64,000 bases of DNA from an uncultured Methanosarcinaceae archaeon (GTDB lineage: Archaea > Halobacteriota > Methanosarcinia > Methanosarcinales > Methanosarcinaceae). The number at the start of each line of letters is the position of its first letter. Position 1 is the stretch's first letter. Shown piece by piece: positions 1 to 64,000 of this stretch. The stretch is taken from NCBI GenBank assembly GCA_963847185.1, contig CAWJYV010000010.1, forward strand, positions 416,001 to 480,000. Reading direction: 5' to 3'. The notes under the pieces are model-generated. The model saw nothing but the letters and a program-made list of their open reading frames with translations, ran no database searches and was not told the DNA's origin. The position numbers and the translations under genes are program-made.

Positions 1-326
1 TGTTGTTTTTGATAATCAGTAAATCCTAATAACATATTAATATTCTGCTGATTTTAACAAAATAAATTACAGGAGTTATTAAAAAAGCATCAGCGGGAAC
101 TAAAACTTTAGTTAAGCATTGGTTTTTATAAAAAGTCGGTATTTAAGAATATATAAAATACCAGTGAATTGTTAAACAGTCCTGAAAAATATTCGTAATG
201 GAAGATTTTGCGATACGAAATTAAATAATAATGAAGATAATTAAAGAATAACAAATAAAATCCAAAACGATGAGATTGAAAACATAACTCAAAACATAAA
301 TTAAAGTTTTATAAGGAAGATATTTT

Positions 327-506
327 ATGGAGGACTTTTACCAGCTTAAAAGGAAGCTTGAAGGTATGACGCCTTCGGAACTTTTTGATTATGCAAAGGA
401 AAAATATCCTGATAACGAAAATCTCGGACTCGGATCCAAAAAGATAGTCGTCAGAAGAATCCTTAACCTTGAAAGAAACAGAATGAATGAACAGGAAAAA
501 GCCTAA
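327..506 (+). CDS. small hypothetical protein, 59 aa (MEDFYQLKRKLEGMTPSELFDYAKEKY...EQEKA), not in ORF track
   Basis: Hand-translated ATG327-TAA506; purine-rich AAGGAAG upstream; same strand as the downstream MPN gene. Confidence 0.65.
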   Translation: MEDFYQLKRKLEGMTPSELFDYAKEKYPDNENLGLGSKKIVVRRILNLERNRMNEQEKA

Positions 507-573
507 CATTAAAGATACTTTTGCCTTCAGAATGAAGAGATAAGCATATACATTTTCAGGAGAAGAATTATCT

Positions 574-969
574 ATGCAAATTAAGGGAATAGCCCGAGAT
601 ACCTTGACTTTTATTCTAGAGGCCAGCAAGTCCATGGCTCCGGAAGAGTTTGCAGGACTTTTGCAGGAAAAAGACGGCATCATTACTGAGGTGCTTATAC
701 TGCCAGGCACGGAGTCCAGTGACACAAACGCAGTTTTGAGACTTTACATGATGCCGAATGTCAAAGCCGCAGGCTCTGTCCACAGCCATCCGGGCCCGAA
801 CCGCAGACCTTCGCAAGCTGACCTTCACCTTTTCTCAAAAACAGGAAACTGCCATATAATAGTGGGCCGTCCCTATGACAGACAGAGCTGGACCTGTTAC
901 GATAGAGAAGGAAATGTCAGGGAACTCGAAGTACTTGATGTAGAGTTTGAAGACGAGGAAGAAATTTAA
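574..969 (+). CDS. JAB1/MPN/Mov34 (JAMM) metalloprotease family protein
   Basis: N-terminal Glu (PEEFAG) plus JAMM motif HSHPGPNRRPSQAD (HxH-x7-S-x2-D). Confidence 0.9.
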   Translation: MQIKGIARDTLTFILEASKSMAPEEFAGLLQEKDGIITEVLILPGTESSDTNAVLRLYMMPNVKAAGSVHSHPGPNRRPSQADLHLFSKTGNCHIIVGRPYDRQSWTCYDREGNVRELEVLDVEFEDEEEI

Positions 970-1421
970 CTTAAAGCTCCTGAAGAAACATTTTTAAGGT
1001 TCCGGAAGAAATTATTAAATCTTCGTAAGAAACTTGCTTAAAGCTCCTGAACATCTTCATCTTTTTTGACCGGCAAAAACTTTCTGTATTGAGATATAAA
1101 TAAACTCATTTCGATTTCGAGCAGCTACGGCAGTCCCTGTCTACTACGACAATCTTTTATCGCAGGACCTTACCCCTACCTGCCTGTTCCTGAGTTCTAC
1201 TGTTAAAGTGAAAACCATAAAACCTTTACTTTCTCAGGTTACTGCCCCTCCTTTTAAATAGTCTACCAAAAATGTTTTATTTACAGATACATATTGTTTA
1301 GAGGATACTTCTTCGCATTAAAATATACGAAGAAAGCGATTCTTCGCTTCAGAAGTTGTATCCGGGCAAACGTCTGGGAAGAGAACCAGATGGCCTTCAC
1401 ATTCTGGAGGTAGTAATCCGA

Positions 1422-1598
1422 ATGCCTACATGCCAAGATTGCAGATTTTATACGGCTATTGATGAGCTAAAAGGCGAATGTTTCAGCCTTGGTTTTGAAG
1501 TACGTGGTAAAACCGATTCCAAGAAGTGCCCGGAGCGGGCTTTCAGGCCAGATAAAGGCGGTCCCAAACCGAAAAAATCCGGAGCAGCAAGATATTAA
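1422..1598 (+). CDS. small 4-Cys protein, 58 aa, possible Fe-S/Zn binder (BssC/benzylsuccinate synthase gamma-like pattern)
   Basis: GGAGGT upstream of ATG1422; MPTCQDC..GEC..KKCP; the ORF track starts too far upstream. Confidence 0.65.
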   Translation: MPTCQDCRFYTAIDELKGECFSLGFEVRGKTDSKKCPERAFRPDKGGPKPKKSGAARY

Positions 1599-1826
1599 AA
1601 CAAGTTGCTAAAGAATAGGGGACGAAAAAAGCTCAGAAAAGAGGTTTAAAACATAACTATGGATTGAAACATACCTCAAGCCTGGAAATCTGCCGGAAAG
1701 CGCCAAAGATTTTCTTTTTTTGCTTGCCGGAATTAAATGAGCTTAAATAGATCTCATTGAATTTATTTTTATATCTGCTTTTTTTCCTTTGAATGACGAA
1801 GGACAAAATGAATTAACATAGGTTAT

Positions 1827-2030
1827 GAGAGAATTAACGAGAAATTAATGAGAAATTAACGAGAAATTAATGAGAAATTAACGAGAAATTAATGAGAAAT
1901 TAACGAGAAATTAATGAGAATTAACAAGAAATTAATGAGAATTAACAAGAAATTAATGAGAATTAGCGAAATTAATGAAATTAATGAAAGAATAAATGAG
2001 AAATTAATGAAAGAATTAATGGATAATTAA
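1827..2030. repeat. tandem array of the 11-bp unit GAGAAATTAA(C/T), degenerating rightwards
   Basis: Directly visible; no unique spacers. Confidence 0.95.
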
Positions 2031-2035
2031 CAAAA

Positions 2036-2287
2036 CTAGCAACGAGAAGAGTCCGCAGCTTCAAGGACTTCCTGCGCGATCTGGATCAGCCTGAACCAGG
2101 TGTTCAGCGCCGAGCGAAGAGAAACCGGATCTTCAGCCTTTACGCTAAGCACCAGCGTGTTCTTATCCTCAAGAGATAGGCCTATTGCAGACCTTTCTGA
2201 GAAATTGTCCTCAAGCTCAGGCAGGACAGCCCTGTAGATCGTTTCTGCAGTTTCGGCTTCAAAAGTAAATTCTGCAAACAGTTTCAA
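2036..2287 (-). CDS. pcc1: KEOPS complex subunit Pcc1
   Basis: Size and A.D..SLRSALNTW motif; canonical position after Brix. Confidence 0.9.
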   Translation of the reverse strand: MKLFAEFTFEAETAETIYRAVLPELEDNFSERSAIGLSLEDKNTLVLSVKAEDPVSLRSALNTWFRLIQIAQEVLEAADSSRC

Positions 2288-2320
2288 AGAATTCCTCCGG
2301 GAAAAATAAGGGTATTAAGG

Positions 2321-2794
2321 TCAGTATTTTTTAAAACCTTTTATATTAAGCTTAAAAAGAGACTTTCCATCGCCCTTAAAATCAATCTCCTTCTCCCCAA
2401 CCACAATTAAGACAGACCTGGCAGGAAGCTGGTCGATTTTATCGCTCTCAATCCTCGGGAAGTGGAAAAAGCTCCCAAGAGCATCTGCAATCTCCCCCTT
2501 CCCTGTAAGCACGGATTGAACATCCGGAAACCAGTAAGACTCGATTTCTTTGGAATACCAGTCCACAAACCTGAGGGAAAAAAGGAACTTCCCAGCTTTG
2601 TCAAAAAAACTGAGCTCCCCTGGGTTTCCGTGGTACTCTCCCACAACAATGAGAGCCCCGCCCCCAGCAGATTCCACAAGTTCCTGCATACCCATTTTTC
2701 CGCGTGCAATGCACTTTCCGGCTGCGACCCGCGAGAGCAACTTGCAAAGCGTCCTTGTCTTTGCAGACGGTTTGCGAGAAGTAGTAATTAGCAT
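2321..2794 (-). CDS. Brix/Imp4-domain rRNA maturation protein
   Basis: [16 protein letters not shown] and GNPG motifs of archaeal Brix. Confidence 0.9.
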
Positions 2795-2874
2795 ACTTCC
2801 CCTGACGAGTTAAGAGTATTTTTCACTTTCGCTCCGCCTGGAGAGTATTTTTTCTGTTTGACAAATCCATGCGG

Positions 2875-2960
2875 ATAGATATTGAAAAAGCTAAAGGTCC
2901 AGATCTTAAACTTCGCACCCTCATTGAGGGTTAGAGACATCAAAAAAGTAACCCCGTTTT
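2875..2960 (+). mobile_element. candidate casposon junction 1: tRNA-3'-like target, 14-nt CGCACCCTCATTGA (2914-2927), then GGG-starting end
   Basis: Homologous to the site at 3915-4010 (15/23 identity up to CGCAC; same CGCAC-N9-GGG spacing); lies at the left edge of the island. Confidence 0.45.
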
Positions 2961-3078
2961 GCAAGATTTATATAAAACTTCTTTCAAAAATTGCCCCATT
3001 CATAAGTAATTATCTTTTTACAATGATCGTCTGAAAAAAATTAAGTTATTTTGGATGTTATTTTGAGTTATTTTGATG

Positions 3079-3603
3079 TTATTTTGGATGTTCCTTTTCG
3101 TTTGAAGTTTTCCCTTCATCCTGAAGAAGAGCAAGATCCAAAAGTTCTTCGTACACTTCCTTATGATGCATTCCAACTACACTGGCCTTGAATCGGTCCG
3201 TGCCGGTGCTCCCATCCCTTTGCAGATAAACATATTTTCCGTTTTCAATACCCATAATTACAGAGGCGTCGGGAATAATTCTCACGTTAAAGTATTTAGC
3301 AAGGTCCATGTTCTGATCCACATCCACAGCCATGAACGTTACTTTTCCCCCATATTCTGTTGCCAGTTCATCAAAGACAGGCTTCATTCCCCTACATGCC
3401 TTACACCATCGAGATCCGAATTTCAAAAAAACAGGGCCTTTCTGGAGAGATGCATTTATCTGCTCAATAGAGGTTACTTCTATAACAGTATTTTTCTCCA
3501 GGCCTGCATCGGCCTTTGTGGAATTTGCCTGAGTTTTTTCAGCACAGCCTTCTGCAGATATCATCACTGCAAGCAATATCAATAATGTAATTACTTTCTT
3601 CAT
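3079..3603 (-). CDS. thioredoxin-fold lipoprotein (WCKAC)
   Basis: Signal peptide with lipobox-like AEGC; CxxC and VDVD..LA..F.V..IP Trx pattern. Confidence 0.85.
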   Translation of the reverse strand: MKKVITLLILLAVMISAEGCAEKTQANSTKADAGLEKNTVIEVTSIEQINASLQKGPVFLKFGSRWCKACRGMKPVFDELATEYGGKVTFMAVDVDQNMDLAKYFNVRIIPDASVIMGIENGKYVYLQRDGSTGTDRFKASVVGMHHKEVYEELLDLALLQDEGKTSNEKEHPK

Positions 3604-3914
3604 ATTAGTCGTCCCCTACTCCACCAGAATATAATAAAGAAAATATTTGAAATGTGAACATACTTATTGGATTTACGCAACTGATTTTTAAACGGTTTAG
3701 ATAACAGGCCTCTTGTTAAAACTAAAGAGTTTAAGCTAGACCTTAGTGCATAGATAGACTACTTTGAAATATAAATGAATAATAGAATAAATTTTCCTTA
3801 TAATTAGTAGTGTTTAAAACGAATAAGGACATATTTTTTTTATTTCTTTCCAAATTATCAATAATTCAGTCGACATATATTTTTGAGTATAATTAAAATA
3901 AGGTTTTCTGCCTA

Positions 3915-4010
3915 GATAGAGGTCCTGGAAAAAAGAGTAAGGTTCGAATTTAATCCCTCGCACTAAATTCGTGGGTAATAGGGATCACGAATTTTTTGTA
4001 CGCAACAGAC
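3915..4010 (+). mobile_element. candidate casposon junction 2: degenerate tRNA-Leu-like 3' end, 14-nt CGCACTAAATTCGT (3959-3972), end starting GGGTAATAGGGATC at 3973
   Basis: GGTTCGAATttaATCCCTCGCACtA resembles a tRNA T-loop/acceptor end; lies downstream of the cas1-solo gene. Confidence 0.55.
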
Positions 4011-4108
4011 AAATTTTCACAGTATACTTTTTTAAAATACTTTCAAGTTAAAAAAGAGTATATTTTATATTTATAAAAATAAACAAATAATAAATTTTTT
4101 GTACGCAA
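3990..4108 (+). repeat. 16-bp direct repeat AATTTTTTGTACGCAA (3990-4005 and 4093-4108), candidate subterminal repeats
   Basis: Exact repeat, with a further TACGCAA at about 4119. Confidence 0.8.
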
Positions 4109-4574
4109 GTGCATAAGTTACGCAAAACCACTTTTTCTAAAGTGGGTAAGTCAAAAATAAATTATCTCATTTTTGGAAGTTGCCTTAACAAAATTTACCT
4201 TTGTTCTCTTTCAAAAATTACCTTACAAAAATGAGAGGGGTTGTTTAAAAGTTTTGCAGTTAAAAATAAGGTTATTTAATATACAGATATGCTAATAAAT
4301 ATTTTGATATGTCCAATCTGTCAAAAATACTTACTAATTCAAAAAATGGTTGACTAAAACTGATTTTTTTGTAGTTTATTTAACTTACTGTATAATCTCA
4401 TTTTTTGGAATTTAGAATATATTATTCTGGATTTTTTTTCTTATATTGACTAAAAACTTGATGAGTTATTTCAAATTAATTTCAATACATAAAGCGATGA
4501 AAAAAGATCAAATCATATAACTATTTACTCTTTTAGTTTGGTAATAAACTTATACTTTTTTATGGGCGAATCTT

Positions 4575-7500
4575 ATGGAACCAGTTACTCAAATAATACT
4601 TGGAAAATCTATATCTTCTGTAATTAGTTATGGAGTTCAAACTCTGTGCAAAAAGATTCCTAATTCGATATTTGCTAAGGAAGAAATTGGGAGTGTAATA
4701 TTTGATAACTCTTACTTTGACTCCTTAGTAGAGAGAGATATTGAATACATTAACAAAGAAATAAATAATTTAGATAACACCTATGAAATAAATTTTGAAT
4801 CAATTTGTACATTTTTCAAATATCCAGAAATAGAATGTATAATACGTCAAATATACGCAGCTATTTTACCTAGGAATTTTACTCATGATAAGAACATCAA
4901 AGAGATTGAAAAAGAACTTGCACTTTTATTATCACTATACTTTGGTGTTAAACAGGAAAAAATTTCGAACCTTGCATCAATATTATTCGGCATATTGATC
5001 GAAGGATGTCAAGAGACACTCAGCAAGCAAATCTTCAATAGTGAACTTACAGCCCTAGCAATTATGTCAAATTATAATAATAAAATAATTCTTGATGAAT
5101 TAGAAGGAATAAAAAGGAATACTGAATTTCTTTTGGAGGAGGAAATAAACTCTAAAGAAATTCATCGCTTTTTTGGGGTATATCGTGATCTTCTGAAAGA
5201 AAGGCATAAATGGATACCAATTTCAAATTTCGAAGGTAGTGTAAGAAAACCTATTGATAAAATCTATGTATGCCCAAATTTTATCAAAAGAAGCAAGGAA
5301 AATAGAGTCAATAAATCCTTAGAGTTTTTTGATTTCCTTTCGAAAATACATCGCGTAGTAATACTAGGCGATCCAGGTAATGGAAAAACCACCTTCACTA
5401 AAAAAATGTGCTATGAGTTGTCTTCTAGATATTCAGACAGACTTTTTGCAGGAAGAGAACTGGTTCCTTTTTTAATAGTGATCAAAGATTATCAAGCAGA
5501 AAAAATGAAAAATAACATTTCAATAATAGATTTCATAAGTGATGGATTAAATCCGAACTTTCAAATAGAACCGCCTAAGGGTGCTTTTAAGTATCTTTTA
5601 TTGAACGGCTATATTTTGTTGATATTTGATGGACTTGATGAGCTTTTAGATACGAGATATAGAGAACAAATAGTATATGAAATTGAGTCATTTTGTACTC
5701 TTTACCCTTCAATTCCAGTAATAGTCACCTCTCGTAGAATAGGATATGAGGAAGCTGCATTAAGAGATGACATGTTTGAGATATATGAAATGACTTCTTT
5801 TAATAGAAATCAAATTAGAGAATATGTTGAAAAATGGTTTAGTTTAGATTATGAATTAAGTTCAAATCAAAGAATTGAAAAAGCAAGGCACTTCATGATT
5901 GAAAGCGAGAAGGTATCTGACCTTCGTTCTAATTCTTTGATGTTATCTTTGATGTGCAACATATATAGACAAGAAAATTACATCCCAGAAAACAGACCCA
6001 AAATTTATCAAAAATGCGCTGAAATGCTTTTCAAAAAATGGGATAGATATAGGGGAATTAATCCCAAGATCACGATACAAGACTCAAAAATAGAATCTCT
6101 CATTTCTCATCTGGCTCATTGGATATATACAAATGAGTTCTCAAAAGAAGGTGTAAGAGAAGAGGAGTTAATATGGAGAGCAACTGAATATCTTTACGGT
6201 TCTACTTATGAAGATCACGATGAAGCCAAAAAGGTGGCAGAAGAATTTGTAACTTTCTCAAAGGGACGCGCATGGATATTTACTGCTATTGGTACTAATA
6301 CAGATCAAGAATTATACCAATTCACACATAGGACTTTTTTAGAATACTTTACAGCAGAATGGTTTTGCAAAAATTTTGAGGATACATTTGAGTTAACTAA
6401 TGAGCTGATTCCAAAAATAAGTAAAAGAGAATGGGATGTAGTGGCACAGTTAGCATTCCAAATAAGGGGTGAATACTCAGAGAATGCAACAGATAAAATA
6501 TTCAACACTTTGTTGAAAGTAGCAAATGTATCAGAGGAAGTAGAATGTGGAAATTTACTCTCTTTTGCAGCAAAAAGCCTAGAGTTTATGAGACCAAGTC
6601 CAAATGTAGTTAAAGAGCTAACAAAAGAGTGTTTTGAGTTTTCTCTTTCTTTTGGAAATAGTATCACTAAGGGTAGGAATATGCAACAGGGGAGTATACT
6701 GACTCTGAATAGAATTAGAGGTCTTCCTATTAGATTAATTGTAGACCTCAGGCATTCTATAAGAGAAAATAAAATAAAAGTTGTTGAAACATTAAAAGAT
6801 TTGATAATAGATTATATTAAAAACAAAAGAGATTTTGAAGCAACTTTAGCAGCCGAAATCATTTTTGAATTGGCATATGGAAGATATGACGAAGCTTTGG
6901 GTAAAAAAGAACAACTATACTGGTCTGAAATATCGAATACTATATTCCAAGAATGTTATCAACTTAACAAACCATTATTTGAAGAAGATCTTCATTTGTG
7001 CCTACAATCTTATAATACCTCAATTATAATAAAAATAGATACAGTTCTGAAATTACATGGGTTAGAAGGCATATTATCTGATTTTACTAATTTCATGAAC
7101 CCAAATTCTCTCCATTATGGAATTGGATACTCTTTATTAGACAAAATATTTCCATTTGATTTCTATTTAATAAGAACAACAACTGATTCATATACAGAGG
7201 AAACTATCAAAAAAACATCAGAAATATTACGAAAAATTGGAGAATTTTGTTTAGAGAGTACTTTGCCTATAAATTTAAAAGAGGATTTGTGCACTATGGT
7301 AAACCATTATAAAAATTTTTTATCTGATATGAAGCTACAAACGCGATTCACAAATGATGGCATAAAGGTGCAAAATAGAATTAGTATTCTGCATAACTAC
7401 TCAGATTCTACAACAATTTTCGGAGCATTTTGCTTACTTGCTATTTTATTTGAGCTAAATAATAGTCCCAGATCTAGAACATTTATTAAACATTTTATAA

Positions 7501-7706
7501 ATCAAGTTGATACAAAACCTTTAAAAAAGATTTTTTTGGTATGGTTGGGGGGCTGTATAGATTGCAATGAAATAAAAAATGAACTTGACATGGTTGGGTT
7601 CTCGAGTAGACAAAAAGAATTCATAGAGAATTGGGCTCAAAAGAACATCCGTTTTTTAAGGAGTAAAAATAAAAGCTTAAAAGATTATGGGATTAATGTA
7701 TCTTAA
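4575..7706 (+). CDS. NACHT-family STAND NTPase (NLR-like, candidate defence protein)
   Basis: Walker A GDPGNGKT, Walker B LLIFDGLDE, sensor VTSR and winged-helix FTHRTFLEYF; AT-rich. Confidence 0.9.
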   Translation: MEPVTQIILGKSISSVISYGVQTLCKKIPNSIFAKEEIGSVIFDNSYFDSLVERDIEYINKEINNLDNTYEINFESICTFFKYPEIECIIRQIYAAILPRNFTHDKNIKEIEKELALLLSLYFGVKQEKISNLASILFGILIEGCQETLSKQIFNSELTALAIMSNYNNKIILDELEGIKRNTEFLLEEEINSKEIHRFFGVYRDLLKERHKWIPISNFEGSVRKPIDKIYVCPNFIKRSKENRVNKSLEFFDFLSKIHRVVILGDPGNGKTTFTKKMCYELSSRYSDRLFAGRELVPFLIVIKDYQAEKMKNNISIIDFISDGLNPNFQIEPPKGAFKYLLLNGYILLIFDGLDELLDTRYREQIVYEIESFCTLYPSIPVIVTSRRIGYEEAALRDDMFEIYEMTSFNRNQIREYVEKWFSLDYELSSNQRIEKARHFMIESEKVSDLRSNSLMLSLMCNIYRQENYIPENRPKIYQKCAEMLFKKWDRYRGINPKITIQDSKIESLISHLAHWIYTNEFSKEGVREEELIWRATEYLYGSTYEDHDEAKKVAEEFVTFSKGRAWIFTAIGTNTDQELYQFTHRTFLEYFTAEWFCKNFEDTFELTNELIPKISKREWDVVAQLAFQIRGEYSENATDKIFNTLLKVANVSEEVECGNLLSFAAKSLEFMRPSPNVVKELTKECFEFSLSFGNSITKGRNMQQGSILTLNRIRGLPIRLIVDLRHSIRENKIKVVETLKDLIIDYIKNKRDFEATLAAEIIFELAYGRYDEALGKKEQLYWSEISNTIFQECYQLNKPLFEEDLHLCLQSYNTSIIIKIDTVLKLHGLEGILSDFTNFMNPNSLHYGIGYSLLDKIFPFDFYLIRTTTDSYTEETIKKTSEILRKIGEFCLESTLPINLKEDLCTMVNHYKNFLSDMKLQTRFTNDGIKVQNRISILHNYSDSTTIFGAFCLLAILFELNNSPRSRTFIKHFINQVDTKPLKKIFLVWLGGCIDCNEIKNELDMVGFSSRQKEFIENWAQKNIRFLRSKNKSLKDYGINVS

Positions 7707-7951
7707 ATATTAAACCACATATTAAGCTCCCTGCAAAAATATCTTTTCCAAAACTTATTAAGTTTGCAAACAGCCATTGTTTAACAAAATAGGTACCTTT
7801 AGTGCTTACTTTCAAAATAGAAATAAGACACACATTTTAATTTCATGACTTCAGGAGCGATGTTTATTAAAAATTTGAAATGTTTTTGTGGAAAAAGCCT
7901 CCGTTTTTTTTCTTTTGCTAATTTCCAGCCATAAAACTTGACTTTCCTTTA

Positions 7952-8656
7952 TCAAGTTTTAACCTGACCCCCTAAAACCAAATTTTCCCAAGCCTTAACT
8001 CTCTCCAAAACGTGGCTGTTTAGGGTAAAAGGTTTATCACTCTTGGCGTTCTGTTTCATATAATGTAAAGTACCCTTAGAAAACCCTAACTTTTTCCAAT
8101 CAACATAAGAAATACTCAGGATCTTTTGCCTTATTTCGTGGGAATCAACCCTCTGAACCCCAAATTCAGGGCTAACAAAATCTAATTCCTTTGGTTTTCC
8201 TGTAAGATTATGGGCTAACTCTCTGGCCTTTAGGAGTAATATAGACCCCCAGGTTGTCTGTTTATCCCCGTAATTTACGGGTTTGTTGAGCATGTTAGAG
8301 AACTCGTTAGCTACTTTCTTACCCCCAAGACCCCTTAATCTCAGGTTATAATTCTCGGTTACAATGAAATCTTTCTTATCCATTGTACCATTTTCAACTA
8401 AATTTATGACCGCTAAATCTACAAGAAACCTGAAAGGTTCCTGTAAATCATAGGCTAAACTATTTTTGCTGGGGTTCATTTCATGTAAAAACCCTACATG
8501 AGGGTCTAAACCAACAGTATTTATGACCCTTAAACACTCAGCTTCAAGTAAAGAATACCCATAATTTAGCATGGTACTTACCATATCCCCTGAACCCATA
8601 GGTCTTCTGTACTGGTCAATTCTTGAACAAAACTCGTACTTTTTCGGGATAGCTTT
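7952..8656 (-). pseudogene. cas1: 5'-truncated casposase (Cas1-solo, family-2 casposon type with C-terminal extension)
   Basis: Cas1 motifs MLNYGYSLL, GLDPHVGFLH and SLAYDLQEPFR; C-terminal WKKLGFSKGTLHYMK; plausible coding frame continues upstream of ATG8599 (KAIPKKYEFCSRIDQYRRP) to about 8656 and then stops; N-terminal half absent. Confidence 0.9.
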
Positions 8657-8786
8657 ATTATTTAACTTATCTAAGATCTATTATTCTTTTTGATTGTTTA
8701 TAATTATAAGGACTATACAGTTCTCATAATCTAGGGATTCATGAAAAAAAATAGATATGTTTATTAAGCAGTTTATTTTTATTAAT

Positions 8787-8902
8787 TAGGTTACGCACTT
8801 GAAGTACCAAATCAACAGCTGTAAGCTTACAACTTTCTGAAATTTAAATTCTAAATCTGATGTTTACTGTACTTGATTTTGAATCTGAAGTGCGTAAGTC
8901 CA
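8787..8902. mobile_element. ~116-bp MITE-like element with inverted ends TTACGCACTT / AAGTGCGTAAGTCC
   Basis: Visible terminal inverted repeat, no ORF; GGACTTACGCA-type ends recalled as recurrent in Methanosarcina. Confidence 0.6.
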
Positions 8903-8966
8903 GATTATTTACACATAAAACAAACGAAGGGGATATATTATTAGAAGGACACTAATTTTTTGTTTA

Positions 8967-9908
8967 ATGCTATTGCTTTTGATAAGCACAGCTTCAGCTG
9001 CGACACTTGATGTAGGACCCAAAGCGAAATATCATACGATTCAAAAAGCAGTAGATGCTGCTAAAGATGGGGATACTATTAGAGTTGCTCCAGGAACTTA
9101 TAAGGAAAATGTAAAAATCGATAACAAAACAATCTCATTAATGGGTACAAAATATCCTACAGTATATGGTTTTTGTTTTGAATCTGAGGATTTTGCTGAC
9201 TTCACCCAGTCTTTGAATATTAATGGATTCAAGATATCAAGAGATGGTGTGACCTTCACAGATTCAATTTTTTCTCATGCACCTATTACAACAGTGAGAA
9301 ACAATTATTTCTTAAACTGCAACATTACTATTACTGAGCGTAAGAATGGAATCAGTGTAATAAATAATCAATTCACAGGTCCTAAAGCCGGCATCCGCGC
9401 TTATGAAAGTAGCTATGATAAAGTTACAGGTAATAAATTCACAAATTGTGAAAAAGCAGCATTGGTTCAACTAGGATCAATAATTAAATTGTCAGGGAAT
9501 ACATTTACAAAATGTGATAACTGTGTGTACTCTTCTGAATCAGATTTTGGGGAAGTTTCTGATAATAAGTTTTCACAATGTCCAGTTGGACTACTACTCA
9601 CTGGATACACTCACGTTGATAAAATATCTACAAATTCGTTCACAAAATGTGGGACTGGCCTTAGTGTTATGGAAACAAAAGTTAACGACGTGGTTGGAAA
9701 TACATTTTCACAATGTGAGAAAGGGCTTTACGCTGAATCTTCATTTAACTCTCCATCATTTCCATCATTTGATAAAGTAACTAAAAACACATTTACTAAA
9801 TGTGATGTAGGCGTTACTCTTGTAGGTGTTCCAATTGATCCATTCACTGAAAATAAGTATATTAAAAACAAGAAAAACATAGAAATTATAAAAACAATAG
9901 AAGAATGA
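8967..9908 (+). CDS. secreted right-handed beta-helix (NosD/pectin-lyase-like) surface protein; true start possibly ATT8937
   Basis: Signal peptide ASA; YHTIQKAVDAAKDGDTI.V.PGTY.E; repeated N.F..C..G coils. Confidence 0.85.
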   Translation: MLLLLISTASAATLDVGPKAKYHTIQKAVDAAKDGDTIRVAPGTYKENVKIDNKTISLMGTKYPTVYGFCFESEDFADFTQSLNINGFKISRDGVTFTDSIFSHAPITTVRNNYFLNCNITITERKNGISVINNQFTGPKAGIRAYESSYDKVTGNKFTNCEKAALVQLGSIIKLSGNTFTKCDNCVYSSESDFGEVSDNKFSQCPVGLLLTGYTHVDKISTNSFTKCGTGLSVMETKVNDVVGNTFSQCEKGLYAESSFNSPSFPSFDKVTKNTFTKCDVGVTLVGVPIDPFTENKYIKNKKNIEIIKTIEE

Positions 9909-9924
9909 GAGCTATTAAATTAAT

Positions 9925-10070
9925 GGTTCTGTTGCAAAAAATCTGGTTATTTTACAAAACCAGTGAGAAACATCACAATTGGGATATATAGGAGCCATAA
10001 AACAAGTCAATTATGGAACAAAAAGGATTATCATCCTAAAGGATAGAAAAATTATTTTTGCAACAGGACC
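9925..10070. mobile_element. 146-bp MITE with IS6-family-like terminal inverted repeats
   Basis: GGTTCTGTTGCAAAAA ... TTTTTGCAACAGGACC (15/16 inverted match); resembles IS257/IS26 ends; no transposase. Confidence 0.75.
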
Positions 10071-10302
10071 GCCTAACTTGAGAACAGGAGCAGGAAACAC
10101 TAGTCATGTGAACACGGTTGTTTAACTTGAAGGTTTTTAAACCAGAACTCACCAAGCTATTGGTTTTTAAGGCATTCTTTAACTTATGGAAAAATACTCT
10201 TTTTTAGTTTTTGGGAACTCAGAAACAATATTTTTGAAATATTTAAAAAAAGTTTTTGTGAAAAAAATATTTGGTTTTTTCCTTTCTTTAACCCCCTAAC
10301 CT

Positions 10303-10590
10303 TAAAACTTAACCCCCAAAACCAAGTTTTCCCAAGCCTCAACCCTCTCCAAAACGTGGCTGTTAAGTGTAAAAGGTTTATCACTTTTGCGTTTGTTTCA
10401 TGTAATGCAAATTTCCCTTATAGAACCCTAATTTTTTCAAATCAATGTAAGAAATACTCAGGGTCTTTTACCTAATTTCTTGGGAATCAACCCTCTGAAC
10501 CCCAGATTCAAGCAAAGCATACCCATAATTTAGCATGGTATTTACCATGTTTCCTGAACCCATAGGTCTTCTATACTGGCCAATTCTTGA
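10303..10590 (-). pseudogene. cas1: casposase remnant 2 (3' end fused to the MGSGD/MLNYGY segment; ~380-nt internal deletion; frameshifts)
   Basis: 10303-10503 aligns by eye to about 7960-8161; 10504-10590 aligns to about 8541-8626. Confidence 0.9.
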
Positions 10591-10679
10591 TTAAACAAAA
10601 CAGAACAAATGATTTTAATATGTAAAAACACGATTTATAAAAATTGGAAGTAGGGAGTAAATTTTGAACTTTTCGAGAT

Positions 10680-11114
10680 TTATTTAATAACAATAGTCTT
10701 ATGAACCCACATCTTTTTACCACAATCTTTACACTTAATAGTCAAACAGCTAATGTAATAACCGGTTTTTGAAAACTTGTGTACCGGATTTTTTAGTGAT
10801 GAAGTAATTTTTTTTCCTTCGAGATGTTTTCCATCTCCAAAGTCCCATCTGATGTATGTCTCTTTACCTTTTGATAGATCCTTAAATTTTACTACTCGCG
10901 GATCGCTTGAAGAAGCGGCTACCGCTGTATAATCAATGTGAGAATGCCCGCATTTGCAGGACAGACAGGCTGTTGCTGGAGGGGTTCCTGCACCAAGAGG
11001 AGTCTTGGTTACAGAAATTTTTGCAGAGGCTCCTGCAGACAATAAAGTCAATATCATTAATACGGTGAAAACAGATAATGTTATTTTCCATATAGACTTT
11101 CCAGTATTTTTCAT
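10680..11114 (-). CDS. small secreted single-PKD-domain protein, Cys-rich
   Basis: Signal peptide; F.DLS...WDFGDG...NPVH.F...G.Y PKD motif. Confidence 0.85.
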   Translation of the reverse strand: MKNTGKSIWKITLSVFTVLMILTLLSAGASAKISVTKTPLGAGTPPATACLSCKCGHSHIDYTAVAASSSDPRVVKFKDLSKGKETYIRWDFGDGKHLEGKKITSSLKNPVHKFSKTGYYISCLTIKCKDCGKKMWVHKTIVIK

Positions 11115-11457
11115 ATAATTCTCTCCTGTTTTTTCTTAGTTTTATTCGGGAAACCCGTAACCAAAAGTTCCAGGGAAAATTAACATATAAACATACTTAT
11201 TTTCATGATATCTCATAAAAATCAGAAAGCGGATTTGAAGCTTTGTAATGCTTTATTTTCAGGCTAAAAACATTATGACATATGAAAATAGATTTAATAT
11301 TTATTTGATTTGATTTAAAAAGGGAATGTAAGTCTTTTAGACATGTAACACTGTCAAATCTCTTTAGGTTATTCTAATATGGCAATCGGCAGTCTGTCTA
11401 AAAAAAGATTGATGAATCGGGGAAATAGTGTAAGATTGACTTGGAGAAGAAATAAGT

Positions 11458-11506
11458 GCTAAAATTACAAGAAACCTGAAAAGTTTCTGTTAATAATAAG
11501 CTAAAC
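11458..11506 (-). pseudogene. cas1: casposase remnant 3 (~50 nt, SLAYDLQEPFRFLVDLA region)
   Basis: GCTAAAATTACAAGAAACCTGAAAAGTTTCTGT...GCTAAAC aligns to 8412-8460. Confidence 0.7.
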
Positions 11507-11641
11507 ATGATTTATTTAAGCCATTGATAGATATATTTTAAAATAAAATAACATTTTTACAAAGAAATAATTAAATATTAAAACTTTCTTATTATAGATA
11601 GAAAAGCTAAAATTCAATAAGCAAAATCGGGGGATGGATAT

Positions 11642-11764
11642 ATGGGGGACGAAATATCCGACGAGGATAAAAGGAGACTGGCTATTTTCCTGCTTGTCTT
11701 CTGTTTACTGACAATAACAATTACAGCATTTATGGATTATTTCACAATCTTTCAGGCCATTTAG
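11642..11764 (+). CDS. 40-aa single-TM microprotein (MGDEISDEDKRRLAIFLLVFCLLTITITAF...), copy A
   Basis: Hand-translated; paralog at 12917 keeps the frame and the upstream region. Confidence 0.65.
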   Translation: MGDEISDEDKRRLAIFLLVFCLLTITITAFMDYFTIFQAI

Positions 11765-11881
11765 ACTTTTTAACTTCAGGTCAACGTCAAATATACCATT
11801 ATGATAAAACGACAAGAAATATTATGGGAAAGCATTTTATTTGGATGCTCAGGAGAAAACTTAATCAGAGCTCCCGAAACT

Positions 11882-12163
11882 AGTTTTCCCAGGCCTTAAC
11901 CCTCTCCAAAACATGGCTGTTAAGGGTGAAGGGCTTATCATTTTTGGCACCTTGTTTCATGTAATGCAAAGTTCCTTTAGTTTAGGCTGCAATTTTCAGT
12001 TACAATGAAATTCTTCTTATCCATTGTACTTTTTCAGCTAAATTTATGACTGCTAAATATACAAGAAACCAGAAACCTGAAAGGTTCCTGTAAATCTTAG
12101 GCTAAACTGTTTTTGCTCGGGTTCATTTTTATAAAAACCCCGCATGAGGATCTAAACCAACAG
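11882..12163 (-). pseudogene. cas1: casposase remnant 4 (3' end fused to the GLDPH..TENY segment; ~260-nt internal deletion)
   Basis: 11882-11980 aligns to about 7981-8078; 11981-12163 aligns to about 8340-8517. Confidence 0.9.
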
Positions 12164-12332
12164 GTAAAATGGCTCAAATGATAGAGTCAATACAAAGAAT
12201 CAAATACCTGAAAACTCTTCAGAACTCTTTGAGATATTCATGGCCAATTGGGAGCAGATACACAGGGGCTTAACCCTGCTATCTTTTTTGTGGAAATTCG
12301 ACGTCCCAATTGAAGCACAAGAGGATTTTTTG

Positions 12333-12719
12333 ATGAAAAAGATATGTCTTTTATTAGTTATGCTACTAATTACGAGCGTATTTAGTGGCTGCATCGGACA
12401 GGAACAAAACTCAGAAGTTAACAATACGACAACACCTTCGTACAACAGTACCCAGAACAGGCATCCCAGTTTCTGGTCAATGATGTTCTGGTCGAGTCTC
12501 TGGAGCAGATATGTAACACCAGGCATCCAGGCTGCAAAATACCGCGCTACTCCCGACACCGCAACAAAAAAAGACGCTTCAACCCCCTCAAAAAAAGTTG
12601 ACGCAAAAGACCCAACAGAAACAGCAAATAAAAAATCAGTAAGCCCGGATTCCGGAAACAAACCAAAACCTAGAGTAAAAACAACTACTGCACGAATTAG
12701 GCGAAGCGGAAGACGTTAA
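12333..12719 (+). CDS. lipoprotein of unknown function with Trp-rich patch and basic C-terminus
   Basis: GAGGA upstream; MKKICLLLVMLLITSVFSGC lipobox. Confidence 0.8.
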   Translation: MKKICLLLVMLLITSVFSGCIGQEQNSEVNNTTTPSYNSTQNRHPSFWSMMFWSSLWSRYVTPGIQAAKYRATPDTATKKDASTPSKKVDAKDPTETANKKSVSPDSGNKPKPRVKTTTARIRRSGRR

Positions 12720-12916
12720 TATATATTTTAACTTGGTCATATTGACCTGGTCATGACTTCCAATTCATTTTTTATTTCTCTGAATGCCAGGTACTATTTT
12801 AGCGTTTTTTCCCATATAATTCAATATTTTTACAAAGAAATAGATAAATATTGAAACATCATAATTATCAATATTAAAAATAAAATTGACTCGGCAATAA
12901 TATGGGGTGTTGCTAT

Positions 12917-13048
12917 ATGGAAATAGAAATATCCGACAAGGAAAGAAGAAGGATTACTATTTTCCTGCTAATCTCGTGTTTACTGGCAATAACAGTTACA
13001 GCGTGTATATGTAATTTAACAACCTTTCTAGCCGGTTATCTGTTCTAA
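12917..13048 (+). CDS. 43-aa single-TM microprotein (MEIEISDKERRRITIFLLISCLLAITVTAC...), copy B
   Basis: Hand-translated; GGGGTG RBS; paralog of 11642-11764. Confidence 0.65.
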   Translation: MEIEISDKERRRITIFLLISCLLAITVTACICNLTTFLAGYLF

Positions 13049-13181
13049 CTTTCCCCAGGATACTTTAATCTTGAGTTATAATTCTTATTTACTATTTTCA
13101 ATTACAGTGAACTTAAAAAAGGCAATAAATTAGATAGTAAGTTAGTCTTCTATCCTACTATCAATTGCACTTGATTCTATT

Positions 13182-16121
13182 TCATCTTCGTTTATACAGG
13201 AATGCTCCAAGAAGACCAATTATGCAGGAAATTATTTCAAATCCGGGAGTACTTACGTTTTCTTTCTGAGGAGTATTTGTTTTTTCTGCTTCCTCAGATT
13301 TTTCAACGTCTGATGCTGTAATTCCATTTTTTTGTCCGGGATCCTGTGTGCTGGTTTCAGGCAGGATTCCAATCACATTTCCTTTTCCTGCTGTCCTGGC
13401 AGTTATTGCAAATGGAGAGAATCCAGGGGTTCCTGCTGTGAAATACAGATAGCTATTGTCTTCTTTGACGAAGGCTGTTGGAAGTTCGTTCCATTTCTTG
13501 TCACTGTATCTGTTCAGGATTATTGAAGACTGGTCAATTTCTTTACCTTTTATCCAGTCCTTTTCGACTTTGAAACAGATGACGCCGTTTTCGAGATTAT
13601 CTGCATCACTTCCATAACCCCCGTTTCCAACCCAGATATTGAGGTAGTTGTAGACCTCGCCTTCAGGCGTCTCCGGAGTAAGCGTGGATTTACTTTTAAG
13701 CATCTCGACAATGGCTGTTGTCTTACCAACGGTCTTTTTTGGATCAAAGCATAAGTAAACAATATCAGTGGCATCATTTGTAAAATCAAACTTTGCAGGA
13801 TTTCCACCTGTAATGAAGACCTGACAAAGTTCCTTTACTTTGACATTCTTTGCAGGCTCGGGAGAACCAGCACCTCCACCACTTCCACCGCTTCCTCCAC
13901 TGTTGCTATCGCCGCTTGAACCTGTCTGGCTCAGTGCTGTTATTGTAGCCGTTTTTGTGTCAGTTCCGTCTGCATTGCTCGTTATAAGGCTAACGTCGTA
14001 GGTTCCTGCCGAGGAATAAGTATGCATCGGATTTTGCTCAGTTGAAGTACATTCGTCTCCAAATTTCCAGTACCATGAAGTTGGAAACCCTGTGCTTGTA
14101 TCCTCAAACTGAACGATCAAGGGTATATTTCCATATGTCGTGCTTGAACTGAAGTTCGATGACGGAGGGTGTGATAGGGCTGTGATGTAATTCACTTTTT
14201 GAATAGAATCTGATCCGAATTCATTTACTACGGTCAGGTTAACAGTATAATTTCCGATATTCGAATATTCATATATCGGATTCTGAAGCGTTGATGTATT
14301 TCCATCGCCGAAATCCCACAACCAGGATTCTGGAAGTCCGGTTGATGTGTCATTGAACGCCACACTTAGCGGGCGTGGACCGGTTGTGGAATTGCTGCTG
14401 AAGCTGGCAGCTGGAGCTGTCGGTGGAATAACAGTAATTGCCTGGAGCATGGAATCACTGGAAACTTCATTTGCTACAGTTAGATTAGCCGTATAGACTC
14501 CAGGAGTTGCATACGTATGAGTAGCGTCTGCACTATTACTTACAGGCGAACCATCCCCGAAATCAAGCAGTTCTGTGGTCTGGTTGACGCTGCAATCCTT
14601 AAAAATCACACTTTTTCCAGCAAATATGCTGTTTCTGGAAACTTCATAATTTGCAGTCACACTGGAAAATCTTGGAGGTGGCACCCAGGAAGAATTGCCC
14701 AGATCTCCCATGTGATAGAATGCCCCGCCATTACGACTTGTATAATCAAGAATCGACTCCAGTCTATCCGTTGAAGTCTGATATGAGATAGTGACATTTG
14801 GAGTGATCGTATGCCCATATAACACAAGTACGGTTCCTGTTTTTATTGCGTAATCGATCCCGTCTTCTATAGACTGCAAGCTAGCACCGGACCGGTCATC
14901 TATTTCAACACCATACAGAAGTTGAGAATCGTCCCACTTGTAATAAGCCAGTGTTGTTTCGTTTACGTTCCCGTTTACAAGCGTGGGAGTTCTCGTTCGA
15001 AGTGTCCGGAAATATGGAGATAATGCTACATCTGTATCTGCATTTCTACTCGAATAAGGGTATGCAAGAGTAAAAACCGGATAACCATAGCGGGTGATCT
15101 CTACGATATTAGGGAATATTTCCTGGCTTAGCCATGCTGTAGGAGGGTTATCATTTACAAACTGAACTGAGTTTATGTGATTGTATCCATGGCAGGCTAC
15201 TTCCCATCCAGCCGAATGCAGTGCATTTAATTCATTTATTACGGCCTGTGATCTGGTACTTACTTTATTTACATTAATAGTACACGTAGCATTATATTTC
15301 TGGAACATTGACAAATATGGGTAACAGGTTTCGATATGTGCTGAATCGTCCCAGGAGAGAGCAATGCCTCCAGGTTTGTCTAATTTCTTTATGCTCCGGA
15401 GATCATTGCCATATAAATTTAAGACCTCAGATGGATTTAATGTTCTGTTATACAAATAAAAAGCATAGATTGACCCGTTTAGCCCATACGCAGTATCAGG
15501 GGAAGATCCTATCGTCCAGTTACCCTTCTGATCAGTGATATAGTCTGGACCTGGAGCAGCAGCTGTATAGTTTACACCTTTCCCATTCGCAATTCCATTG
15601 AGATATAATTGAGCGTGAGAGCCATCGTATGTCACAATAGCTTCATAATCTTTATCAGGCTGGATACGGCTCTCACCTGAACCGGAAATAGTATAATCAT
15701 TTGCATTAAATTCATACATCAGCGTTGAATTCCTGTGGTCAATGCCGATCTTGAAAATATTATTGCCTTTGGAAACCAGGTATGTATAACGAGCCGGATT
15801 GCTGGAATTATAACGAAAAAATACCCCACATGTTATATTCGGATCAGTAAATGCCAGCTTTTCATTGTCAGGTATTGTTATCCTATTTTTTCCGTTAAAA
15901 TGCCTTGCTATTTGTTCAGTTGGTAAAATAAAAGTTGTACTGCCGTTATTTATACCATTATTTCCGTATTCGGAATTGTCAACTATAGTATCCCCTGTGT
16001 CTTCACACCAGTTATAATACACGATTTGATTTGCGTCCGCACATGCATTGCCAGCCAGACCTGTTATGAATATGAACAATAGTCCACATATCGCGTATAT
16101 TTTAAAAAACTGAATTTTCAT
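13182..16121 (-). CDS. cell-surface glycoprotein: LamG-like, polysaccharide deacetylase (NodB), 3 PKD, PGF-pre-PGF and PGF-CTERM domains
   Basis: Signal peptide; LSWDD, GWEVACHGYNH and LAYPY; WDFGDG repeats; TPGFSPFAI; terminal TPGF + TM + KRR. Confidence 0.9.
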   Translation of the reverse strand: MKIQFFKIYAICGLLFIFITGLAGNACADANQIVYYNWCEDTGDTIVDNSEYGNNGINNGSTTFILPTEQIARHFNGKNRITIPDNEKLAFTDPNITCGVFFRYNSSNPARYTYLVSKGNNIFKIGIDHRNSTLMYEFNANDYTISGSGESRIQPDKDYEAIVTYDGSHAQLYLNGIANGKGVNYTAAAPGPDYITDQKGNWTIGSSPDTAYGLNGSIYAFYLYNRTLNPSEVLNLYGNDLRSIKKLDKPGGIALSWDDSAHIETCYPYLSMFQKYNATCTINVNKVSTRSQAVINELNALHSAGWEVACHGYNHINSVQFVNDNPPTAWLSQEIFPNIVEITRYGYPVFTLAYPYSSRNADTDVALSPYFRTLRTRTPTLVNGNVNETTLAYYKWDDSQLLYGVEIDDRSGASLQSIEDGIDYAIKTGTVLVLYGHTITPNVTISYQTSTDRLESILDYTSRNGGAFYHMGDLGNSSWVPPPRFSSVTANYEVSRNSIFAGKSVIFKDCSVNQTTELLDFGDGSPVSNSADATHTYATPGVYTANLTVANEVSSDSMLQAITVIPPTAPAASFSSNSTTGPRPLSVAFNDTSTGLPESWLWDFGDGNTSTLQNPIYEYSNIGNYTVNLTVVNEFGSDSIQKVNYITALSHPPSSNFSSSTTYGNIPLIVQFEDTSTGFPTSWYWKFGDECTSTEQNPMHTYSSAGTYDVSLITSNADGTDTKTATITALSQTGSSGDSNSGGSGGSGGGAGSPEPAKNVKVKELCQVFITGGNPAKFDFTNDATDIVYLCFDPKKTVGKTTAIVEMLKSKSTLTPETPEGEVYNYLNIWVGNGGYGSDADNLENGVICFKVEKDWIKGKEIDQSSIILNRYSDKKWNELPTAFVKEDNSYLYFTAGTPGFSPFAITARTAGKGNVIGILPETSTQDPGQKNGITASDVEKSEEAEKTNTPQKENVSTPGFEIISCIIGLLGAFLYKRR

Positions 16122-16790
16122 TGTAATTAAACCCCTTAAATGAAATAAATGTTGAAGTATTCTATCCAAAAAGCAATTTTAGTGCCGCATTTTTCCCTTA
16201 TAGTCCAAATTCCTTCATTTTGACAAAATGAAATAATATTATTCTCATTTTGATTTACTCCAACTTCATTATTGTCTGAGTATTTACATAGTGTGACCCT
16301 CGTGTTAGGACTGTAAAATTCAAAAATTCTTTACTATGATATTGATCTAATAATCACAAAGCCAGGGTTTGAACGAATAATCCAATTAGTAAACAATGTT
16401 AAAATAATTATACAGGTCAAACATTATAACTTTTTTGTCCAGTATGTGATAATTATATAATATACATTATTAATATAGACGCATTTAAGGTAAAGAAATA
16501 CATATAGGAATATAGAAACTAGATATTTCCAATAATGTAGAAAAACAAGGAATGATAAAATGCATAAAGAGAGAAAAAGCACTGTAATTGTCTATGAAAA
16601 CAAAAAATTGATTTATAGAAAATATATCTAAATAAGCCTAATAAGTAGAAAAAATGAATAAGAAAGACTATCTGGACAATAACTCTTTCTTAAGTTTCAT
16701 TTCATTAGCGCAAATTCTCCTCAAATAATCCTGAGATTACAGACAGAAAAAATATTGAGGACTTTTCTTCTTCATCCATTTGAACCGGCA

Positions 16791-18152
16791 TTAGAACACT
16801 CCTTTTGGCCCTGCTGACAACGCTTCAAGCCAGGGGAAGTCTTTTCTCATAGACGCATTCTTAATCACCTGTTCTACATACCCCTTATCAACGTTAACGT
16901 CGGATGTGGAATTTGCGTATAAGTAATTTCCACCGGCGTTGTTTGAGAGGCAGTTGTTTTCCAGGATGAAGGAATGAGTGCCATTCAGCTTATTAAATAC
17001 TGCATATCCTTTTCCGGCTGTACGGCTTGGCTGTGTATTAATAATTATATTATTTTTTACAAGGGTTGTGTATCCGGATTCCGGGGCTGCAAAGGCTTTA
17101 ACTCTTTTGTGGGCTATGGCTGCGCCGTAGCACCCATCAAAGAAATTATTCTCTATGATGGTGTTCTGGAAGCCGTTAAGCACTATGCCGCCTCCCCAGT
17201 CAGCGCCCTGGTTGATGCTGGTGTCATAAAACCTGTTATTATGGATGTATATGTCTTTTGCATCATCTTTGGAGTATTTGGATCCGTAGCCTGTAATCCA
17301 GATGCCTGCGGCGTTGGTTTCATACAGGAGGTTATTGTATATCTCGATGTCATCCATTACGGTTGATGAGCCTTCTTTCTGGATCTGGATGCCTGCGCCT
17401 CCTTCCCCTTCGGAGTTAATGGTGTTGTTGTAGAAATTTATGTGGTTTGAGTTGTAAGCTCTCAGGCCGCTGTTTGTCCTGCAGGTTATTTTGTTGTTCC
17501 AGGCTTCTATGTTTGAGGAATAGACGGCATAGAGGACATCATGACCCAGTTTGTATACTGTGTTATTATAGAACTCGATGTTTGAACACCTACTAACTTT
17601 CAGGCCATCTCCATGGCTATCGTGCATGTACATATCATGAACTTTTATGTTTTCGGATTCAAGGAAATGAATCAGATTGTAATAGCTTTGCCCATTAATT
17701 TTATCCTCGTTCTTGTCGTGGTTTCCGTAGATCTCAAATCCCCTTATAGTAATATCAGTATTTCCGGAGCTGTCCATCTGTGTAATAAGAGGTTTTTCTG
17801 CTGGCCAATCTGCATTATCTTCAAGTTTTATTACAGCTGTTGAATCGCCTTCCAGGATTGTATTGCTTCCAATAAGAATACTGTCTGAGATCACGTATGT
17901 AATATTGCCTTCCAGGTGAACGGTTGAGTATTCAGGATTTTCTGCCACGTAAGCAAGAGCCTTATTTATCTCAACCTGATCATCAACACCATCACATACG
18001 AAATCCCCACTCTCATTAGTAGTTACATACACAATTTTGCCAGAAGGCTCTGGCAGGAAGAAAATTATAATTGAGATTAAAAAAATAAAAAGCAAGAGTG
18101 AAATTACTATTTTTCTGATTCCCCATTTGTTAGTTTGTAGTTCTTCGTCCAT
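16791..18152 (-). CDS. membrane-anchored right-handed beta-helix protein (disaggregatase-related)
   Basis: N-terminal TM; GDF.CDG.DDQVEIN.AL and HDSHGDGL; parallel beta-helix repeats. Confidence 0.85.
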   Translation of the reverse strand: MDEELQTNKWGIRKIVISLLLFIFLISIIIFFLPEPSGKIVYVTTNESGDFVCDGVDDQVEINKALAYVAENPEYSTVHLEGNITYVISDSILIGSNTILEGDSTAVIKLEDNADWPAEKPLITQMDSSGNTDITIRGFEIYGNHDKNEDKINGQSYYNLIHFLESENIKVHDMYMHDSHGDGLKVSRCSNIEFYNNTVYKLGHDVLYAVYSSNIEAWNNKITCRTNSGLRAYNSNHINFYNNTINSEGEGGAGIQIQKEGSSTVMDDIEIYNNLLYETNAAGIWITGYGSKYSKDDAKDIYIHNNRFYDTSINQGADWGGGIVLNGFQNTIIENNFFDGCYGAAIAHKRVKAFAAPESGYTTLVKNNIIINTQPSRTAGKGYAVFNKLNGTHSFILENNCLSNNAGGNYLYANSTSDVNVDKGYVEQVIKNASMRKDFPWLEALSAGPKGVF

Positions 18153-18582
18153 TTTACATCCTCAAACAAATAAAACTATATCTTTCATATATTAAAAAAA
18201 TTTACCTGTTAAAAATTGTAAAAGACCTTTTTGAAGATGTCTGGACATTCAGCAGGGCCCTGACTGCTAAAATCAATTAATAGCTTTCCTGAATACGTTC
18301 TTTGAAGGTTCTATTCCTAGGAAAATTTTCTTTACCATAAAAGAAAGATTTGGCGAAAATATCGGAAAAAGCTCATAATATAATTATATTTTTACAGTTT
18401 TATTATGACAAAATATTATATATTTGGAGATATAACATTTAAATGTCAAATTGAATAAATAGTGAAATGAGCAAACCACCTCAAGTTGAAAATGTAGAAT
18501 TAAGTCGCTTCAAAGCAAAAATAATTATTGAAAACAGAATGCAGGGATCTGGCATCTACAAAATCTCTGGTGAGGTGATAAA

Positions 18583-19035
18583 ATAAGTCCTGATGAATCT
18601 AAAGACAAAAGAGCAGAAAATGAAAACTCAAATAATGAATTTTTTGATCTTACGGCAATTCCCCTTCCAAAAACCGATAATTCACTATATTCGATTTTGA
18701 ATTCCTTAAATCAGAATATTGCAGACTTTTATACTCTTGTGAAATTCAACAGTTATCTATCTGAAGACCACCTGAATGTCGAACTACTTAAAAGAAGTAT
18801 GAGTATTCACAGGGATTTTGCAGTTCTCTTCCTCCATACCAAAGAAGAAATGGTATTCACTGCCCACTCAGAATTTTTGGAGAAAGTGGAAAGATTGTTG
18901 TTCAAAGGAGAAGTGAGTAATAATTGCATAAACTATACCTGCAAATTATGCAGGATAATAAATGACTATAAAATAGCCTTACACATAGAGGGATATCTGC
19001 CAGATCCGAAAATAAGCTCACTGTCTCCAGTTTAG
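18583..19035 (+). CDS. hypothetical protein; frame is open from ATA18583 after GAGGTGA (track start TTG18697)
   Basis: Open frame and a strong SD; no recognisable family. Confidence 0.5.
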   Translation: MSPDESKDKRAENENSNNEFFDLTAIPLPKTDNSLYSILNSLNQNIADFYTLVKFNSYLSEDHLNVELLKRSMSIHRDFAVLFLHTKEEMVFTAHSEFLEKVERLLFKGEVSNNCINYTCKLCRIINDYKIALHIEGYLPDPKISSLSPV

Positions 19036-19202
19036 TTATCTAATTATCTGCCTGATTATCTGCCAACTTGTCCTTCTCTCCAGGTTTCTTTTTCTAGAAG
19101 TGAAGAAGTATTAACCGGAATCTCTTACCCTAGCTTTCTCACAAAGTACTATGGGATGCAACTATTCACTGCTGCAACCTGATGCAGCGGGCGAAAACAA
19201 TG

Positions 19203-19275
19203 ACTGATAGAAAAGGACTGATAAAAAAGGACTGATAAAAAAGAACTGATAAAAAAGAACTGATAAAAAAGAACT
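19203..19275. repeat. 5 copies of the 14-bp unit ACTGATAAAAAAG(G/A)
   Basis: Directly visible. Confidence 0.95.
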
Positions 19276-19404
19276 TGATATGTAACTGCTGGATAAAAAA
19301 AAGTTGTTTTTGTCCTGCCCATCGAATTATTAGATAGGGGGCTTATTCAAAAAGCCCTGTTTTTATCTAATACTTCTGCTTATACGCCGGAGTAAAAATA
19401 TTCT

Positions 19405-19542
19405 TTACTCGGCATCAACGCGTTTGATGGTTGTAGGACGCTCTTTTACGAGAATTCTGTGTCCGCAATAGGGACACCTTATACCTGTGTACTCGTAGTC
19501 GATTTCTACTTTCTGTTTACAGCGAGTGCATTTATACCCCAT
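19405..19542 (-). CDS. rpoP: RNA polymerase subunit P (Rpo12), 45 aa, not in ORF track
   Basis: [36 protein letters not shown]; follows rpl37ae. Confidence 0.97.
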
Positions 19543-19562
19543 ACAACCACAACCTTAGAGTT

Positions 19563-19859
<297 letters not shown>

Positions 19860-20022
19860 TTAAAATGTAATTCTTGCTCTAAAGTGATCAACTCAGAACC
19901 GATGGTTCAAGGGCCAGTCCCTGGAACCAGAGGAAAGTGGTTCTGCTTATCACCTATTGCAAGTGCGCTTAGACCGTAATACTGGCATTTAATATTTATA
20001 TTTAATTAATCACAGCCCTGAT

Positions 20023-20823
20023 TCATTCCTGCTTTACAAGCCCCTCAAGGTAAAGTTCCCTGAGTTCGGCTGCCTTTTCACTTGCCATATCAATTGCTTC
20101 CAGCACCTCGGCCTCTGTGAAAGGAACGGAACCCATCTTTTGCATGCCAGCAACAGATCCATCCGACCTGGAGACAACTGTCAGCTTTGTCTCACAAACT
20201 GCCTCTTCATCCAGTGAAGGGTCTACCATAAGCTTTGAACCAATCTTTGCAAGTGTCACACCAACTGGTAGCTCTTTCATTGGAAGGGGCACATTGTTAC
20301 CAAGTCCATGCTGTTCGTTCGGGACCATTGTCGTCATAAGAGCCGCAATGGAAGCAAGGCAGGACGCATCGACAATATTGCCATCATCATTGAGGACATG
20401 GACATCTATGAAGACGATCCAGACGGACTCTCCGACCGTTATGCAGAGCTTCTTTATATCAATTGCGCCTGATTCCCGGATACCTCTGTCTACAACCCTT
20501 GCCATCTCGATTGCTTCTTCTCTGGGAGGACCTGGCTCGAACTCAGGAGAAGCAATAGGGTTAAGCTCAAGATTGGTAATAATCACACCTTCATCTTGCG
20601 AATCCGGAAAAGGAGTACCTTTCTGAAGTTTCACTCCTACAAGAACCTGGGTGTTTCCAAGAATTACCTTTGCCGAACCTTCGGCTTTGGAGATAACATT
20701 TGTTTCAAGCTTGATATCCCTGAAATCCTTAAATCCGCGCCCATCCTGGCGCTTTCCTTTGACCATAAGGCTATAAATATAATCCCTTTTAAGCGTAGCA
20801 ATAACTTCACTCATTGTTTTCAC
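20023..20823 (-). CDS. rrp42: exosome subunit Rrp42
   Basis: RNase PH fold: R.DGR...FR, AEGSA, FEPGPP, RVVDRGIRES. Confidence 0.95.
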   Translation of the reverse strand: MKTMSEVIATLKRDYIYSLMVKGKRQDGRGFKDFRDIKLETNVISKAEGSAKVILGNTQVLVGVKLQKGTPFPDSQDEGVIITNLELNPIASPEFEPGPPREEAIEMARVVDRGIRESGAIDIKKLCITVGESVWIVFIDVHVLNDDGNIVDASCLASIAALMTTMVPNEQHGLGNNVPLPMKELPVGVTLAKIGSKLMVDPSLDEEAVCETKLTVVSRSDGSVAGMQKMGSVPFTEAEVLEAIDMASEKAAELRELYLEGLVKQE

Positions 20824-22222
20824 CTCTGCTTCCGGCTTCAGAGGGGTCTTTTACTACTTTCCAGGGTCCTCTGGACTTTTCTTCTTCAGCCTTTGCTGCC
20901 TCTTCTTCCTCAGCTTCGACTGCTTCAGCTTCTATTTCTTCGGATTCTGCTTCTTCAGCTCCTATTTCTTCAGCCTCTGCTTCTTCAGCCTCTGCTTCTT
21001 CAGTTTCGAGCTCAATCTCCAGTTCAGATTCAACAGATTCTTCAGGAGCAATTTCTTCAGTCCTAGCTTCCTCTTCAAACTGGATCTCTTCGTTAAACTC
21101 CTCTGACTCAGCTTCTTCCTCGGAAACTGTTTCTTCAGCTTCGACAACTTCTTCTGGTTCGGAAACTTCCTCAAAAGAAGCCTCAAAAGAAGCCTCAAAC
21201 TCAGCTTCTTCTTCAAGGGCTTCTTCTTCGATTTCGGCCTCTATTGCTTCTTCTAAGGCTTCTTCCTCTGGAATAGCCTCAGCTTCTTCAATAATGTCCT
21301 CTAATTCCTCAAACTCAGGAATCTCTTCAGTACTGCAGGCTTCGGCTGAAACAACTTCTTCGGAAGGCGCCTCTTTGAGTTTTTCGGCTTTCTCGAGAAT
21401 CTCCTCGATAACTGCCGCCTCTAAGGCAGATTCAGGAAAGGCTTCTGCTTCTACTATTTCCTTCTCAATCTCTGCAGTTTCTTCGGCTTCTTCTGCAGTT
21501 TCATCAACAGGGGTCTCAAACTTCTTTCTCAGGACTGCCTGCTGGAGTTCGAGGATTTCTTTACACCCTTTCTTCACAAGTTCGAGACCTTTCTTAATTT
21601 CTTCAGGAGTAAGGTGCCCATCCATCTGAAGGAGGGTAATTTCTCCATCCTGGGTCATAGCAACAGGAAAATCAGCCTCTCCATAGTTATCTTCTTCCTT
21701 GTTGAGGTCAAGCACGACCTGCCCGTCAACTTTTCCGAAGGCACAGGAGGTAACGAGGCCTTTCATTGGAATGCCTGCATCTGCAAGGGCTATACTTGAA
21801 GCATTGATTGCTGCCGTCCTTGTTCCTGCATCGGCCTGGAGTACTTCTACAAAAATATCAATTGCCGTTTTAGGAAAAAGCCCGGTAATAATTACAGGTT
21901 CGAAAGCTTCCCTGGAAACCTTCGAAATTTCAATGCTCCGCCTGCTGGGGCCTGGGCGAGCGCGGTCTTCCACCGAAAAAGAAGCCATATTGTACCTGTA
22001 GCGAATAACTGCAGTATCTGCGCGCTGTGTACGACGGGGATGGGCTTCTCTCGGACCAAAAACGCCTACCAGAATCTTATTCCTACCCCATTCAAGATAA
22101 CATGAGCCATCGGCTCTGGAAAGCACACCGATCTCAATTTTCATGGGCCTTATCTCGTCTGCTCGCCTCCCATCCAGGCGCAGCCCATCATCAGTGATTA
22201 ATTTTTCAGGTTTATCACTCAT
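20807..22222 (-). CDS. rrp41: exosome exonuclease Rrp41 with a ~230-aa acidic tail
   Basis: RLDGR..DE.RP, ADGS, GPRE, VLQADAGTR. Confidence 0.95.
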   Translation of the reverse strand: MSDKPEKLITDDGLRLDGRRADEIRPMKIEIGVLSRADGSCYLEWGRNKILVGVFGPREAHPRRTQRADTAVIRYRYNMASFSVEDRARPGPSRRSIEISKVSREAFEPVIITGLFPKTAIDIFVEVLQADAGTRTAAINASSIALADAGIPMKGLVTSCAFGKVDGQVVLDLNKEEDNYGEADFPVAMTQDGEITLLQMDGHLTPEEIKKGLELVKKGCKEILELQQAVLRKKFETPVDETAEEAEETAEIEKEIVEAEAFPESALEAAVIEEILEKAEKLKEAPSEEVVSAEACSTEEIPEFEELEDIIEEAEAIPEEEALEEAIEAEIEEEALEEEAEFEASFEASFEEVSEPEEVVEAEETVSEEEAESEEFNEEIQFEEEARTEEIAPEESVESELEIELETEEAEAEEAEAEEIGAEEAESEEIEAEAVEAEEEEAAKAEEEKSRGPWKVVKDPSEAGSRGENNE

Positions 22223-22297
22223 AATTAAATCTCCAAAAAACTCTAAACAAATACTCTGCAGAAGCTTCCCTAAAATCCCTCGTGACTTTACCGGAGC

Positions 22298-23080
22298 TCA
22301 ATTCTTGGGGTCCAGCAACACATCGATCTTCCTGTAGATCTCTTCGGAATGATCTTCTTCTGCTGTCTTCGTATCTTTCTTTCCACTTTTAAAAAATTTC
22401 ACAGGCTTGGACTCTTTCTGTTTAGTCCGTTCATCTTTCAAAAAGTTGTAGATCCGATCTGTCAATCCGGAGCGCTGGGCCTCAAGTTCAATTTTCCGGA
22501 GAGCCCTGCTCAAAAGCTCTACATCTTCATCCTTTCCATCGATCCATATTCTGCCGTTCTGGCCAACGAAAATGCTGCAGTTAGTTTCTTTCTTCAGCAT
22601 TGAGATCATGGAACCGCCGTGTCCTATTACACGGGGAACTTTCACAGACTCGACTTCAACAATCTGGCCTGTCTTAAGTTTATGTAAGCTTGAATCCCTC
22701 AGGGCAAGCTCGATTTTCATGGAGTTGTCTACATCTCTCACCCTGAGAATCAAAGAGTCACCTACATCAAGTATTCCAGGCATATCCTGAGATTCAACTC
22801 TTCCTGGATATTCGGATACATGGAACAGGCCGTCATAAGGGGAGGCAATATCCATTATCCAGTTGGATGGTGTGACCGTAGCAACGATCCCTATCACCAC
22901 GTCATTTACTGAGGGGACATAAGCTCCCGCAAGAGGGATTACTCCAACTTTGTCCTCTTTGAGGTTTTCGATACCGCAAAACGAAGAATAGATCTTGTCG
23001 TTCTTGACATAAGTCCCGTATCCGGCTTTTCTAGTATGTTCGGATAACAGGTCACCAGGGATCACTATTTTTTTATCCAT
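22298..23080 (-). CDS. rrp4: exosome RNA-binding subunit Rrp4
   Basis: S1 and KH domains; KVPRVIG..GSM, VGQNGRIW. Confidence 0.95.
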   Translation of the reverse strand: MDKKIVIPGDLLSEHTRKAGYGTYVKNDKIYSSFCGIENLKEDKVGVIPLAGAYVPSVNDVVIGIVATVTPSNWIMDIASPYDGLFHVSEYPGRVESQDMPGILDVGDSLILRVRDVDNSMKIELALRDSSLHKLKTGQIVEVESVKVPRVIGHGGSMISMLKKETNCSIFVGQNGRIWIDGKDEDVELLSRALRKIELEAQRSGLTDRIYNFLKDERTKQKESKPVKFFKSGKKDTKTAEEDHSEEIYRKIDVLLDPKN

Positions 23081-23091
23081 CCAACATCCTC

Positions 23092-23784
23092 TTATAAAAG
23101 TTTAGTTTGAGCTTCTCCCTTAGTAAGATGATTTATAAGAGCGTAAAAATCAGTCTGGACTCCTGCAGGAATCCTTACTACTGCAATCCAGGAACCGTCA
23201 CGCTGCCATTCCTCTTTTGTAATGGTCCCAACCTTTGAAATATCTCCATATGCTTTTGGAGCATATTCCGAAGGGATCCTTATAGCAACACTTACTTCTT
23301 CAAAGCGTATGGGTATAAGCGGCCGAATGGCCTTCATTGTAATATTGACCAGCTGTTCCACGCTTTTTAAAGGATCTATATGCACCTTTGCCTCTTCCAT
23401 CGCCTTTTCTATCCGTGCCGGAGGATGGGGTGCTCTTGTCTGGGGATTTATTGCATTTCTGGAAATGGTATAGATAACTTTCTTCTTTTTTTCTTCAAGC
23501 ATTCGCTTTCTCTGCTCAGCAGTGAGCTGAAGTTCACCGCTTTTCAGAATCGCGGCAGCAATTTCAAAGGGGTCCGTTGTCCCAAATGAAGTAATAATCT
23601 CAGATTCTGCTGCTCGGTCCCCTTTGCTTGCGTCTTCAAAGATAGTTTCAACTGCCAGGATATCCTCCAGTTTTACTTCCTCTCCTCGCTTGTAAGCCAG
23701 AGCGCCTTCGGGCTCAACCAGAACCTCGAAGTGCTTGCTGCCTCTCTTGAGCCGGGCAGTAACTGCCTCATCCAGGGACACCAT
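23092..23784 (-). CDS. ribosome maturation factor SBDS/Sdo1
   Basis: [28 protein letters not shown]. Confidence 0.95.
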
Positions 23785-23855
23785 TTTCAAATACCTTCTC
23801 CAAACATAAATTTGAGAATCAGAAAATTCTCTGATTACTCATTTTCTAAATATTA

Positions 23856-23903
23856 TTTAGGGTTATTCTTTTTATTCAGTTTAGGGTTATTCTTTTTATT
23901 CAG
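23856..23903. repeat. 24-bp tandem duplication spanning the psmA stop codon
   Basis: TTTAGGGTTATTCTTTTTATTCAG x2. Confidence 0.9.
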
Positions 23904-24636
23904 TTCCTCGGTGTTTCTCAAGGATCTTCTGAACATAACTCTCAACTTCTTCAGGAACTAATTTTCTAAACTTCTTGTCATGAAGGGACACGACACCCAC
24001 TTCAAGAGTCGAAGCATCAAATTTTCCTTCGGCAGCTTTATAGAGTGCATTCATTCCGAGAAGAATGGCATCATCAATTTTCATATCTTCTCTATAATCA
24101 GCCTCAAAAACCTCAACAACAGAGGTTCTGCCTGCTCCGATAGCCGTTGCCTTGTATTCCAGAAGAGCCCCGCTCGGATCAGTCTCAAAGAGCCTGGGTA
24201 CATTGTCGTCAACACCTGCAATAAGGAGAGCTGTTCCATACGGGCGAACTCCGCCGTACTGAGTGTAGGTCTGCTTGTGATCGCAGATCTTCTTGGAAAT
24301 AACCTCCACACCTATGGGTTCATCATAAGAAACCCTGTTGATCTGAGCTTCTACACGGGCTCTGTCAATAAGGGAGCGAGCGTCTGCCACAAGCCCTGAG
24401 GTTGCTGCTCCAATGTGGTCATCAATCTGGAATATTTTTTCAATCGATTCAGCTTCCACAAGTCTGCTTGTTATTCTCTTGTCAACCAGCAGCACTACCC
24501 CATCGACTGCCTTGATTCCCACGGCTGTTGTTCCCCTCTTGACCGCTTCACGGGCATATTCTACCTGAAAAAGTCTTCCATCAGGGCTAAAAACCGTAAT
24601 CGCCCTGTCATAACCCATCTGTGGTGCCATCTGCAT
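23896..24636 (-). CDS. psmA: proteasome alpha subunit
   Basis: [21 protein letters not shown] signature. Confidence 0.98.
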
Positions 24637-25459
24637 ATTCCATATCTCCCTTAAATTCTATTATACTATTTCCAATCTTCCCGGTTGATTACCGGCCTTT
24701 TTTCTTTTAGGATCTCATCCGCAGAACCGTCAGCTAAATAACCGCCTTCCCGAAAAAGGCTTTGGTCAGTAAGCATAATCTGCGGATATCCCGAAAACTC
24801 AGGAGCTTAAATTTCCTGACCTGCATTCAGGTAAGGAAACCGACTTTTGATTTCCTATAACGTATTTCTTCTTTATTAGAGTTTTTAAACTTTTACTAGA
24901 GACTTTTAATCCCTAAAGCTTTTTCTGAACGAAACCAGAGGAAAATATTCAGGTTACAGGAAATTCAAAGATACTTTTAACTCTAAAGTACGTTTTCCAG
25001 AGATGATCTGGATTCGCACACTTGAGTGATCTTCTCAATATTTTTGAGATCTGGTTCCAATGTTAACTAAGTCCGTTAATAAAGTGTATTTACTCAGTTA
25101 TAATGCTTGTGAGAGCCAGGGCTTTCCAAACTACTGGATTTCGACACGGTGGTATCACGGTAATATAATACTACCAGACTTCCGTTGCATCAGAGTTTGA
25201 GGTCTGCCTTTGATCAGGACAGCAATTATCTGCCCCCAGCCAAAATTAAGTTCCGGAAATCCCGGAACAGCAATTTTTCATTCAAATAGCCCTGTCAATC
25301 AATATTATATTTTGTTACATTAATACTAATCTATTATAATATATATTAGACAGCTTCCTGACAGTTTCACAGTTTCGGATTTCAACGTATACATCAAAAT
25401 AAGGTTTCAATGCATGCATGAAAACAAACCAGAAAACCATTCCAGAAAAAGCTGTTTAA

Positions 25460-25870
25460 TTAGCTTTTTGAAAGCTTTCCTGTTCCAGATTCTTCAAGAT
25501 TTCCGAAGTTTGTCCCGGTTTTAGGTTCAAAGACCTTGTGATCTTGAAGAAATTTTTCAGTGACCCTTTTAACCGTACCTGAAGTTCCGAGTATGTGCAG
25601 AGTTGCTCTTTTCCCGTTAATTCGGGTGAGAGATGCCATAGAAGCTCTTATTTCTTTTACTCTGGTATGGGAACACTGTATAATACCCATTCGGTCTTCA
25701 AACCCGAGCATTTTAATATCACATTCACTGGCAGTGACATCTCCAAGCAGAGAGGAGGCAGAAGACATTACTTCTTTTATCACATCACTCCTGAATGCAG
25801 GTTCTTCGGAAATCAGTTCAAAAGCAATGTAGCGTTTTTTCGCACGAAGCGAAGGAAGCAGACGTTTCAA
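25460..25870 (-). CDS. rnp2: RNase P protein Pop5/Rpp14
   Basis: LPSLR.KKRYIAF...LGTSGT. Confidence 0.92.
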   Translation of the reverse strand: MKRLLPSLRAKKRYIAFELISEEPAFRSDVIKEVMSSASSLLGDVTASECDIKMLGFEDRMGIIQCSHTRVKEIRASMASLTRINGKRATLHILGTSGTVKRVTEKFLQDHKVFEPKTGTNFGNLEESGTGKLSKS

Positions 25871-26578
25871 AAATATTCCTCCTCCTCAAGCACTTCCACT
25901 CCTTCTCTGATATACCCTGGACCAGGGCGGTTCTTTGCAAGGATTTTTTCAGGCACGATACTGATAGCCTCAAGGGCTTCATCTTCTTCAAGCCCGCACA
26001 CTTCGGCCAGAGCAAGGGTTTCCATAGGAGAGCGAAGATCAAAACAGGACATCGCATCGCTTGAAAGGACAAGGGAAACGTCGTATTTCCTGGCAAGATC
26101 AATATTTGCCCTGAGATCCGACAGGATCCGGATGCGTCTTGAGCCTCTTGAATGGAGAACAGGCCTTAATGTCAGGCCGATTGCAACTCCGTTTTCAGCT
26201 GCCGCCTTTGCAAGTACTTGATTTAACCCACTGCTCCTGTCAAATGCCGGGTGGTTCAGAATATCTACCCTGGGATTCTCCAGAGCAGCCCTGTTAATAC
26301 TCTCTGAACCTCCATGTACTATAAGGACATCAACTGACTGCCTGAATCTTCCGATGAGTCCTTGAAGTTTCGAGGGATTTTCCTCTACAAGTTCAATTCC
26401 TCTGAAAATTTCTAACCCATCGATTGAGTTCAGGACAGGCTTTGGTTGAGGAAGTTTATCCGAGTGATTTGCAAGTGCAATCCCGCCGTAACCGAGATAT
26501 CGGGCAAGGAAGGCCATTTCTTCAACAGTATTTTCCCCATCAGGAACTGCATGAACGCAAAAATCGTAAAACCTACGT

Positions 26579-26586
<8 letters not shown>
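25867..26586 (-). CDS. rnp3: RNase P protein Rpp30
   Basis: VHGG...NR.A.E...VDIL, SS.A....DLRSP. Confidence 0.92.
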
Positions 26587-27624
<1,038 letters not shown>

Positions 27625-27630
27625 TCACTT

Positions 27631-27698
27631 ATGTTTCACGGTTCAGCCCTGCCTGCAGGACCACATTCCAACGGGACCTTATCCCGAAAATGAAACAT
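27631..27698 (-). promoter_or_regulatory. structured 5' leader of rpl15e (eL15-Euryarchaeota-type ribosomal leader candidate)
   Basis: Closing stem AUGUUUCA/UGAAACAU encloses hairpins CGGGA..UCCCG and GUCCUGC/GCAGGGC, directly upstream of rpl15e. Confidence 0.7.
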
Positions 27699-28043
27699 GC
27701 GATACAACTAAATCATCTGATTTAAAGCTTTGCTCCTTCACAGGCTCTTTAAGAGCAAAGAATCCTCAAAAAGAGAAAAGATAGAAAGATTGGAAATGAA
27801 AAAACAGTAGCAAACTAAATTATTCAAATTAATATATACTTATGGAATTGTTGATTGGCGGCTTTTTATAACTAGAGTTAATTATATTTCAACTGCTAAA
27901 TACCAAAACAACGAGCTTTGTAACTCTATTGTATAAACAAGTTAGCATATTCAATATTGGAAGAATCCTATAAAATTTATGAATACTGTCATCTTCTTAA
28001 TGACTCCGGCTGCTGGATACTTAATGACTGCTACACAAACTAT

Positions 28044-28748
28044 TCATGCTTGCTCCAGAGCTTTTTTAAGCTCTGGATTACGCAATTGTCTTACTCTTGC
28101 ATCCTGGATGAGGTCAATAAATAATTTTGTTTCTTTTTTTACATCATCACTGCAAACAACTGCTGAGATTGCAACTACACTGTCGGCACCGTTTTCAACC
28201 GCACTCATGCAATTCTCTTCATTAATTCCACCGATAGCAATTACTGGAATTGTTATAGCATTTTTTACATCTTTAATCCTGGCAACACCAATCCCCTTTC
28301 CTGCATCTTTCTTCGTAGAAGTATCAAATACAGGACCAACACCTACGTAATCAGCCCCGGCTTTTTCTGCCTGGATTGCTTCGTCAATGTTGCTAACACT
28401 AAGACCAATTATCTTATCAGGACCTAGAAGTTTTCTTGCAGTTTTAATTGGCATATCGTCCTGACCTATATGGACTCCATCCGCGTCAACTGCTAAAGCG
28501 ACATCAATCCGATCATTTACCAGAAATATAGAGTAATCATTGCATATTTTCTTGATTTCTGATGCTTCACAGATCATCTCTTTTGTGCTCCTGTTCTTCT
28601 CCCGGTACTGAACAATTTTGCAGCCTGATTCTACCGCTTCCGTCACATCAGATAAAGTACCTTTTTTTGAGAGTCCGGAATCCGTTACAAGATAAAAGTC
28701 GATCTCTTTCAACAGAGAATACTTAAGGCTGAAATTTTTCTGGTTCAT
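28044..28748 (-). CDS. thiE: thiamine-phosphate synthase
   Basis: [33 protein letters not shown]. Confidence 0.95.
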
Positions 28749-28799
28749 AGCTATTTGTATCCATTCAGAATTCGTGTTTCGAAATGAACTTTTTCAAAT

Positions 28800-29600
28800 T
28801 TATCTTTCTTCAAGATTTATTTCTTCAAAGTTGGCCATTTTTTCTACTTTCTCGTCTGACAGATTGAAAACCTCATCGTACAGATTAACTTTAAAGCTTC
28901 CAGGCCCTTTTGACATTTCAGCTGCAAGCTCTCCTGCGACTCCAAAGTAAATCAGAGCATCCCTTGACGCCTCACAAAAATCCGGGTTTACAGAAGCAAA
29001 TGAACCTATTACCGATGCAGCCATGCACCCTGTCCCGACAATTGATCCCATTTGTTCATGTCCGTTTTTTATAATAAATGTCTGTGTTCCGTCGCTTATT
29101 ATGTCTTCTTTTCCTGTCATCACAACAACCGCAGACTTTACTTTTGCAAACTCTTTTGCAACCTGTTGAGGGTCAGCATTGATTGAAGTTGCTTCAACTC
29201 CTCTGGTTTCAGCGTTTTCGCCTGCCAGTTTTGCGATTTCGGAGTAATTACCTTTGATTATGTCAATATGAGCAGAATCAAGAATTTTTTCAGCCATTTC
29301 ATCCCTGAACTTCGTAGCGCCAACTCCGACCGCATCGAGTATAACAGGTATTTCCTTTTCGTTCGCAGCGACAGCAGAGATAATCATAGCATCTATCAGT
29401 TCGGATGTCAAAGTTCCGATATTAAGTACAAGGGCAGAAGAAATTTTTGTCATATCGGCACATTCTTCAGGAGCATGCGCCATTACAGGAAGTGCGCCAA
29501 ATGCTCTTGTCATATTAGCGCAGTCGTAAATAGTAACCCAGTTCGTTATATGATGTATCAGGGGTTTTGCTTCCCTTATTGTTTTTAGCGGGCCTTTCAT
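28800..29600 (-). CDS. thiM: hydroxyethylthiazole kinase
   Basis: [25 protein letters not shown]. Confidence 0.95.
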
Positions 29601-30047
29601 CAGTTATTCCTCAAAGCGTTTTAAATACTTGGATATCTACAAAGCCTATTAGATTTTAAAAGCATTTTAATATACTTCATTTTAATAATTTAGCATTTAT
29701 TTTTGTTGTATATTAAAATAAGGAATCTAAAACGATATTTCAATGTTCACTTCCTTATAACAATATAGCGGGTTTTAAGGAATTAGACCCTCCATATTTG
29801 ACGAACCAGTTTTAATAATTATTGTTCAAATATTTAAGGGAAGAACAGGAAGAGCACGGTAAAAGTAAATTCCAATTTATACACTTGACCAAAATATCTC
29901 AGATACACCTGGAATTTGTTTTTGTGTATCGCTCCAGTTCACATATAAAAGATCGATATAAACTAAAAATAAGGTAAAAATAGGAAATGGTAAAAATAGT
30001 TAAGGATTTTTAATTTATTCATACTGGATACATGTTATTGGAGTATT

Positions 30048-30491
30048 TTAGGCCTTTTCGCCGAACTCAAGCTTTCTCCCGGCTCCATCTATAACTGTCT
30101 TTTTTCCATCGTTGTAGATATACCTCGCAGAGGTATTCCCATCTGCTCCATATTTTGTCCAGACTGTCGTATTCTTGTCCTCGGACCACATATATTCAAA
30201 TTTTGAGAGATTTTCCTCAGTGCCTGTTTCTATGAACGCTTTACAGAGAGTTTTGCCTTCGAACTCTTCGTTGCCGGCAATTGTCATACCGAGTATTTCA
30301 CCTGTGGCAGGGTTTTTAACTTGAATTAGTGAGCCTTCAGGACACCAGCTTCCATTAACCGCTTCCGGAAGACTGATGTTGATTTCAGTGTCGTTATTTG
30401 AAACGGAAATATTTGTCCCGTGGCTCTCGGTACAACCCGAAGCAAGAATAATTGCTACAAGAAATAGAAAAATTATCTGCTCTTTTGACAA
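30048..30491 (-). CDS. hypothetical lipoprotein
   Basis: ILASGC lipobox after a hydrophobic stretch. Confidence 0.75.
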   Translation of the reverse strand: MSKEQIIFLFLVAIILASGCTESHGTNISVSNNDTEINISLPEAVNGSWCPEGSLIQVKNPATGEILGMTIAGNEEFEGKTLCKAFIETGTEENLSKFEYMWSEDKNTTVWTKYGADGNTSARYIYNDGKKTVIDGAGRKLEFGEKA

Positions 30492-30680
30492 GTACTATCA
30501 CCTAAACATACCAGAACTTGTTTCTAGACATAAATAAGGTTAGTTCTGAAAATGATTTGAAGACTCAACTCACAAATCCCATGTAGGGCATCAAACACCA
30601 TTTTTGACAACAGTGAAAATAAATTTATACTCTGGCAATCTTGATTTATACAAAGCTTCTAATCTAATAGTAATATACTT

Positions 30681-32852
30681 TTGTATCGAACGGAGGCGTG
30701 TGGTATAGATGTTAATGTTATAAAAAATAAAGATGAGTTTACCTGGATGAAGCATCTCCTTTCCACAAGCCCGTATCCCATATTCAGGGTGAAAAGGGAT
30801 GGGACTATAATCTATGCAAACGAAGCATGCTCTCCGCTGTTTAAAGTGTGGGGAATCAGCCCCGGCGAGAAGATTCCCTCAAAAATTCTATTTTTTGTCC
30901 TGAAAGCTGTTCTGGGAAAAGGGATTCAGAAAAGTAAAATAAAAGAGAATGGGAGAGAATACTTACTTAATTTTGAATCGGCTGGAAACGGACACATAAA
31001 TATCTACGGGTTTGACCTCACATTGCTGAGATCGGAAGAAAAAATATCAAACGCTGAGAAAACGTATTATGAAGAAATTCAGGAACCCGGAAAAATAGGT
31101 TTCTTATCTTCAGATTTACAAACACTGCTTGATAAGATTGCAGAAATGACTGCTTCTGCTCTTCAAGTAAAATCCTGTAGAATTTTAAAAACCTCAGATT
31201 ATACCGAAGGAACCTGCAATGGACTGCATTTTCAGGAAATAGGATCGAACAGGAAGAATCAGATCTTACAACAGGAATTTGCTTATGGGATAAGCGTTTT
31301 CGCAAAAATGAATGGAATAAATTTTGCTGTTATAACACTTCAAAAAAATAAACCTGCAGAATTTGTTCTGGAAAATGTGTGCTACCTCAGATATGTATTG
31401 TCATTAGTCATTAAAATCCTTGAGTGCCAGGAAAGTGAAAGAAACCTCAAGGGTAGAACTCATTCTTTGGGAAATCTACTCCAATCCATGCCTGATCCGG
31501 CTTATTTTAGAAACCTATGTGACAGAACTGAAAATGATGGATTTATTGTTAGAGAAGGAGACTTCTCAAACGAAGGGCTTACAGCGAATTCCTTATTTGA
31601 AATAGAGAAAATAATCCATGAAGAGTTTCTATCTGCCGTTAAAGAAAAGGATATTCTAATTTTGAATAAGGAGGTAGGGTTTACAGAAGCAGTGCAGGAA
31701 AGAAAAAGATTAAAGAAAAATGAAGAAACTTTAGAAATTTCCCTTAAAGTACAGAAAGTCCTGTGGAGTGTAATCAATAACAGTCCTGCAGTAGTCTTTT
31801 TGTGGAGAAATGAAGAGAACTGGCCTGCAGATTTCGTTTCTGAAAACATTTCTCAGTTTGGGTATACAGTTGAGGACTTTACATCCGGCAAATTTCTGTA
31901 CGGGAATATTATTCATAGGGAAGATGTAGACAGGGTAAGGGCAGAGCTTGATCACTACACTAAAGCCGGTTATGAGGACTTTAGAATTGAGTACAGGATA
32001 TATACAAAAGATGGAAAGCTCCGCTGGGTCGATGAGAGAACTTTTATTCAGCGAAATAAGGCTGGAGAAGCCACCTATTTTCAGGGCGTCGTCATTGATA
32101 TTACCGAGAGAAAAATTGCGGAAGAAGTTTTCATCAAAGCTGAAGAAATGAGAAAAAAAGAGATTAGCCACAGGATTAAGAACAATCTTCAGATAGTCTC
32201 TTCTCTGCTTGATCTACAGGCTGAAAAATTCAGTGACAGAAAAGTTATTGAAGCTTTCAGAGAAAGTGAAAACCGCATACAGTCAATGTCCCTTATACAC
32301 CAGGAACTTTGTGAGTCCGGAAAACTTGATTCTCTTGATTTTTCTTCCTATCTCAGCAAATTAATAGAAGATTTAACCAGGGTATATAATACAGAAAATC
32401 GCAAAGTTCTGGTGACTATGGACATCAGAAGTATCTTCCTGGGGGTCGATACCGCAGTTCCTCTTGGTATTATAATAAATGAATTGTTCACTAACTCTCT
32501 CAAATACGCCTTTTCAGAAGGAAGCCGCGGAAAAATTTGTATTGCACTATTCAGAGAAAAGGACAAACAAGAGAAAGACGGAAATGATATTTCAGGTGAA
32601 ACTTTTTCTGCCAAGACTCCGTATCTTAAAAGTTCTCCTTCAGCGTCCAGGACCTATGAGACCTTAACGCTTGTTTTTGAAGATAACGGAAAGGGTTTTC
32701 CTGAAGAAATCGATCTCAAAAATCCCGATACCCTGGGTTTGCAGCTTGTAAATGCTCCCGTTGAACAAATAGAAGGAAGTATATATCTGGAGAGAGGCAG
32801 AGGTACAAAATTCACTATAAAATTCAAAGGAGAAATTTATGAAAACAGCTGA
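30681..32852 (+). CDS. PAS-domain sensor histidine kinase (HisKA_2 type)
   Basis: PAS domains; EISHRIKNNLQ H-box; NELFTNSLKYAF; DNGKG; LGLQLV. Confidence 0.9.
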   Translation: MYRTEACGIDVNVIKNKDEFTWMKHLLSTSPYPIFRVKRDGTIIYANEACSPLFKVWGISPGEKIPSKILFFVLKAVLGKGIQKSKIKENGREYLLNFESAGNGHINIYGFDLTLLRSEEKISNAEKTYYEEIQEPGKIGFLSSDLQTLLDKIAEMTASALQVKSCRILKTSDYTEGTCNGLHFQEIGSNRKNQILQQEFAYGISVFAKMNGINFAVITLQKNKPAEFVLENVCYLRYVLSLVIKILECQESERNLKGRTHSLGNLLQSMPDPAYFRNLCDRTENDGFIVREGDFSNEGLTANSLFEIEKIIHEEFLSAVKEKDILILNKEVGFTEAVQERKRLKKNEETLEISLKVQKVLWSVINNSPAVVFLWRNEENWPADFVSENISQFGYTVEDFTSGKFLYGNIIHREDVDRVRAELDHYTKAGYEDFRIEYRIYTKDGKLRWVDERTFIQRNKAGEATYFQGVVIDITERKIAEEVFIKAEEMRKKEISHRIKNNLQIVSSLLDLQAEKFSDRKVIEAFRESENRIQSMSLIHQELCESGKLDSLDFSSYLSKLIEDLTRVYNTENRKVLVTMDIRSIFLGVDTAVPLGIIINELFTNSLKYAFSEGSRGKICIALFREKDKQEKDGNDISGETFSAKTPYLKSSPSASRTYETLTLVFEDNGKGFPEEIDLKNPDTLGLQLVNAPVEQIEGSIYLERGRGTKFTIKFKGEIYENS

Positions 32853-33154
32853 ACAGGACTCAGGATAACAAAGACTGATGACATGAGGAAAAGAAGACAA
32901 AAATGGAAAAAAAGACAAAAATAACTCCTTTGTAAGCTTAATTACTCAAAACAAAATAATTCCCTTTGCGAGCCTGTAGTAAATAAAAAGTTCAAGATCT
33001 TATATATCAGTAATTTAAGATATCATGCATCTTAGATAGATTTTATATCAATATCACATTTTTTAAATTAAAGAACAAAAGAAGATATACTTTTTAAATT
33101 GAGAATGTAAGAAAAAAGAATTTGCCTTTAAAATACATCACACAGGGAGTGGGT

Positions 33155-33598
33155 ATGATGGAAGGGAGTTTTTTCAAAAAAGTACTGGTTGCAACGGACG
33201 GCTCTGAAAATGCCGCAAAAGCGGCTTCTTATGGAGTAAATATCGCAAAGTCAACAGGAGCGGAAGTTTATGCAGTTTACGTTGTTTCTACTCAACATGC
33301 TGTAACTACGCGATCGGTTAAAGGCTGGAGTGACTCATTTGAAGAATACCTAACCAATATTGGAGACTCTGCACTTGAATACGTGGAAAAACTCGGAAAA
33401 GAATCAGGAGTTAAAGTTCAGCCTGTAATTCTGAAAGGAATTCCGGCTGAAAGAATTCTTGATTATGCTGAAGAAAAGGGAATTGACCTGATAGTCATGG
33501 GTACACAGGGTCTCACAGGCGTCAAGAAATTTCTTATCGGCAGTGTCTCAGAGAATGTGCTCAGGCACTCGAAGGTTCCTGTGATGATAATTCGATGA
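33155..33598 (+). CDS. universal stress protein
   Basis: KVLVATDGS, DLIVMGT.G, IGSVSE.V. Confidence 0.93.
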   Translation: MMEGSFFKKVLVATDGSENAAKAASYGVNIAKSTGAEVYAVYVVSTQHAVTTRSVKGWSDSFEEYLTNIGDSALEYVEKLGKESGVKVQPVILKGIPAERILDYAEEKGIDLIVMGTQGLTGVKKFLIGSVSENVLRHSKVPVMIIR

Positions 33599-33747
33599 AA
33601 GCAGGCCCGGAAGGCCTGCTAATTTTTGCTGCCAATTCTCTAATCCTGCTATTTTTTGTTGTATTTTTTTATATCAGCATTTCTAATCAGTACTCGGGGC
33701 CTTTCCATGAAATCATAGCTTTTCAATCCCCGAAGATTATTGACTTT

Positions 33748-34032
33748 TTAATCCTCAAAGATTCCGGACCCCGTGAAAATGTCTTTTGCTTCTTCGAAAC
33801 TCAGGTCTTCGGGAGGCACAATGATATTTGATTCAAGTATCTCTTCAGCTCCAATCATCTCTCCTTTTTCCTTTATCTTGGAAACCAGTTTTACAAGCTC
33901 TTTCCTGAACTCTTCGGCATTCCCTTCCGTAACAAGAGTCACAATCCGGTTATCTATCTGATTAAGTTCACCACAGAGGGCTTCAGACACTCGATACTGG
34001 CCTTCCCCCATTATTCTGACTATCATTTTCAA
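33748..34032 (-). CDS. PspA-associated protein (PspAA-like)
   Basis: MIVRIMGEGQY..; overlaps the pspA stop codon. Confidence 0.75.
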   Translation of the reverse strand: MKMIVRIMGEGQYRVSEALCGELNQIDNRIVTLVTEGNAEEFRKELVKLVSKIKEKGEMIGAEEILESNIIVPPEDLSFEEAKDIFTGSGIFED

Positions 34033-34787
34033 ACCTCCTTTTTCTCTTCTCCGCCTTTGACTTCTTCCCCTGTTGTCTTCTTTTCCGGTACTTTTCCGGC
34101 GTCTGCCTTAAGCCTTGCAAGCTCGGATTCTACATTGCTCTGAGCACTGATTTTTGTAAGTTCCCTATCTATTTCGTCCCTGCTGCCAGTTAGATCTTCG
34201 AGTGTGCCGGCTTCCATAAGCTCATCAATTGCTGCAGCCCGAGCTTTCATCTCCTCGGTTTTATTTTCGGCTCTTTCAAGAGCAAGACCTACATCTGCCA
34301 TTTCTTCACTGATCCCGGTGACAGACTCATTAATTTTTACCTGGGCTTCAGCTGCTGAGTACTGAGCTTTGATGGATTCTTTTCTTGTCCTGAAGATTTC
34401 TACTTTTGTTGAAAGGCGCTTTTCTGATTCTACCAGTTTTTCCTGCTGCCTGTCGAGTTCTTCAATTTCCCTGTCAATATTCTCTACCTGCTGACTAAGG
34501 GCAGCTTTTCTCTCAAGGGCCAGCCTTGCAAGGTCTTCCCTGTTAGCTTCAATTGCGTCTTTTGCCTGCCTTTCAAGCTTGTCCTTGTTCTGCATAAGTT
34601 TAGCGCGCTGAAGTTGGAGGCGTTTTTTTGAGCTTGCAACCTCTGCAACTCCTCTTTTTACATTTTGAAGGAGTTCCAGTTGCTTCTCATAAGAATAATC
34701 AAGTGTTTCGCGAGGATCTTCCATTCTATTAAGCACTTTGTTCATTTTTGACTTAAATACGGTTTCCATCCTTGTAAATAATCCCAT
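34029..34787 (-). CDS. pspA: PspA/IM30 family protein
   Basis: EDPRE.L, REDLAR.ALERK, coiled coil. Confidence 0.92.
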   Translation of the reverse strand: MGLFTRMETVFKSKMNKVLNRMEDPRETLDYSYEKQLELLQNVKRGVAEVASSKKRLQLQRAKLMQNKDKLERQAKDAIEANREDLARLALERKAALSQQVENIDREIEELDRQQEKLVESEKRLSTKVEIFRTRKESIKAQYSAAEAQVKINESVTGISEEMADVGLALERAENKTEEMKARAAAIDELMEAGTLEDLTGSRDEIDRELTKISAQSNVESELARLKADAGKVPEKKTTGEEVKGGEEKKEV

Positions 34788-34896
34788 GTGTTTTCCCCTT
34801 TAGTTTTTGAGAATCATCGAGCAAAGTAGATGTGAGGTTTCAGATTCTTCCGTAATGCAGGTGAAACCTTCTGGTATTCTTTTTATCTTTTAATTA

Positions 34897-34956
34897 TAGC
34901 TTTAATATCCATCTAATTTAGCTTTAATATCCATCTAATTTAGCTTTAATATCCAT
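34897..34956. repeat. ~2.7 copies of the 22-bp unit TAGCTTTAATATCCATCTAATT
   Basis: Directly visible in the pspA-msvR intergenic region. Confidence 0.9.
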
Positions 34957-35113
34957 TTGTTTTGGTTGGAGTTATATTTTTAGTTTATGCGTTTTCTGGT
35001 TTATCTGTGCAAAGTTCAGGTTATTTATTTCAGATTTTTTTCCTTCGGCACTTTATTAGTATATAAAATAAATATATATTTATAAGACATTAAATATATA
35101 TTTTATGAGATTA

Positions 35114-35140
35114 TTCGCTATCTTGCGAACGATTTATATA
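35114..35140 (+). promoter_or_regulatory. MsvR box TTCG-N8-CGAA (35114-35129) next to TATA box TTTATATA (35133-35140)
   Basis: Matches the TTCG-N7-9-CGAA MsvR consensus, upstream of msvR. Confidence 0.75.
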
Positions 35141-35168
35141 TACAAAATACAACTTATCTAAAGATATT

Positions 35169-35906
35169 ATGACAAAACCTGAGAGCAAAACTGAATTTTT
35201 TTATACTGAAAAGGGGTTAATTACAATAGGCAGCCCCGTAAAACTCCAGATTCTTAACTTGCTCAGGGAAGAACCAAGATCATTTGACGAAATCGTAAAA
35301 TATACGGCAAAAGCCAAATCAACTATTTCTGTACACTTAAACAATCTCAGGGCATGCGAACTTGTAAAAGAAAATAATGACCCTGAAGATCGCCGCCGAA
35401 AAATCTATTCCCTTACTTCCTGTTATATGGGCTGCTCCAAAGAGCCCCTTATCGAGCACTATAGGAATTTGCTAGAAAAGGTTGCCGAAAATGGGAATAA
35501 CAGATTCCATTTCACTGAAACCGTATTTCATGCTCTCCATTTTGGTTTTGAAGCCTACGGGATTGATAATGCTCCTGTCGTAAAAATTATAGGGTCAGAT
35601 ATTGGAAAACATCTTTCTCCAATTTTCGAAGCCGAAACTTTTGAAGAACTCCTGATAGAGATCGCACGCTTTATGGAATTTCATGGGGATTGCCGGGTTT
35701 CTGTACTCTTGAAAGGAACTCCTTCTCTCAAGGTTGAAGACAACTTCAAAAGATCAATGCCTGTCACCGGAAAATCTTTTTGCGCCCTTCGAGAAGGGCT
35801 CATAGAAGGAATTCTTAAAGAAAAGCTTGGGGAAGATTACAGGGTTTTAGAAACTGAATGTTATGGGATAGGAAACGATCACTGTCTTTTTGAAATAACC
35901 CTATAA
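35169..35906 (+). CDS. msvR: redox-sensing ArsR-HTH/V4R regulator MsvR
   Basis: N-terminal wHTH (AKSTISVHL); V4R Cys205/231/239; cognate box upstream. Confidence 0.85.
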   Translation: MTKPESKTEFFYTEKGLITIGSPVKLQILNLLREEPRSFDEIVKYTAKAKSTISVHLNNLRACELVKENNDPEDRRRKIYSLTSCYMGCSKEPLIEHYRNLLEKVAENGNNRFHFTETVFHALHFGFEAYGIDNAPVVKIIGSDIGKHLSPIFEAETFEELLIEIARFMEFHGDCRVSVLLKGTPSLKVEDNFKRSMPVTGKSFCALREGLIEGILKEKLGEDYRVLETECYGIGNDHCLFEITL

Positions 35907-36088
35907 ACTTCTTTAGTGAACTCTAACGCTTAGGTCAAAATTTTAGTTAGAAGCTAACCGTTTTAAGCTAACCGTTTTAAGCGCGCATAGATTTCAAAGC
36001 CTACTGACTCATAATACTAAACCTCTAAACTCGCTTCTCAATTATCTGACCAATCAGCTTTCCGACCAACTTTTATTTGAAGAGGGCT

Positions 36089-36808
36089 CTAGCGTGCGTC
36101 TCCTATTATAACTCCCAGCTCCGATTTCAGGCGAGGACCTATCGCTGCCACTATACCTGGACCATCGGTTTTTTCCTGGCACACAATAGCGTGTTCAAGC
36201 AGGCCAAGACGCTCAATTTCATAAATATCCCTGCCGTGCCCTGTCCTTTTTATTGCACTTTTGATTTCCGAACGGGTAGCTGCATTAACTATAACCCTGT
36301 CAGTACCTGCTTTTTTCCAATTCCACCAGAGATCAAGCTGTTTTTTGCTGAAACGGGCCGTTATTTTTTTATTTGCCTCAAATACTTCAATTTCAACCGG
36401 CAAATGAGGTATCAGACCGAATCTGGATGCAAGCTGTTTTGGCTTTCCACTGCCAAGAGCTTTTAGTTCCTCAGCTTCAACCCTGACAGGTACGCCTATG
36501 TTTACTACAAAAGCGTCCTCTGCAAAAGCCTGAAGAAAGCCTATATATGTCTTACCTGCTTCAGCCTTTTTTGCAGGAATTCCGTATCTGGAAACCAGAA
36601 AATTTGCAGACACTTCTTCATCTTCACCTTCAAGAGAGAACTCAACCCAGTTTTCAGAGGTAACAGAGATATCAATCTTTACTTCAAGGTCTTTCAATTC
36701 GTTCTCAACCAGGGGTTTTAAAAGGTCAATCATCCTTTCCCTGTTTTTTCCATAAATATGCTGGAGGGTTACAACTTTTATCATGGTTTTCCTGCCGCTT
36801 ACTCTCAT
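36089..36808 (-). CDS. DUF2110-family conserved archaeal protein
   Basis: TGH.RDI..IERLGLLE...C...TD.PGI. Confidence 0.75.
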   Translation of the reverse strand: MRVSGRKTMIKVVTLQHIYGKNRERMIDLLKPLVENELKDLEVKIDISVTSENWVEFSLEGEDEEVSANFLVSRYGIPAKKAEAGKTYIGFLQAFAEDAFVVNIGVPVRVEAEELKALGSGKPKQLASRFGLIPHLPVEIEVFEANKKITARFSKKQLDLWWNWKKAGTDRVIVNAATRSEIKSAIKRTGHGRDIYEIERLGLLEHAIVCQEKTDGPGIVAAIGPRLKSELGVIIGDAR

Positions 36809-36841
36809 CTGTCTCTCTATTCCGGAACCTGAAAGCTCGAT

Positions 36842-37486
36842 TTAATTCTTCAGATAAGATTCCAGAAGCTTCTCACTTTCCTCCAGGGCTGAGATAACAG
36901 TTTCATCAATAGGGCTTTCTGCCCTTTCAATCTGGTTCTGGAGTTTTTTAATATCCCGGCTATAAGGGCCGAGCTTGCGGGAAATCGCATCTTTACTATC
37001 TCCCTGCTCCATCGCATCCCTGTGGATGCTTTCTATTTTGTTTTTAAGATACTTTATTTTTTCAAGAATTTCAGCATTTAGCGGGTCAAGCTTTTCTATC
37101 TGATCAGGCTCTCTTGGTTCTACATCTTCTGCAGGTGTTTCTTCTTCACCTTCTGTGCCCTTCCCCATTTCTTTTCTTTCGGACTCTTCTTTTTGCGCTT
37201 TTTCTATTGAATACTCTTCAGAGATTATATCTCTGAATTCTTTAAGGGCAGTCTCTACTTCCTTTCCATATTCAGTAAGTTCAACAAATTTTATCCGCCC
37301 CTCAAATGTGAATCTTATGAGTCCGCACTGTTCCATTTTCGCGAGGATTCTTGTTGTATGGGCAAAGGTGGAATCTATTTCTTTCGAAATAACTGAGGCG
37401 TAGGTCTTTCCCATCGAGCCTATAAATAGCAGCGCAAGAGTGGGTTTTTCCTGCAAAAATAACTTTTCTGCATTTTCTTCGGACAT
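36842..37486 (-). CDS. MarR-like winged-helix regulator with C-terminal extension
   Basis: YAS.ISKEIDSTFAHT, GRIK.V.LT..G. Confidence 0.8.
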   Translation of the reverse strand: MSEENAEKLFLQEKPTLALLFIGSMGKTYASVISKEIDSTFAHTTRILAKMEQCGLIRFTFEGRIKFVELTEYGKEVETALKEFRDIISEEYSIEKAQKEESERKEMGKGTEGEEETPAEDVEPREPDQIEKLDPLNAEILEKIKYLKNKIESIHRDAMEQGDSKDAISRKLGPYSRDIKKLQNQIERAESPIDETVISALEESEKLLESYLKN

Positions 37487-37638
37487 GCTATCACATTAAA
37501 ACTTTTTAGCGGATTGTTTCTGGATCTCAACTAAGGCTTTTTTACGAACTAAGGCTTTTTTATTATTCTTTAAGGGGTTATATATAATATAATATTGGAG
37601 TAAATATTGAAGTAATTTTCAGGTTTCTAGCATTTTCT

Positions 37639-38805
37639 TCACCTAGAAAGCTTCCTGATTATATTTTTTATTTCAGGAATGGGAGCATCAGTCCTGAATG
37701 AAGTTCCGCTGAAGTGAGTTCTGGAAGCTTCAAACCCATGAGCCTTAAGGGCTTCTATCAAAGTCTCTATACCGGTTGCAGAAGCCCCGAGTTCTTTACA
37801 GATCACGTGCTGGTCATAAAACATCGGGATATCTAGTTCATCCCTGCTGAAAGTGATTAACTTTTTCGCTTTATCTTTTGTATTCAGAGGATGTACTTCA
37901 AGTTCCGAAATGACCTTATCACAGAAACAGGGTTCCCTTAAAGGTCCGAGCCAGAGAGGACCTGCAACCTTTGTGAGCGCCCCACATACCGGGCAATTCT
38001 TATCGATGTGGACTGCAAGCCCATAGACAGGCCCCCTGAACCCGCATGCAGGACAGTGAACGTTGAAACCCATTGACTTCAAAGTTCTGTCAACGTGTTT
38101 TGTCCCTGGAAGTACCTCAAGGTAAGTGCGGACGTAGTGGCGTGTCACATGAGAAAGCAGAGGCATCATTCCTTTTTCATGTTTTGCAAGTTCTCTGGCA
38201 CAGGCTCCCAGGAGAACTCGCAGGCCCATTTCACTGTGATATTCCGTGTTTAAAGGTACAGCAGCATATTTCCTTATTCCAGCATTCAGATGGGCTCCAC
38301 ATAAGGGAGCAGTATCTGTTGCCGTAACAGAGAGCATACTCTGTACCGAGGCAGCTGCTGCATCCAGGAAGGGTGAAGGAGTGCCAAAGGGATCAATATC
38401 CACTATGTGAAATTTCTGTTCGTGGAGCAGTACGTTTGCGTTCTTGCGAGTAGCCAGCGTCTTTCCCTCAAGCCCGTTAAGTTTGATATTTTCCTTTATC
38501 ATTTCAAACGCATCGGGGCTCCAATCATTCATTGTCGCATGGATTCCTACTTCGCCTGCGATCCTAAGGCCCCTTATTCCTGATGCAGAAAATGCATCTA
38601 CATAACGGATTTCTTCCCTGAGAATTTCTTTCCTTGAAAGGAGGCTGTCTACAAATGCCGCTGTAGCTGCAACATTAATATCTCGGTTAAGCTCCATTTC
38701 CGGGTTATAAAATACAGCCGCTGCCGAGGGAGGAAAGGTTGCATCCGGAGGTGGCACCGGAACAGAAACCTTTGTTGTACCTTCGACTATGATTTTACAG
38801 ATCAT
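37639..38805 (-). CDS. trm1: tRNA (guanine26-N2)-dimethyltransferase
   Basis: VFYNP.M..NRD, SASGIRG.R, DIDPFG, GPLW.G. Confidence 0.96.
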   Translation of the reverse strand: MICKIIVEGTTKVSVPVPPPDATFPPSAAAVFYNPEMELNRDINVAATAAFVDSLLSRKEILREEIRYVDAFSASGIRGLRIAGEVGIHATMNDWSPDAFEMIKENIKLNGLEGKTLATRKNANVLLHEQKFHIVDIDPFGTPSPFLDAAAASVQSMLSVTATDTAPLCGAHLNAGIRKYAAVPLNTEYHSEMGLRVLLGACARELAKHEKGMMPLLSHVTRHYVRTYLEVLPGTKHVDRTLKSMGFNVHCPACGFRGPVYGLAVHIDKNCPVCGALTKVAGPLWLGPLREPCFCDKVISELEVHPLNTKDKAKKLITFSRDELDIPMFYDQHVICKELGASATGIETLIEALKAHGFEASRTHFSGTSFRTDAPIPEIKNIIRKLSR

Positions 38806-38828
38806 TTGAAAGTGCTATCTTTGGGATC

Positions 38829-39497
38829 TTATTTTACAGTGATGGTCATTTCCATCTGCGGATATCCTTTCACACCGAAACTATAACTTCCAGGCTCATT
38901 GAATGTGTACTCCAGAGTTTTTCCATGTGCAAGCTTCTGGTCTTCGAAAAGCCTTTCTTTACTGGTTAAGGTAAAAACACTGGATTCCTGGTAATTTTTC
39001 CACATTACGATATCTCCAGCATTGATTTCCAATCTTGAAGGGATGAAAAGATTATTTTTAAGCCTTACAAGATGTGATTTCGGTGTATTTTCACCCGACT
39101 GTAAGGACCCGTTTCCTCTTTGATTTTCGACCCCAACTTCATTTTGTTTTTCTTCAAACTCTTCCTGTATTCCAGAATTTTCTGTTTCTTCAGGTGTCTC
39201 CTGTTGCTCTACTGTATCTATTCGTGCCGAAGTTTCGGTCTCTTTTGTTTCAGAAATTTCTGTATTTTCTGCTGTCTCTATCTCTTCAGATGCCCATGTT
39301 TCCTCTGATGTGTCTGTTTCTCCCTGTGTTTCAACTTCCTCTGCTGTCTCTATTTTTGGTGTCCACCTTTCTTGCGAGCTCCGGTATTCTCCTGAGCCCC
39401 CGCTGGAACTTTCCTCTTCGTTATCTTCTGAACCCAGGCAGCCTGATACAATTACTGATAGAACGACAAGCAGCAAAATTATTCCTTTTGCTACCAC
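38829..39497 (-). CDS. lipoprotein with acidic linker and C-terminal cupredoxin-like domain
   Basis: VSGC lipobox; F.P..L.I..GD.V.W.N; YTFNEPG.Y. Confidence 0.8.
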   Translation of the reverse strand: MVAKGIILLLVVLSVIVSGCLGSEDNEEESSSGGSGEYRSSQERWTPKIETAEEVETQGETDTSEETWASEEIETAENTEISETKETETSARIDTVEQQETPEETENSGIQEEFEEKQNEVGVENQRGNGSLQSGENTPKSHLVRLKNNLFIPSRLEINAGDIVMWKNYQESSVFTLTSKERLFEDQKLAHGKTLEYTFNEPGSYSFGVKGYPQMEMTITVK

Positions 39498-39744
39498 TTA
39501 CCTCCCCCGAATAGTAAGTTTCCATTTTGTATTCTCAATTATATATTAGCTTTTATATATAATAATGTTTTCTAACAATTATTAAATTGGAATCAGTTTT
39601 GAAGAAAGGATGTAATTTTCAGTGCTGTATACTGATCTCCTGGATTAAAGTTGAATAAAATTTAGCACTATTTTGCTCATAATACAATAGAAAAAATCAC
39701 AATGTAGAAAAGCCTAGCTTACAACATGGATTCAGAATTCACTT

Positions 39745-39983
39745 ATGGGAAAAAAATATTTTAAGAATATAAGAGGCTCGGAAGTTTATCTGCGTTCATG
39801 CCCCTAACATACTTCAAAAAAGGTAGATATACTTAAAAAACATAGCGATGCATCCGCTATGTTAAAAAATTTAATACTCCGAAAGGTGTAAGAGTGTATA
39901 TGTGCACCTGTCCGAGATATCCTGAAAATAAAGATAAAAAGCCTAAGGTTGAATGTTATACCAGTACAGAAAGAACGTTATAA
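39745..39983 (+). pseudogene. possible disrupted small Cys-containing ORF
   Basis: ATG GGA AAA.. with internal TAA and an apparent frameshift into ..RCIRYVKKFNTPKGVRVYMCTCPRYP.. Confidence 0.3.
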
Positions 39984-40026
39984 AAAATAGAGAAAAATAA
40001 TCGAGAAAAAATCATAGTTGGACTGG

Positions 40027-40067
40027 TATATCCCGCAGCAAGCTGCGGGAGTATTCGACTGAAATAA
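40027..40067. repeat. GC-rich perfect palindrome TCCCGCAGC-AA-GCTGCGGGA with tail GTATTCGACTGAAATAA (REP-like or IS200/IS605-end-like)
   Basis: 9-bp perfect stem in an AT-rich spacer; family assignment from recall. Confidence 0.55.
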
Positions 40068-40206
40068 TAGACATTTCAGAGAAGTTATTCGGTTCCTTAT
40101 GGAAAGCCTATTCGTATATTTAAAGTCCTTTTATGGATAAAGAATATCAGTGCTTCAATGAGCCAATCATTCCTAAATCTCTATCCTCGGTTTTTGCAGT
40201 TTTTTC

Positions 40207-40773
40207 TCAGGGTTCGGCCACACTGACATTTAAACCCATTTTTGGCTGGCCAACAACGGTGAATGAATAATCTCCAGTCTCATTGAATGTATAAGCAAAA
40301 GCGCGCTTGTATACAAGACTCTGATTCTCAAAGAGACCCTGCTCGCTGACCAGAGTTAGGCGCCTCTTCGGATTTTCCTCAAGATTCATCCAGGCAACTT
40401 TTTCTCCTTTCTTTAGTTCAAGATTAGAGGGATTTGCCCTTTTATTAACCAGTCTTATTGTATAGGGAGTTTCTCTAATTTCTGAACTTACATTCTCAGA
40501 TTCCCCTATAGTTTCATTTTCTGTTGAAGTTATTTCCTCTTCAGTTTCATTTTCTGAGGGAGTCACGGTTTCTTCTGAAGTGATATTCTCTCCTGGAGTT
40601 ATGGTTTCTTCTGAAGTGATATTCTCTCCCGGAGTTATGGTTTCTTCAGGGGTTGCATTTTCTTCTGGTGAGGGCTTCTCATCTCCCATGCAACCTGAAA
40701 GTAAAACAGTACCTAGTACGAGAAGCAGAACAACGACTTTAATTTTAATTTTCATCTTCATTTTATTCCTCAC
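40207..40773 (-). CDS. lipoprotein with cupredoxin-like domain; paralog of 38829-39497; internal EETITPGENITS repeats
   Basis: LSGC lipobox; similar C-terminal domain. Confidence 0.8.
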   Translation of the reverse strand: MRNKMKMKIKIKVVVLLLVLGTVLLSGCMGDEKPSPEENATPEETITPGENITSEETITPGENITSEETVTPSENETEEEITSTENETIGESENVSSEIRETPYTIRLVNKRANPSNLELKKGEKVAWMNLEENPKRRLTLVSEQGLFENQSLVYKRAFAYTFNETGDYSFTVVGQPKMGLNVSVAEP

Positions 40774-41225
40774 ATTTATAGATCATGAAATTTCGAGATT
40801 TTGATTCCATCTCGAATTTTCACTCAAATCTAAGTTAATATTTATCTATCAGTTTCAACTCTTTTCATTTTATTAAACTTGATTGAGTTTGTTGATTTGT
40901 GGCTTTACCTGCATACTTTAGATCTGCCTGAATTTTCTAAATAAAATCTAATCCGGTTTTTCTTTTTAAGAGAACTAACGGTATAAAAATTATTTTTCGT
41001 TTTTTTGCATACTCAGGTCTACTTTAGTCTCTATCTAAGTGTTCTATCTTTTAAAATACTTCGGACACATTTCTTAGATCATAAATATGTAGAGAAACTG
41101 ATGAATATAATTTTAACATTTTGCTCACATATAAACATATTCATGATCGGAAAATTTACTGCCAACATTCTTTCTAACCATAGACACAATTGTTTTGCCT
41201 GAAACAGAATTTGTATTGATCCTTC

Positions 41226-42458
41226 TCATACACTGTTCCATAAAAGTAAAGCGAAAGCTCCAATAATTGCAATTACTACGAAGGTATTTTTTGAAATGGA
41301 AAAAAGATTATCAGAACCTGAAATTTTCGAAATAAAGGCTTTATTTATTGTACTGACAAGGCTTGCAAGCACCGCAGTGTTTGCTGCGGTTGCATAAGAG
41401 ATATTTCCACTTACTGCAAGAAGAGTTACGGAAACTATCACACCCGAACTGCTGACAAGAGCCCCAAGAGCAGTGGCGTAAATCCCTATAGTACCTCCGG
41501 TTTTATAAGCGAAGCTTCCTATGATAAGGATCAGGGTAAAAGCAATGCCGAATTTAAAGGCCTGACCAAGTGAAAAAGGAGATTCAATTTTAAGTGCCGT
41601 CCCACCCACAGGGCAGAGCTTTTGATTTCTTCTCAGAGTAGCAACTGTAGAAACAAGGAGGAGTATAAACTGGGGGGGGAGCATGTAAAGGAGCGTCTTA
41701 CCTGTAGGGTCGACTATAAGGGTCAATGCCATGTTTCGAATTAGCATAGAGATATTGCAGAGCAGGATTCCTGTAAAGACAGCACTGTCCATATCTTTTG
41801 CTTTTTTTGAAAGTCCTGCGAGTGCTGCCGTCGTAGCTTCGCTATTAACAAATCCGCCAAGGAAGCCAGAATAACATATCCCACGTGTAGTTCCGTACTT
41901 TTTCAAGAGTACATAGCTTGAGAAACTTATAAGTGAAACAAGAATTACAATAAAGATTGCATATCTGAGGTTTACAAGTCCGAAAAACTGTTTTTCCGGC
42001 ATCACCGGATAAAGTATAAAAGCTACGGCAAGAAACTGTATGGCATTGTAAAGTTCTTCTTTTGTCAGGTTTCCGGCAAACTGGTGAAGGGGTTGTTTCT
42101 GAATCAGGAGGAAAGATACAACTATTGAAGAAACAATTGCATACAGGCCATAATCATAGCCAACAAGAACTCCCATTACAAAAATAAAGAAGAGACTTAT
42201 AGGGCTGGTAACTCCTATCCGTTTGAAAAGAAAGATTTTGCAATAAGTAATTATGGAACAGATAGCTGCAAAAAATAACGTAGCTACATAAACAAAGCCC
42301 GAACCTGTCGATTCGCTCACAAGAGCAACGAGCATGCCTGTTATACAGGTTATAGTATAACTTCTGACACCAGCAAAAATCTCATGCTCAATGCCTCTGT
42401 GTTCCCTTTCTATTCCCACCAGAATTCCTATTAGAAAGGCTATGGCCAATTTTGTCAT
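41226..42458 (-). CDS. MgtC/SapB-DUF4010 membrane protein; frame is open upstream to ACG42506
   Basis: G.LVG.ERE, AGVRS, GGFVNS.ATT; multiple TM segments. Confidence 0.85.
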   Translation of the reverse strand: MTKLAIAFLIGILVGIEREHRGIEHEIFAGVRSYTITCITGMLVALVSESTGSGFVYVATLFFAAICSIITYCKIFLFKRIGVTSPISLFFIFVMGVLVGYDYGLYAIVSSIVVSFLLIQKQPLHQFAGNLTKEELYNAIQFLAVAFILYPVMPEKQFFGLVNLRYAIFIVILVSLISFSSYVLLKKYGTTRGICYSGFLGGFVNSEATTAALAGLSKKAKDMDSAVFTGILLCNISMLIRNMALTLIVDPTGKTLLYMLPPQFILLLVSTVATLRRNQKLCPVGGTALKIESPFSLGQAFKFGIAFTLILIIGSFAYKTGGTIGIYATALGALVSSSGVIVSVTLLAVSGNISYATAANTAVLASLVSTINKAFISKISGSDNLFSISKNTFVVIAIIGAFALLLWNSV

Positions 42459-42806
42459 GAAATCCAGAAAAACCGGATCGAAACCAAACTCTTCAATTGT
42501 ACCCGTAATTCAACCTCTATATACTTCTATATGTAATTCTGTTAAGCCAATAAGTATTCCTAGAGTGATTTGTATAACACGAGTAAAGTGAATAAATGAA
42601 AAATTAAAACAAAATATAATTTTATAGTAAGAATGCTCTTGCTAATTAAGATAGCCCCTGAAAGAAGAAGAAAGTTCAGAGTAAATGGGAACCTGTAAAA
42701 TTACAGGTTACTCCGAAAACTTATTATAAATTTGTTAATTCGATTGAAGTCTTTGTTTATCTTTGTTTATAATATAACCTGGATCCTTTTCGAACTGGAT
42801 TCATTT

Positions 42807-43463
42807 TTATACTTCCACGAATTCAACTTCAATTGGTTTGTCTTCTGTCTCTCTAATAGTTATAACTGCACCTGAACCCTTGCTGGCTTCTCCCGGATTA
42901 ACCACAACTGTTTTTCCAACTGCCTCTATACCTTTTGCTTCATGGATATGCCCGCAGACAATCAGGTCGACTCTGTCAAGGAATTTCTGGATAGCTTTAC
43001 TACCTACGTGCCCGAAGGGAAGTTCATCTCTGGAACCATGGGGAGGGGCATGAGTAAGGAGCACTATTGTCCCGCAGTCAGCAGAATGTTCTGCTGAGCA
43101 GACCATTCCCTCAAGAGCATTTTCTATCTCCTCTTCAGAAAGCTCAAAGGGAGTGTTGAAAGGCGTGGGGTTTGAACCTCCAAGCCCTATAAACCGGATA
43201 TTTCTTATCTGCTCGGTTTTCCCATGCAGATTTATTGCTTTTGAAGCGTCAAGGGTTTTAAGAATGCTTCTCTGATCGCAGTTTCCGGGAATTGCAAGCA
43301 CAGGTCTGTCAAACATTTCAATTAATTCATCCACTTTTTCATCAGGCCCGAAATGGGTAAGATCCCCGACAATTACGACAAGATCAAAATCTCCGGCTTT
43401 TTCCATCATTTTCTTTATTTTCGAGTAATCCCCATGAGGATCAGATATAGCTAGTATCTTCAT
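42807..43463 (-). CDS. calcineurin-like metallophosphoesterase
   Basis: SDPHG, GD, PGNCD, THAPP, CGHIHE. Confidence 0.92.
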   Translation of the reverse strand: MKILAISDPHGDYSKIKKMMEKAGDFDLVVIVGDLTHFGPDEKVDELIEMFDRPVLAIPGNCDQRSILKTLDASKAINLHGKTEQIRNIRFIGLGGSNPTPFNTPFELSEEEIENALEGMVCSAEHSADCGTIVLLTHAPPHGSRDELPFGHVGSKAIQKFLDRVDLIVCGHIHEAKGIEAVGKTVVVNPGEASKGSGAVITIRETEDKPIEVEFVEV

Positions 43464-43608
43464 CAGTATCCCATCTTCAAATCTTTAATCGTTATCTGCA
43501 ACCCATTTCTGCAATCTCAATTCTATGCTGTTTTCTATACAGTATAAATCTGCGCTTGCTTTTGAACATGCATACATGTTTTATATTCCTTACGTAAATA
43601 TAGTGCCC

Positions 43609-44244
43609 ATGCGCGATATCGTTATCATAGGGCATAAAGCAAAGACAAACGGCGATTTCCCTTTAAACGACCTTCCTGGTTCCGCAGGAAGAATGGATAT
43701 CCTCTGCCGCTGTGTAAGCTCTGCCCTTTTTCTTTCTTTCGGAATGCGCAGGGACGTTAACGTTCACCTGCTTCTTCTGGGAGAACCGGATCCCGGGAAA
43801 ATGATCAGATTTGAAGGGCTTCACCTGAGGTACCTTAATCCAGATGAGAGAAGCAGTGGTTCGCTTATCCAGAAAGCCCTTCAGAAAGGCGCAACAGAAC
43901 AGGATGTTCGTTCTACACCAGGAGTCTGGATTCAGAGAGGAGACCTCAAGTCCCTGCTTTCGAAGTTTGAGGGGCGAACTCTATATTATATGAGAGAGGA
44001 TGGGGAAGATATTAGAAAACTTGCCAGTGAAATCCAGGATCCGGTCTTTATTCTGGGAGACCATACAGGCGTTACTGAAGAGGAGGAAGCACAGCTTCTT
44101 GAAGCCGGAGCAAAAATTGTATCAGTAGGCCCTATTTCTCTTCATTCCAACCATTGCATAACTCTTATTCACAACGAACTGGACAGGGCTGAATTCGAAA
44201 GAGGAGAGTTGCCAGGAGAAACTGACTGCATAGTTGAAGAATAA
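43609..44244 (+). CDS. trmY: tRNA (pseudouridine54-N1)-methyltransferase
   Basis: LNDLPG..GRMD..CRC, PDERS, FILGDH.G; next to pus10. Confidence 0.93.
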   Translation: MRDIVIIGHKAKTNGDFPLNDLPGSAGRMDILCRCVSSALFLSFGMRRDVNVHLLLLGEPDPGKMIRFEGLHLRYLNPDERSSGSLIQKALQKGATEQDVRSTPGVWIQRGDLKSLLSKFEGRTLYYMREDGEDIRKLASEIQDPVFILGDHTGVTEEEEAQLLEAGAKIVSVGPISLHSNHCITLIHNELDRAEFERGELPGETDCIVEE

Positions 44245-44465
44245 GCTTCAATTTCTGAATTTACTCCAATACATAAGATTATATCTGATTTCCCTGTATC
44301 AGGATAGAAATTTACCCTGCGGCATTTCCCGGACATTTATCTTTCAAAATTGGTGTGCGGATTATCCCCAGGAGCATTTGCCCGTATTCCTGATTTGTCT
44401 TTCATCTCCTGACTATTCACTCCCAGGTCTATTTCCCGAACAAAGAGTTAAAGAAAGTGAAACAA

Positions 44466-45761
44466 ATGGACATACTTGAAATTTTAAAAAAGATCCTGCA
44501 TGAAGGCCCTATATGCGATAACTGTCTGGGCCGTCAGTTTGCAAAATTATCCACTGGCCTGAGCAACAGAGAACGCGGGCAGGCATTAAAACTCGCCCTC
44601 GTCCTGGAAGGGGACCGAATCTACAAAAGTGAAAATAATGACTCTCTTCTCAAGGAACTTGCACCTTGCAGCTCATTTGCAAGAAAAACTCTTGGAATAG
44701 AGGGAGAAGATGAACAGTGCTGGGTTTGCCTTGACCAGTTCAAAAAACTGAACAAATGGGCAGATGAAGCGGCAAAGGCTCTTGAAGGCCTTGAGTATTC
44801 CACATTCCTTGTAGGCACGAAGGTTAGCGGGCTACTGAGTGAAAATGAAGAGATTCTCTGGGCTGAAACAGGCACTGCATATGCCGAACAGCTTAAGACC
44901 GAACTTAACAGAGAAGTGGGAAAAAGGATTGCAGAAAAGGTTCAAAAAGATGTAGATTTCGAAAATCCTGACATTACAATCACTCTTGACCTTGCAAAAA
45001 GCAAGCTGGAGACCCAGATTAGATCCGTATATATTATGGGGCGCTACCTTAAAATGGTAAGGGGGATTCCACAGACCCGCTGGCCTTGCAGGAAATGCAA
45101 GGGTAAAGGCTGTGAAAGCTGCAATTTTACAGGCAAACAGTATCAGGAATCAGTAGATGAGCTGATCAAAAGCCCTGTAATTGAAGCTTTCCAGGCAATT
45201 GATACGGCTTTTCATGGTTCGGGCAGGGAAGATATAGACGCCCTGATGCTTGGAAGCGGCAGGCCTTTTGTAGTAGAGGCAAAATTCCCTAAAAAGCGCA
45301 GGACAGATCTTCAAGAGCTCATGAAAAGCATCAACGAGAAAGCTGCCGGAAAAGTTGAAGTAAGAGAGCTGTCTTTTGTCGGAAAGGCTATGATTGAGAC
45401 CCTGAAGAGCTCAAAGGCGGATAAAACTTATAAGCTTAAAGTTACATTTAAAGAGCCTGTTTCAGAGGAAAAGCTTAAATCCTGCCTTGAGACTTTGAGT
45501 GGCACAGAAATCTCCCAGCAGACTCCAAGGCGCGTAGTTCACAGGCGGGCTGACCTTATCCGAAAGAGATATGTACACAGCATCAGGCTTGAGGAACTGA
45601 CAGGCGACGGGACTGCTTACATAACAGTGAACTGCGAAGGCGGGCTGTATGTAAAGGAGCTTATTTCCGGAGATGAGGGCAGGACAAATCCAAGCCTTAC
45701 CGGGCTTTTAGGTGTCCCTGCACTTGTGGAAGATCTTGATGTGGTTAACGTCGATATCTGA
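44466..45761 (+). CDS. pus10: tRNA pseudouridine 54/55 synthase Pus10
   Basis: GRY.K..R.IPQTRW, FHGSGREDID, GGLYVKEL. Confidence 0.96.
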   Translation: MDILEILKKILHEGPICDNCLGRQFAKLSTGLSNRERGQALKLALVLEGDRIYKSENNDSLLKELAPCSSFARKTLGIEGEDEQCWVCLDQFKKLNKWADEAAKALEGLEYSTFLVGTKVSGLLSENEEILWAETGTAYAEQLKTELNREVGKRIAEKVQKDVDFENPDITITLDLAKSKLETQIRSVYIMGRYLKMVRGIPQTRWPCRKCKGKGCESCNFTGKQYQESVDELIKSPVIEAFQAIDTAFHGSGREDIDALMLGSGRPFVVEAKFPKKRRTDLQELMKSINEKAAGKVEVRELSFVGKAMIETLKSSKADKTYKLKVTFKEPVSEEKLKSCLETLSGTEISQQTPRRVVHRRADLIRKRYVHSIRLEELTGDGTAYITVNCEGGLYVKELISGDEGRTNPSLTGLLGVPALVEDLDVVNVDI

Positions 45762-45873
45762 ACCAGATATGAATCAGTAATAAGTGAAGTCGGGAAAACC
45801 TGGCTAAACCCTTATTAAAATGATTATCCATCTTACCTATAAAATCTGTATTAACATAGAATTAAAGAAATAA

Positions 45874-46194
<321 letters not shown>

Positions 46195-46663
46195 TCAGTT
46201 TAGCAGTTAGGTTTGAAAACCTAACCCCTTTTATCTTGAGTTTACGGTATGCAGGCCTTTTGCCGCAGGCTCTGATTCCTGCCGAAGATTTCGGTAAATA
46301 AGAGATAATGGCCTGCAACTAAATGTAAAAATTTAATATCCCTTGTAAAACCTGCTAAAAAAGCAAGCTCAGAGGGGATTAGAAAAGAACTGCTTTTTGA
46401 TGAATGAATATCTCATCCCGATATAAGAATATATGTAATTATATATCGTTTGTATAACATATACCTGACTCATATCAGGATAGTATTAGAAATAGCCCGG
46501 CTGGTCAAATATAGGCCGGATTATTCGAATACTGACTTAAGGATGTTGACAGACGAAAATACTGGCAGCCAGGAATATAAAATCATTAAAGGTTGATCAG
46601 AGTATGTCATCCTGCAGGAAATAGTAATTACTATAGTTTTTAACTCATAAAGAGTGTTTTCCA

Positions 46664-47017
46664 ATGATAGTTAAGGAAGTCCTCAACGAAGAATTATTGA
46701 CATTGGCCGAAGTCAAAGAAATGCTTTTCAAGATTGCAGATGAGCGCAGAGAGCAGGGAATAGAAGTAGGATACGGATTTAGAAAAGCCCTGCATCATGC
46801 AGATCAGTTCTCAAGAATTAGCGGGGAAAAGTCAAGGGAACTGGTTAACAAGCTGCTAGAACTTGAGAAAATGAAGCCTGTAATTGCAGTCAGGATTGCA
46901 GATATTCTGCCGCAGTCCAGAGATGAGATCAGATCAATTTATGCAAAAGAAAAATATACTCTGAGTAATGAAGAACTTGACCAGATTCTTGATTATGTTA
47001 ATGAGGCCATGGAATAA
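46664..47017 (+). CDS. rpoF: RNA polymerase subunit F (Rpo4)
   Basis: TLAEVK, A.RIAD.LP...DE.R.I.AKE; synteny. Confidence 0.92.
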   Translation: MIVKEVLNEELLTLAEVKEMLFKIADERREQGIEVGYGFRKALHHADQFSRISGEKSRELVNKLLELEKMKPVIAVRIADILPQSRDEIRSIYAKEKYTLSNEELDQILDYVNEAME

Positions 47018-47364
47018 GTCCAGGCCAAAAGAGAATAAGCTATATAGCAGTTTTCATCTTGTTATTTATAAGGGAAGTATCCGACACTTAGAGTACTTTA
47101 AAATATCAGGGAGTACTTAACCTGAGGAATTATGAATACAGAGGATTCTTTGGGTTATGGAAAGCCTCGAGTCCGGGGATCCAGGTACAGGGTAGTCTCA
47201 AGTTTTTAAAGTCCAAAAGCTTGAAGGCAATTCGACGTGTCCGGTTATTGGGAAGAATCCTTACAGGATAGAAGTGTTGAGATAAGCTGAAAGGATCCAG
47301 GTTGGCATAGCCTGACCACAGATAATCATAATGGGGTTTCATATTATTGATAGGATGGGTGCTG

Positions 47365-48096
47365 ATGAAAGTAGATAAGTCGCAATCAGATAGACCGTAC
47401 ACTGGCAGATCAGCTGCTGAAAAACCTTCTCATAGCGGCAGGCGTCCGACAGGCAGACCGCAATCAGAAAGACAAACAGAAAGAGGAGCTCCGCGCTCAT
47501 CCGGAAAATCTATGGAAAGCTCACAGGACAGAGAAGAATACGTATGGGTTCTGGATTATCTCCCCTATGGGAAATCAGTTGACGGTACAGCATTCCAGAA
47601 AAAACCTCTTGTTCAGGCTGTAGGGGACAAAAAGTTCTCACTTATGGAACTCGTACCTAAAAATGGAGTGATTCCTTCCATCCAGTCAAGAGTCTATATC
47701 GGGCCCGGTGATAGAGAAGAAATAGACCATGTAAAGCAGAGGATAGGCTATGCTGACCTTACAACAGGGGCCAATCTTGAACTCCCTTTCATCCTTGAAG
47801 CCTGTGTCAGGTACCAGGAAGAGCGCTTCGTAAAGTTCTTTAATGACGCTCATTCGATAACCACTCGCCTGCATATGCTTGAACTTTTACCCGGGATTGG
47901 AAAAAAGTTGATGTGGTCTATTATTGATGAGCGCAAAAAAGGAGATTATAAGAGTTTCCAGGATATCCGGGAGAGAATTCCAAGCCTTCACGACCCGGCT
48001 AAGGTAATTGCCCACAGAATCGAAGACGAACTAAAGGATGACTTTATCAAGTACAGATTATTTACCATTCCACCCCGCCGCCAGAAACCTGAGTGA
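47365..48096 (+). CDS. DUF655 putative nucleic-acid-binding protein
   Basis: VLDYLPYG, LH.LELLPGIGKK (HhH); synteny. Confidence 0.9.
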   Translation: MKVDKSQSDRPYTGRSAAEKPSHSGRRPTGRPQSERQTERGAPRSSGKSMESSQDREEYVWVLDYLPYGKSVDGTAFQKKPLVQAVGDKKFSLMELVPKNGVIPSIQSRVYIGPGDREEIDHVKQRIGYADLTTGANLELPFILEACVRYQEERFVKFFNDAHSITTRLHMLELLPGIGKKLMWSIIDERKKGDYKSFQDIRERIPSLHDPAKVIAHRIEDELKDDFIKYRLFTIPPRRQKPE

Positions 48097-48301
48097 GCAG
48101 GGTAATTACCATTCATATTTTTTGTAAAGCTCTGACTGTCTTTTCAATAACATACTCACTGTTTAATTTTTATCAGTTCAGCTTTCAGGTTCAGTTCTGG
48201 ATTTAGATTCGATTTTGGATTATTTACTTATTCACTTCCATTCATAATGCTTTAGTTTGCGTTTCAGCTTATAGTATTGCTTTATTCAGGAGGTTTCAGC
48301 T

Positions 48302-49129
48302 CTGGTTCGTTCTCTTCTAAAAAAATATAATATAAAAGGAGGCACTTTTGACCAGCATTTTCTGGTCGATGCAGGTTATCTGGATAGAATTGTAGCTGCC
48401 GCCGGACTTGAATCCGGGGATGTTGTCCTGGAGATAGGGGCAGGCGTTGGAAATCTTACTGAAAGACTTGCAAAAAAGGCAAAAAAAGTAGTCGCAGTCG
48501 AACTGGATCCTGCCCTTGTTAACGTCCTTCATGACCGCTTTGATAATGCAGGGAATATCGAGATTATTTCAGGAGATGCCTTAAAAATTGATTTTCCTGA
48601 GTTTACTAAAGTTGTCTCAAACCTCCCTTACTCCATTTCCTCAGAGATTACTTTTAAGCTCCTTCATCATAAATTCAAACTTGGTATCCTTATGTACCAG
48701 TATGAGTTTGCACTTCGTATGGTCTCTCTTCCGAATTGCAAGGATTACTCCCGTCTGACTGTCGATACTTACTATTTTGCGGAAGCTTCCATCATAATGA
48801 AAGTTCCAAAAGGAGCTTTCCAGCCAGCACCTGAAGTTGATTCTGCAGTAGTCAAACTTGTTCCCCGTCCCGCACCATTTGAAGTCCGAGATGAAGCTTT
48901 CTTCATGAATTTTGTGACTGCAGTTTTCAGCCAGCGCCGAAAAAAGCTTAGAAACGCCATCCTGAACACTAATTCCATTCTTAAAATTCCAGATATTAAA
49001 GAAGTAATCGAGCATCTCCCACAGGATTTGATGAGTAAAAGAGCTGAAAACCTGACTCCTGAACAGCTTGCCGAAGTTGCAAACGTTATAATGGACCTGA
49101 AATCAAAACAAACAAACCCAGAGCTTTAA
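48302..49129 (+). CDS. rsmA: 16S rRNA dimethyladenosine transferase, apparent CTG start
   Basis: Frame is open from CTG48302 after GGAGGT: VRSLLKKYNIKGGTFDQHFL, VLEIGAG.G.LT, VVSNLPY; the track shows only the 3' half. Confidence 0.93.
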   Translation: MVRSLLKKYNIKGGTFDQHFLVDAGYLDRIVAAAGLESGDVVLEIGAGVGNLTERLAKKAKKVVAVELDPALVNVLHDRFDNAGNIEIISGDALKIDFPEFTKVVSNLPYSISSEITFKLLHHKFKLGILMYQYEFALRMVSLPNCKDYSRLTVDTYYFAEASIIMKVPKGAFQPAPEVDSAVVKLVPRPAPFEVRDEAFFMNFVTAVFSQRRKKLRNAILNTNSILKIPDIKEVIEHLPQDLMSKRAENLTPEQLAEVANVIMDLKSKQTNPEL

Positions 49130-49176
49130 AGGAATCTGATACTTTAAAAAACCTACAATTCCAAACCCGATAAATC

Positions 49177-49785
49177 ATGGTCGAAATAAAATACGGAAAA
49201 GTCCGGGTTAAGCTCGGAGATACAAACTGCGTCTACGAGCCCGCAGAAGACTCTTTTTTACTTGCCGATGCAGTTCTTAAGGAAGCAAAGCCAGGCATGA
49301 GCATCCTTGAAGTTGGAACAGGGTCGGGTTTTGTATCTGCTGTACTTCTTGCAAACCTGAAGGATATTAGCCTTCTTGCCACAGAAATTAATCCCCATGC
49401 TGCCTTATGCGCGAAAAAAAATGGTGTTGAGGTTATCCGGACAGATCTTTTCAGAGGAATCAGGCCTAAAGACCCAAAAGCCCTATTTGATCTTATCCTC
49501 TTTAATCCGCCCTATCTTCCCACTTCTAAGGAAGAAAAAGTTCCGGGCTGGTTGAATTATGCTTTTGACGGCGGGATCAGCGGGAGAGAAACTCTGGATA
49601 GATTTCTGGATGAAGTAAGGGACTATCTCAGGCCAGGAGGAAAGATTCTTATGCTTATCTCTTCGATTACCGGGCTTGAGGCTGTAAGGGAGAAAATGGA
49701 AGATATGGGCTTTGAAGTTGGAATTATAGAGAGAAAAAAGATTTCATTTGAAGAGTTAATGGTGGTCAGAGGAAAACTTACTTAA
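49177..49785 (+). CDS. HemK2/MTQ2-family protein methyltransferase
   Basis: VYEPAEDSFLL, LEVGTGSG, FNPPY. Confidence 0.92.
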   Translation: MVEIKYGKVRVKLGDTNCVYEPAEDSFLLADAVLKEAKPGMSILEVGTGSGFVSAVLLANLKDISLLATEINPHAALCAKKNGVEVIRTDLFRGIRPKDPKALFDLILFNPPYLPTSKEEKVPGWLNYAFDGGISGRETLDRFLDEVRDYLRPGGKILMLISSITGLEAVREKMEDMGFEVGIIERKKISFEELMVVRGKLT

Positions 49786-49981
49786 AATTTCGGAAAATAT
49801 TTCTTGGAAAACAGTTCTGGGAAAACAGTTCTGGGAAAATATTTCTTTTAGATCTTTTATAGCTAAAAACTTTGAAATTTTTCTAGATCTTAACCTTTTA
49901 GAATTTCTTCATACAAAATTCTATATCTGATTAATGAATTAATTACCCTCTTGAATATTATATTTAAGACTGGCAGATCGT

Positions 49982-50006
49982 AAACGCTTTTAATTCAAAA
50001 GCGTTT
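49982..50006 (+). promoter_or_regulatory. 10-bp perfect inverted repeat in the ATPase 5' region (operator or UTR hairpin)
   Basis: AAACGCTTTT-N5-AAAAGCGTTT between a TATA-like box and the RBS. Confidence 0.45.
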
Positions 50007-50033
50007 GCCTGATTAACTGGAGATAAAAACTGG

Positions 50034-52691
50034 ATGTATTATGATGAAGCCGCCGATGCGGTTCTAGAAACCCTGAACACATCCGAAACAGGGTTGAGTT
50101 CGGGAGAAGCAGAAAACAGACTCATAAAGTATGGGAAAAATGAACTTCAGGAAGAAGAAAAAACATCTATGGTAAAACTTTTTCTTTCTCAGTTCAAGAG
50201 TTTTCTCATTATTATCTTAATGGCTGCAGCACTGGTTTCTGCTTTCCTTGGAGAGCTTATTGATGCTTTTGTAATCCTGTTTACGGTATTTCTTGCAGGG
50301 GTCCTTGGTTTTGTCCAGGAGTACAGAGCAGAAGAATCAATCAAACTTTTAAAATCATTGACCAGCCCCGAAGCCCTTGTAGTAAGGGACGGAAAGGAAG
50401 GAAAAGTCCCGTCTTCTGTACTTGTCCCTGGCGATATTCTAATTTTGCAGGCAGGAGATAAGATACCTGCAGATGCCAGGTTGATTGAGGCTCAATCTCT
50501 GAAGATTGATGAAGCTTCTCTCACAGGAGAATCCGTACCCGTTGAGAAAAACATTAAAATCTTTCTCCCTGAGACTCCACAGCCTGACCGAAAAAATATG
50601 GCCTATACTGGAACTTCAGTTACCTATGGTAGAGGAAAGGCAGTTGTTACTGCAACAGGCATGAATACTGCTTTTGGAAAGCTGGCCGGGCTTTTAGGAG
50701 AAATTGAAAGAGAGAGAACTCCTCTTCAGGAAAAACTTGACCAGTTCGGGCGCTGGCTTGGAGCTGCAACGCTTGTGGTTGTAGCCTTTGTAGCGGTGCT
50801 TGGGATCTTACAGGGTTTCGATCCTTTTGAGATGTTTCTATGGGGTGTTGCCCTTGCTGTTGCGGCAATTCCGGAAGCTCTTCCTGCAGTTGTGACTGTA
50901 GGGCTTGCTCTCGGGGTTAGAAGAATGGTGAAAAGGCACGCCCTTGTCAGGAAACTGCCTTCTGTAGAGACGCTTGGTTCTACTAACATAATCTGTACGG
51001 ACAAGACCGGAACGCTCACCCAGAACAAGATGACTGTCGAAAAGGTGTATGTAAACGGGACCATCTTAAATGTTACAGGTAGAGGATACGAACCTGTAGG
51101 AGACTTTTTCAGGGATGATAAGCCTGTCTCTGAAGACGCGCATCTACATAAGCTGCTGGTTGCAGGAGCTCTTTGTAATGATGCAGGATTAATCCAGGAA
51201 GAAGGAATATGGGGTATTCTGGGAGATCCTACAGAAGGTGCTCTCGTGGTTGTAGCAGCCAAACAGGGAATCTGGCGAAAGGCTCTTGAGGAGAAACACA
51301 GGCGTGTCGGAGAGGTCCCCTTTTCTTCCGAAAGGAAGATGATGACCACCCTTAACTCATCCGAAGAAGGTCTGAACGCTTATTCTAAAGGGGCTCCGGA
51401 AGTTATTCTTGGTTGCTGTACCAGAATCTTTCTTGATGGACAGGAGAAAGAGTTAACTCCTGAAATAAGGCAGGAAATTCTGGATACTGTACACGAGATG
51501 GCAAACCAAACTCTTAGAGTGATGGGTCTTGCCTACCGACAGGTTCCGGACAATATTATTCCTGAAGATGCTGAAAGGGATATGGTCTTTGCAGGCCTTA
51601 CGGGTATGCGTGATCCTCCCAGAGAAGAAGTAAAGGTTGCTATTGCTACCTGTACGAGTGCCGGGGTCAGGACCGTAATGATTACAGGAGATCACAAAAC
51701 GACTGCTTTTGCTATTGCAAGAGAAATCGGGATCTACCGTGAAGGAGATCTTGTCCTTACAGGTACTGAACTGGATGCATTAGGAGATAAGGAGTTTGAA
51801 GATATCGTAGAGAAGGTTTCTGTCTATGCAAGGGTATATCCTGAGCACAAGCTAAAGGTCGTTAACGCTCTTAAGAAAAAAGGGTATATTGTCGCAATGA
51901 CCGGAGACGGGGTAAACGATGCTCCTGCATTGAAAGCCGCAGATATGGGCATTGCAATGGGAATTACTGGAACTGAAGTAAGCAAGGAAGCGTCCAGTAT
52001 GATCCTGACAGATGACAATTTTGCATCCATTGTTTCTGCAGTCGAAGAAGGCCGAAATATATTCAAGAATATTAAGAATTTCATTGCTTACGGCCTTACC
52101 TGCCATATAGGAGTTGTGCTGATTGTCCTTGCCGGAGTGCTTGCCTGGCAGATCCTGCCTGTTATTGCAGTCCAGATTCTGTGGATCAACCTTATTACAG
52201 ACGGCCTGCCACCTTTAGCGCTTTCTCTGGAAGCCCCTGACAGGGGGCTTATGAGGCAGAAACCCAGAAAATCAAAAGAAGGGATAGTTTCAAAAAGAAT
52301 GCTTATAGCAAGCCTTGGACTAGGGATTCTGATCGCCGTCCAGTCAATTGGAGTTCTTTACTGGGCCCTTGAGGAAGGCATGCCCCTCCCAAAGATCCAG
52401 ACTCTGATCTTTACCCTGGTGGTTATGTCCTGTATGTTCAATGCCTTTAACTGGCGTTCGGAAAGATATTCGATCTTTTCCCTGGGAATTTTCACCAACA
52501 AGTCCCTTATTTATGCCATCCTGAGCACAGTGCTTTTGCAGCTTGCAGCAATCTATGTTCCTATTCTGCAGACGGCTTTCCGGACTGTACCTCTCTCACT
52601 CTCAGATTGGGGAATGATCATTCCTCTGGCTTCAACGACCCTTATAGTCATGGAGCTTACGAAATATCTGGAATGGAGAATTCACAGGTGA
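50034..52691 (+). CDS. P-type IIA (Ca2+-type) cation-transporting ATPase
   Basis: TGES, PEAL, DKTGTLT, KGAPE, TGDGVNDAPALK, LWINLITDG. Confidence 0.95.
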   Translation: MYYDEAADAVLETLNTSETGLSSGEAENRLIKYGKNELQEEEKTSMVKLFLSQFKSFLIIILMAAALVSAFLGELIDAFVILFTVFLAGVLGFVQEYRAEESIKLLKSLTSPEALVVRDGKEGKVPSSVLVPGDILILQAGDKIPADARLIEAQSLKIDEASLTGESVPVEKNIKIFLPETPQPDRKNMAYTGTSVTYGRGKAVVTATGMNTAFGKLAGLLGEIERERTPLQEKLDQFGRWLGAATLVVVAFVAVLGILQGFDPFEMFLWGVALAVAAIPEALPAVVTVGLALGVRRMVKRHALVRKLPSVETLGSTNIICTDKTGTLTQNKMTVEKVYVNGTILNVTGRGYEPVGDFFRDDKPVSEDAHLHKLLVAGALCNDAGLIQEEGIWGILGDPTEGALVVVAAKQGIWRKALEEKHRRVGEVPFSSERKMMTTLNSSEEGLNAYSKGAPEVILGCCTRIFLDGQEKELTPEIRQEILDTVHEMANQTLRVMGLAYRQVPDNIIPEDAERDMVFAGLTGMRDPPREEVKVAIATCTSAGVRTVMITGDHKTTAFAIAREIGIYREGDLVLTGTELDALGDKEFEDIVEKVSVYARVYPEHKLKVVNALKKKGYIVAMTGDGVNDAPALKAADMGIAMGITGTEVSKEASSMILTDDNFASIVSAVEEGRNIFKNIKNFIAYGLTCHIGVVLIVLAGVLAWQILPVIAVQILWINLITDGLPPLALSLEAPDRGLMRQKPRKSKEGIVSKRMLIASLGLGILIAVQSIGVLYWALEEGMPLPKIQTLIFTLVVMSCMFNAFNWRSERYSIFSLGIFTNKSLIYAILSTVLLQLAAIYVPILQTAFRTVPLSLSDWGMIIPLASTTLIVMELTKYLEWRIHR

Positions 52692-52736
52692 AATTAAGGA
52701 ATAGGATTTAACAGGTGAAATTAAGGAATAGGATTT
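52684..52736. repeat. 27-bp tandem duplication spanning the ATPase stop codon
   Basis: ACAGGTGAAATTAAGGAATAGGATTT(A) x2. Confidence 0.9.
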
Positions 52737-52939
52737 GCTTTAAGCAATCCTTATCCTATTTTTTGGTAATTCCTTTTTAATTTTTCAGCCTAAGTGGCAA
52801 ATAAAATAATTCTTCTTTCTTTATTTCCATATCTCTTAGTTTTCTTCCTTTAATAAGAACAGAAATAAAATATTGTTGCAAGAAAATATTATTTAATAAC
52901 ATTATTCCTCTAATCATATATAGAATAAAAACAATAAGT

Positions 52940-53806
52940 GTGAGCACTATGACCCCGATATACAGGGAGAATCCCAACTACCCGGAATTTATTGTAGGAA
53001 TCGAACCGCCTGCTGATAGGAAGGAAAAAGCACTCTGGTTCATTTTCCGGGGCCGTGAGATCCTTCTTAAGCTTAATAAAAACCCCGGAGCGATTCCGAA
53101 ATTGATTGATTTTGGAGAGACTGGGCTTTTTGGGATAAGAGAACAGTACCTGGGTACACTTAACGGTATACATTGCTATTCCATAGAACTTCCAGAGGAT
53201 GCTGAGGCACCAGAGGAAATGAAGTTTGTGGATCTCAGGCAGGCTTATTCCGAAATAAGTGAGGGGTGCTTTGCACTTGTTAATAAGGCAGTCCAGATAA
53301 TGGAATGGGACAGGACAAACCAGTTCTGCAGCCGCTGCGGGGCAAAGACCCTGCAGAAGCCCGGAGAAAGAGGAAAAGAATGTCCTGACTGCAGGGAGCT
53401 TTTTTATCCAAGAATCTCACCGGCCGTAATCGTACTTATCAGAAAAGGGAATGAAATTTTACTCGCAAGGTCGCCTAATTCCCCACCAGGCATGTATAGC
53501 TTGATTGCAGGTTTCATTGAGCCTGGAGAATCAGCTGAAGCTGCGGTTGTCAGAGAGGTTAAAGAAGAAGTAGGCATTAAGATCAGGGATATCCGCTACT
53601 TCGGGACACAGGCCTGGCCGTTTCCCAATTCGCTTATGATAGGATTTACTGCAGAGTACGATTCAGGAGATATCCAGCCTGACGGGTTTGAAATAGAAGA
53701 TGCAAAATGGTTTTCAGCTGATAAATTACCTTCACTTCCTGGAAAAATAAGTATATCAAGAAAGCTTATTGACCATTTCCTTAAAGAAGAAGGTCTGGAA
53801 GTTTAA
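52940..53806 (+). CDS. nudC: NAD(+)/NADH diphosphatase
   Basis: Zn ribbon FC..CG..C..C, YPRISPA, Nudix box, QAWPFPNS. Confidence 0.93.
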   Translation: MSTMTPIYRENPNYPEFIVGIEPPADRKEKALWFIFRGREILLKLNKNPGAIPKLIDFGETGLFGIREQYLGTLNGIHCYSIELPEDAEAPEEMKFVDLRQAYSEISEGCFALVNKAVQIMEWDRTNQFCSRCGAKTLQKPGERGKECPDCRELFYPRISPAVIVLIRKGNEILLARSPNSPPGMYSLIAGFIEPGESAEAAVVREVKEEVGIKIRDIRYFGTQAWPFPNSLMIGFTAEYDSGDIQPDGFEIEDAKWFSADKLPSLPGKISISRKLIDHFLKEEGLEV

Positions 53807-54415
53807 GTTCCTGATCAGAGTCTGATTTCAGAGCTTGACTCATAGTTCGATTCATCTATTTACAAGGTTTTTAACATAACCATTTCCAAGATTACCATCA
53901 GACAGCCCCATATTATTATTCTTTCCCAAATAATTGGAAAATGATTATTAACCTGCATTCGGCAAATGGACGCAAAAATTCATTTCATTTTTTACTAATA
54001 TCGTTTTTCTCAAGACTTCTAACATTATGTTATTAGATACATTTTCTAAATGTTACCAATATATTCGCAAATTTATATTTAGTGTAAGTTTGTAGAATAA
54101 TAAACAGTGAGATGCGTAGTCTATTGATTTTTAGCTTTTTTACCATAAAAGTGCAATCAAAAATTTATATATGTTGAGGCGTTTGCTGTCGAATGCAGGA
54201 AATAATAGTAAACTTATAATTTCACCACAATTTGCTTTCTGAGACTTGTAAGAAAATATTCCTTATAACAGTTAAGGACTGATACACACGAGCAGGAAAT
54301 GTCTATTACCCGTAATAAACCAGTACGGGAAATACATATAAAAGAAAATACATAATTTAGACACGATCAAAAGGTTTATTAAAATTAAGAACATTATAAA
54401 AAAGAGAGGATTAGT

Positions 54416-54522
54416 CTAAAAAGAAATTAAGAAGTAGATGGTAGAGATCGAGTCCCTATTCTCGTCTCTACCCGCGATCCAACCCAAAGATTAAGAGGAA
54501 ACCCTATTACTCTTAATCTATA
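54416..54522 (-). ncRNA. putative two-hairpin sRNA, copy 1
   Basis: Stems AGAUUAAGAG/CUCUUAAUCU and GGUAGAGA/UCUCUACC; linker UUGGGUUGGAUC; TATA at 54543-54550; U-rich 3' end. Confidence 0.7.
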
Positions 54523-54542
54523 CATTTATAGGAGATATGGAA

Positions 54543-54557
54543 TATATATCATAACCG
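54543..54557 (-). promoter_or_regulatory. BRE/TATA CGGTTATGATATATA for sRNA copy 1 (equivalents at 54953-54967 and 55341-55356)
   Basis: Motif conserved in all three units, 17-26 nt upstream of the first hairpin. Confidence 0.65.
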
Positions 54558-54833
54558 ATCAAAAAAACATATCGTGATTCAAATTTTTAAGCTTGCTCTA
54601 TAATTTATTATCGATTAAACTTTTAATGGCGTTAAAATTTTCATGTGGAATATAAATCATTCTTTATAAAAGGAGCCTATGATAATCTATCCTAAATAAT
54701 TAAGGAATTTAGAAATTTAGGAACACTCATAAGCTTTATTTAAAATTAAAAACATTATAAAAAACAGTAAGGAAAGCATAAAATAAGTTACATAGTGTAC
54801 AAATAAAATACTTATTTATTGCAAGTGACAATC

Positions 54834-54930
54834 AAGAAGTAGATGGTAGGGATCGAGTCCCTATTCTCGTCCCTACCTGCGATCCAACCCAAAGATTAAG
54901 AGGAAACCCTATATTACTCTTAATCTACAT
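54834..54930 (-). ncRNA. putative two-hairpin sRNA, copy 2
   Basis: Near-identical to copy 1, with a compensatory A-U to G-C change and a 2-nt loop insertion. Confidence 0.7.
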
Positions 54931-55229
54931 TCATTTTATAATCATTTAGACATATATATCATAACCGCTTCAAAAATTACGCTATGATAAGAATTTTTAA
55001 TTAGGTTAAATCCTTTAATCCCATTTGAAATTTTAATATCTTCAAAATATTTTCTGTTTTTAAAGTGATTCATTGAACTTTTGTCTAGAAGAGAAAAGTA
55101 AAAACAATATGAGAATTTAAGATATTAAAAATAAAGTTTACAATTTATTAAACGTTAACAGCAATGAGTTTAGAATAAGATAATTAAACAACTAGATCAA
55201 TAAAAAAATCTATGAAAACCTACATAATT

Positions 55230-55324
55230 AATTGATAGGGACCCTGTTCCCATTTAGCTGGTCCCTATCGATGATCCAACCCCAAGGAGATTGAGAGGAA
55301 ACCCTTACTCTCAACCTTTCTCCC
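55230..55324 (-). ncRNA. putative two-hairpin sRNA, copy 3 (diverged)
   Basis: Stems UUGAGAG/CUCUCAA and GAUAGGGACC/GGUCCCUAUC; loop UAAGGGUUUC and linker UUGGGGUUGGAUC retained. Confidence 0.65.
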
Positions 55325-55703
55325 TTTATAGTTTACAAGCTATATATTATAGCCGATTTAAAAAATAATCTTTGATTAAATTTATTGATTAGCCACATAT
55401 TTTTATTACCTTTAAAAATTTTAATATCATTAAAACAGTATCTGAAATTCGTTAGTTTTTCCCTCATTTTCTATTTATTCACTTTTAAAAGTAACCTCAA
55501 TTTTTCGTAGCATTGAAACTGCACCTTAACCTTCAATATTAAGCTGTAAGCTTAAAAATTATAATAGAATTAAGCAAGATCAGAAAGAAATGAAATTAAT
55601 GATGAAAGAATGAAAATAAATATAGAGATGAAATAGAATAGAAAAATAATGAAGAGAAGAATAAAATAGAGAAGAAAGAAGAAATGGAAAAAATCCTATC
55701 TCC

Positions 55704-56876
55704 TCAGATAATATATGACCTTAGCGGAGGAAAGCCGTTAAAATTCACTGAACTATAACTTTGAGTGTACGCGCCTGTTGTAAAGATATATACATGATTT
55801 CCTTCTCTCATTGTGTGAGGGAAGGAATATTTGTGGTGTTCATACAAAATATCCATGCTATCGCAGGTTGGACCTGCAAGGATTACTTCTTCGGCACAAC
55901 CCTTTTTGTCGCAGAATATGGGATACTTAATGGACTCATCAAGTGTTTCTATAAGGCCCCCGAATTTACCAATGTCGAGATAAACCCATTTGTACTGATT
56001 GAACCTGGCCTTTTTTGCGATCATTACAACTTCACTTACGATTATGCCGGCATTACCAACCAGAGATCTACCGGGTTCAATTAGAATTTCAGGTAATTCC
56101 TCCCCAAAATCTTCATGCAAAAAGCGGCGGATCTCACGGGCATAAGTTTCAAGGTCATGAGCCTGCGCCTGGTATTTTGCGGGAAAACCTCCTCCGAGGT
56201 TGATCATTTTTAAACGGATACCTTTTTCAGCAACTGCTTCAAAGAGGTATTTGCATTTGGAAATAGCATTGTCCCACTGCCCAATGTCCCTCTGCTGGGA
56301 ACCAACATGGAAAGAAAGTCCATATGGCTCAAGTCCAAGCTTGTCAGCCTTAAGAATAAACTTGTATATAAGGTCAGGATGCGATCCGAATTTCCGTGAA
56401 AGAGGCCAATCAGCGCCATCGCTTTCAGTAAGGATCCGGAAAAAGACCCTGGAACCCGGAGCTCTTCTAGCTAATTTCTTTAAATCACTTTCAGAATCAG
56501 TAACAAAAAGCCTTACTCCCTTTTCATACGCATAAGCTATATCCTTTTCTTTTTTGATTGTGTTTCCATAACTGATCCTCTCAGGTTCCACCCCGAGCCT
56601 GAGTAACTGGTCCAGTTCATAAACCGTTGCCACATCAAAACTAGAGCCTTTATTTTTCAGAGCAAGCACAACTTCATCCATAGGGTTTGCCTTTACAGCA
56701 TAATGAATTTTTGCAAAAGGCATGTGCTCTACCAGCTCTTCATAACCTCGCTCTATCTTCTGCAGATCAACGATTAAAAAAGGTGTCTCTTTATCCCGGG
56801 AAAACTTTTTTATTTTGTTAAAGTACTCTCTGGAAACAAAGTCCTCCAGCGGGAATTCATAACGCTCTTTTCTCAT
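55704..56876 (-). CDS. fold-type III PLP ornithine (lysine) decarboxylase
   Basis: HYAVKANP, SRKFG, SFHVGSQ, NLGGG, EPGR, GPTCDS.D, GAYT. Confidence 0.93.
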   Translation of the reverse strand: MRKERYEFPLEDFVSREYFNKIKKFSRDKETPFLIVDLQKIERGYEELVEHMPFAKIHYAVKANPMDEVVLALKNKGSSFDVATVYELDQLLRLGVEPERISYGNTIKKEKDIAYAYEKGVRLFVTDSESDLKKLARRAPGSRVFFRILTESDGADWPLSRKFGSHPDLIYKFILKADKLGLEPYGLSFHVGSQQRDIGQWDNAISKCKYLFEAVAEKGIRLKMINLGGGFPAKYQAQAHDLETYAREIRRFLHEDFGEELPEILIEPGRSLVGNAGIIVSEVVMIAKKARFNQYKWVYLDIGKFGGLIETLDESIKYPIFCDKKGCAEEVILAGPTCDSMDILYEHHKYSFPHTMREGNHVYIFTTGAYTQSYSSVNFNGFPPLRSYII

Positions 56877-57387
56877 ATCTACTCCCGTTTTATAATAAAC
56901 TGGGTTATAATTTACATTATGTTAGTTCTTATTAATAATTTTTAGCATTTCTTCTTTTTGTATCAATTAATGAAGCAATAATCAGTTATTTTGATAATCC
57001 GTAAATAAGGCGATTCAAATAGGATTTTATGTATATAAAACTAATTATTGTTGAATATTCAGACGCAAAATGAGCTTAAATGAAGAAATGTTTAAGATAA
57101 ATAGCCAGATGCAGAAAAAAAGCTTAATTATCCTTTTTTTAGCCATTAAAGGCTTTAAAAAATCCTTTAATTCAATAGAATTTACGAGAAATCGCAAATT
57201 ATCCAGAAATACGCAGAGAGAATTTTTCCTTCAAAAAGGAGTATTATAGGTTTAAAACAAAATAAAGAAGATTTTTAATGATTAATCAGTAATAAAAGGT
57301 TTACTTTACAATAGTTTGAACAAATAATTAATATTGTACTTTTTACAGAAGATCATATTTAGGAACACAACAAGAAGTTTCAAATTG

Positions 57388-58671
57388 TTATAGGGGGCCT
57401 TTCTTTCCGGTTATGAGCAGTACTATGAGTATACTGATTCCTACAAGAATAAATCCGTAAGTTATGGCTTCTGCATTTAACTGAGAAAAGAGAAACAAAG
57501 AAGAAAGAACTCCAAAAAAAGGAATTAAGGGTAACCGGCCTATACTAAAAGGAACCTTAAAAGGACGCTTTCTTTCAGGATCAGAATAACGGAGCTTTAT
57601 AAGAGAGAGGTTAACCATAAGAAAAACAATAAAAATCATAAAGTTAGCGATATTTGCTATAGTTATAATATCTCTGAATAAGACAAACAAAATTGAAAGA
57701 CATGCAATTCCGAAAATTGCAACCCAGGGAGTCTGGTAATGGCTGTGTACCCTTGAGAGGCTTCTTGGAAGGGAGCCTGCATGCGCCATGCCGTAAACAA
57801 TCCTTGACCCTCCAAGCATAACCACAAGTACGGTATTCATCGTGGAAAAAAGAGCAATCCAGGAAAGAAGGACAAAAGCATTATCTCCAAGAGCTACAGC
57901 TGCAACATCGGCAAGAGGGACACTTGAGAGCCCGAGAGTGTTATAATTAAGCACACTTACTGAAGTTACTGCAACACAAATATAAAGAAAAACTGTAGAA
58001 AATATGGCTATGAGCAAAGCTTTAGGAGTTGTTTTCTCTGCATCCTTTGTTTCCTGAGATAGTCTCACAATGTCTTCAAAACCCAGGAATGCAAAAATAA
58101 TCAGAGCAGAAGCCTCAAAGATACCTGACAGATCCGGAGCCTCAAAGTAATTTACAGTACCAAGGTAAGGGAGGCCAATATAAATAATAATCAGAAGCCC
58201 GGACAATTCAATCAGGGTTATGGAAATAGCCAGCCGCGCAGACTCCCTGATTCCGTAAACCATAATCAGACTGAGAACAATAAAGAGACCTACTGAACCT
58301 ATTAAATTTCCGATTCCGAAAAGAGAGTTGAAATATCTTCCAAAGCCGAGGGCGACCGCAGAACTGGTTATTACCACAAAGTAGACAACAAGAAGCCCTA
58401 CAAATAAGCCCATACGTTCCCCAAAAGCTCTTTTCACAAACTCATATTCTGCCCCTGCTCTTGGATACATGGAAGATAGCTCCATGTAGCTAAGCGCGGA
58501 AAGTGCAGCAGTAATTCCTGCAAAAAGGAAGGAAAACCAGACCATATTGCCTGCAAGCCCTGCAGCTTTTCCCATAAGCACATAGATTCCGGCTCCAAGG
58601 ATATTCCCAATTCCCACCAGAGTAATCTCCAGTAAACTCAATTCTCTTTTTAGTTCGGATTTTCCTTCCAT
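57388..58671 (-). CDS. APC-family amino acid/polyamine permease
   Basis: G.ILGAGIY, Y.EL.S.YP.AG, FAF.GFE, R..Y.MA..G.LP. Confidence 0.92.
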   Translation of the reverse strand: MEGKSELKRELSLLEITLVGIGNILGAGIYVLMGKAAGLAGNMVWFSFLFAGITAALSALSYMELSSMYPRAGAEYEFVKRAFGERMGLFVGLLVVYFVVITSSAVALGFGRYFNSLFGIGNLIGSVGLFIVLSLIMVYGIRESARLAISITLIELSGLLIIIYIGLPYLGTVNYFEAPDLSGIFEASALIIFAFLGFEDIVRLSQETKDAEKTTPKALLIAIFSTVFLYICVAVTSVSVLNYNTLGLSSVPLADVAAVALGDNAFVLLSWIALFSTMNTVLVVMLGGSRIVYGMAHAGSLPRSLSRVHSHYQTPWVAIFGIACLSILFVLFRDIITIANIANFMIFIVFLMVNLSLIKLRYSDPERKRPFKVPFSIGRLPLIPFFGVLSSLFLFSQLNAEAITYGFILVGISILIVLLITGKKGPL

Positions 58672-58908
58672 AAAAACCTCTGCATCTGAAATATGGGTCG
58701 TGCCCCCAAGTTATTGAACAGAAATTCTGTCGTGGATATGATTTATTTATCAAGTCCGAAAAAGCAAGTACATTTCCCCTATATTAGGAAAAATGTAGAT
58801 AGATTTCTATGCTTACAGTTTTCAATGACCCACTCCCACTACCAGATTTTTCAATCCGGAAATTTTTGGATATCGAATTTATTTAGAATTAATATTATAT
58901 ATGTGGCC

Positions 58909-60096
58909 CTATGGCTGTGATCTCATTTTTTGAGCCAGTTCCCTGCCAATTTCTTCAACTTTTTTTAAGTCTTCTTCTTGGGCTCTGCCCTTCACCTGTA
59001 GAGTTCCTACAATCTCCATTTTCGAAGGAACCAGGATTTCTCCTGCCTGTTTCAGGGCTCCTCCGCCCCATCCGAATGACCCGAGTACGACCCCATACTT
59101 TGCCGGTGGGTTGAGAGCTTTTACCAGATAAGCACCATAAAGGGCAAGCGGGTGCATACCTGCGAGAACTGTCGGCGCCCCAAGAATAATTGCCCTTGAG
59201 TCAACCAGTTCCCTTGCGACATCCCCTATATCCGAGACTGCAAGGTCATACATTCTAACATCAATGCCTTCTTTTAGCAAAGTTTCTGCCATCGTCCGAA
59301 CCATTTCCTGGGTGGAACCCCACATACTCACATAGACAACAAGGGCTTTGTTTTCGGTTTCTCCTGCGGTCCATTTTGCATAGGGTTCAAGTATTCGCTG
59401 TGGGTTTTTGTAAATAGGTCCGTGGCTGGGGGCAATTATCTCGATATCCAGATCCTTTATTTTTTCAAGGGCTTTTGCCCCCATTTTTCCGAAAGGCATC
59501 ATAATTTCCCCGTAGTAACGTTTTGCAAGAGGAATAAGGTCTTCGAGGTCTTCATCATAGACTCCCTGAGCTGTGTGGGCTCCGAAAAAGTCACATGGGA
59601 AAAGAACTTTGTCCTCAGGCAGATATGTAAACATTGTCTCAGGCCAGTGTAGCCAGGGTGCTTCTATAAAACGAAGAGTCTTCCCACCAAGCTCAAGGCT
59701 ATCCCCTTCAGCAACGATCTTTATCCGATTTTCAGGCAATTCATGATATAGCCTGGCCATCTTTACTCCTCTTTCCGTTGTAACAAGTACTGAGTCAGGA
59801 GCCATATCCATAATATAACTAATTGCACTGGCGTGATCCGGTTCGGCATGATTCATAATAAGGTAGTCCAGTTTCTCCAGGTTAGATATCATACTTATTT
59901 TTTCTTCGAACTCCTTTTCAAAACCAGGATTCACAGTATCTATTAGGGCTGTTTTGTATTCCCCTTTTACAAGGTAAGCATTGTAACTGGTTCCTTGAGG
60001 AAGCGGAATTAACGCATCAAACATTCTGCGGCTCCAATCTTTTGATCCGACGGCAAAAACATTCTTTGAAATCTCTGGAATATGATAAGTCTTCAT
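58909..60096 (-). CDS. fprA: flavodiiron protein (FprA family)
   Basis: GTSYNAY, HAEPDH, HWPE, DFFG, PSHG; C-terminal flavodoxin. Confidence 0.93.
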   Translation of the reverse strand: MKTYHIPEISKNVFAVGSKDWSRRMFDALIPLPQGTSYNAYLVKGEYKTALIDTVNPGFEKEFEEKISMISNLEKLDYLIMNHAEPDHASAISYIMDMAPDSVLVTTERGVKMARLYHELPENRIKIVAEGDSLELGGKTLRFIEAPWLHWPETMFTYLPEDKVLFPCDFFGAHTAQGVYDEDLEDLIPLAKRYYGEIMMPFGKMGAKALEKIKDLDIEIIAPSHGPIYKNPQRILEPYAKWTAGETENKALVVYVSMWGSTQEMVRTMAETLLKEGIDVRMYDLAVSDIGDVARELVDSRAIILGAPTVLAGMHPLALYGAYLVKALNPPAKYGVVLGSFGWGGGALKQAGEILVPSKMEIVGTLQVKGRAQEEDLKKVEEIGRELAQKMRSQP

Positions 60097-60494
60097 ATTT
60101 CTCCTCCGTTCTCCCTGATAGAGTAAAAGAAACAGACAGGAACTTCGACCGTTCCTATAAGTTTTAAATTATTTTACTAAATGTCTATATTGTTTTCGTG
60201 TAATATATTTATTAGGCAAAATCTTTATCTTACCTGACTTTCCTGTGAGGAAAACATAATTATTCGAATAGGTCTATCGCTTTTAAGTTACATAGTATTT
60301 TTTTTAAAAAATAAAAAAAAGAAAAACTTTATATAGACAGCAGTAAGTTATCACTTTCCTATTCAGGCAAGAATTCATAAAATTATCATTGACATGGCAA
60401 CCGATAAGCCTGAACAATATTCGGTATTGAAATTGAGGCTTTGAATACTCGAATATTTCATTCAAACATATTTTAATCAAAAGAAGGGATATTT

Positions 60495-62015
60495 ATGAAG
60501 ACATCAAATGTAGAACTGAATCCGAACAAACTGGTACAATACCTTAACAAGCCAGCAAGCGAATTCACTAAAGACGACATTATAAGGTTCATCAAGGAAA
60601 ACGGCATTAAGATGCTGAATTTCCGCTATGTTGGCGGCGATGGGAGGCTTAAAGCTCTCACCTTCGTGATCAGAGACGAAGAACATCTTGACAATTTACT
60701 TTCCGCTGGTGAAAGAGTAGACGGGTCAAGTCTTTTTTCATACATTGAAGCAGACACAAGTGACCTCTATGTCCTTCCGAAATACAGGACTGCCTTCGTA
60801 AATCCTTTTGAAGAGATCCCCACTCTGGACATCCTTTGTTCTTACTTTGACAAGGACGGAACCCCTCTCAAAAGTTCTTCCGAAACCGTTATGAAGAAGG
60901 CTGCCCAGGTCCTGACCGAGAAGACAGGCTATGAACTTCAGGCAATGGGCGAACTCGAGTACTATATCATCGCCAATAAAGATGAAGTCAACATGGGTTT
61001 CCCGGCCGTTGACCAGAGAGGGTATCACGAATCCAACCCCTTCACCAAATATGACCAGCTCAGGAAAGAAGCAATGATGTACATCTCCGAAGCTGGCGGA
61101 AAAATCAAGTACGGGCACTCTGAAGTAGGGAACTTCTCTGATGATAAGTATTATTACGAGCAGAACGAAATCGAATTCGAGACTGACACACTTGAAAACA
61201 GTGCCGACAGACTGATTATTGCAAAGTGGATGCTCAGGATGCTCGCCGATCAATACGGCGTAACTGTCAGTTTTGCCCCGAAGATTACTGTTGGAAAAGC
61301 CGGAAGTGGACTGCACGTTCACATGAAGCTCCTGAAGGACGGAAAGAGTGTTATGGTCGAGAACTGCAATGTTAGTGACACTGCAAAGTGTGCAATGGCA
61401 GGTCTTCTTGACATTGCAGCAGGAATCACTGCCTTTGGAAACAGAATTCCTACATCCTACCTGCGCCTTGTTCCTCACCAGGAAGCTCCAACCAATATCT
61501 GCTGGGGAGACAGGAACCGCTCTGCCCTGATCCGTGTACCTCTTGGCTGGTTCGCCGATGACTGCAGCAAAATGATAGCCCAGGTCAACCCGAACTACAA
61601 CGAGGAGTTCAGGAGCCACAGCTACAAGTCTACCTTCGAATTCCGTGCTGCAGACCCCTCAGCTGACCTTTACCTCCTCTTAGCAGCCTTTGCTGTAGGT
61701 ATCCGCCATGGCTTTGAGATGGAAAATGCCCTTGAAATTGCCGACAAGCTCTATATCAACGTGAACATCTTCAAGGACGAACATAAAGACAGACTTGCCC
61801 AGCTTGAACACCTCCCAGCTTCTTGCTACGAGTCCGCTCAGGCCCTGAAGAAATACAAGGATGTTTTCACTCAGTACGATGTCTTCACTGAAGGTATGAT
61901 TAACGACACCGCAAAACTCCTTGAAGCCTACAATGACTACCAGCTCAGTGAGAGGCTCTACGGCAAGAACGAAGAAATCAAGAAACTTGTGGACACTTAC
62001 ATCCACGTCGCCTGA
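60495..62015 (+). CDS. glnA: glutamine synthetase family protein (GlnA2-like, 506 aa)
   Basis: DGSS, ELEYY, HSEV, GSGLHVH, RLVP..EAP, NRSALIRVP, EFRAAD. Confidence 0.9.
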   Translation: MKTSNVELNPNKLVQYLNKPASEFTKDDIIRFIKENGIKMLNFRYVGGDGRLKALTFVIRDEEHLDNLLSAGERVDGSSLFSYIEADTSDLYVLPKYRTAFVNPFEEIPTLDILCSYFDKDGTPLKSSSETVMKKAAQVLTEKTGYELQAMGELEYYIIANKDEVNMGFPAVDQRGYHESNPFTKYDQLRKEAMMYISEAGGKIKYGHSEVGNFSDDKYYYEQNEIEFETDTLENSADRLIIAKWMLRMLADQYGVTVSFAPKITVGKAGSGLHVHMKLLKDGKSVMVENCNVSDTAKCAMAGLLDIAAGITAFGNRIPTSYLRLVPHQEAPTNICWGDRNRSALIRVPLGWFADDCSKMIAQVNPNYNEEFRSHSYKSTFEFRAADPSADLYLLLAAFAVGIRHGFEMENALEIADKLYINVNIFKDEHKDRLAQLEHLPASCYESAQALKKYKDVFTQYDVFTEGMINDTAKLLEAYNDYQLSERLYGKNEEIKKLVDTYIHVA

Positions 62016-62063
62016 TACCTATCAGCGATCTTAAATAAGCTTTTACTAACCGGAAAACCACAC

Positions 62064-62125
62064 GAGGGTTCCATTCTTTTGAGTGGGACCCTGAATAATA
62101 TTTTTCGATTGTTTTTATTTTTTAA
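62064..62125 (+). terminator. hairpin plus T-rich tract after glnA
   Basis: AGGGTTCCA...TGGGACCCT followed by T runs. Confidence 0.5.
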
Positions 62126-62317
62126 ATTACTTCTCAGACTACTTTTGAACTCTAAACTTCTTCTTAACCCATTTACACTATTTTTGGTAGTTGTTTTCAT
62201 GCCTGAAATCAGGAATCTATTCTGGCTTCGGACCCATGACTGAAAACCTGCAGTTGGTTTATTTATCTTAAAGAGATGTATAGGCACGTAAAGCGAAGAA
62301 GACCCGGATGACTATAA

Positions 62318-63277
62318 ATGATGGATAAGATCAACCCCACAAAGATGCCAGAAGAATTGAAAACTGAGAAGATAAACAGTCCAGAAAAAAAGGATCATAA
62401 TTCTGAAAAAACGGAGTCAAAGGTAACAATTATCTGCTCTGCTCCTGATCTTGCAAGCCAGAATATCAAAACTCATCTTTTGAACCTCAGAGAATGGGAA
62501 CTGCTCAAGCTTCCGGAAAACTCGGAGTTCTCTGTAGCCCGAGAATCCCTGGATGGAAAGTTCAGACTTGTTGACATTGAAGAACTCCATGTTTTTCAGG
62601 ACGGACTTGATAAGAGGCTTGAAGCTACAGGGCTGCCAGCTTCCGTGATAATCTTCGCATCCAAACACAGAAGTAAAGAAGAAATAAATTCCCTTACCGT
62701 ACACTGCACAGGAAACCCTTCAGAAGAAGCAAGACTTGGGGGACGCCCTAAAACCCTTGCAGTCGCTTCTCCGGCTGCAATGAAATCCATACTCAACGAA
62801 ATGAAGCGGCTCGCTGAAGAAAAAGGCCTGAAGTATGACGTTACCCTCGAAGTAACCCACCACGGCCCGACAGAACTTTCAGTCCCATCTCTCTATGCCG
62901 AAATCGGAAGCACTGAGGTGCAGTGGAAAGACCCTGAAGCAGGAGAAGTTGCTGCAAAAGCCATTCTTGCGGTTTCTCTTGAAAAAGTGCCTGTTGCGAT
63001 CGGTTTTGGAGGCGGACATTATGCCATGCGCCAGACAGGACTTCTGCTTGAAACTGATATTTCTTTTGGACATAATTTTCCCAAATACCAGCTGGAATTT
63101 ACCGATGAGGCTTTGATCAAACAGGCAGTTGAAAAGTCAAACGCTGAATTCGCTTATTTTGACCGGAAATCCATGAAAAGTGAGGATAGAAACCGGATTT
63201 CCGAAATTCTGGAGAGATTGGGGCTTAAAGTTCTCAAAGAATCTGAAATTAGAGAGAAGTATGGGCACGAAAGTTAA
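62318..63277 (+). CDS. dtdA: archaeal D-aminoacyl-tRNA deacylase (DTD2)
   Basis: FASKH.S, LTVH..GN, EVTHHGP, EIGS, GGGHYA. Confidence 0.93.
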   Translation: MMDKINPTKMPEELKTEKINSPEKKDHNSEKTESKVTIICSAPDLASQNIKTHLLNLREWELLKLPENSEFSVARESLDGKFRLVDIEELHVFQDGLDKRLEATGLPASVIIFASKHRSKEEINSLTVHCTGNPSEEARLGGRPKTLAVASPAAMKSILNEMKRLAEEKGLKYDVTLEVTHHGPTELSVPSLYAEIGSTEVQWKDPEAGEVAAKAILAVSLEKVPVAIGFGGGHYAMRQTGLLLETDISFGHNFPKYQLEFTDEALIKQAVEKSNAEFAYFDRKSMKSEDRNRISEILERLGLKVLKESEIREKYGHES

Positions 63278-63343
63278 ATGTACATCTTATTTTATTTTAA
63301 AATAAAGAAAACTCCAGAGATTTCTTAAGTAGGATAGAATATA

Positions 63344-63715
63344 ATGTTCAGGGCTTATATTGTTCCAGTTTTTCTCCGCTTTCTTTTTGGAGGAACTGCA
63401 GTTGTAGCTTCGGCAATTATTGCAAAAAATTTTGGAGGCAGGCTCGGAGGAGTCCTTGCAACTTTTCCTGTAGTGTATCTGACAGCAATTCTGAGCCTGA
63501 GTATGGATTATAAAAGCAGTGAACTGCTTTTAGCCTCAGAACAGCTTTCTAATGGAGCCTTTGTGGGAATGGCAGCTGATATCTGCTGTGCTCTTGCAGC
63601 AAGCTTCATGATTCTCAGGTATGGGTGGAAAAGAGGCCTTGCATTTGCCCTCCTCCTCTGGTCAATAGTCGCTCCGGCAATCTTTTATTTTGGGCAATTA
63701 CGCAAAAAAGGATGA
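63344..63715 (+). CDS. DUF3147-like small membrane protein
   Basis: RFLFGG.AV, GG..A.FP.V; about 4 TM segments. Confidence 0.7.
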   Translation: MFRAYIVPVFLRFLFGGTAVVASAIIAKNFGGRLGGVLATFPVVYLTAILSLSMDYKSSELLLASEQLSNGAFVGMAADICCALAASFMILRYGWKRGLAFALLLWSIVAPAIFYFGQLRKKG

Positions 63716-63806
63716 ACAAGATTAAGTTACAATAAAAAACCTAGCCTCAGTCAGCAAACTAAATTATTAAGAAATAATTAATATGTTAGTAACCTGCAAA
63801 ACGAAA

Positions 63807-64000
63807 TTACTGGACGCGAATAATATTTTCAGGCTTTCGTGGGATCATAGTTACAAGGGACCCTTCCAGAGTCTGGATATACGAAAGTTCATCGATTGTC
63901 TTTTTGAAGCTCTTCAATTTGTTTCCTTCTAAAGGCCTGAACCTGGTATACTCGTCATAGTAAGCACTATCATAGACGTCAAATTTACCTGGTTGTCTTT
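63807..64000 (-). CDS. 3' end of a gene entering from beyond the window (..SLVTMIPRKPENIIRVQ)
   Basis: Open frame of over 60 codons from the window edge to TAA at 63807. Confidence 0.55.
   Translation of the reverse strand, partial: RQPGKFDVYDSAYYDEYTRFRPLEGNKLKSFKKTIDELSYIQTLEGSLVTMIPRKPENIIRVQ

Follow-up and report, generated by a model that had tools for sequence, protein, structure and literature searches.

How did several differently deleted pieces of a cas1 gene come to lie in a row, on one strand and among passenger genes, in the genome of an uncultured Methanosarcinaceae archaeon? The window analyzed here, a stretch of 64,000 nucleotides of this genome (G000) to which all positions refer, carries such an array in the variable spacer splitting the rpoP-brix operon. 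The locus consists of casposon left ends in decay, whose own machinery is lost and whose passenger genes are kept. On balance, positions 3941-13095 are best read as the fossil of several related family-2 casposons, all of one G009-like casposase lineage, at a tRNA-Leu-like attachment site.

RESULTS

Four cas1 remnants derive from casposase genes

A nucleotide profile built from only eight intact casposase genes of the genus was run on the window. It recovered the four cas1-derived minus-strand pieces described in a sequence-only reading of this DNA, with BLAST coordinates within 5-26 nt of the earlier ones. The remnant R1 (7952-8657, minus strand) represents nt 522-1227 of the casposase gene including the stop codon, with a profile match at 7955-8656 (gene nt 523-1224, E = 3e-213). 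Its frame is open for 215 aa from the ATG at 8599, and the His/Glu motifs and the HTH tail are kept. Because its sequence starts only near residue 175 of 408, R1 is missing the N-terminal domain as well as the first catalytic Glu, the latter being E162 in the M. mazei casposase (catalytic residues and HTH limits as given in PMC6977970). Pfam Cas1 (E = 1e-29) aligns only from position 186 to 282 of its 283-position profile, and a further 115 aa extend beyond the match as a tail. Over 235 aa that take in this tail, the R1 protein is 94.5% identical to an intact 408-aa casposase, the nucleotide identity being 91.4%, and the remnant pieces together show 73-94% nucleotide identity to casposases. 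The proposed casposase origin of the pieces was thus borne out.

The other remnants, all on the minus strand, are more decayed than R1, which belongs to the unit nearest the terminal inverted repeat (TIR). R2 (10298-10601) joins cas1 nt ~547-641 to nt 1012-1225, with an internal loss of about 370 nt as well as stops and frameshifts; its profile blocks lie at 10302-10511 (nt 1010-1221, E = 2.5e-48) and 10503-10590 (nt 553-640, E = 1.8e-21), and the two BLAST matches have 8 nt in common where they join. Past the stop codon, R2 continues into some 180 nt of casposon DNA, so that the whole piece spans 10117-10601; this tail is homologous to the sequence that lies downstream of cas1 in G013a and G016, and it matches other casposons, not the tail of R1. 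R3 (11458-11506) is a 49-nt piece of nt 719-767 with a borderline profile match (11453-11506, nt 719-772, E = 0.018); by BLAST it is 85.7% identical to the G009 gene, with a pairwise E of 1.5e-10 against the G009 locus. R4 (11856-12175) joins nt 650-838 to nt 1100-1226, having lost about 270 nt internally and acquired stops and frameshifts, and is matched by profile blocks at 11859-11980 (nt 1100-1222, E = 2e-26) and 11982-12175 (nt 650-838, E = 1.7e-35). A candidate fifth trace, R5 (13050-13095, minus strand, nt ~824-859), is not significant by profile (E = 2.3) and was found in a repeat search to be 74% identical to 8323-8365. Each of R1, R2, and R4 extends to gene nt 1220-1226 of 1227, and the three therefore share a common 3′ end despite their different deletions, as had been described.

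A single casposon left end marks the attachment site

Upstream of the region noted earlier, a casposon left end was found at 3941-4133, which places the start of the array at 3941. It begins with a stub (3941-3962, plus strand) resembling the 3′ end of tRNA-Leu from T-arm to acceptor end, a leader-like flank of the attachment site; no full tRNA was detected in the window by ARAGORN. A single 14-nt target copy starting with CGCA (3959-3972, plus strand) directly precedes the TIR, and a CGCA-led 14-nt target site duplication (TSD) is the rule given for M. mazei casposons in PMC4779613. A real tRNA-Leu(TAA) on contig C4 (C4:11129-11214) likewise bears a casposon left arm, and its 3′ end and target match the stub and target of the window at 27 of 34 nt. 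Insertion had thus occurred at an intergenic look-alike of a tRNA 3′ end. The TIR itself (3973-4005, plus strand) matches positions 1-33 of a profile made from 10 TIRs of five intact genus casposons (nhmmer E = 0.0015) and, with its flank, is 82% and 85% identical by BLAST to L030 and L025. A subterminal repeat follows in the same orientation (4092-4133, plus strand, profile positions 17-58, nhmmer E = 1.9e-5). The same two-part left end is present at the intact G013a, the G046 spacer, and the M. mazei-like array L079.

The five intact casposons share one layout, comprising a TIR, 2.6-4.3 kb of variable cargo, cas1 on the minus strand, four core genes, further cargo, and a second TIR. In the window, R1 lies 4 kb inward from the TIR on the opposite strand, so that the single left end has the orientation and distance seen in intact elements. 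The TIR profile found no inverted partner in the 64 kb, only one end with both parts on the plus strand, and no TIR beside units 2-5. The only other match to the target with at most three mismatches, at 15702, is within chance expectation. Because neither a TIR nor a target duplication is present between units or at the right end, each unit junction requires a separate deletion.

Passenger genes are intact between the remnants

An intact ORF for a 1043-aa NACHT/STAND NTPase (4575-7706, plus strand, Pfam NACHT E = 2e-14), missed earlier, occupies the cargo position between the TIR and R1 and has no further copy in the genome. The cargo genes interleaved with the remnants are as previously described: a beta-helix protein, a PKD protein, and a microprotein, followed by a lipoprotein. 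The beta-helix module (8675-10131, plus strand), comprising gene and flanks, is 92.4% identical to G024:C53:2616-4058; it contains a NosD-type gene of 313 aa with a signal peptide (8967-9908, plus strand, Pfam NosD E = 6e-22), and its positions 8872-10087 are covered by RNA-library contigs of a related strain. The secreted PKD-domain protein of 144 aa is encoded at 10680-11114 on the minus strand (Pfam PKD_4 E = 1.4e-8). In other genomes of the genus, 23 copies of its module were found, 13 of them no more than 1.5 kb away from a cas1 remnant or a TIR, and the PKD protein is a recurrent passenger of casposon remnants. The lipoprotein ORF (12240-12719, plus strand) matches no Pfam or NCBIfam family; its lipobox, LLITSVFSGC, was read by eye after an internal Met near 12333. 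A block of about 230 nt is duplicated on the plus strand around this ORF. Block A (11543-11776) carries the 40-aa one-helix microprotein ORF (11642-11764), while block A′ (12816-13051), its second copy by repeat comparison, carries a 48-aa ORF (12902-13048). The blocks are 73% identical and their ORFs align over 36 aa, showing that local duplication, or sister elements, also contributed.

The transposition core is lost throughout the genome

No intact Cas1 of any kind was found in the genome, and PolB had no match in tblastn with two casposon PolBs or in a search with an 890-aa PolB. Cas2 was likewise absent from the genome, and no CRISPR-like tandem repeat was detected in 1-24000, in line with the earlier statement that such genes and arrays are lacking; there is thus no CRISPR-Cas adaptation module in the sense of cas1 and cas2 beside a repeat-spacer array. 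The genome contains 13 cas1 fragments, all within gene nt 522-1227 except for one 53-nt match, and eight of them reach nt 1208 or beyond. The N-terminal half of cas1 had no match, and no fragment of the HTH-like gene was found. Two further TIR-bearing left arms have the same shape, the one on C4 at the real tRNA-Leu and another at C10:305.6 kb, whose cargo has 90% protein identity to the cargo of the G014 casposon. The surviving part of each element is accordingly a "left arm" of cargo and the cas1 3′ part, with the TIR kept for the outermost unit only, and the deleted transposition core comprises the cas1 5′ half, the HTH-like gene, the genes for 212 aa and 110 aa, PolB, and the right arm. 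Measured against a complete family-2 casposon, the locus shows derivation from a Cas1-solo casposase gene with an HTH extension, represented by 5′-truncated pieces only; an intact casposase of this type, an element-borne protein-primed family B DNA polymerase, TIRs at both ends, and a flanking 14-nt CGCA-led TSD are all missing.

Related structures were found elsewhere in the genus. The intact casposons G006b and MetMaz-C1 each have a 5′-truncated cas1 remnant a few kb past one TIR, and in an M. mazei-like genome, four co-oriented remnants form a mirror-image array with TIRs and a tRNA-like stub at its end. Comparable co-oriented arrays are present in other genus genomes, including next to MetMaz-C1. 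Across 24 genus genomes, cas1 3′ pieces are far commoner than PolB pieces, and the PolB fragments are biased to the 3′ end of the gene, adjoining the right arm. A comparison of the rpoP-brix spacer across the genus, which had been suggested earlier, showed that this spacer is variable.

DISCUSSION

Several casposase genes contributed to the array

The remnants are mutually 79-86% identical and come from at least three distinct genes, each formerly under purifying selection. Nonsynonymous changes account for 31 of 49 differences between R2 and R1 (p =.005; dN/dS 0.38) and for 22 of 49 between R4 and R1 (p = 8e-8; dN/dS 0.14), against 80% expected under neutrality, and R1 has a dN/dS of 0.05 relative to G009 and 0.07 relative to the C4 copy. 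This departure from neutrality disfavors copying of a dead fragment and shows, from substitution patterns, that R1, R2, and R4 stem from different once-functional casposase genes. Local segmental duplication, in which one decayed remnant and its neighbouring DNA were copied in place and the copies then diverged and were deleted differently, had been named by the sequence-only reading as the case against successive insertion, and it is opposed by these counts, since dead copies should differ neutrally. It could account for the shared orientation of the remnants, the duplication of blocks A and A′, both of which adjoin a cas1 trace, and two remnants of the same cas1 part lying 500 nt apart on contig C6. 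R1 is also the closest relative of R2, and a 213-column tree does not reject the two as sisters (AU p =.52). However, R1 is much nearer to the C4 copy (94%) and G009 (91%) than to R2 or R4 (81-82%), the intervening genes are mutually unrelated, and R4 lacks nt 839-1099, yet the R5 trace represents nt 824-859. We therefore regard local duplication as the origin of the array as improbable.

Still less credible is an array of mini-casposons, in which each unit of cargo and cas1 3′ end would be a deletion derivative with its own ends, mobilized in trans and inserted separately. Fragments of the cas1 3′ part are indeed numerous and dispersed: 44 of the 63 examined end at gene nt 1190 or beyond, their 5′ limits range from nt 188 to 1171, and some limits recur, such as nt 585-593 next to the PKD module in G010, G008, G002, and G012. 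Part of this 3′ excess reflects sampling, because the fragments were gathered with a C-terminal query. Moreover, units 2-5 have no flanking TIR, and in a comparison of 13 dispersed-fragment loci, flanks were common to few pairs of short 3′ fragments, for example L068/L069.

The favored reading is insertion of several casposons followed by decay. Elements would have integrated next to one another at a regenerated target, a process published for Methanosarcina and demonstrated in vivo with MetMaz-C1. Deletions would then have run from the cas1 of one element over the TIR-target-TIR junction into its neighbour. Of the earlier proposal that successive casposons inserted and collapsed, the contribution of several casposons is upheld by the substitution patterns, whereas one-by-one build-up in place lacks any TIR or TSD between units. 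The tandem stage itself is absent from this locus; all four remnants belong to one casposase lineage, with R1 the nearest sequence to R2, and random deletion alone leaves the excess of cas1 3′ over PolB pieces in the same 24 genomes unexplained. A sub-array of cas1 remnant, beta-helix gene, and cas1 fragment is also present in G024, another species, at a different locus with different chromosomal neighbours, and its 92% identity exceeds the 74-87% background of housekeeping flanks. Such identity at another locus means that parts of the array have moved and favors the import of ready-made pieces over accumulation on site, and part of the array may have been built within a still-mobile composite element, or recombined in, before arrival at the site.

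Exchange at cas1 stop codons is an unlikely account of the array

The integron-like proposal goes further, treating the cas1 pieces as portable homology blocks and the array as a working gene-shuffling locus, more than a fossil, in which intervening genes are gained, lost, or swapped by homologous recombination, either among the pieces or with arriving casposon DNA. Homology does end a few nt from the cas1 stop codon in all comparisons (R1 against G009, C4, and R2; intact casposons pairwise; G000 against G024), but ordinary selection on a conserved gene adjoining a replaceable cargo region predicts this boundary equally well, with no dedicated mechanism needed. G000 and G024 share cas1 and the beta-helix module and differ in the cargo left of the stop codon (NACHT versus an Mrr-type nuclease). 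In G024 the module has a cas1 piece on each side, of which the window retains a 12-nt trace, and it is 90-94% identical between the species compared with 86.6% for the adjoining cas1 piece (Fisher p =.049). Metagenome contigs also link homologous positions of R1, R2, and R4, skipping the NACHT region (4081 to 7959); however, these contigs were placed at a likeness of 85%, the community is mixed and rich in cas1 paralogues, and several joints have sides of less than 30 nt, too short to trust. The remnants overlap in part only (R2 and R4 share 115 aligned nt), and no two strains that differ in a single cassette were found. Neither a recombinase nor a common hairpin or attC-like site is present, and the genes lie on both strands. 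Integron-like exchange is compatible with the breakpoints at cas1 stop codons, but it is unproven, and we consider it unlikely.

The likeness to integrons is confined to short single-gene units split by a recurring sequence and to a gene content that varies among genomes. Unlike in integrons, there is no IntI-type tyrosine recombinase, attI, common Pc promoter, attC site per cassette, or uniform orientation; the units share only cas1 pieces and blocks A/A′, and what recurs is a gene fragment in decay, whose extent varies. Pfam found no integrase in 10 selected ORFs of at least 112 aa in 2-20 kb, the matches being NACHT, NosD, PKD, thioredoxin, Disaggr_assoc, and the Cas1 fragment. Ends are likewise kept, and the middle lost with variable breakpoints, in non-autonomous DNA transposons with internal deletions (e.g., Ds of Ac). 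By comparison, this genome keeps one arm type only, and the units are without ends of their own.

Relation to known casposon arrays

Closer parallels are found among casposons themselves. PMC4046053 describes tandem casposons with a deteriorating neighbour that lacks TIRs, and PMC4779613 describes both solo TIRs and tandem insertion in M. mazei. In PMC10359463, a tandem arose when a mini-casposon inserted at the left target copy of MetMaz-C1. As in the M. mazei tandems portrayed in PMC4779613, one target was reused by Cas1-solo transposons, older copies were inactivated, and a tRNA-Leu-type target, a CGCA-led 14-nt duplication, and a family-2 casposase with an HTH tail were involved. In contrast to that account, the present array has no intact element, at least four stacked remnants in a genome without PolB, and only left arms, with internal TIRs gone and passenger genes intact between remnants. 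A solo TIR in M. mazei (PMC4779613) is likewise a casposon end that stays at the attachment site after loss of the body, and one end of this kind, together with its target copy, is present in the window; unlike the solo TIRs presented there, it is still followed by 9 kb in which cargo and cas1 pieces are retained. Islands at Tn7 attachment sites, an analogy drawn for casposons in PMC4046053 and PMC4779613, similarly arise where site-specific transposons accumulate at one site, decay, and leave passenger genes. Here, however, the enzyme is of the Cas1 type rather than TnsABC+D, and the site is a pseudo-tRNA stub in an operon spacer instead of the end of a conserved gene.

The process as such, tandem insertion of casposons followed by their decay, is already published, and it is visible in clear layers at this locus. 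Its passenger genes, encoding a defence-like NTPase and secreted proteins, would have been retained by selection, while useless or costly core DNA would have been deleted.

Casposase pieces and the left end of the array

The cas1-derived DNA of the window was mapped with a nucleotide profile built solely from eight intact casposase genes of the genus. All four pieces lay on the minus strand. R1 was recovered at 7955-8656 (nt 523-1224 of the 1227-nt gene, E 3e-213), R2 in two blocks at 10302-10511 (nt 1010-1221, E 2.5e-48) and 10503-10590 (nt 553-640, E 1.8e-21), R3 at 11453-11506 (nt 719-772, E 0.018), and R4 again in two blocks at 11859-11980 (nt 1100-1222, E 2e-26) and 11982-12175 (nt 650-838, E 1.7e-35). 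BLAST against the nearest intact casposase gene gave a matching map. R1, R2, and R4 all end at the stop codon, with internal losses of about 370 nt in R2 and about 270 nt in R4. A fifth candidate trace at 13050-13095 was not significant (profile E 2.3), and weak, non-significant matches were also seen at 51250-51487 and 52460-52520 (E 0.15-3.6).

Stops and frameshifts interrupt R2 and R4. The reading frame of R1 is open, with 94.5% identity over 235 aa to the intact 408-aa casposase of genome G009; its Pfam Cas1 match covers only positions 186-282 of the 283-position profile, and a 115-aa tail extends beyond it. The accessible part of the published description of the M. mazei casposase places the active site at E162, H232, and E247 and the HTH at residues 342-406 (PMC6977970). 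Since R1 starts at about residue 175, it is without the N-terminal domain and the first catalytic residue. Cas2, PolB, and an intact Cas1 were not found in the genome to which the window belongs (G000), and no CRISPR-like repeat was found in window 1-24000. The sequence-only reading had described four minus-strand cas1 pieces, three of them sharing the 3′ end of the gene, with interleaved cargo (a NosD-type beta-helix gene, a PKD gene, a 40-aa ORF, and a lipobox protein) and with no cas2, PolB, or CRISPR array, and this description was borne out.

A casposon left end was detected at 3941-4133 by BLAST against other casposon ends and confirmed by a TIR profile. It comprises, on the plus strand, a 22-nt stub beginning at 3941 that resembles a tRNA-Leu 3′ end, a CGCA-led 14-mer (3959-3972), a TIR (3973-4005; profile positions 1-33, E 0.0015), and a subterminal repeat (4092-4133; profile positions 17-58, E 1.9e-5). 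The same combination of TIR and subterminal repeat occurs at the intact G013a element, in the rpoP-brix spacer of G046, and in the M. mazei-like array of G012. Five intact casposons of the genus have a common plan: after the first TIR come variable cargo (2.6-4.3 kb), cas1 in the reverse orientation, genes for proteins of about 300, 212, and 110 aa, PolB (about 890 aa), more cargo, and the second TIR. In the window, a 1043-aa NACHT gene (4575-7706, plus strand) comes after the TIR, and then, 4 kb inward, R1 on the minus strand. This order is that of a casposon left arm, so the array starts at 3941 and not at 7952, where the sequence-only reading had begun it; the pieces themselves stand. An inverted partner TIR and a second target copy were searched for in the window and none was found. 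The exact TIR of the known M. mazei casposon MetMaz-C1 was absent from the window with up to 3 mismatches allowed, and a degenerate TIR-start motif gave a chance-level match only.

Occupancy of the rpoP-brix spacer

The array lies in a 16.6-kb island that splits the conserved L37Ae-rpoP-brix operon of this 4.04-Mb, 10-contig genome at window 2794-19405, between brix (2321-2794, minus strand) and rpoP (19405-19542, minus strand). The window itself spans C10:416001-480000. The G+C content is 0.23-0.38 across most of 3.5-13.5 kb, compared with 0.44-0.48 in the flanks. Tandem repeats lie at 1825-2031, upstream of the brix side (11/22-nt units, about 19 copies), and at 19203-19280, directly beyond the rpoP 3′ end (14-nt unit ACTGATAAAAAAGA, 5.5 copies).

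By gene coordinates, rpoP and brix abut or overlap as one operon in 17 of 59 genus genomes, are separated by 0.7-16.6 kb on one contig in 18, including G000, are distant or inverted in 5, and are on separate contigs or unplaceable in 19. In G000 and G012, the rpoP stop is directly followed by a diverged second version of the brix start region (its first 17-20 nt), which suggests that the spacer opened once, anciently, and has been a soft spot ever since. By tblastn, 5 of 15 occupied spacers contained cas1 remnants (G016, G006, G046, G060, and G066), and BLASTN added a sixth (G011). The G046 spacer has a casposon end (TIR and subterminal repeat) at 0.7 kb from brix, oriented as in the window; because its TIR subtype and target 14-mer differ from those of the window, this end is a separate insertion. 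The rpoP-brix spacer of G024 contains nikR, and no casposon end was found in it.

Several source genes

All four pieces belong to the G009 casposase lineage, and the sequence nearest to R2 is R1 (81%). A tree could be built for R1 and R2 only, the overlaps of R3 and R4 being too short, and with just 213 columns it did not reject a sister relation (AU p 0.52). If the pieces were copies of a dead fragment, about 80% of their changes would be expected to be nonsynonymous under neutrality. The observed counts were 31 of 49 for R2-R1 (p for fewer than neutral 0.005), 22 of 49 for R4-R1 (p 8e-8), 8 of 34 for R1 and a remnant on contig C4 (p 4e-12), and 12 of 60 for R1-G009 (p 7e-23). The test is conservative, since frameshift misalignment of R2 and R4 can only raise the nonsynonymous counts. 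R1 is also nearer to the C4 remnant (94%) and G009 (91%) than to its array neighbours, and the downstream tail of R2 resembles the region downstream of cas1 in G013a and G016, unlike the tail of R1. Together, the substitution pattern, these affinities, and the R2 tail indicate that at least three different casposase genes, each formerly under selection, contributed to the array. R1 was disabled recently, as its open frame and dN/dS of 0.05-0.07 show. Blocks A (11543-11776) and A′ (12816-13051) are duplicates with 73% identity, which shows that some local duplication, or insertion of sister elements, took place as well.

One-sided survival of casposon ends

Full-length queries recovered 13 cas1 fragments in G000, all of which, except one 53-nt match, fall inside gene nt 522-1227, and 8 of which extend to nt 1208 or beyond. 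Fragments of the HTH-like and 110-aa genes were not found in this genome, PolB had 0 matches, and the 212-aa gene was represented by a 31-aa stub only. Further left arms are present in G000 at C4:11224, where the TIR is at a genuine tRNA-Leu(TAA) and a cas1 remnant is found 5 kb inward, and at C10:305573, where the remnant is 3 kb inward and the cargo gene is 90% protein-identical to the left-arm cargo of the G014 casposon. Three co-oriented cas1 pieces surround the latter TIR (C10:303515-310897), beside the 31-aa stub of the 212-aa gene, and two pieces of the same gene part lie 500 nt apart at C6:17639-17752 and 18257-18430.

A tally of summed matches (HSPs) was made for G000 and 24 other genus genomes. 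The C-terminal 240 aa of cas1 matched in 22 of the 24 (179 matches, including some CRISPR-type Cas1 at 27-39%; 16 in G000), the N-terminal 174 aa in 11 (25 matches, 10 of them in intact genes; 0 in G000), and the 890-aa PolB in 13 (38 matches; 0 in G000). Among 63 aligned cas1 fragments, 44 end at nt 1190 or beyond and the starts are scattered over nt 188-1171; this set was collected with the C-terminal query, and only the G000 figures are free of that sampling bias. PolB fragments are likewise skewed to the 3′ part of the gene, which borders the right-arm cargo (in G001-G024, 17 of 26 fragment matches are located past residue 700), and are far rarer than cas1 3′ fragments among the genus genomes. 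The persisting parts are thus the gene ends that border variable cargo regions, and on these counts left arms are kept far more frequently than right arms in the genus. The dispersed 3′ fragments were also considered as MITE-like elements, which was rejected as the flanks were unrelated in most pairs of 13 loci compared; the clearest exception, L068 with L069, is seemingly one orthologous locus.

Similar arrays elsewhere

A mirror-image array in G012 contains, in order, four co-oriented cas1 pieces, an LRR-Roc-COR gene, three TIR copies, and a tRNA-like stub. In the same genome, one element matches the printed MetMaz-C1 at every letter of the TIR and of the 14-nt target duplication, and on this ground the genus is taken as Methanosarcina. 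At both MetMaz-C1 and the intact G006b element, a 5′-truncated cas1 piece lies outside the element, a few kb from one TIR. Another TIR start directly follows the right target copy of MetMaz-C1 (L031 13355-13423, G012), and a cas1 3′ stub (nt 1035-1227) lies 5.4 kb beyond it (L031 18817-19005). With this adjoining TIR start and stub, the experimentally studied MetMaz-C1 has a decayed neighbour arm. The settings of MetMaz-C1 and G006b look like earlier stages of the same process. In a second G012 casposon (L028, G012:C1:1439295-1443121), PolB is split: one ORF covers residues 1-346 and another, about 1.1 kb away, residues 340-883, which may be an insertion or intein-like interruption.

Passenger genes and their movement

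The beta-helix module (8675-10131) is 92.4% identical to G024:C53:2616-4058 (coding 94.5%, upstream 90.1%, downstream 92.8%). The order in G024 is a partial TIR, an Mrr-type nuclease gene, cas1 nt 950-1227, the beta-helix module, and cas1 nt 688-752; the window retains about 12 nt of the cas1 fragment on the right. The housekeeping genes beyond this sub-array are syntenic with G000 C4:236-244 kb at 81% and 74% identity, and other flanks of the two genomes are 76-87% identical. Because the cas1/beta-helix/cas1 sub-array is at a different locus in another species, with an identity above this background, it has moved horizontally. On the left, the homology ends at the cas1 stop codon, and the cargo beyond differs. 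The shared left edge of the module was discarded as a defined cassette end, since it is set solely by a 445-nt deletion in G024. Among the 24 other genus genomes searched, only 2 had a complete beta-helix gene. In the window, a short multi-copy element lies on either side of this gene, one a 110-nt unit at 8791-8901 with a 34-nt hairpin (arms 8791-8824 and 8864-8897) and the other a 60-70-nt unit at 9914-9985, and both occur at many loci of G000 and other genus genomes (72-91% identity).

The PKD module (gene at 10680-11114, minus strand) has 23 copies outside G000, 13 of which have a cas1 remnant or TIR no more than 1.5 kb away, and four genomes have a common PKD-module junction at cas1 nt 585-593. 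The TIR-proximal cargo of three decayed arrays is a large NTPase or nuclease gene of the kind seen in defence systems, namely NACHT in the window (4575-7706), Mrr_cat with a NACHT-associated nuclease match in G024 (L072 541-1983), and LRR-Roc-COR in the M. mazei-like genome (L079 10068-12872). Homologues of the window passenger genes were not found in 8 casposon loci. The small ORFs at 11642-11764 (40 aa) and 12902-13048 (48 aa), in the duplicated blocks directly downstream of cas1 stubs, have a common motif (EISD..RR..IFLL..CLL.IT.TA) and one predicted membrane helix, and may constitute a genuine microprotein family. Scanning for sigma-70 promoters and terminators, which does not apply to archaea, gave results at shuffle level.

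In contigs from two sludge metagenomes and their RNA libraries, the NACHT region is represented at low depth by a strain that is nearly identical there to G000 (in X2, about 25 vs. 300-2700 elsewhere); the other modules and the cas1 3′ end have a much higher summed depth. The junction of G024 type (10123 to 8427) was found at a depth of 613, several joints connect homologous positions of R1, R2, and R4, and one joint with a 21-nt side bypasses the NACHT cargo (4081 to 7959). As the community is mixed, cas1 paralogues are abundant, and joint sides are short, these joints are hints only, as are the depth differences and uncovered parts; no sequencing run contained more than 0.24 of the sampled words. 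RNA-library contigs cover the beta-helix gene, which is not proof of transcription.

Discussion

We consider it fairly probable that the locus represents related casposons stacked as fossils at an attachment site that resembles tRNA-Leu. Earlier reports, in their accessible portions, describe tandem insertion at a regenerated target, also in vivo (PMC4779613, PMC10359463, PMC4046053). Casposons would have inserted here in the same manner, and deletions that began inside the cas1 of one element and crossed the TIR-target-TIR junction into its neighbour would leave cargo and cas1 3′ stubs. The weaknesses of the fossil stack are that internal TIRs are absent, that several similar deletions are required, and that there is evidence for the import of at least one sub-array. 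The proposal that successive casposons arrived here gains from the at least three once-selected casposase genes, while their build-up in place is weakened by that evidence.

Copying of a single dead fragment several times in place, the case that would have undone the sequence-only reading, appears very unlikely from nonsynonymous shares below neutral, even though the tree cannot separate R1 from R2. That reading had further proposed an integron-like locus in which cassettes are exchanged through cas1 homology. The breakpoints at the stop codon and the cas1-flanked module common to G000 and G024 fit this part, but a recombinase, a defined site, and strain-level cassette polymorphism are all missing, and a conserved gene under selection beside a free cargo region predicts the same breakpoints, so that we regard such exchange as unlikely. 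Separate mini-casposons are hardly credible, as ends are missing around the units.

Beyond the fossil stack, it is conceivable, if quite improbable, that left arms are growing and transferable stacks. Tandem landing and junction-spanning deletions would fuse a new arm to the old one, each round adding a layer of one cargo and one cas1 3′ stub, with the newest by the TIR and leader-like tRNA stub, and the cas1 stubs would provide homology for swapping layers between elements and species. Such stacking would coarsely resemble, in gene-sized steps, the way CRISPR arrays grow from one end, and the recurrence of the sub-array in another species and the genus-wide excess of cas1 3′ stubs would then be its consequences rather than plain decay.

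The locus is a clear but ordinary case of published tandem insertion and decay. Tandem casposons, a deteriorating TIR-less neighbour, solo TIRs, and the analogy to Tn7 islands are in print, as far as the available text of these papers goes (PMC4779613, PMC4046053). Our literature search, which covered sources in part and is no proof of absence, found no description of stacked 5′-truncated casposase stubs with intact passenger genes between them, of genus-wide one-sided left-arm survival, or of interspecies transfer of a stub-flanked module. These three features extend a known kind of element and do not found a new one.

Decayed casposons can leave functional-looking defence-type and surface-protein genes inside a core operon spacer, and pieces of their arrays move between species. 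Decay in the genus is strongly one-sided, with cas1 3′ ends and cargo staying while the polymerase and the 5′ halves of cas1 are lost. The CRISPR adaptation machinery is presumed to descend from casposons, and to our knowledge there is little information on how casposons transport, acquire, and deposit passenger genes. If the one-sidedness were mechanistic, by polar stacking or cas1-stub recombination, and not the result of selection and deletion, a Cas1 integrase would have a new way of accreting genes, in concrete parallel to the growth of CRISPR arrays. This idea is testable, because M. mazei is genetically tractable and carries an active casposon.

Follow-up and report, generated by a model that had tools for sequence, protein, structure and literature searches.

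In Listeria, the sRNAs LhrC1-5, which are about 100 nt long and encoded both in tandem and at dispersed loci, present the same short motif in a hairpin loop, in a single strand and in a second loop, and act on the start regions of mRNAs encoding cell-envelope proteins. These bacterial RNAs carry CU-rich seeds directed against the Shine-Dalgarno (SD) sequence, and their biology is Hfq-independent or partly Hfq-dependent. In plants, young miRNA genes are an example of regulatory RNA genes that arose from their targets by inverted duplication. In archaea, few sRNA-target pairs appear as worked out in the available sections of the literature (PMC3510493, PMC5867862): sRNA162 of Methanosarcina mazei is described as having a primary transcript of 191 nt, which contains three stem-loops and a linker of 39 nt (Jager et al. 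2012, PMC3510493), and M. mazei sRNA41 and sRNA154 as regulators of ACDS and nitrogen-fixation mRNAs (PMC5867862). The locus described here is best read, with a probability that we place at roughly 0.6, as a group of genes of a multicopy trans-acting base-pairing sRNA family, which is confined to the Methanosarcina clade and would target the start regions of beta-helix mRNAs.

The window, that is the whole 64,000-nt stretch of DNA that was analysed, carries three units on its minus strand at about 54418-54556, 54801-54966 and 55202-55354, consecutive units being spaced by 405 and 392-395 nt. They occupy a 1.9-kb gene-free gap bounded by a convergent, downstream gene for a NUDIX hydrolase (NADH pyrophosphatase-like; 52940-53806, plus strand) and by an Orn/DAP/Arg decarboxylase gene (ODC; 55704-56876, minus strand; identified by Pfam), which lies 5' of the units, co-directional with them and outside the RNA. 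No ORF of at least 60 amino acids was found between 53806 and 55704, the largest having 44. Every unit is built from a promoter of the TATA type, two hairpins whose loops and linker are conserved, and a run of T. In unit 1, the BRE/TATA-like promoter GGTTATGATATATAT (54542-54556, minus strand, as are all features of the units) was recognized by sequence conservation and precedes a type I RNA at 54418-54522, which scored 116.1 bits with the covariation model R1 and is covered by metatranscriptome contigs; its ends are predicted and give a length of about 103-105 nt. Hairpin 1 (54488-54519) contains the loop-1 seed at 54498-54509, and is followed by the linker seed (54473-54487), by hairpin 2 (54440-54472) with loop 2 at 54453-54460, and by a T5 run at 54418-54422. 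Unit 2 has the same conserved promoter GGTTATGATATATAT (54952-54966) and a type I RNA at 54801-54928 (R1, 111.1 bits), with hairpin 1 at 54893-54926, the linker at 54878-54892, hairpin 2 at 54845-54877 and the first T-runs at 54801-54808. Unit 3 represents a second, type II subtype of the family (UUGGGGUUGGAUCAUCGAUAGGG, loop 2 AAAUGGGAA) and resembles the copies of the sister genera. Its promoter GGCTATAATATATA, again identified by conservation, is at 55341-55354 and its RNA at 55202-55322 (R1, 70.1 bits), comprising hairpin 1 (55288-55317), the linker (55270-55287), hairpin 2 (55234-55269) and T-runs at 55215-55218 and 55202-55208.

In every unit the promoter element GG(T/C)TAT(G/A)ATATATA is located about 24 nt 5' of hairpin 1. 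It is kept in all full copies of the family, at a distance from hairpin 1 fixed at about 22-25 nt. At the sequence level, with T-runs downstream, the units have the make-up of RNA genes with their own promoter and terminator and without coding potential. The initial annotation had proposed three tandem minus-strand two-hairpin units with BRE/TATA elements in an ORF-poor gap of 1.9 kb, each giving an independently promoted RNA of about 100 nt; the units were found as described, and the TATA element at a fixed distance from hairpin 1 argues for the independent promoters.

The secondary structure was evaluated on 67 copies from 30 genomes (22 pairs, 1464 pair cells). The arms of hairpin 1 are AGAUUAAGAG/CUCUUAAUCU in units 1 and 2 and AGGUUGAGAG/CUCUCAAUCU in unit 3, and close a loop (UA)AUAGGGUUUC. 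The linker between the hairpins reads UUGGG(G)UUGGAUC, and the arm of hairpin 2 is GGUAGAG, GGUAGGG or GAUAGGG, each with a matching partner, around a loop AAUAGGGA or AAAUGGGAA. Standard pairs occupy 96.8% of the pair cells, and 10 of the 22 pairs have changed on both sides (62 cells), values that none of 500 shuffles reached; when the 3' partner was slid by one to three columns, only 38-52% of the cells were paired. Furthermore, 49 G-U cells fit the proposed strand. Both hairpins are supported by these compensatory changes. This bears out the earlier claim that the stems vary in a compensatory manner around conserved loops and linker: AGGGTTTCC is present in 63/67 copies and GGGTTGGATC in 59/67, the loop-1 and linker seeds being kept in 58-63 of the 67. 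Two stretches are left exposed, the hairpin-1 apical loop AAUAGGGUUUCC and the linker CUUUGGGUUGGAUC, which is single-stranded. A G-quadruplex formed by four GGG tracts was rejected, because the tract of hairpin 2 varies (GAG, GGA) and co-varies with its partner, as expected of a duplex. A candidate terminal closing helix (5' GUAGAU/3' AUCUAC) is 79.8% paired with seven double-change cells and is weaker than hairpin 1, 4 to 182 of 500 shuffles reaching the observed value depending on the measure; this helix would compete with the base of hairpin 1.

The triplet is only one locus of a dispersed multicopy family, with 11 strong copies in the source genome (99.8% complete), in agreement with the multicopy family that had been proposed. 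The family occurs in 52 of 59 Methanosarcina genomes and in two sister genera, at 2-15 copies per genome. A scan of relatives with a covariance model had been suggested by the initial annotation; model R1 found the family in the genera g1 (33/34 genomes), g2 (2/2) and g13 (6/6), and in none of 108 genomes from 13 other Methanosarcinaceae genera. Some genomes contain tandem dimers, in which two head-to-tail units stand behind one shared promoter, and one copy is 5'-truncated. In six Methanosarcina genomes the canonical RNA had no match; five of them yielded with R1 only a divergent "type III" relative, and the sixth, G020, was searched by blastn only. Another genome, G029, gave a single weak R1 match, yet it has a start-like module with an intact GGAACCCTATTCC. 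An upstream palindrome, TTCAATTATATTGAA, accompanies a subset of the dispersed copies only; its 60 loose matches genome-wide gave no regulon signal.

Comparison with Rfam, also suggested at the outset, was run over 53800-55800 and gave no family for the units at E<=10. Three matches at chance level were located elsewhere or poorly aligned, none in the window attained the gathering score, and none at E<=1 was obtained in six related loci. No description of the family was found in the literature on Methanosarcina sRNAs and surface enzymes. Of the matches listed for a text search with four motif strings (20 of 100), none was a paper about sRNAs of Methanosarcina or of archaea, the only notable one dealing with the 3' ends of 16S rRNA. 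The idea that the RNA mimics such an end was dropped, the source genome 16S ending in ...GUAGGGGAAUCUGCGGCUGGAUCACCUCCU, with partial resemblance only. For the rRNA operon and 64 tRNAs, the best duplexes with four RNA segments fell within the shuffled controls.

Metatranscriptome contigs, which come from relatives in mixed communities and carry neither strand nor transcript ends, covered the units at a depth of 44.6-84 per bin in run X1, and a 125-nt contig of run X7 at depth 587 spans 54835-54927 in unit 2. The ODC gene had a depth of 5-39, and the spacers, including the one that separates this gene from unit 3, had a depth of 0. Runs X2 and X3 contributed small shares, as low-depth partial contigs. 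By contig depth, the apparent abundance of the RNA is very high.

The other type of gene flanking the locus is an amino-acid permease. The initial annotation had placed the units downstream of co-directional ornithine decarboxylase and APC permease genes. These identities were confirmed; no functional tie between the RNA and the two genes was found. The linkage of ODC to the RNA cluster is syntenic: among 29 loci from other genomes, 13 have the gene no more than 1.5 kb away from the RNA. Since the genes beside the RNA vary from copy to copy, the idea of a conserved neighbour or of a cis-regulated gene was rejected. PAS/HisKA_2 kinases close to three loci were judged uninformative. The copies occupy gene-poor regions, some of them near IS200 and IS66 transposases.

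The exposed stretches of the RNA have long complements in one mRNA family. The linker CUUUGGGUUGGAU is complementary to positions -24 to -10 of the start region of beta-helix genes, in the 5'UTR, and loop 1 to positions +19 to +31, i.e. codons 7-11. The two sites bracket the SD sequence and the start codon, and the complements are perfect over 13-15 nt. The "GGG motifs" of the initial annotation are the cores of these predicted seeds. The encoded proteins form a conserved family; they are secreted right-handed beta-helix proteins of about 295-301 amino acids, homologous to the N-terminal domain of disaggregatase-related proteins. In the source genome, the beta-helix start modules C1:273k, C7:331.6k, C7:331.8k and C8:1018.5k are the only places with antisense runs of at least 13 nt to the linker, and the loop-1 site is present at +19 to +31 in the same modules. 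The distribution of the protein family matches the RNA clade (g1 34/34, g2 2/2, g13 1/6, others 0/108). The seeds are conserved, structurally accessible and complementary to a start region, as expected of a trans-acting base-pairing sRNA.

The target sites are conserved as well. Among 30 orthologues, identity is 0.92-1.0 from -30 to +55 and 0.69-0.81 in the rest of the gene, and identity at third codon positions is 0.93 for codons 1-20 versus 0.75 and 0.69 further on. An exact TCCAACCCAAAGG is found in 27/30 orthologues and an exact GGAACCCTATTCC in 26/30. In the sister genus g13, RNAs with UGGGGUUGGAUC are found together with targets carrying UCCAACCCCAAAGG, a GGGG/CCCC co-variation at one site. 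Conservation and co-variation of the target sites are consistent with a trans-acting sRNA. The beta-helix gene is kept in all six genomes that lack the canonical RNA, and its loop-1 site differs in each of them, being canonical in 0/6 versus 26/30; these genomes are kin and do not represent independent events. The 5'UTR site is still conserved there, and therefore the RNA is not the sole reason for its conservation. If TATAAAAA at -28 to -21 is the promoter, the linker site would be missing from the mRNA, which would then have almost no leader.

When unit 2 was cofolded with C8:1018517 (one structure), both intermolecular helices formed. The binding energies for the C8 and C7 targets (dG_bind -14.7 to -25.9 kcal/mol) are at or slightly past the extreme of 100 shuffled-target controls, and binding is weak (-9 to -13 kcal/mol) for the proximal start region C1:273197. 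Ranking of 2887 predicted start regions by duplex energy, single or summed, did not separate the targets from shuffles, with windows of -50 to +25 that cut off the loop-1 site; counting of exact complements is the informative statistic. A 9-nt core complementary to loop 1 occurs in seven start windows versus about 2.6 expected, and a wider regulon built on these extra matches was unconvincing. Two unrelated genes (C8:360673, C7:209559) contain same-sense identities of 16 nt; these are on the mRNA-sense strand and therefore not targets. A "family B", considered as paralogous sRNAs, was rejected since it is the reverse complement of target start regions.

From these complementarities we infer that the RNA regulates beta-helix mRNAs. 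Pairing would begin at the open loop 1 and the linker, and the RNA would clamp the ribosome-binding region on either side, most probably with repression of translation initiation as the result; activation or altered mRNA stability may be the outcome instead. The physiological output would be the control of envelope-remodelling enzymes, possibly acting on methanochondroitin. Inverted duplication of the target promoter-5'UTR-start region, with loss of the SD-AUG segment, is the probable origin of the RNA gene. The RNA is indeed collinearly similar to the antisense of this region (score 58 versus a shuffle maximum of 42.5, one module), a similarity that could also stem from descent alone. An RNA so abundant, and with 2-15 copies per genome, is more than one would expect for the control of three or four genes.

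Two options had been offered for the function by the initial annotation, a protein sponge of the CsrB/RsmZ type and a multi-seed antisense RNA, and the perfect complements to a single mRNA family favour the latter. In a role as sponge or RNP component, the RNA would titrate or scaffold an RNA-binding protein through its exposed (U)AGGG and GGAUC motifs, and the likeness to the target would reflect a protein bound by both the RNA and the beta-helix start region. With regard to the A(N)GGA motif of such sponges, GGA is present in the linker (UGGAUC) and in loop 2 (GGGAC), and loop 1 reads AGGGUUU. Each molecule has three or four G-rich motifs in loops or single strands, and these, the abundance, the copy number and the 5'UTR site kept without canonical RNA would all suit such a role. 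So would loop 2 (AAUAGGGA) and the GGUAGGG arm of hairpin 2, conserved in 60/67 and 66/67 copies though pairing at two sites needs neither, a conservation that the two-site model leaves unexplained. However, a search for CsrA (PF02599; 0 matches), RRM_1 and CSD proteins found none of the three in the 99.8%-complete genome, while control genomes responded (for CsrA, E. coli, B. subtilis and T. maritima). Moreover, no Rfam family matches, the motifs lie inside complements of 13-15 nt, a length that a short protein motif does not need, and the GGGG/CCCC co-variation fits base pairing. A protein-binding role is, on balance, quite improbable.

The start module of the target is itself duplicated in tandem, and modules of about 140-150 nt recur in many genomes. 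Were the RNA genes decaying or selfish repeats, i.e. promoter-bearing inverted duplicates of the beta-helix 5' region that are transcribed without regulatory role and have spread through recombination or segmental duplication, their complementarity would be a legacy of descent, perhaps refreshed by gene conversion. The collinearity with the target antisense, the tandem modules, the gene-poor setting near transposases and the truncated copy are compatible with this, but loops and linker are kept while the stems change compensatorily in more than 50 species of three genera, full copies retain the promoter, the locus beside ODC is syntenic and the transcript depth is high. Neither terminal inverted repeats nor target-site duplications were seen at the similarity borders (12 copies aligned with flanks), and the copies do not resemble a MITE or mobile repeat, with no terminal inverted repeats and with compensatory changes in the stems. 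We regard this explanation as highly improbable. Alternatively, the circuit could be reversed or extended: tandem start-region pseudo-modules with short ORFs (26-41 aa), located upstream of some beta-helix genes, would be transcribed as decoys titrating the RNA, or the main partners of the RNA would be upstream modules or promoter-proximal transcripts, three UAGGG motifs pairing with three CCCUAU motifs between -60 and +31. The recurrent modules often have better sites than the true start (C1:273033 has perfect matches of 15 nt and 12 nt), both upstream CCCTATAAA motifs are missing in the six genomes without canonical RNA, and the GGUAGGGAUU arm can pair, as read from the sequences, with AAUCCCUA at -32 to -25. 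Against this, the upstream CCCTATAAA motifs may be plain TATA boxes and opening of hairpin 2 costs energy; such a circuit seems distinctly unlikely.

If the base-pairing reading is true, it offers a testable route to the regulation of the envelope and of aggregation in methanogens, both of which matter in digesters and soils, and would be a clear example, from a prokaryote, of a target giving rise to its own regulatory RNA. The family is abundant and present in nearly every Methanosarcina genome searched, without an Rfam entry. Disaggregatase is described as degrading methanochondroitin and dispersing M. mazei cell aggregates (review PMC12369344, in the part available), and the secreted beta-helix proteins predicted as targets, themselves uncharacterised, are related to the catalytic part of proteins of the disaggregatase family. 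A bolder and rather unlikely extension is a genus-wide circuit, in which an abundant multicopy sRNA born by inverted duplication would clamp the starts of disaggregatase-like enzymes, pseudo-modules would act as decoys (competing endogenous RNAs) that set a threshold, and the whole would control surface polysaccharide enzymes and the switch between aggregated and single cells. In archaea it would be the first network described that combines a multicopy sRNA with decoys.

Compared with LhrC1-5, to which there is no homology, the seeds of the present RNA are G-rich, longer (13-15 nt) and bracket the SD sequence rather than cover it. With CsrB/RsmZ the RNA shares several G-rich loop motifs, multiple copies and high abundance, but its motif is (A/U)AGGG(U/A), not A(N)GGA at every site, and the motifs are long mRNA complements. 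A parallel with young plant miRNA genes is the collinearity of the RNA with the antisense of the target 5' region; here, however, the RNA belongs to a prokaryote, without Dicer-type processing, and would be used whole as a structured sRNA. The available parts of the archaeal sRNA-target literature yielded no multicopy family and no target set defined by comparative genomics, and the RNA may be identical with an unnamed candidate of the 2009 M. mazei dRNA-seq list. Like sRNA162, it is an intergenic Methanosarcina sRNA with its own promoter; set apart by description only, it differs from the account available in PMC3510493 by its length of about 100-125 nt, its two hairpins, its 2-15 copies per genome and another predicted target. 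sRNA41 and sRNA154, compared by description only, are not presented as multicopy in the available part of PMC5867862, in contrast to the RNA described here, and share with it conservation in Methanosarcina, stem-loops, and single-stranded or loop seeds that mask ribosome-binding sites, a role predicted for the seeds of the present RNA.

Minus-strand reading of window positions 53700-56200 recovered the three tandem two-hairpin units (about 54418-55354) described in the initial annotation, and direct-repeat analysis gave unit spacings of 405 and 392-395 nt. Each unit contains a promoter-like block, GG(T/C)TAT(G/A)ATATATA, lying about 24 nt ahead of hairpin 1; a hairpin 1 with a 10-bp stem and a loop of 10-14 nt ending with AGGGUUUC; a single-stranded linker, UUGGG(G)UUGGAUC; a hairpin 2 in which a small internal loop separates the outer 7-bp stem from an inner stem of 4-5 bp; and an AU-rich 3′ tail with T-runs. 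The loop of hairpin 2 is AAUAGGGA in units 1 and 2, and AAAUGGGAA in unit 3. The largest ORF of this 1.9-kb stretch (53806-55704) is 44 aa. It is flanked by genes for a NUDIX hydrolase and an Orn/DAP/Arg decarboxylase, with an amino-acid permease gene further upstream, in agreement with the upstream neighbours first proposed. A 28-nt block (TTAAAATTAAGAACATTATAAAAAAGAG, + strand) is conserved directly downstream of units 1 and 2 (54379-54406 and 54740-54767) and is not conserved at the dispersed copies; its T6 run on the minus strand may be a second terminator.

Both hairpins were recovered by single-sequence folding of the units (z-scores of −1.7 to −2.4). In an alignment of 67 sequences, 96.8% of 1464 cells were standard pairs, and 10 of the 22 pairs were changed on both sides (62 cells), confirming the compensatory stem changes around conserved loops and linker. 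None of 500 shuffles attained the observed values for four of five pairing measures, and slid controls were 38-52% paired. The loops and the linker are the best-conserved parts of the RNA (AGGGTTTCC in 63, GGGTTGGATC in 59 and AATAGGGAC in 60 of the 67 copies). A competing terminal helix was weakly supported.

The units belong to a multicopy family, as had been proposed. Eleven copies were found by blastn on four contigs of the window's own 4.04-Mb genome, and 1-15 matches per genome in 52 of 59 genomes of its genus, assigned to Methanosarcina from the names of homologues. A covariance model built from 67 copies (R1) gave 14 matches in the window's genome: 11 strong, two weak and one divergent "type III" relative. 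Across Methanosarcinaceae, the model was positive in 33/34 Methanosarcina genomes and in 2/2 and 6/6 genomes of two sister genera (g2 and g13), and in none of 108 genomes of 13 other genera of the family in the searched sample. No Rfam family matches the units; the sole Rfam match in the window is an eL15-Euryarchaeota ribosomal protein leader (27635-27686, minus strand; 46.6 bits, gathering score 33.7). The feature is real, a clade-specific, multicopy, structured sRNA family without an Rfam entry. No description of it was found in the literature text searched; copies may figure as unnamed candidates in published supplementary tables.

Two subtypes were distinguished, type I (units 1 and 2) and type II (unit 3), the latter being the form also present in the sister genera. 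The copies are often clustered, several genomes carry head-to-tail pairs of abutting units behind one promoter, and synteny of the decarboxylase-adjoining cluster holds at 13 of 29 loci of other genomes. The single-copy type III relative (G000:C7:615282-615390 in the window's genome, loci L029 and L107; L146-L150 in other genomes) keeps the hairpin-1 stem (GAUUAAGAG/CUCUUAAUC) with a loop devoid of AUAGGGUUUCC; its linker is GCAGGGUUGAAUC and its hairpin 2 differs (UUGGGAGCC...GGCUCCCAA). It is the sole form matched by R1 in five Methanosarcina genomes without types I and II. In two other genomes, copies recurring every 6.3-7.0 kb or so (G035:C15:101957, 108897 and 115878; G022:C11:273242, 279519 and 286525) suggest that the RNA is carried there on a larger segmental repeat, one neighbourhood of which includes a PAS/HisKA_2 sensor kinase gene. 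PAS/HisKA_2 sensor histidine kinases, one with a MEDS domain, also adjoin dispersed copies or lie within 3 kb of them (L099:8720-10480; L102:4244-5926 and 8511-11324), a proximity that may be due to chance. The possibility of a conserved neighbour gene was considered and rejected, as was that of an upstream operator. Another dispersed repeat, ACAGGATAACAATAGAGTTTCAAGGAAGACAATAGGGTTTTCAAAG..., surfaced only through its AATAGGGTTTTC; it has at least six near-identical copies (G000:C1:23728, 120331 and 199475; C8:381736; C10:40338 and 409114, the last outside the window) and probably represents an insertion-element end.

Four metatranscriptome runs were placed on positions 52900-57000. Contigs cover all three units, the spacers being at zero. 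Bins of run X1 reached 44.6, 84 and 10.3 on the units versus 5-39 on the decarboxylase gene, and in run X7 a 125-nt contig with a depth of 587 extends across one unit into the beginning of a second one in tandem. Because these contigs come from mixed communities and show neither strand, ends nor true level, they support, short of proof, discrete and abundant transcripts of the family. We infer the RNA strand from the conserved promoter, the single promoter ahead of dimers and 49 G-U stem cells.

Further loci, which have AAUAGGGUU(U)CC and CCUUUGGGUUGGAU in common, were considered as paralogous RNAs. This was ruled out when predicted start regions were scanned for duplexes: the loci proved to be the predicted 5′UTR and opening codons of a family of paralogous genes, read in reverse complement. 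The predicted target mRNA reads ...AAUCCCUAUAAAAAUCCAACCCAAAGGUGAUACG AUG CWA AAA AGA CAR CUA GGA ACC CUA UUC CUG GUA... The linker is complementary to positions −24 to −10, where it extends into the beginning of the GGUGAU Shine-Dalgarno sequence, and loop 1 to codons 7-11. Perfect antisense matches of at least 13 nt to the linker are confined, across the genome, to these beta-helix start modules. In the one cofold structure inspected, which joins unit 2 to the start region at C8:1018517, the two intermolecular helices are both predicted to form. Predicted binding energies were −14.7 to −25.9 kcal/mol for two of three target genes, values that match or barely exceed the most extreme among 100 shuffled targets; pairing of the third gene is predicted to be weak. 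Two 16-nt stretches identical in sense to the hairpin-1 loop region (G000:C8:360673-360688, +; G000:C7:209544-209559, −; 16-mer expectation <1) lie inside unrelated protein-coding genes and are not antisense sites.

The start module is present in 55 of 59 Methanosarcina genomes. Majority-base identity across 30 full-length orthologues was 0.92-1.0 from −30 to +55 versus 0.69-0.81 deeper in the gene, and third-codon-position identity was 0.93 over codons 1-20 versus 0.75 and 0.69 further on; the exact 5′UTR and coding-region sites were kept in 27 and 26 orthologues, respectively. In sister genus g13, the RNA carries UGGGGUUGGAUC and the candidate targets UCCAACCCCAAAGGUGAU, the extra base being matched on both sides. 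Furthermore, the target protein family has the clade distribution of the RNA. No canonical RNA was found in six Methanosarcina genomes (G020, G021, G044, G045, G048 and G049; completeness 73-92%), G020 searched by blastn only and the other five with R1, for which the type III relative was the sole match. In all six the gene persists, with its Shine-Dalgarno sequence and the greater part of the start region, and their loop-1 sites are six different sequences, none canonical (GGAACCTCACTCC, GGAACTTCAATCC, GGAGCCTCAATCC, GGGACCTCGTTCC, GGAAACTCACTCC or GGAACCTCATTCC), in genomes that are relatives and not six independent events. The two upstream CCCTATAAA motifs are also missing in these genomes. 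Against pairing, however, the 5′UTR site is still conserved in these six genomes, G029 (one weak R1 match only) keeps the module with the canonical coding-region site, and a two-site model leaves the conserved GGUAGGG arm of hairpin 2 and loop 2 unaccounted for.

Taken together, sequence and comparative data point to antisense pairing at two sites that span the ribosome-binding region in genes for secreted, disaggregatase-like beta-helix proteins, the outcome of which would most likely be translation repression. We give this mechanism, the best supported, a probability of about 0.6; it corresponds to the multi-seed antisense RNA first envisaged, with 13-15-nt complements at the start modules. 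The other initial option, a protein sponge resembling CsrB/RsmZ, is not supported: no CsrA, RRM or CSD protein was found in the genome, and the 13-15-nt complements would be left unexplained. Some other protein may bind the UAGGG loops. The compensatory changes in the stems, the retained promoters, the synteny and the transcript depth make a functionless repeat difficult to uphold. Pairing of the RNA with rRNA or tRNA and a G-quadruplex were also examined and dropped.

The RNA aligns collinearly with the antisense of target positions −60 to +35: loop 1 corresponds to the coding-region site, the linker to the 5′UTR and the GGUAGGG arm to the proximal CCCTATAAAAA; the counterpart of loop 2 is the distal ACCCTATAAA, and the segment from the Shine-Dalgarno sequence through AUG and the first codons is absent. 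For one module, local alignment scored 58 versus a shuffle maximum of 42.5; other modules scored close to the shuffle maximum. The simplest origin would be an inverted duplication of the target's 5′ region.

Tandem promoter-5′UTR-start modules, units of about 140-150 nt with short ORFs, recur in many Methanosarcina genomes. In the window's genome they lie upstream of a beta-helix gene at G000:C7:331485-331900 (L110:2485-2900), which looks degenerate (ORFs of 90 and 215 aa), and at G000:C1:272995-273197 (L111:1995-2197). Some upstream modules have better RNA-complementary sites than the true start region, and the modules could serve as extra binding sites or decoys.

The target genes encode proteins of about 295-301 aa whose N-terminus resembles a signal peptide and which contain a right-handed beta-helix (Pfam Beta_helix, NosD and Pect-lyase_RHGA_epim; weak NCBIfam rhamnogalacturonidase matches), named "right-handed parallel beta-helix repeat-containing protein" or "polygalacturonase" at the source. 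Sequence search returned no solved relative. They are 33-44% identical to the N-terminal 270 or so residues of much larger paralogues, two of which contain Disaggr_assoc (Pfam), one of them with Disaggr_repeat as well; the distant larger paralogues do not have the 5′UTR site. A review (PMC12369344) presents disaggregatase as a secreted enzyme by which methanochondroitin is cleaved and aggregates of M. mazei are dispersed, and a role in envelope polysaccharide turnover may be proposed for the short beta-helix proteins.
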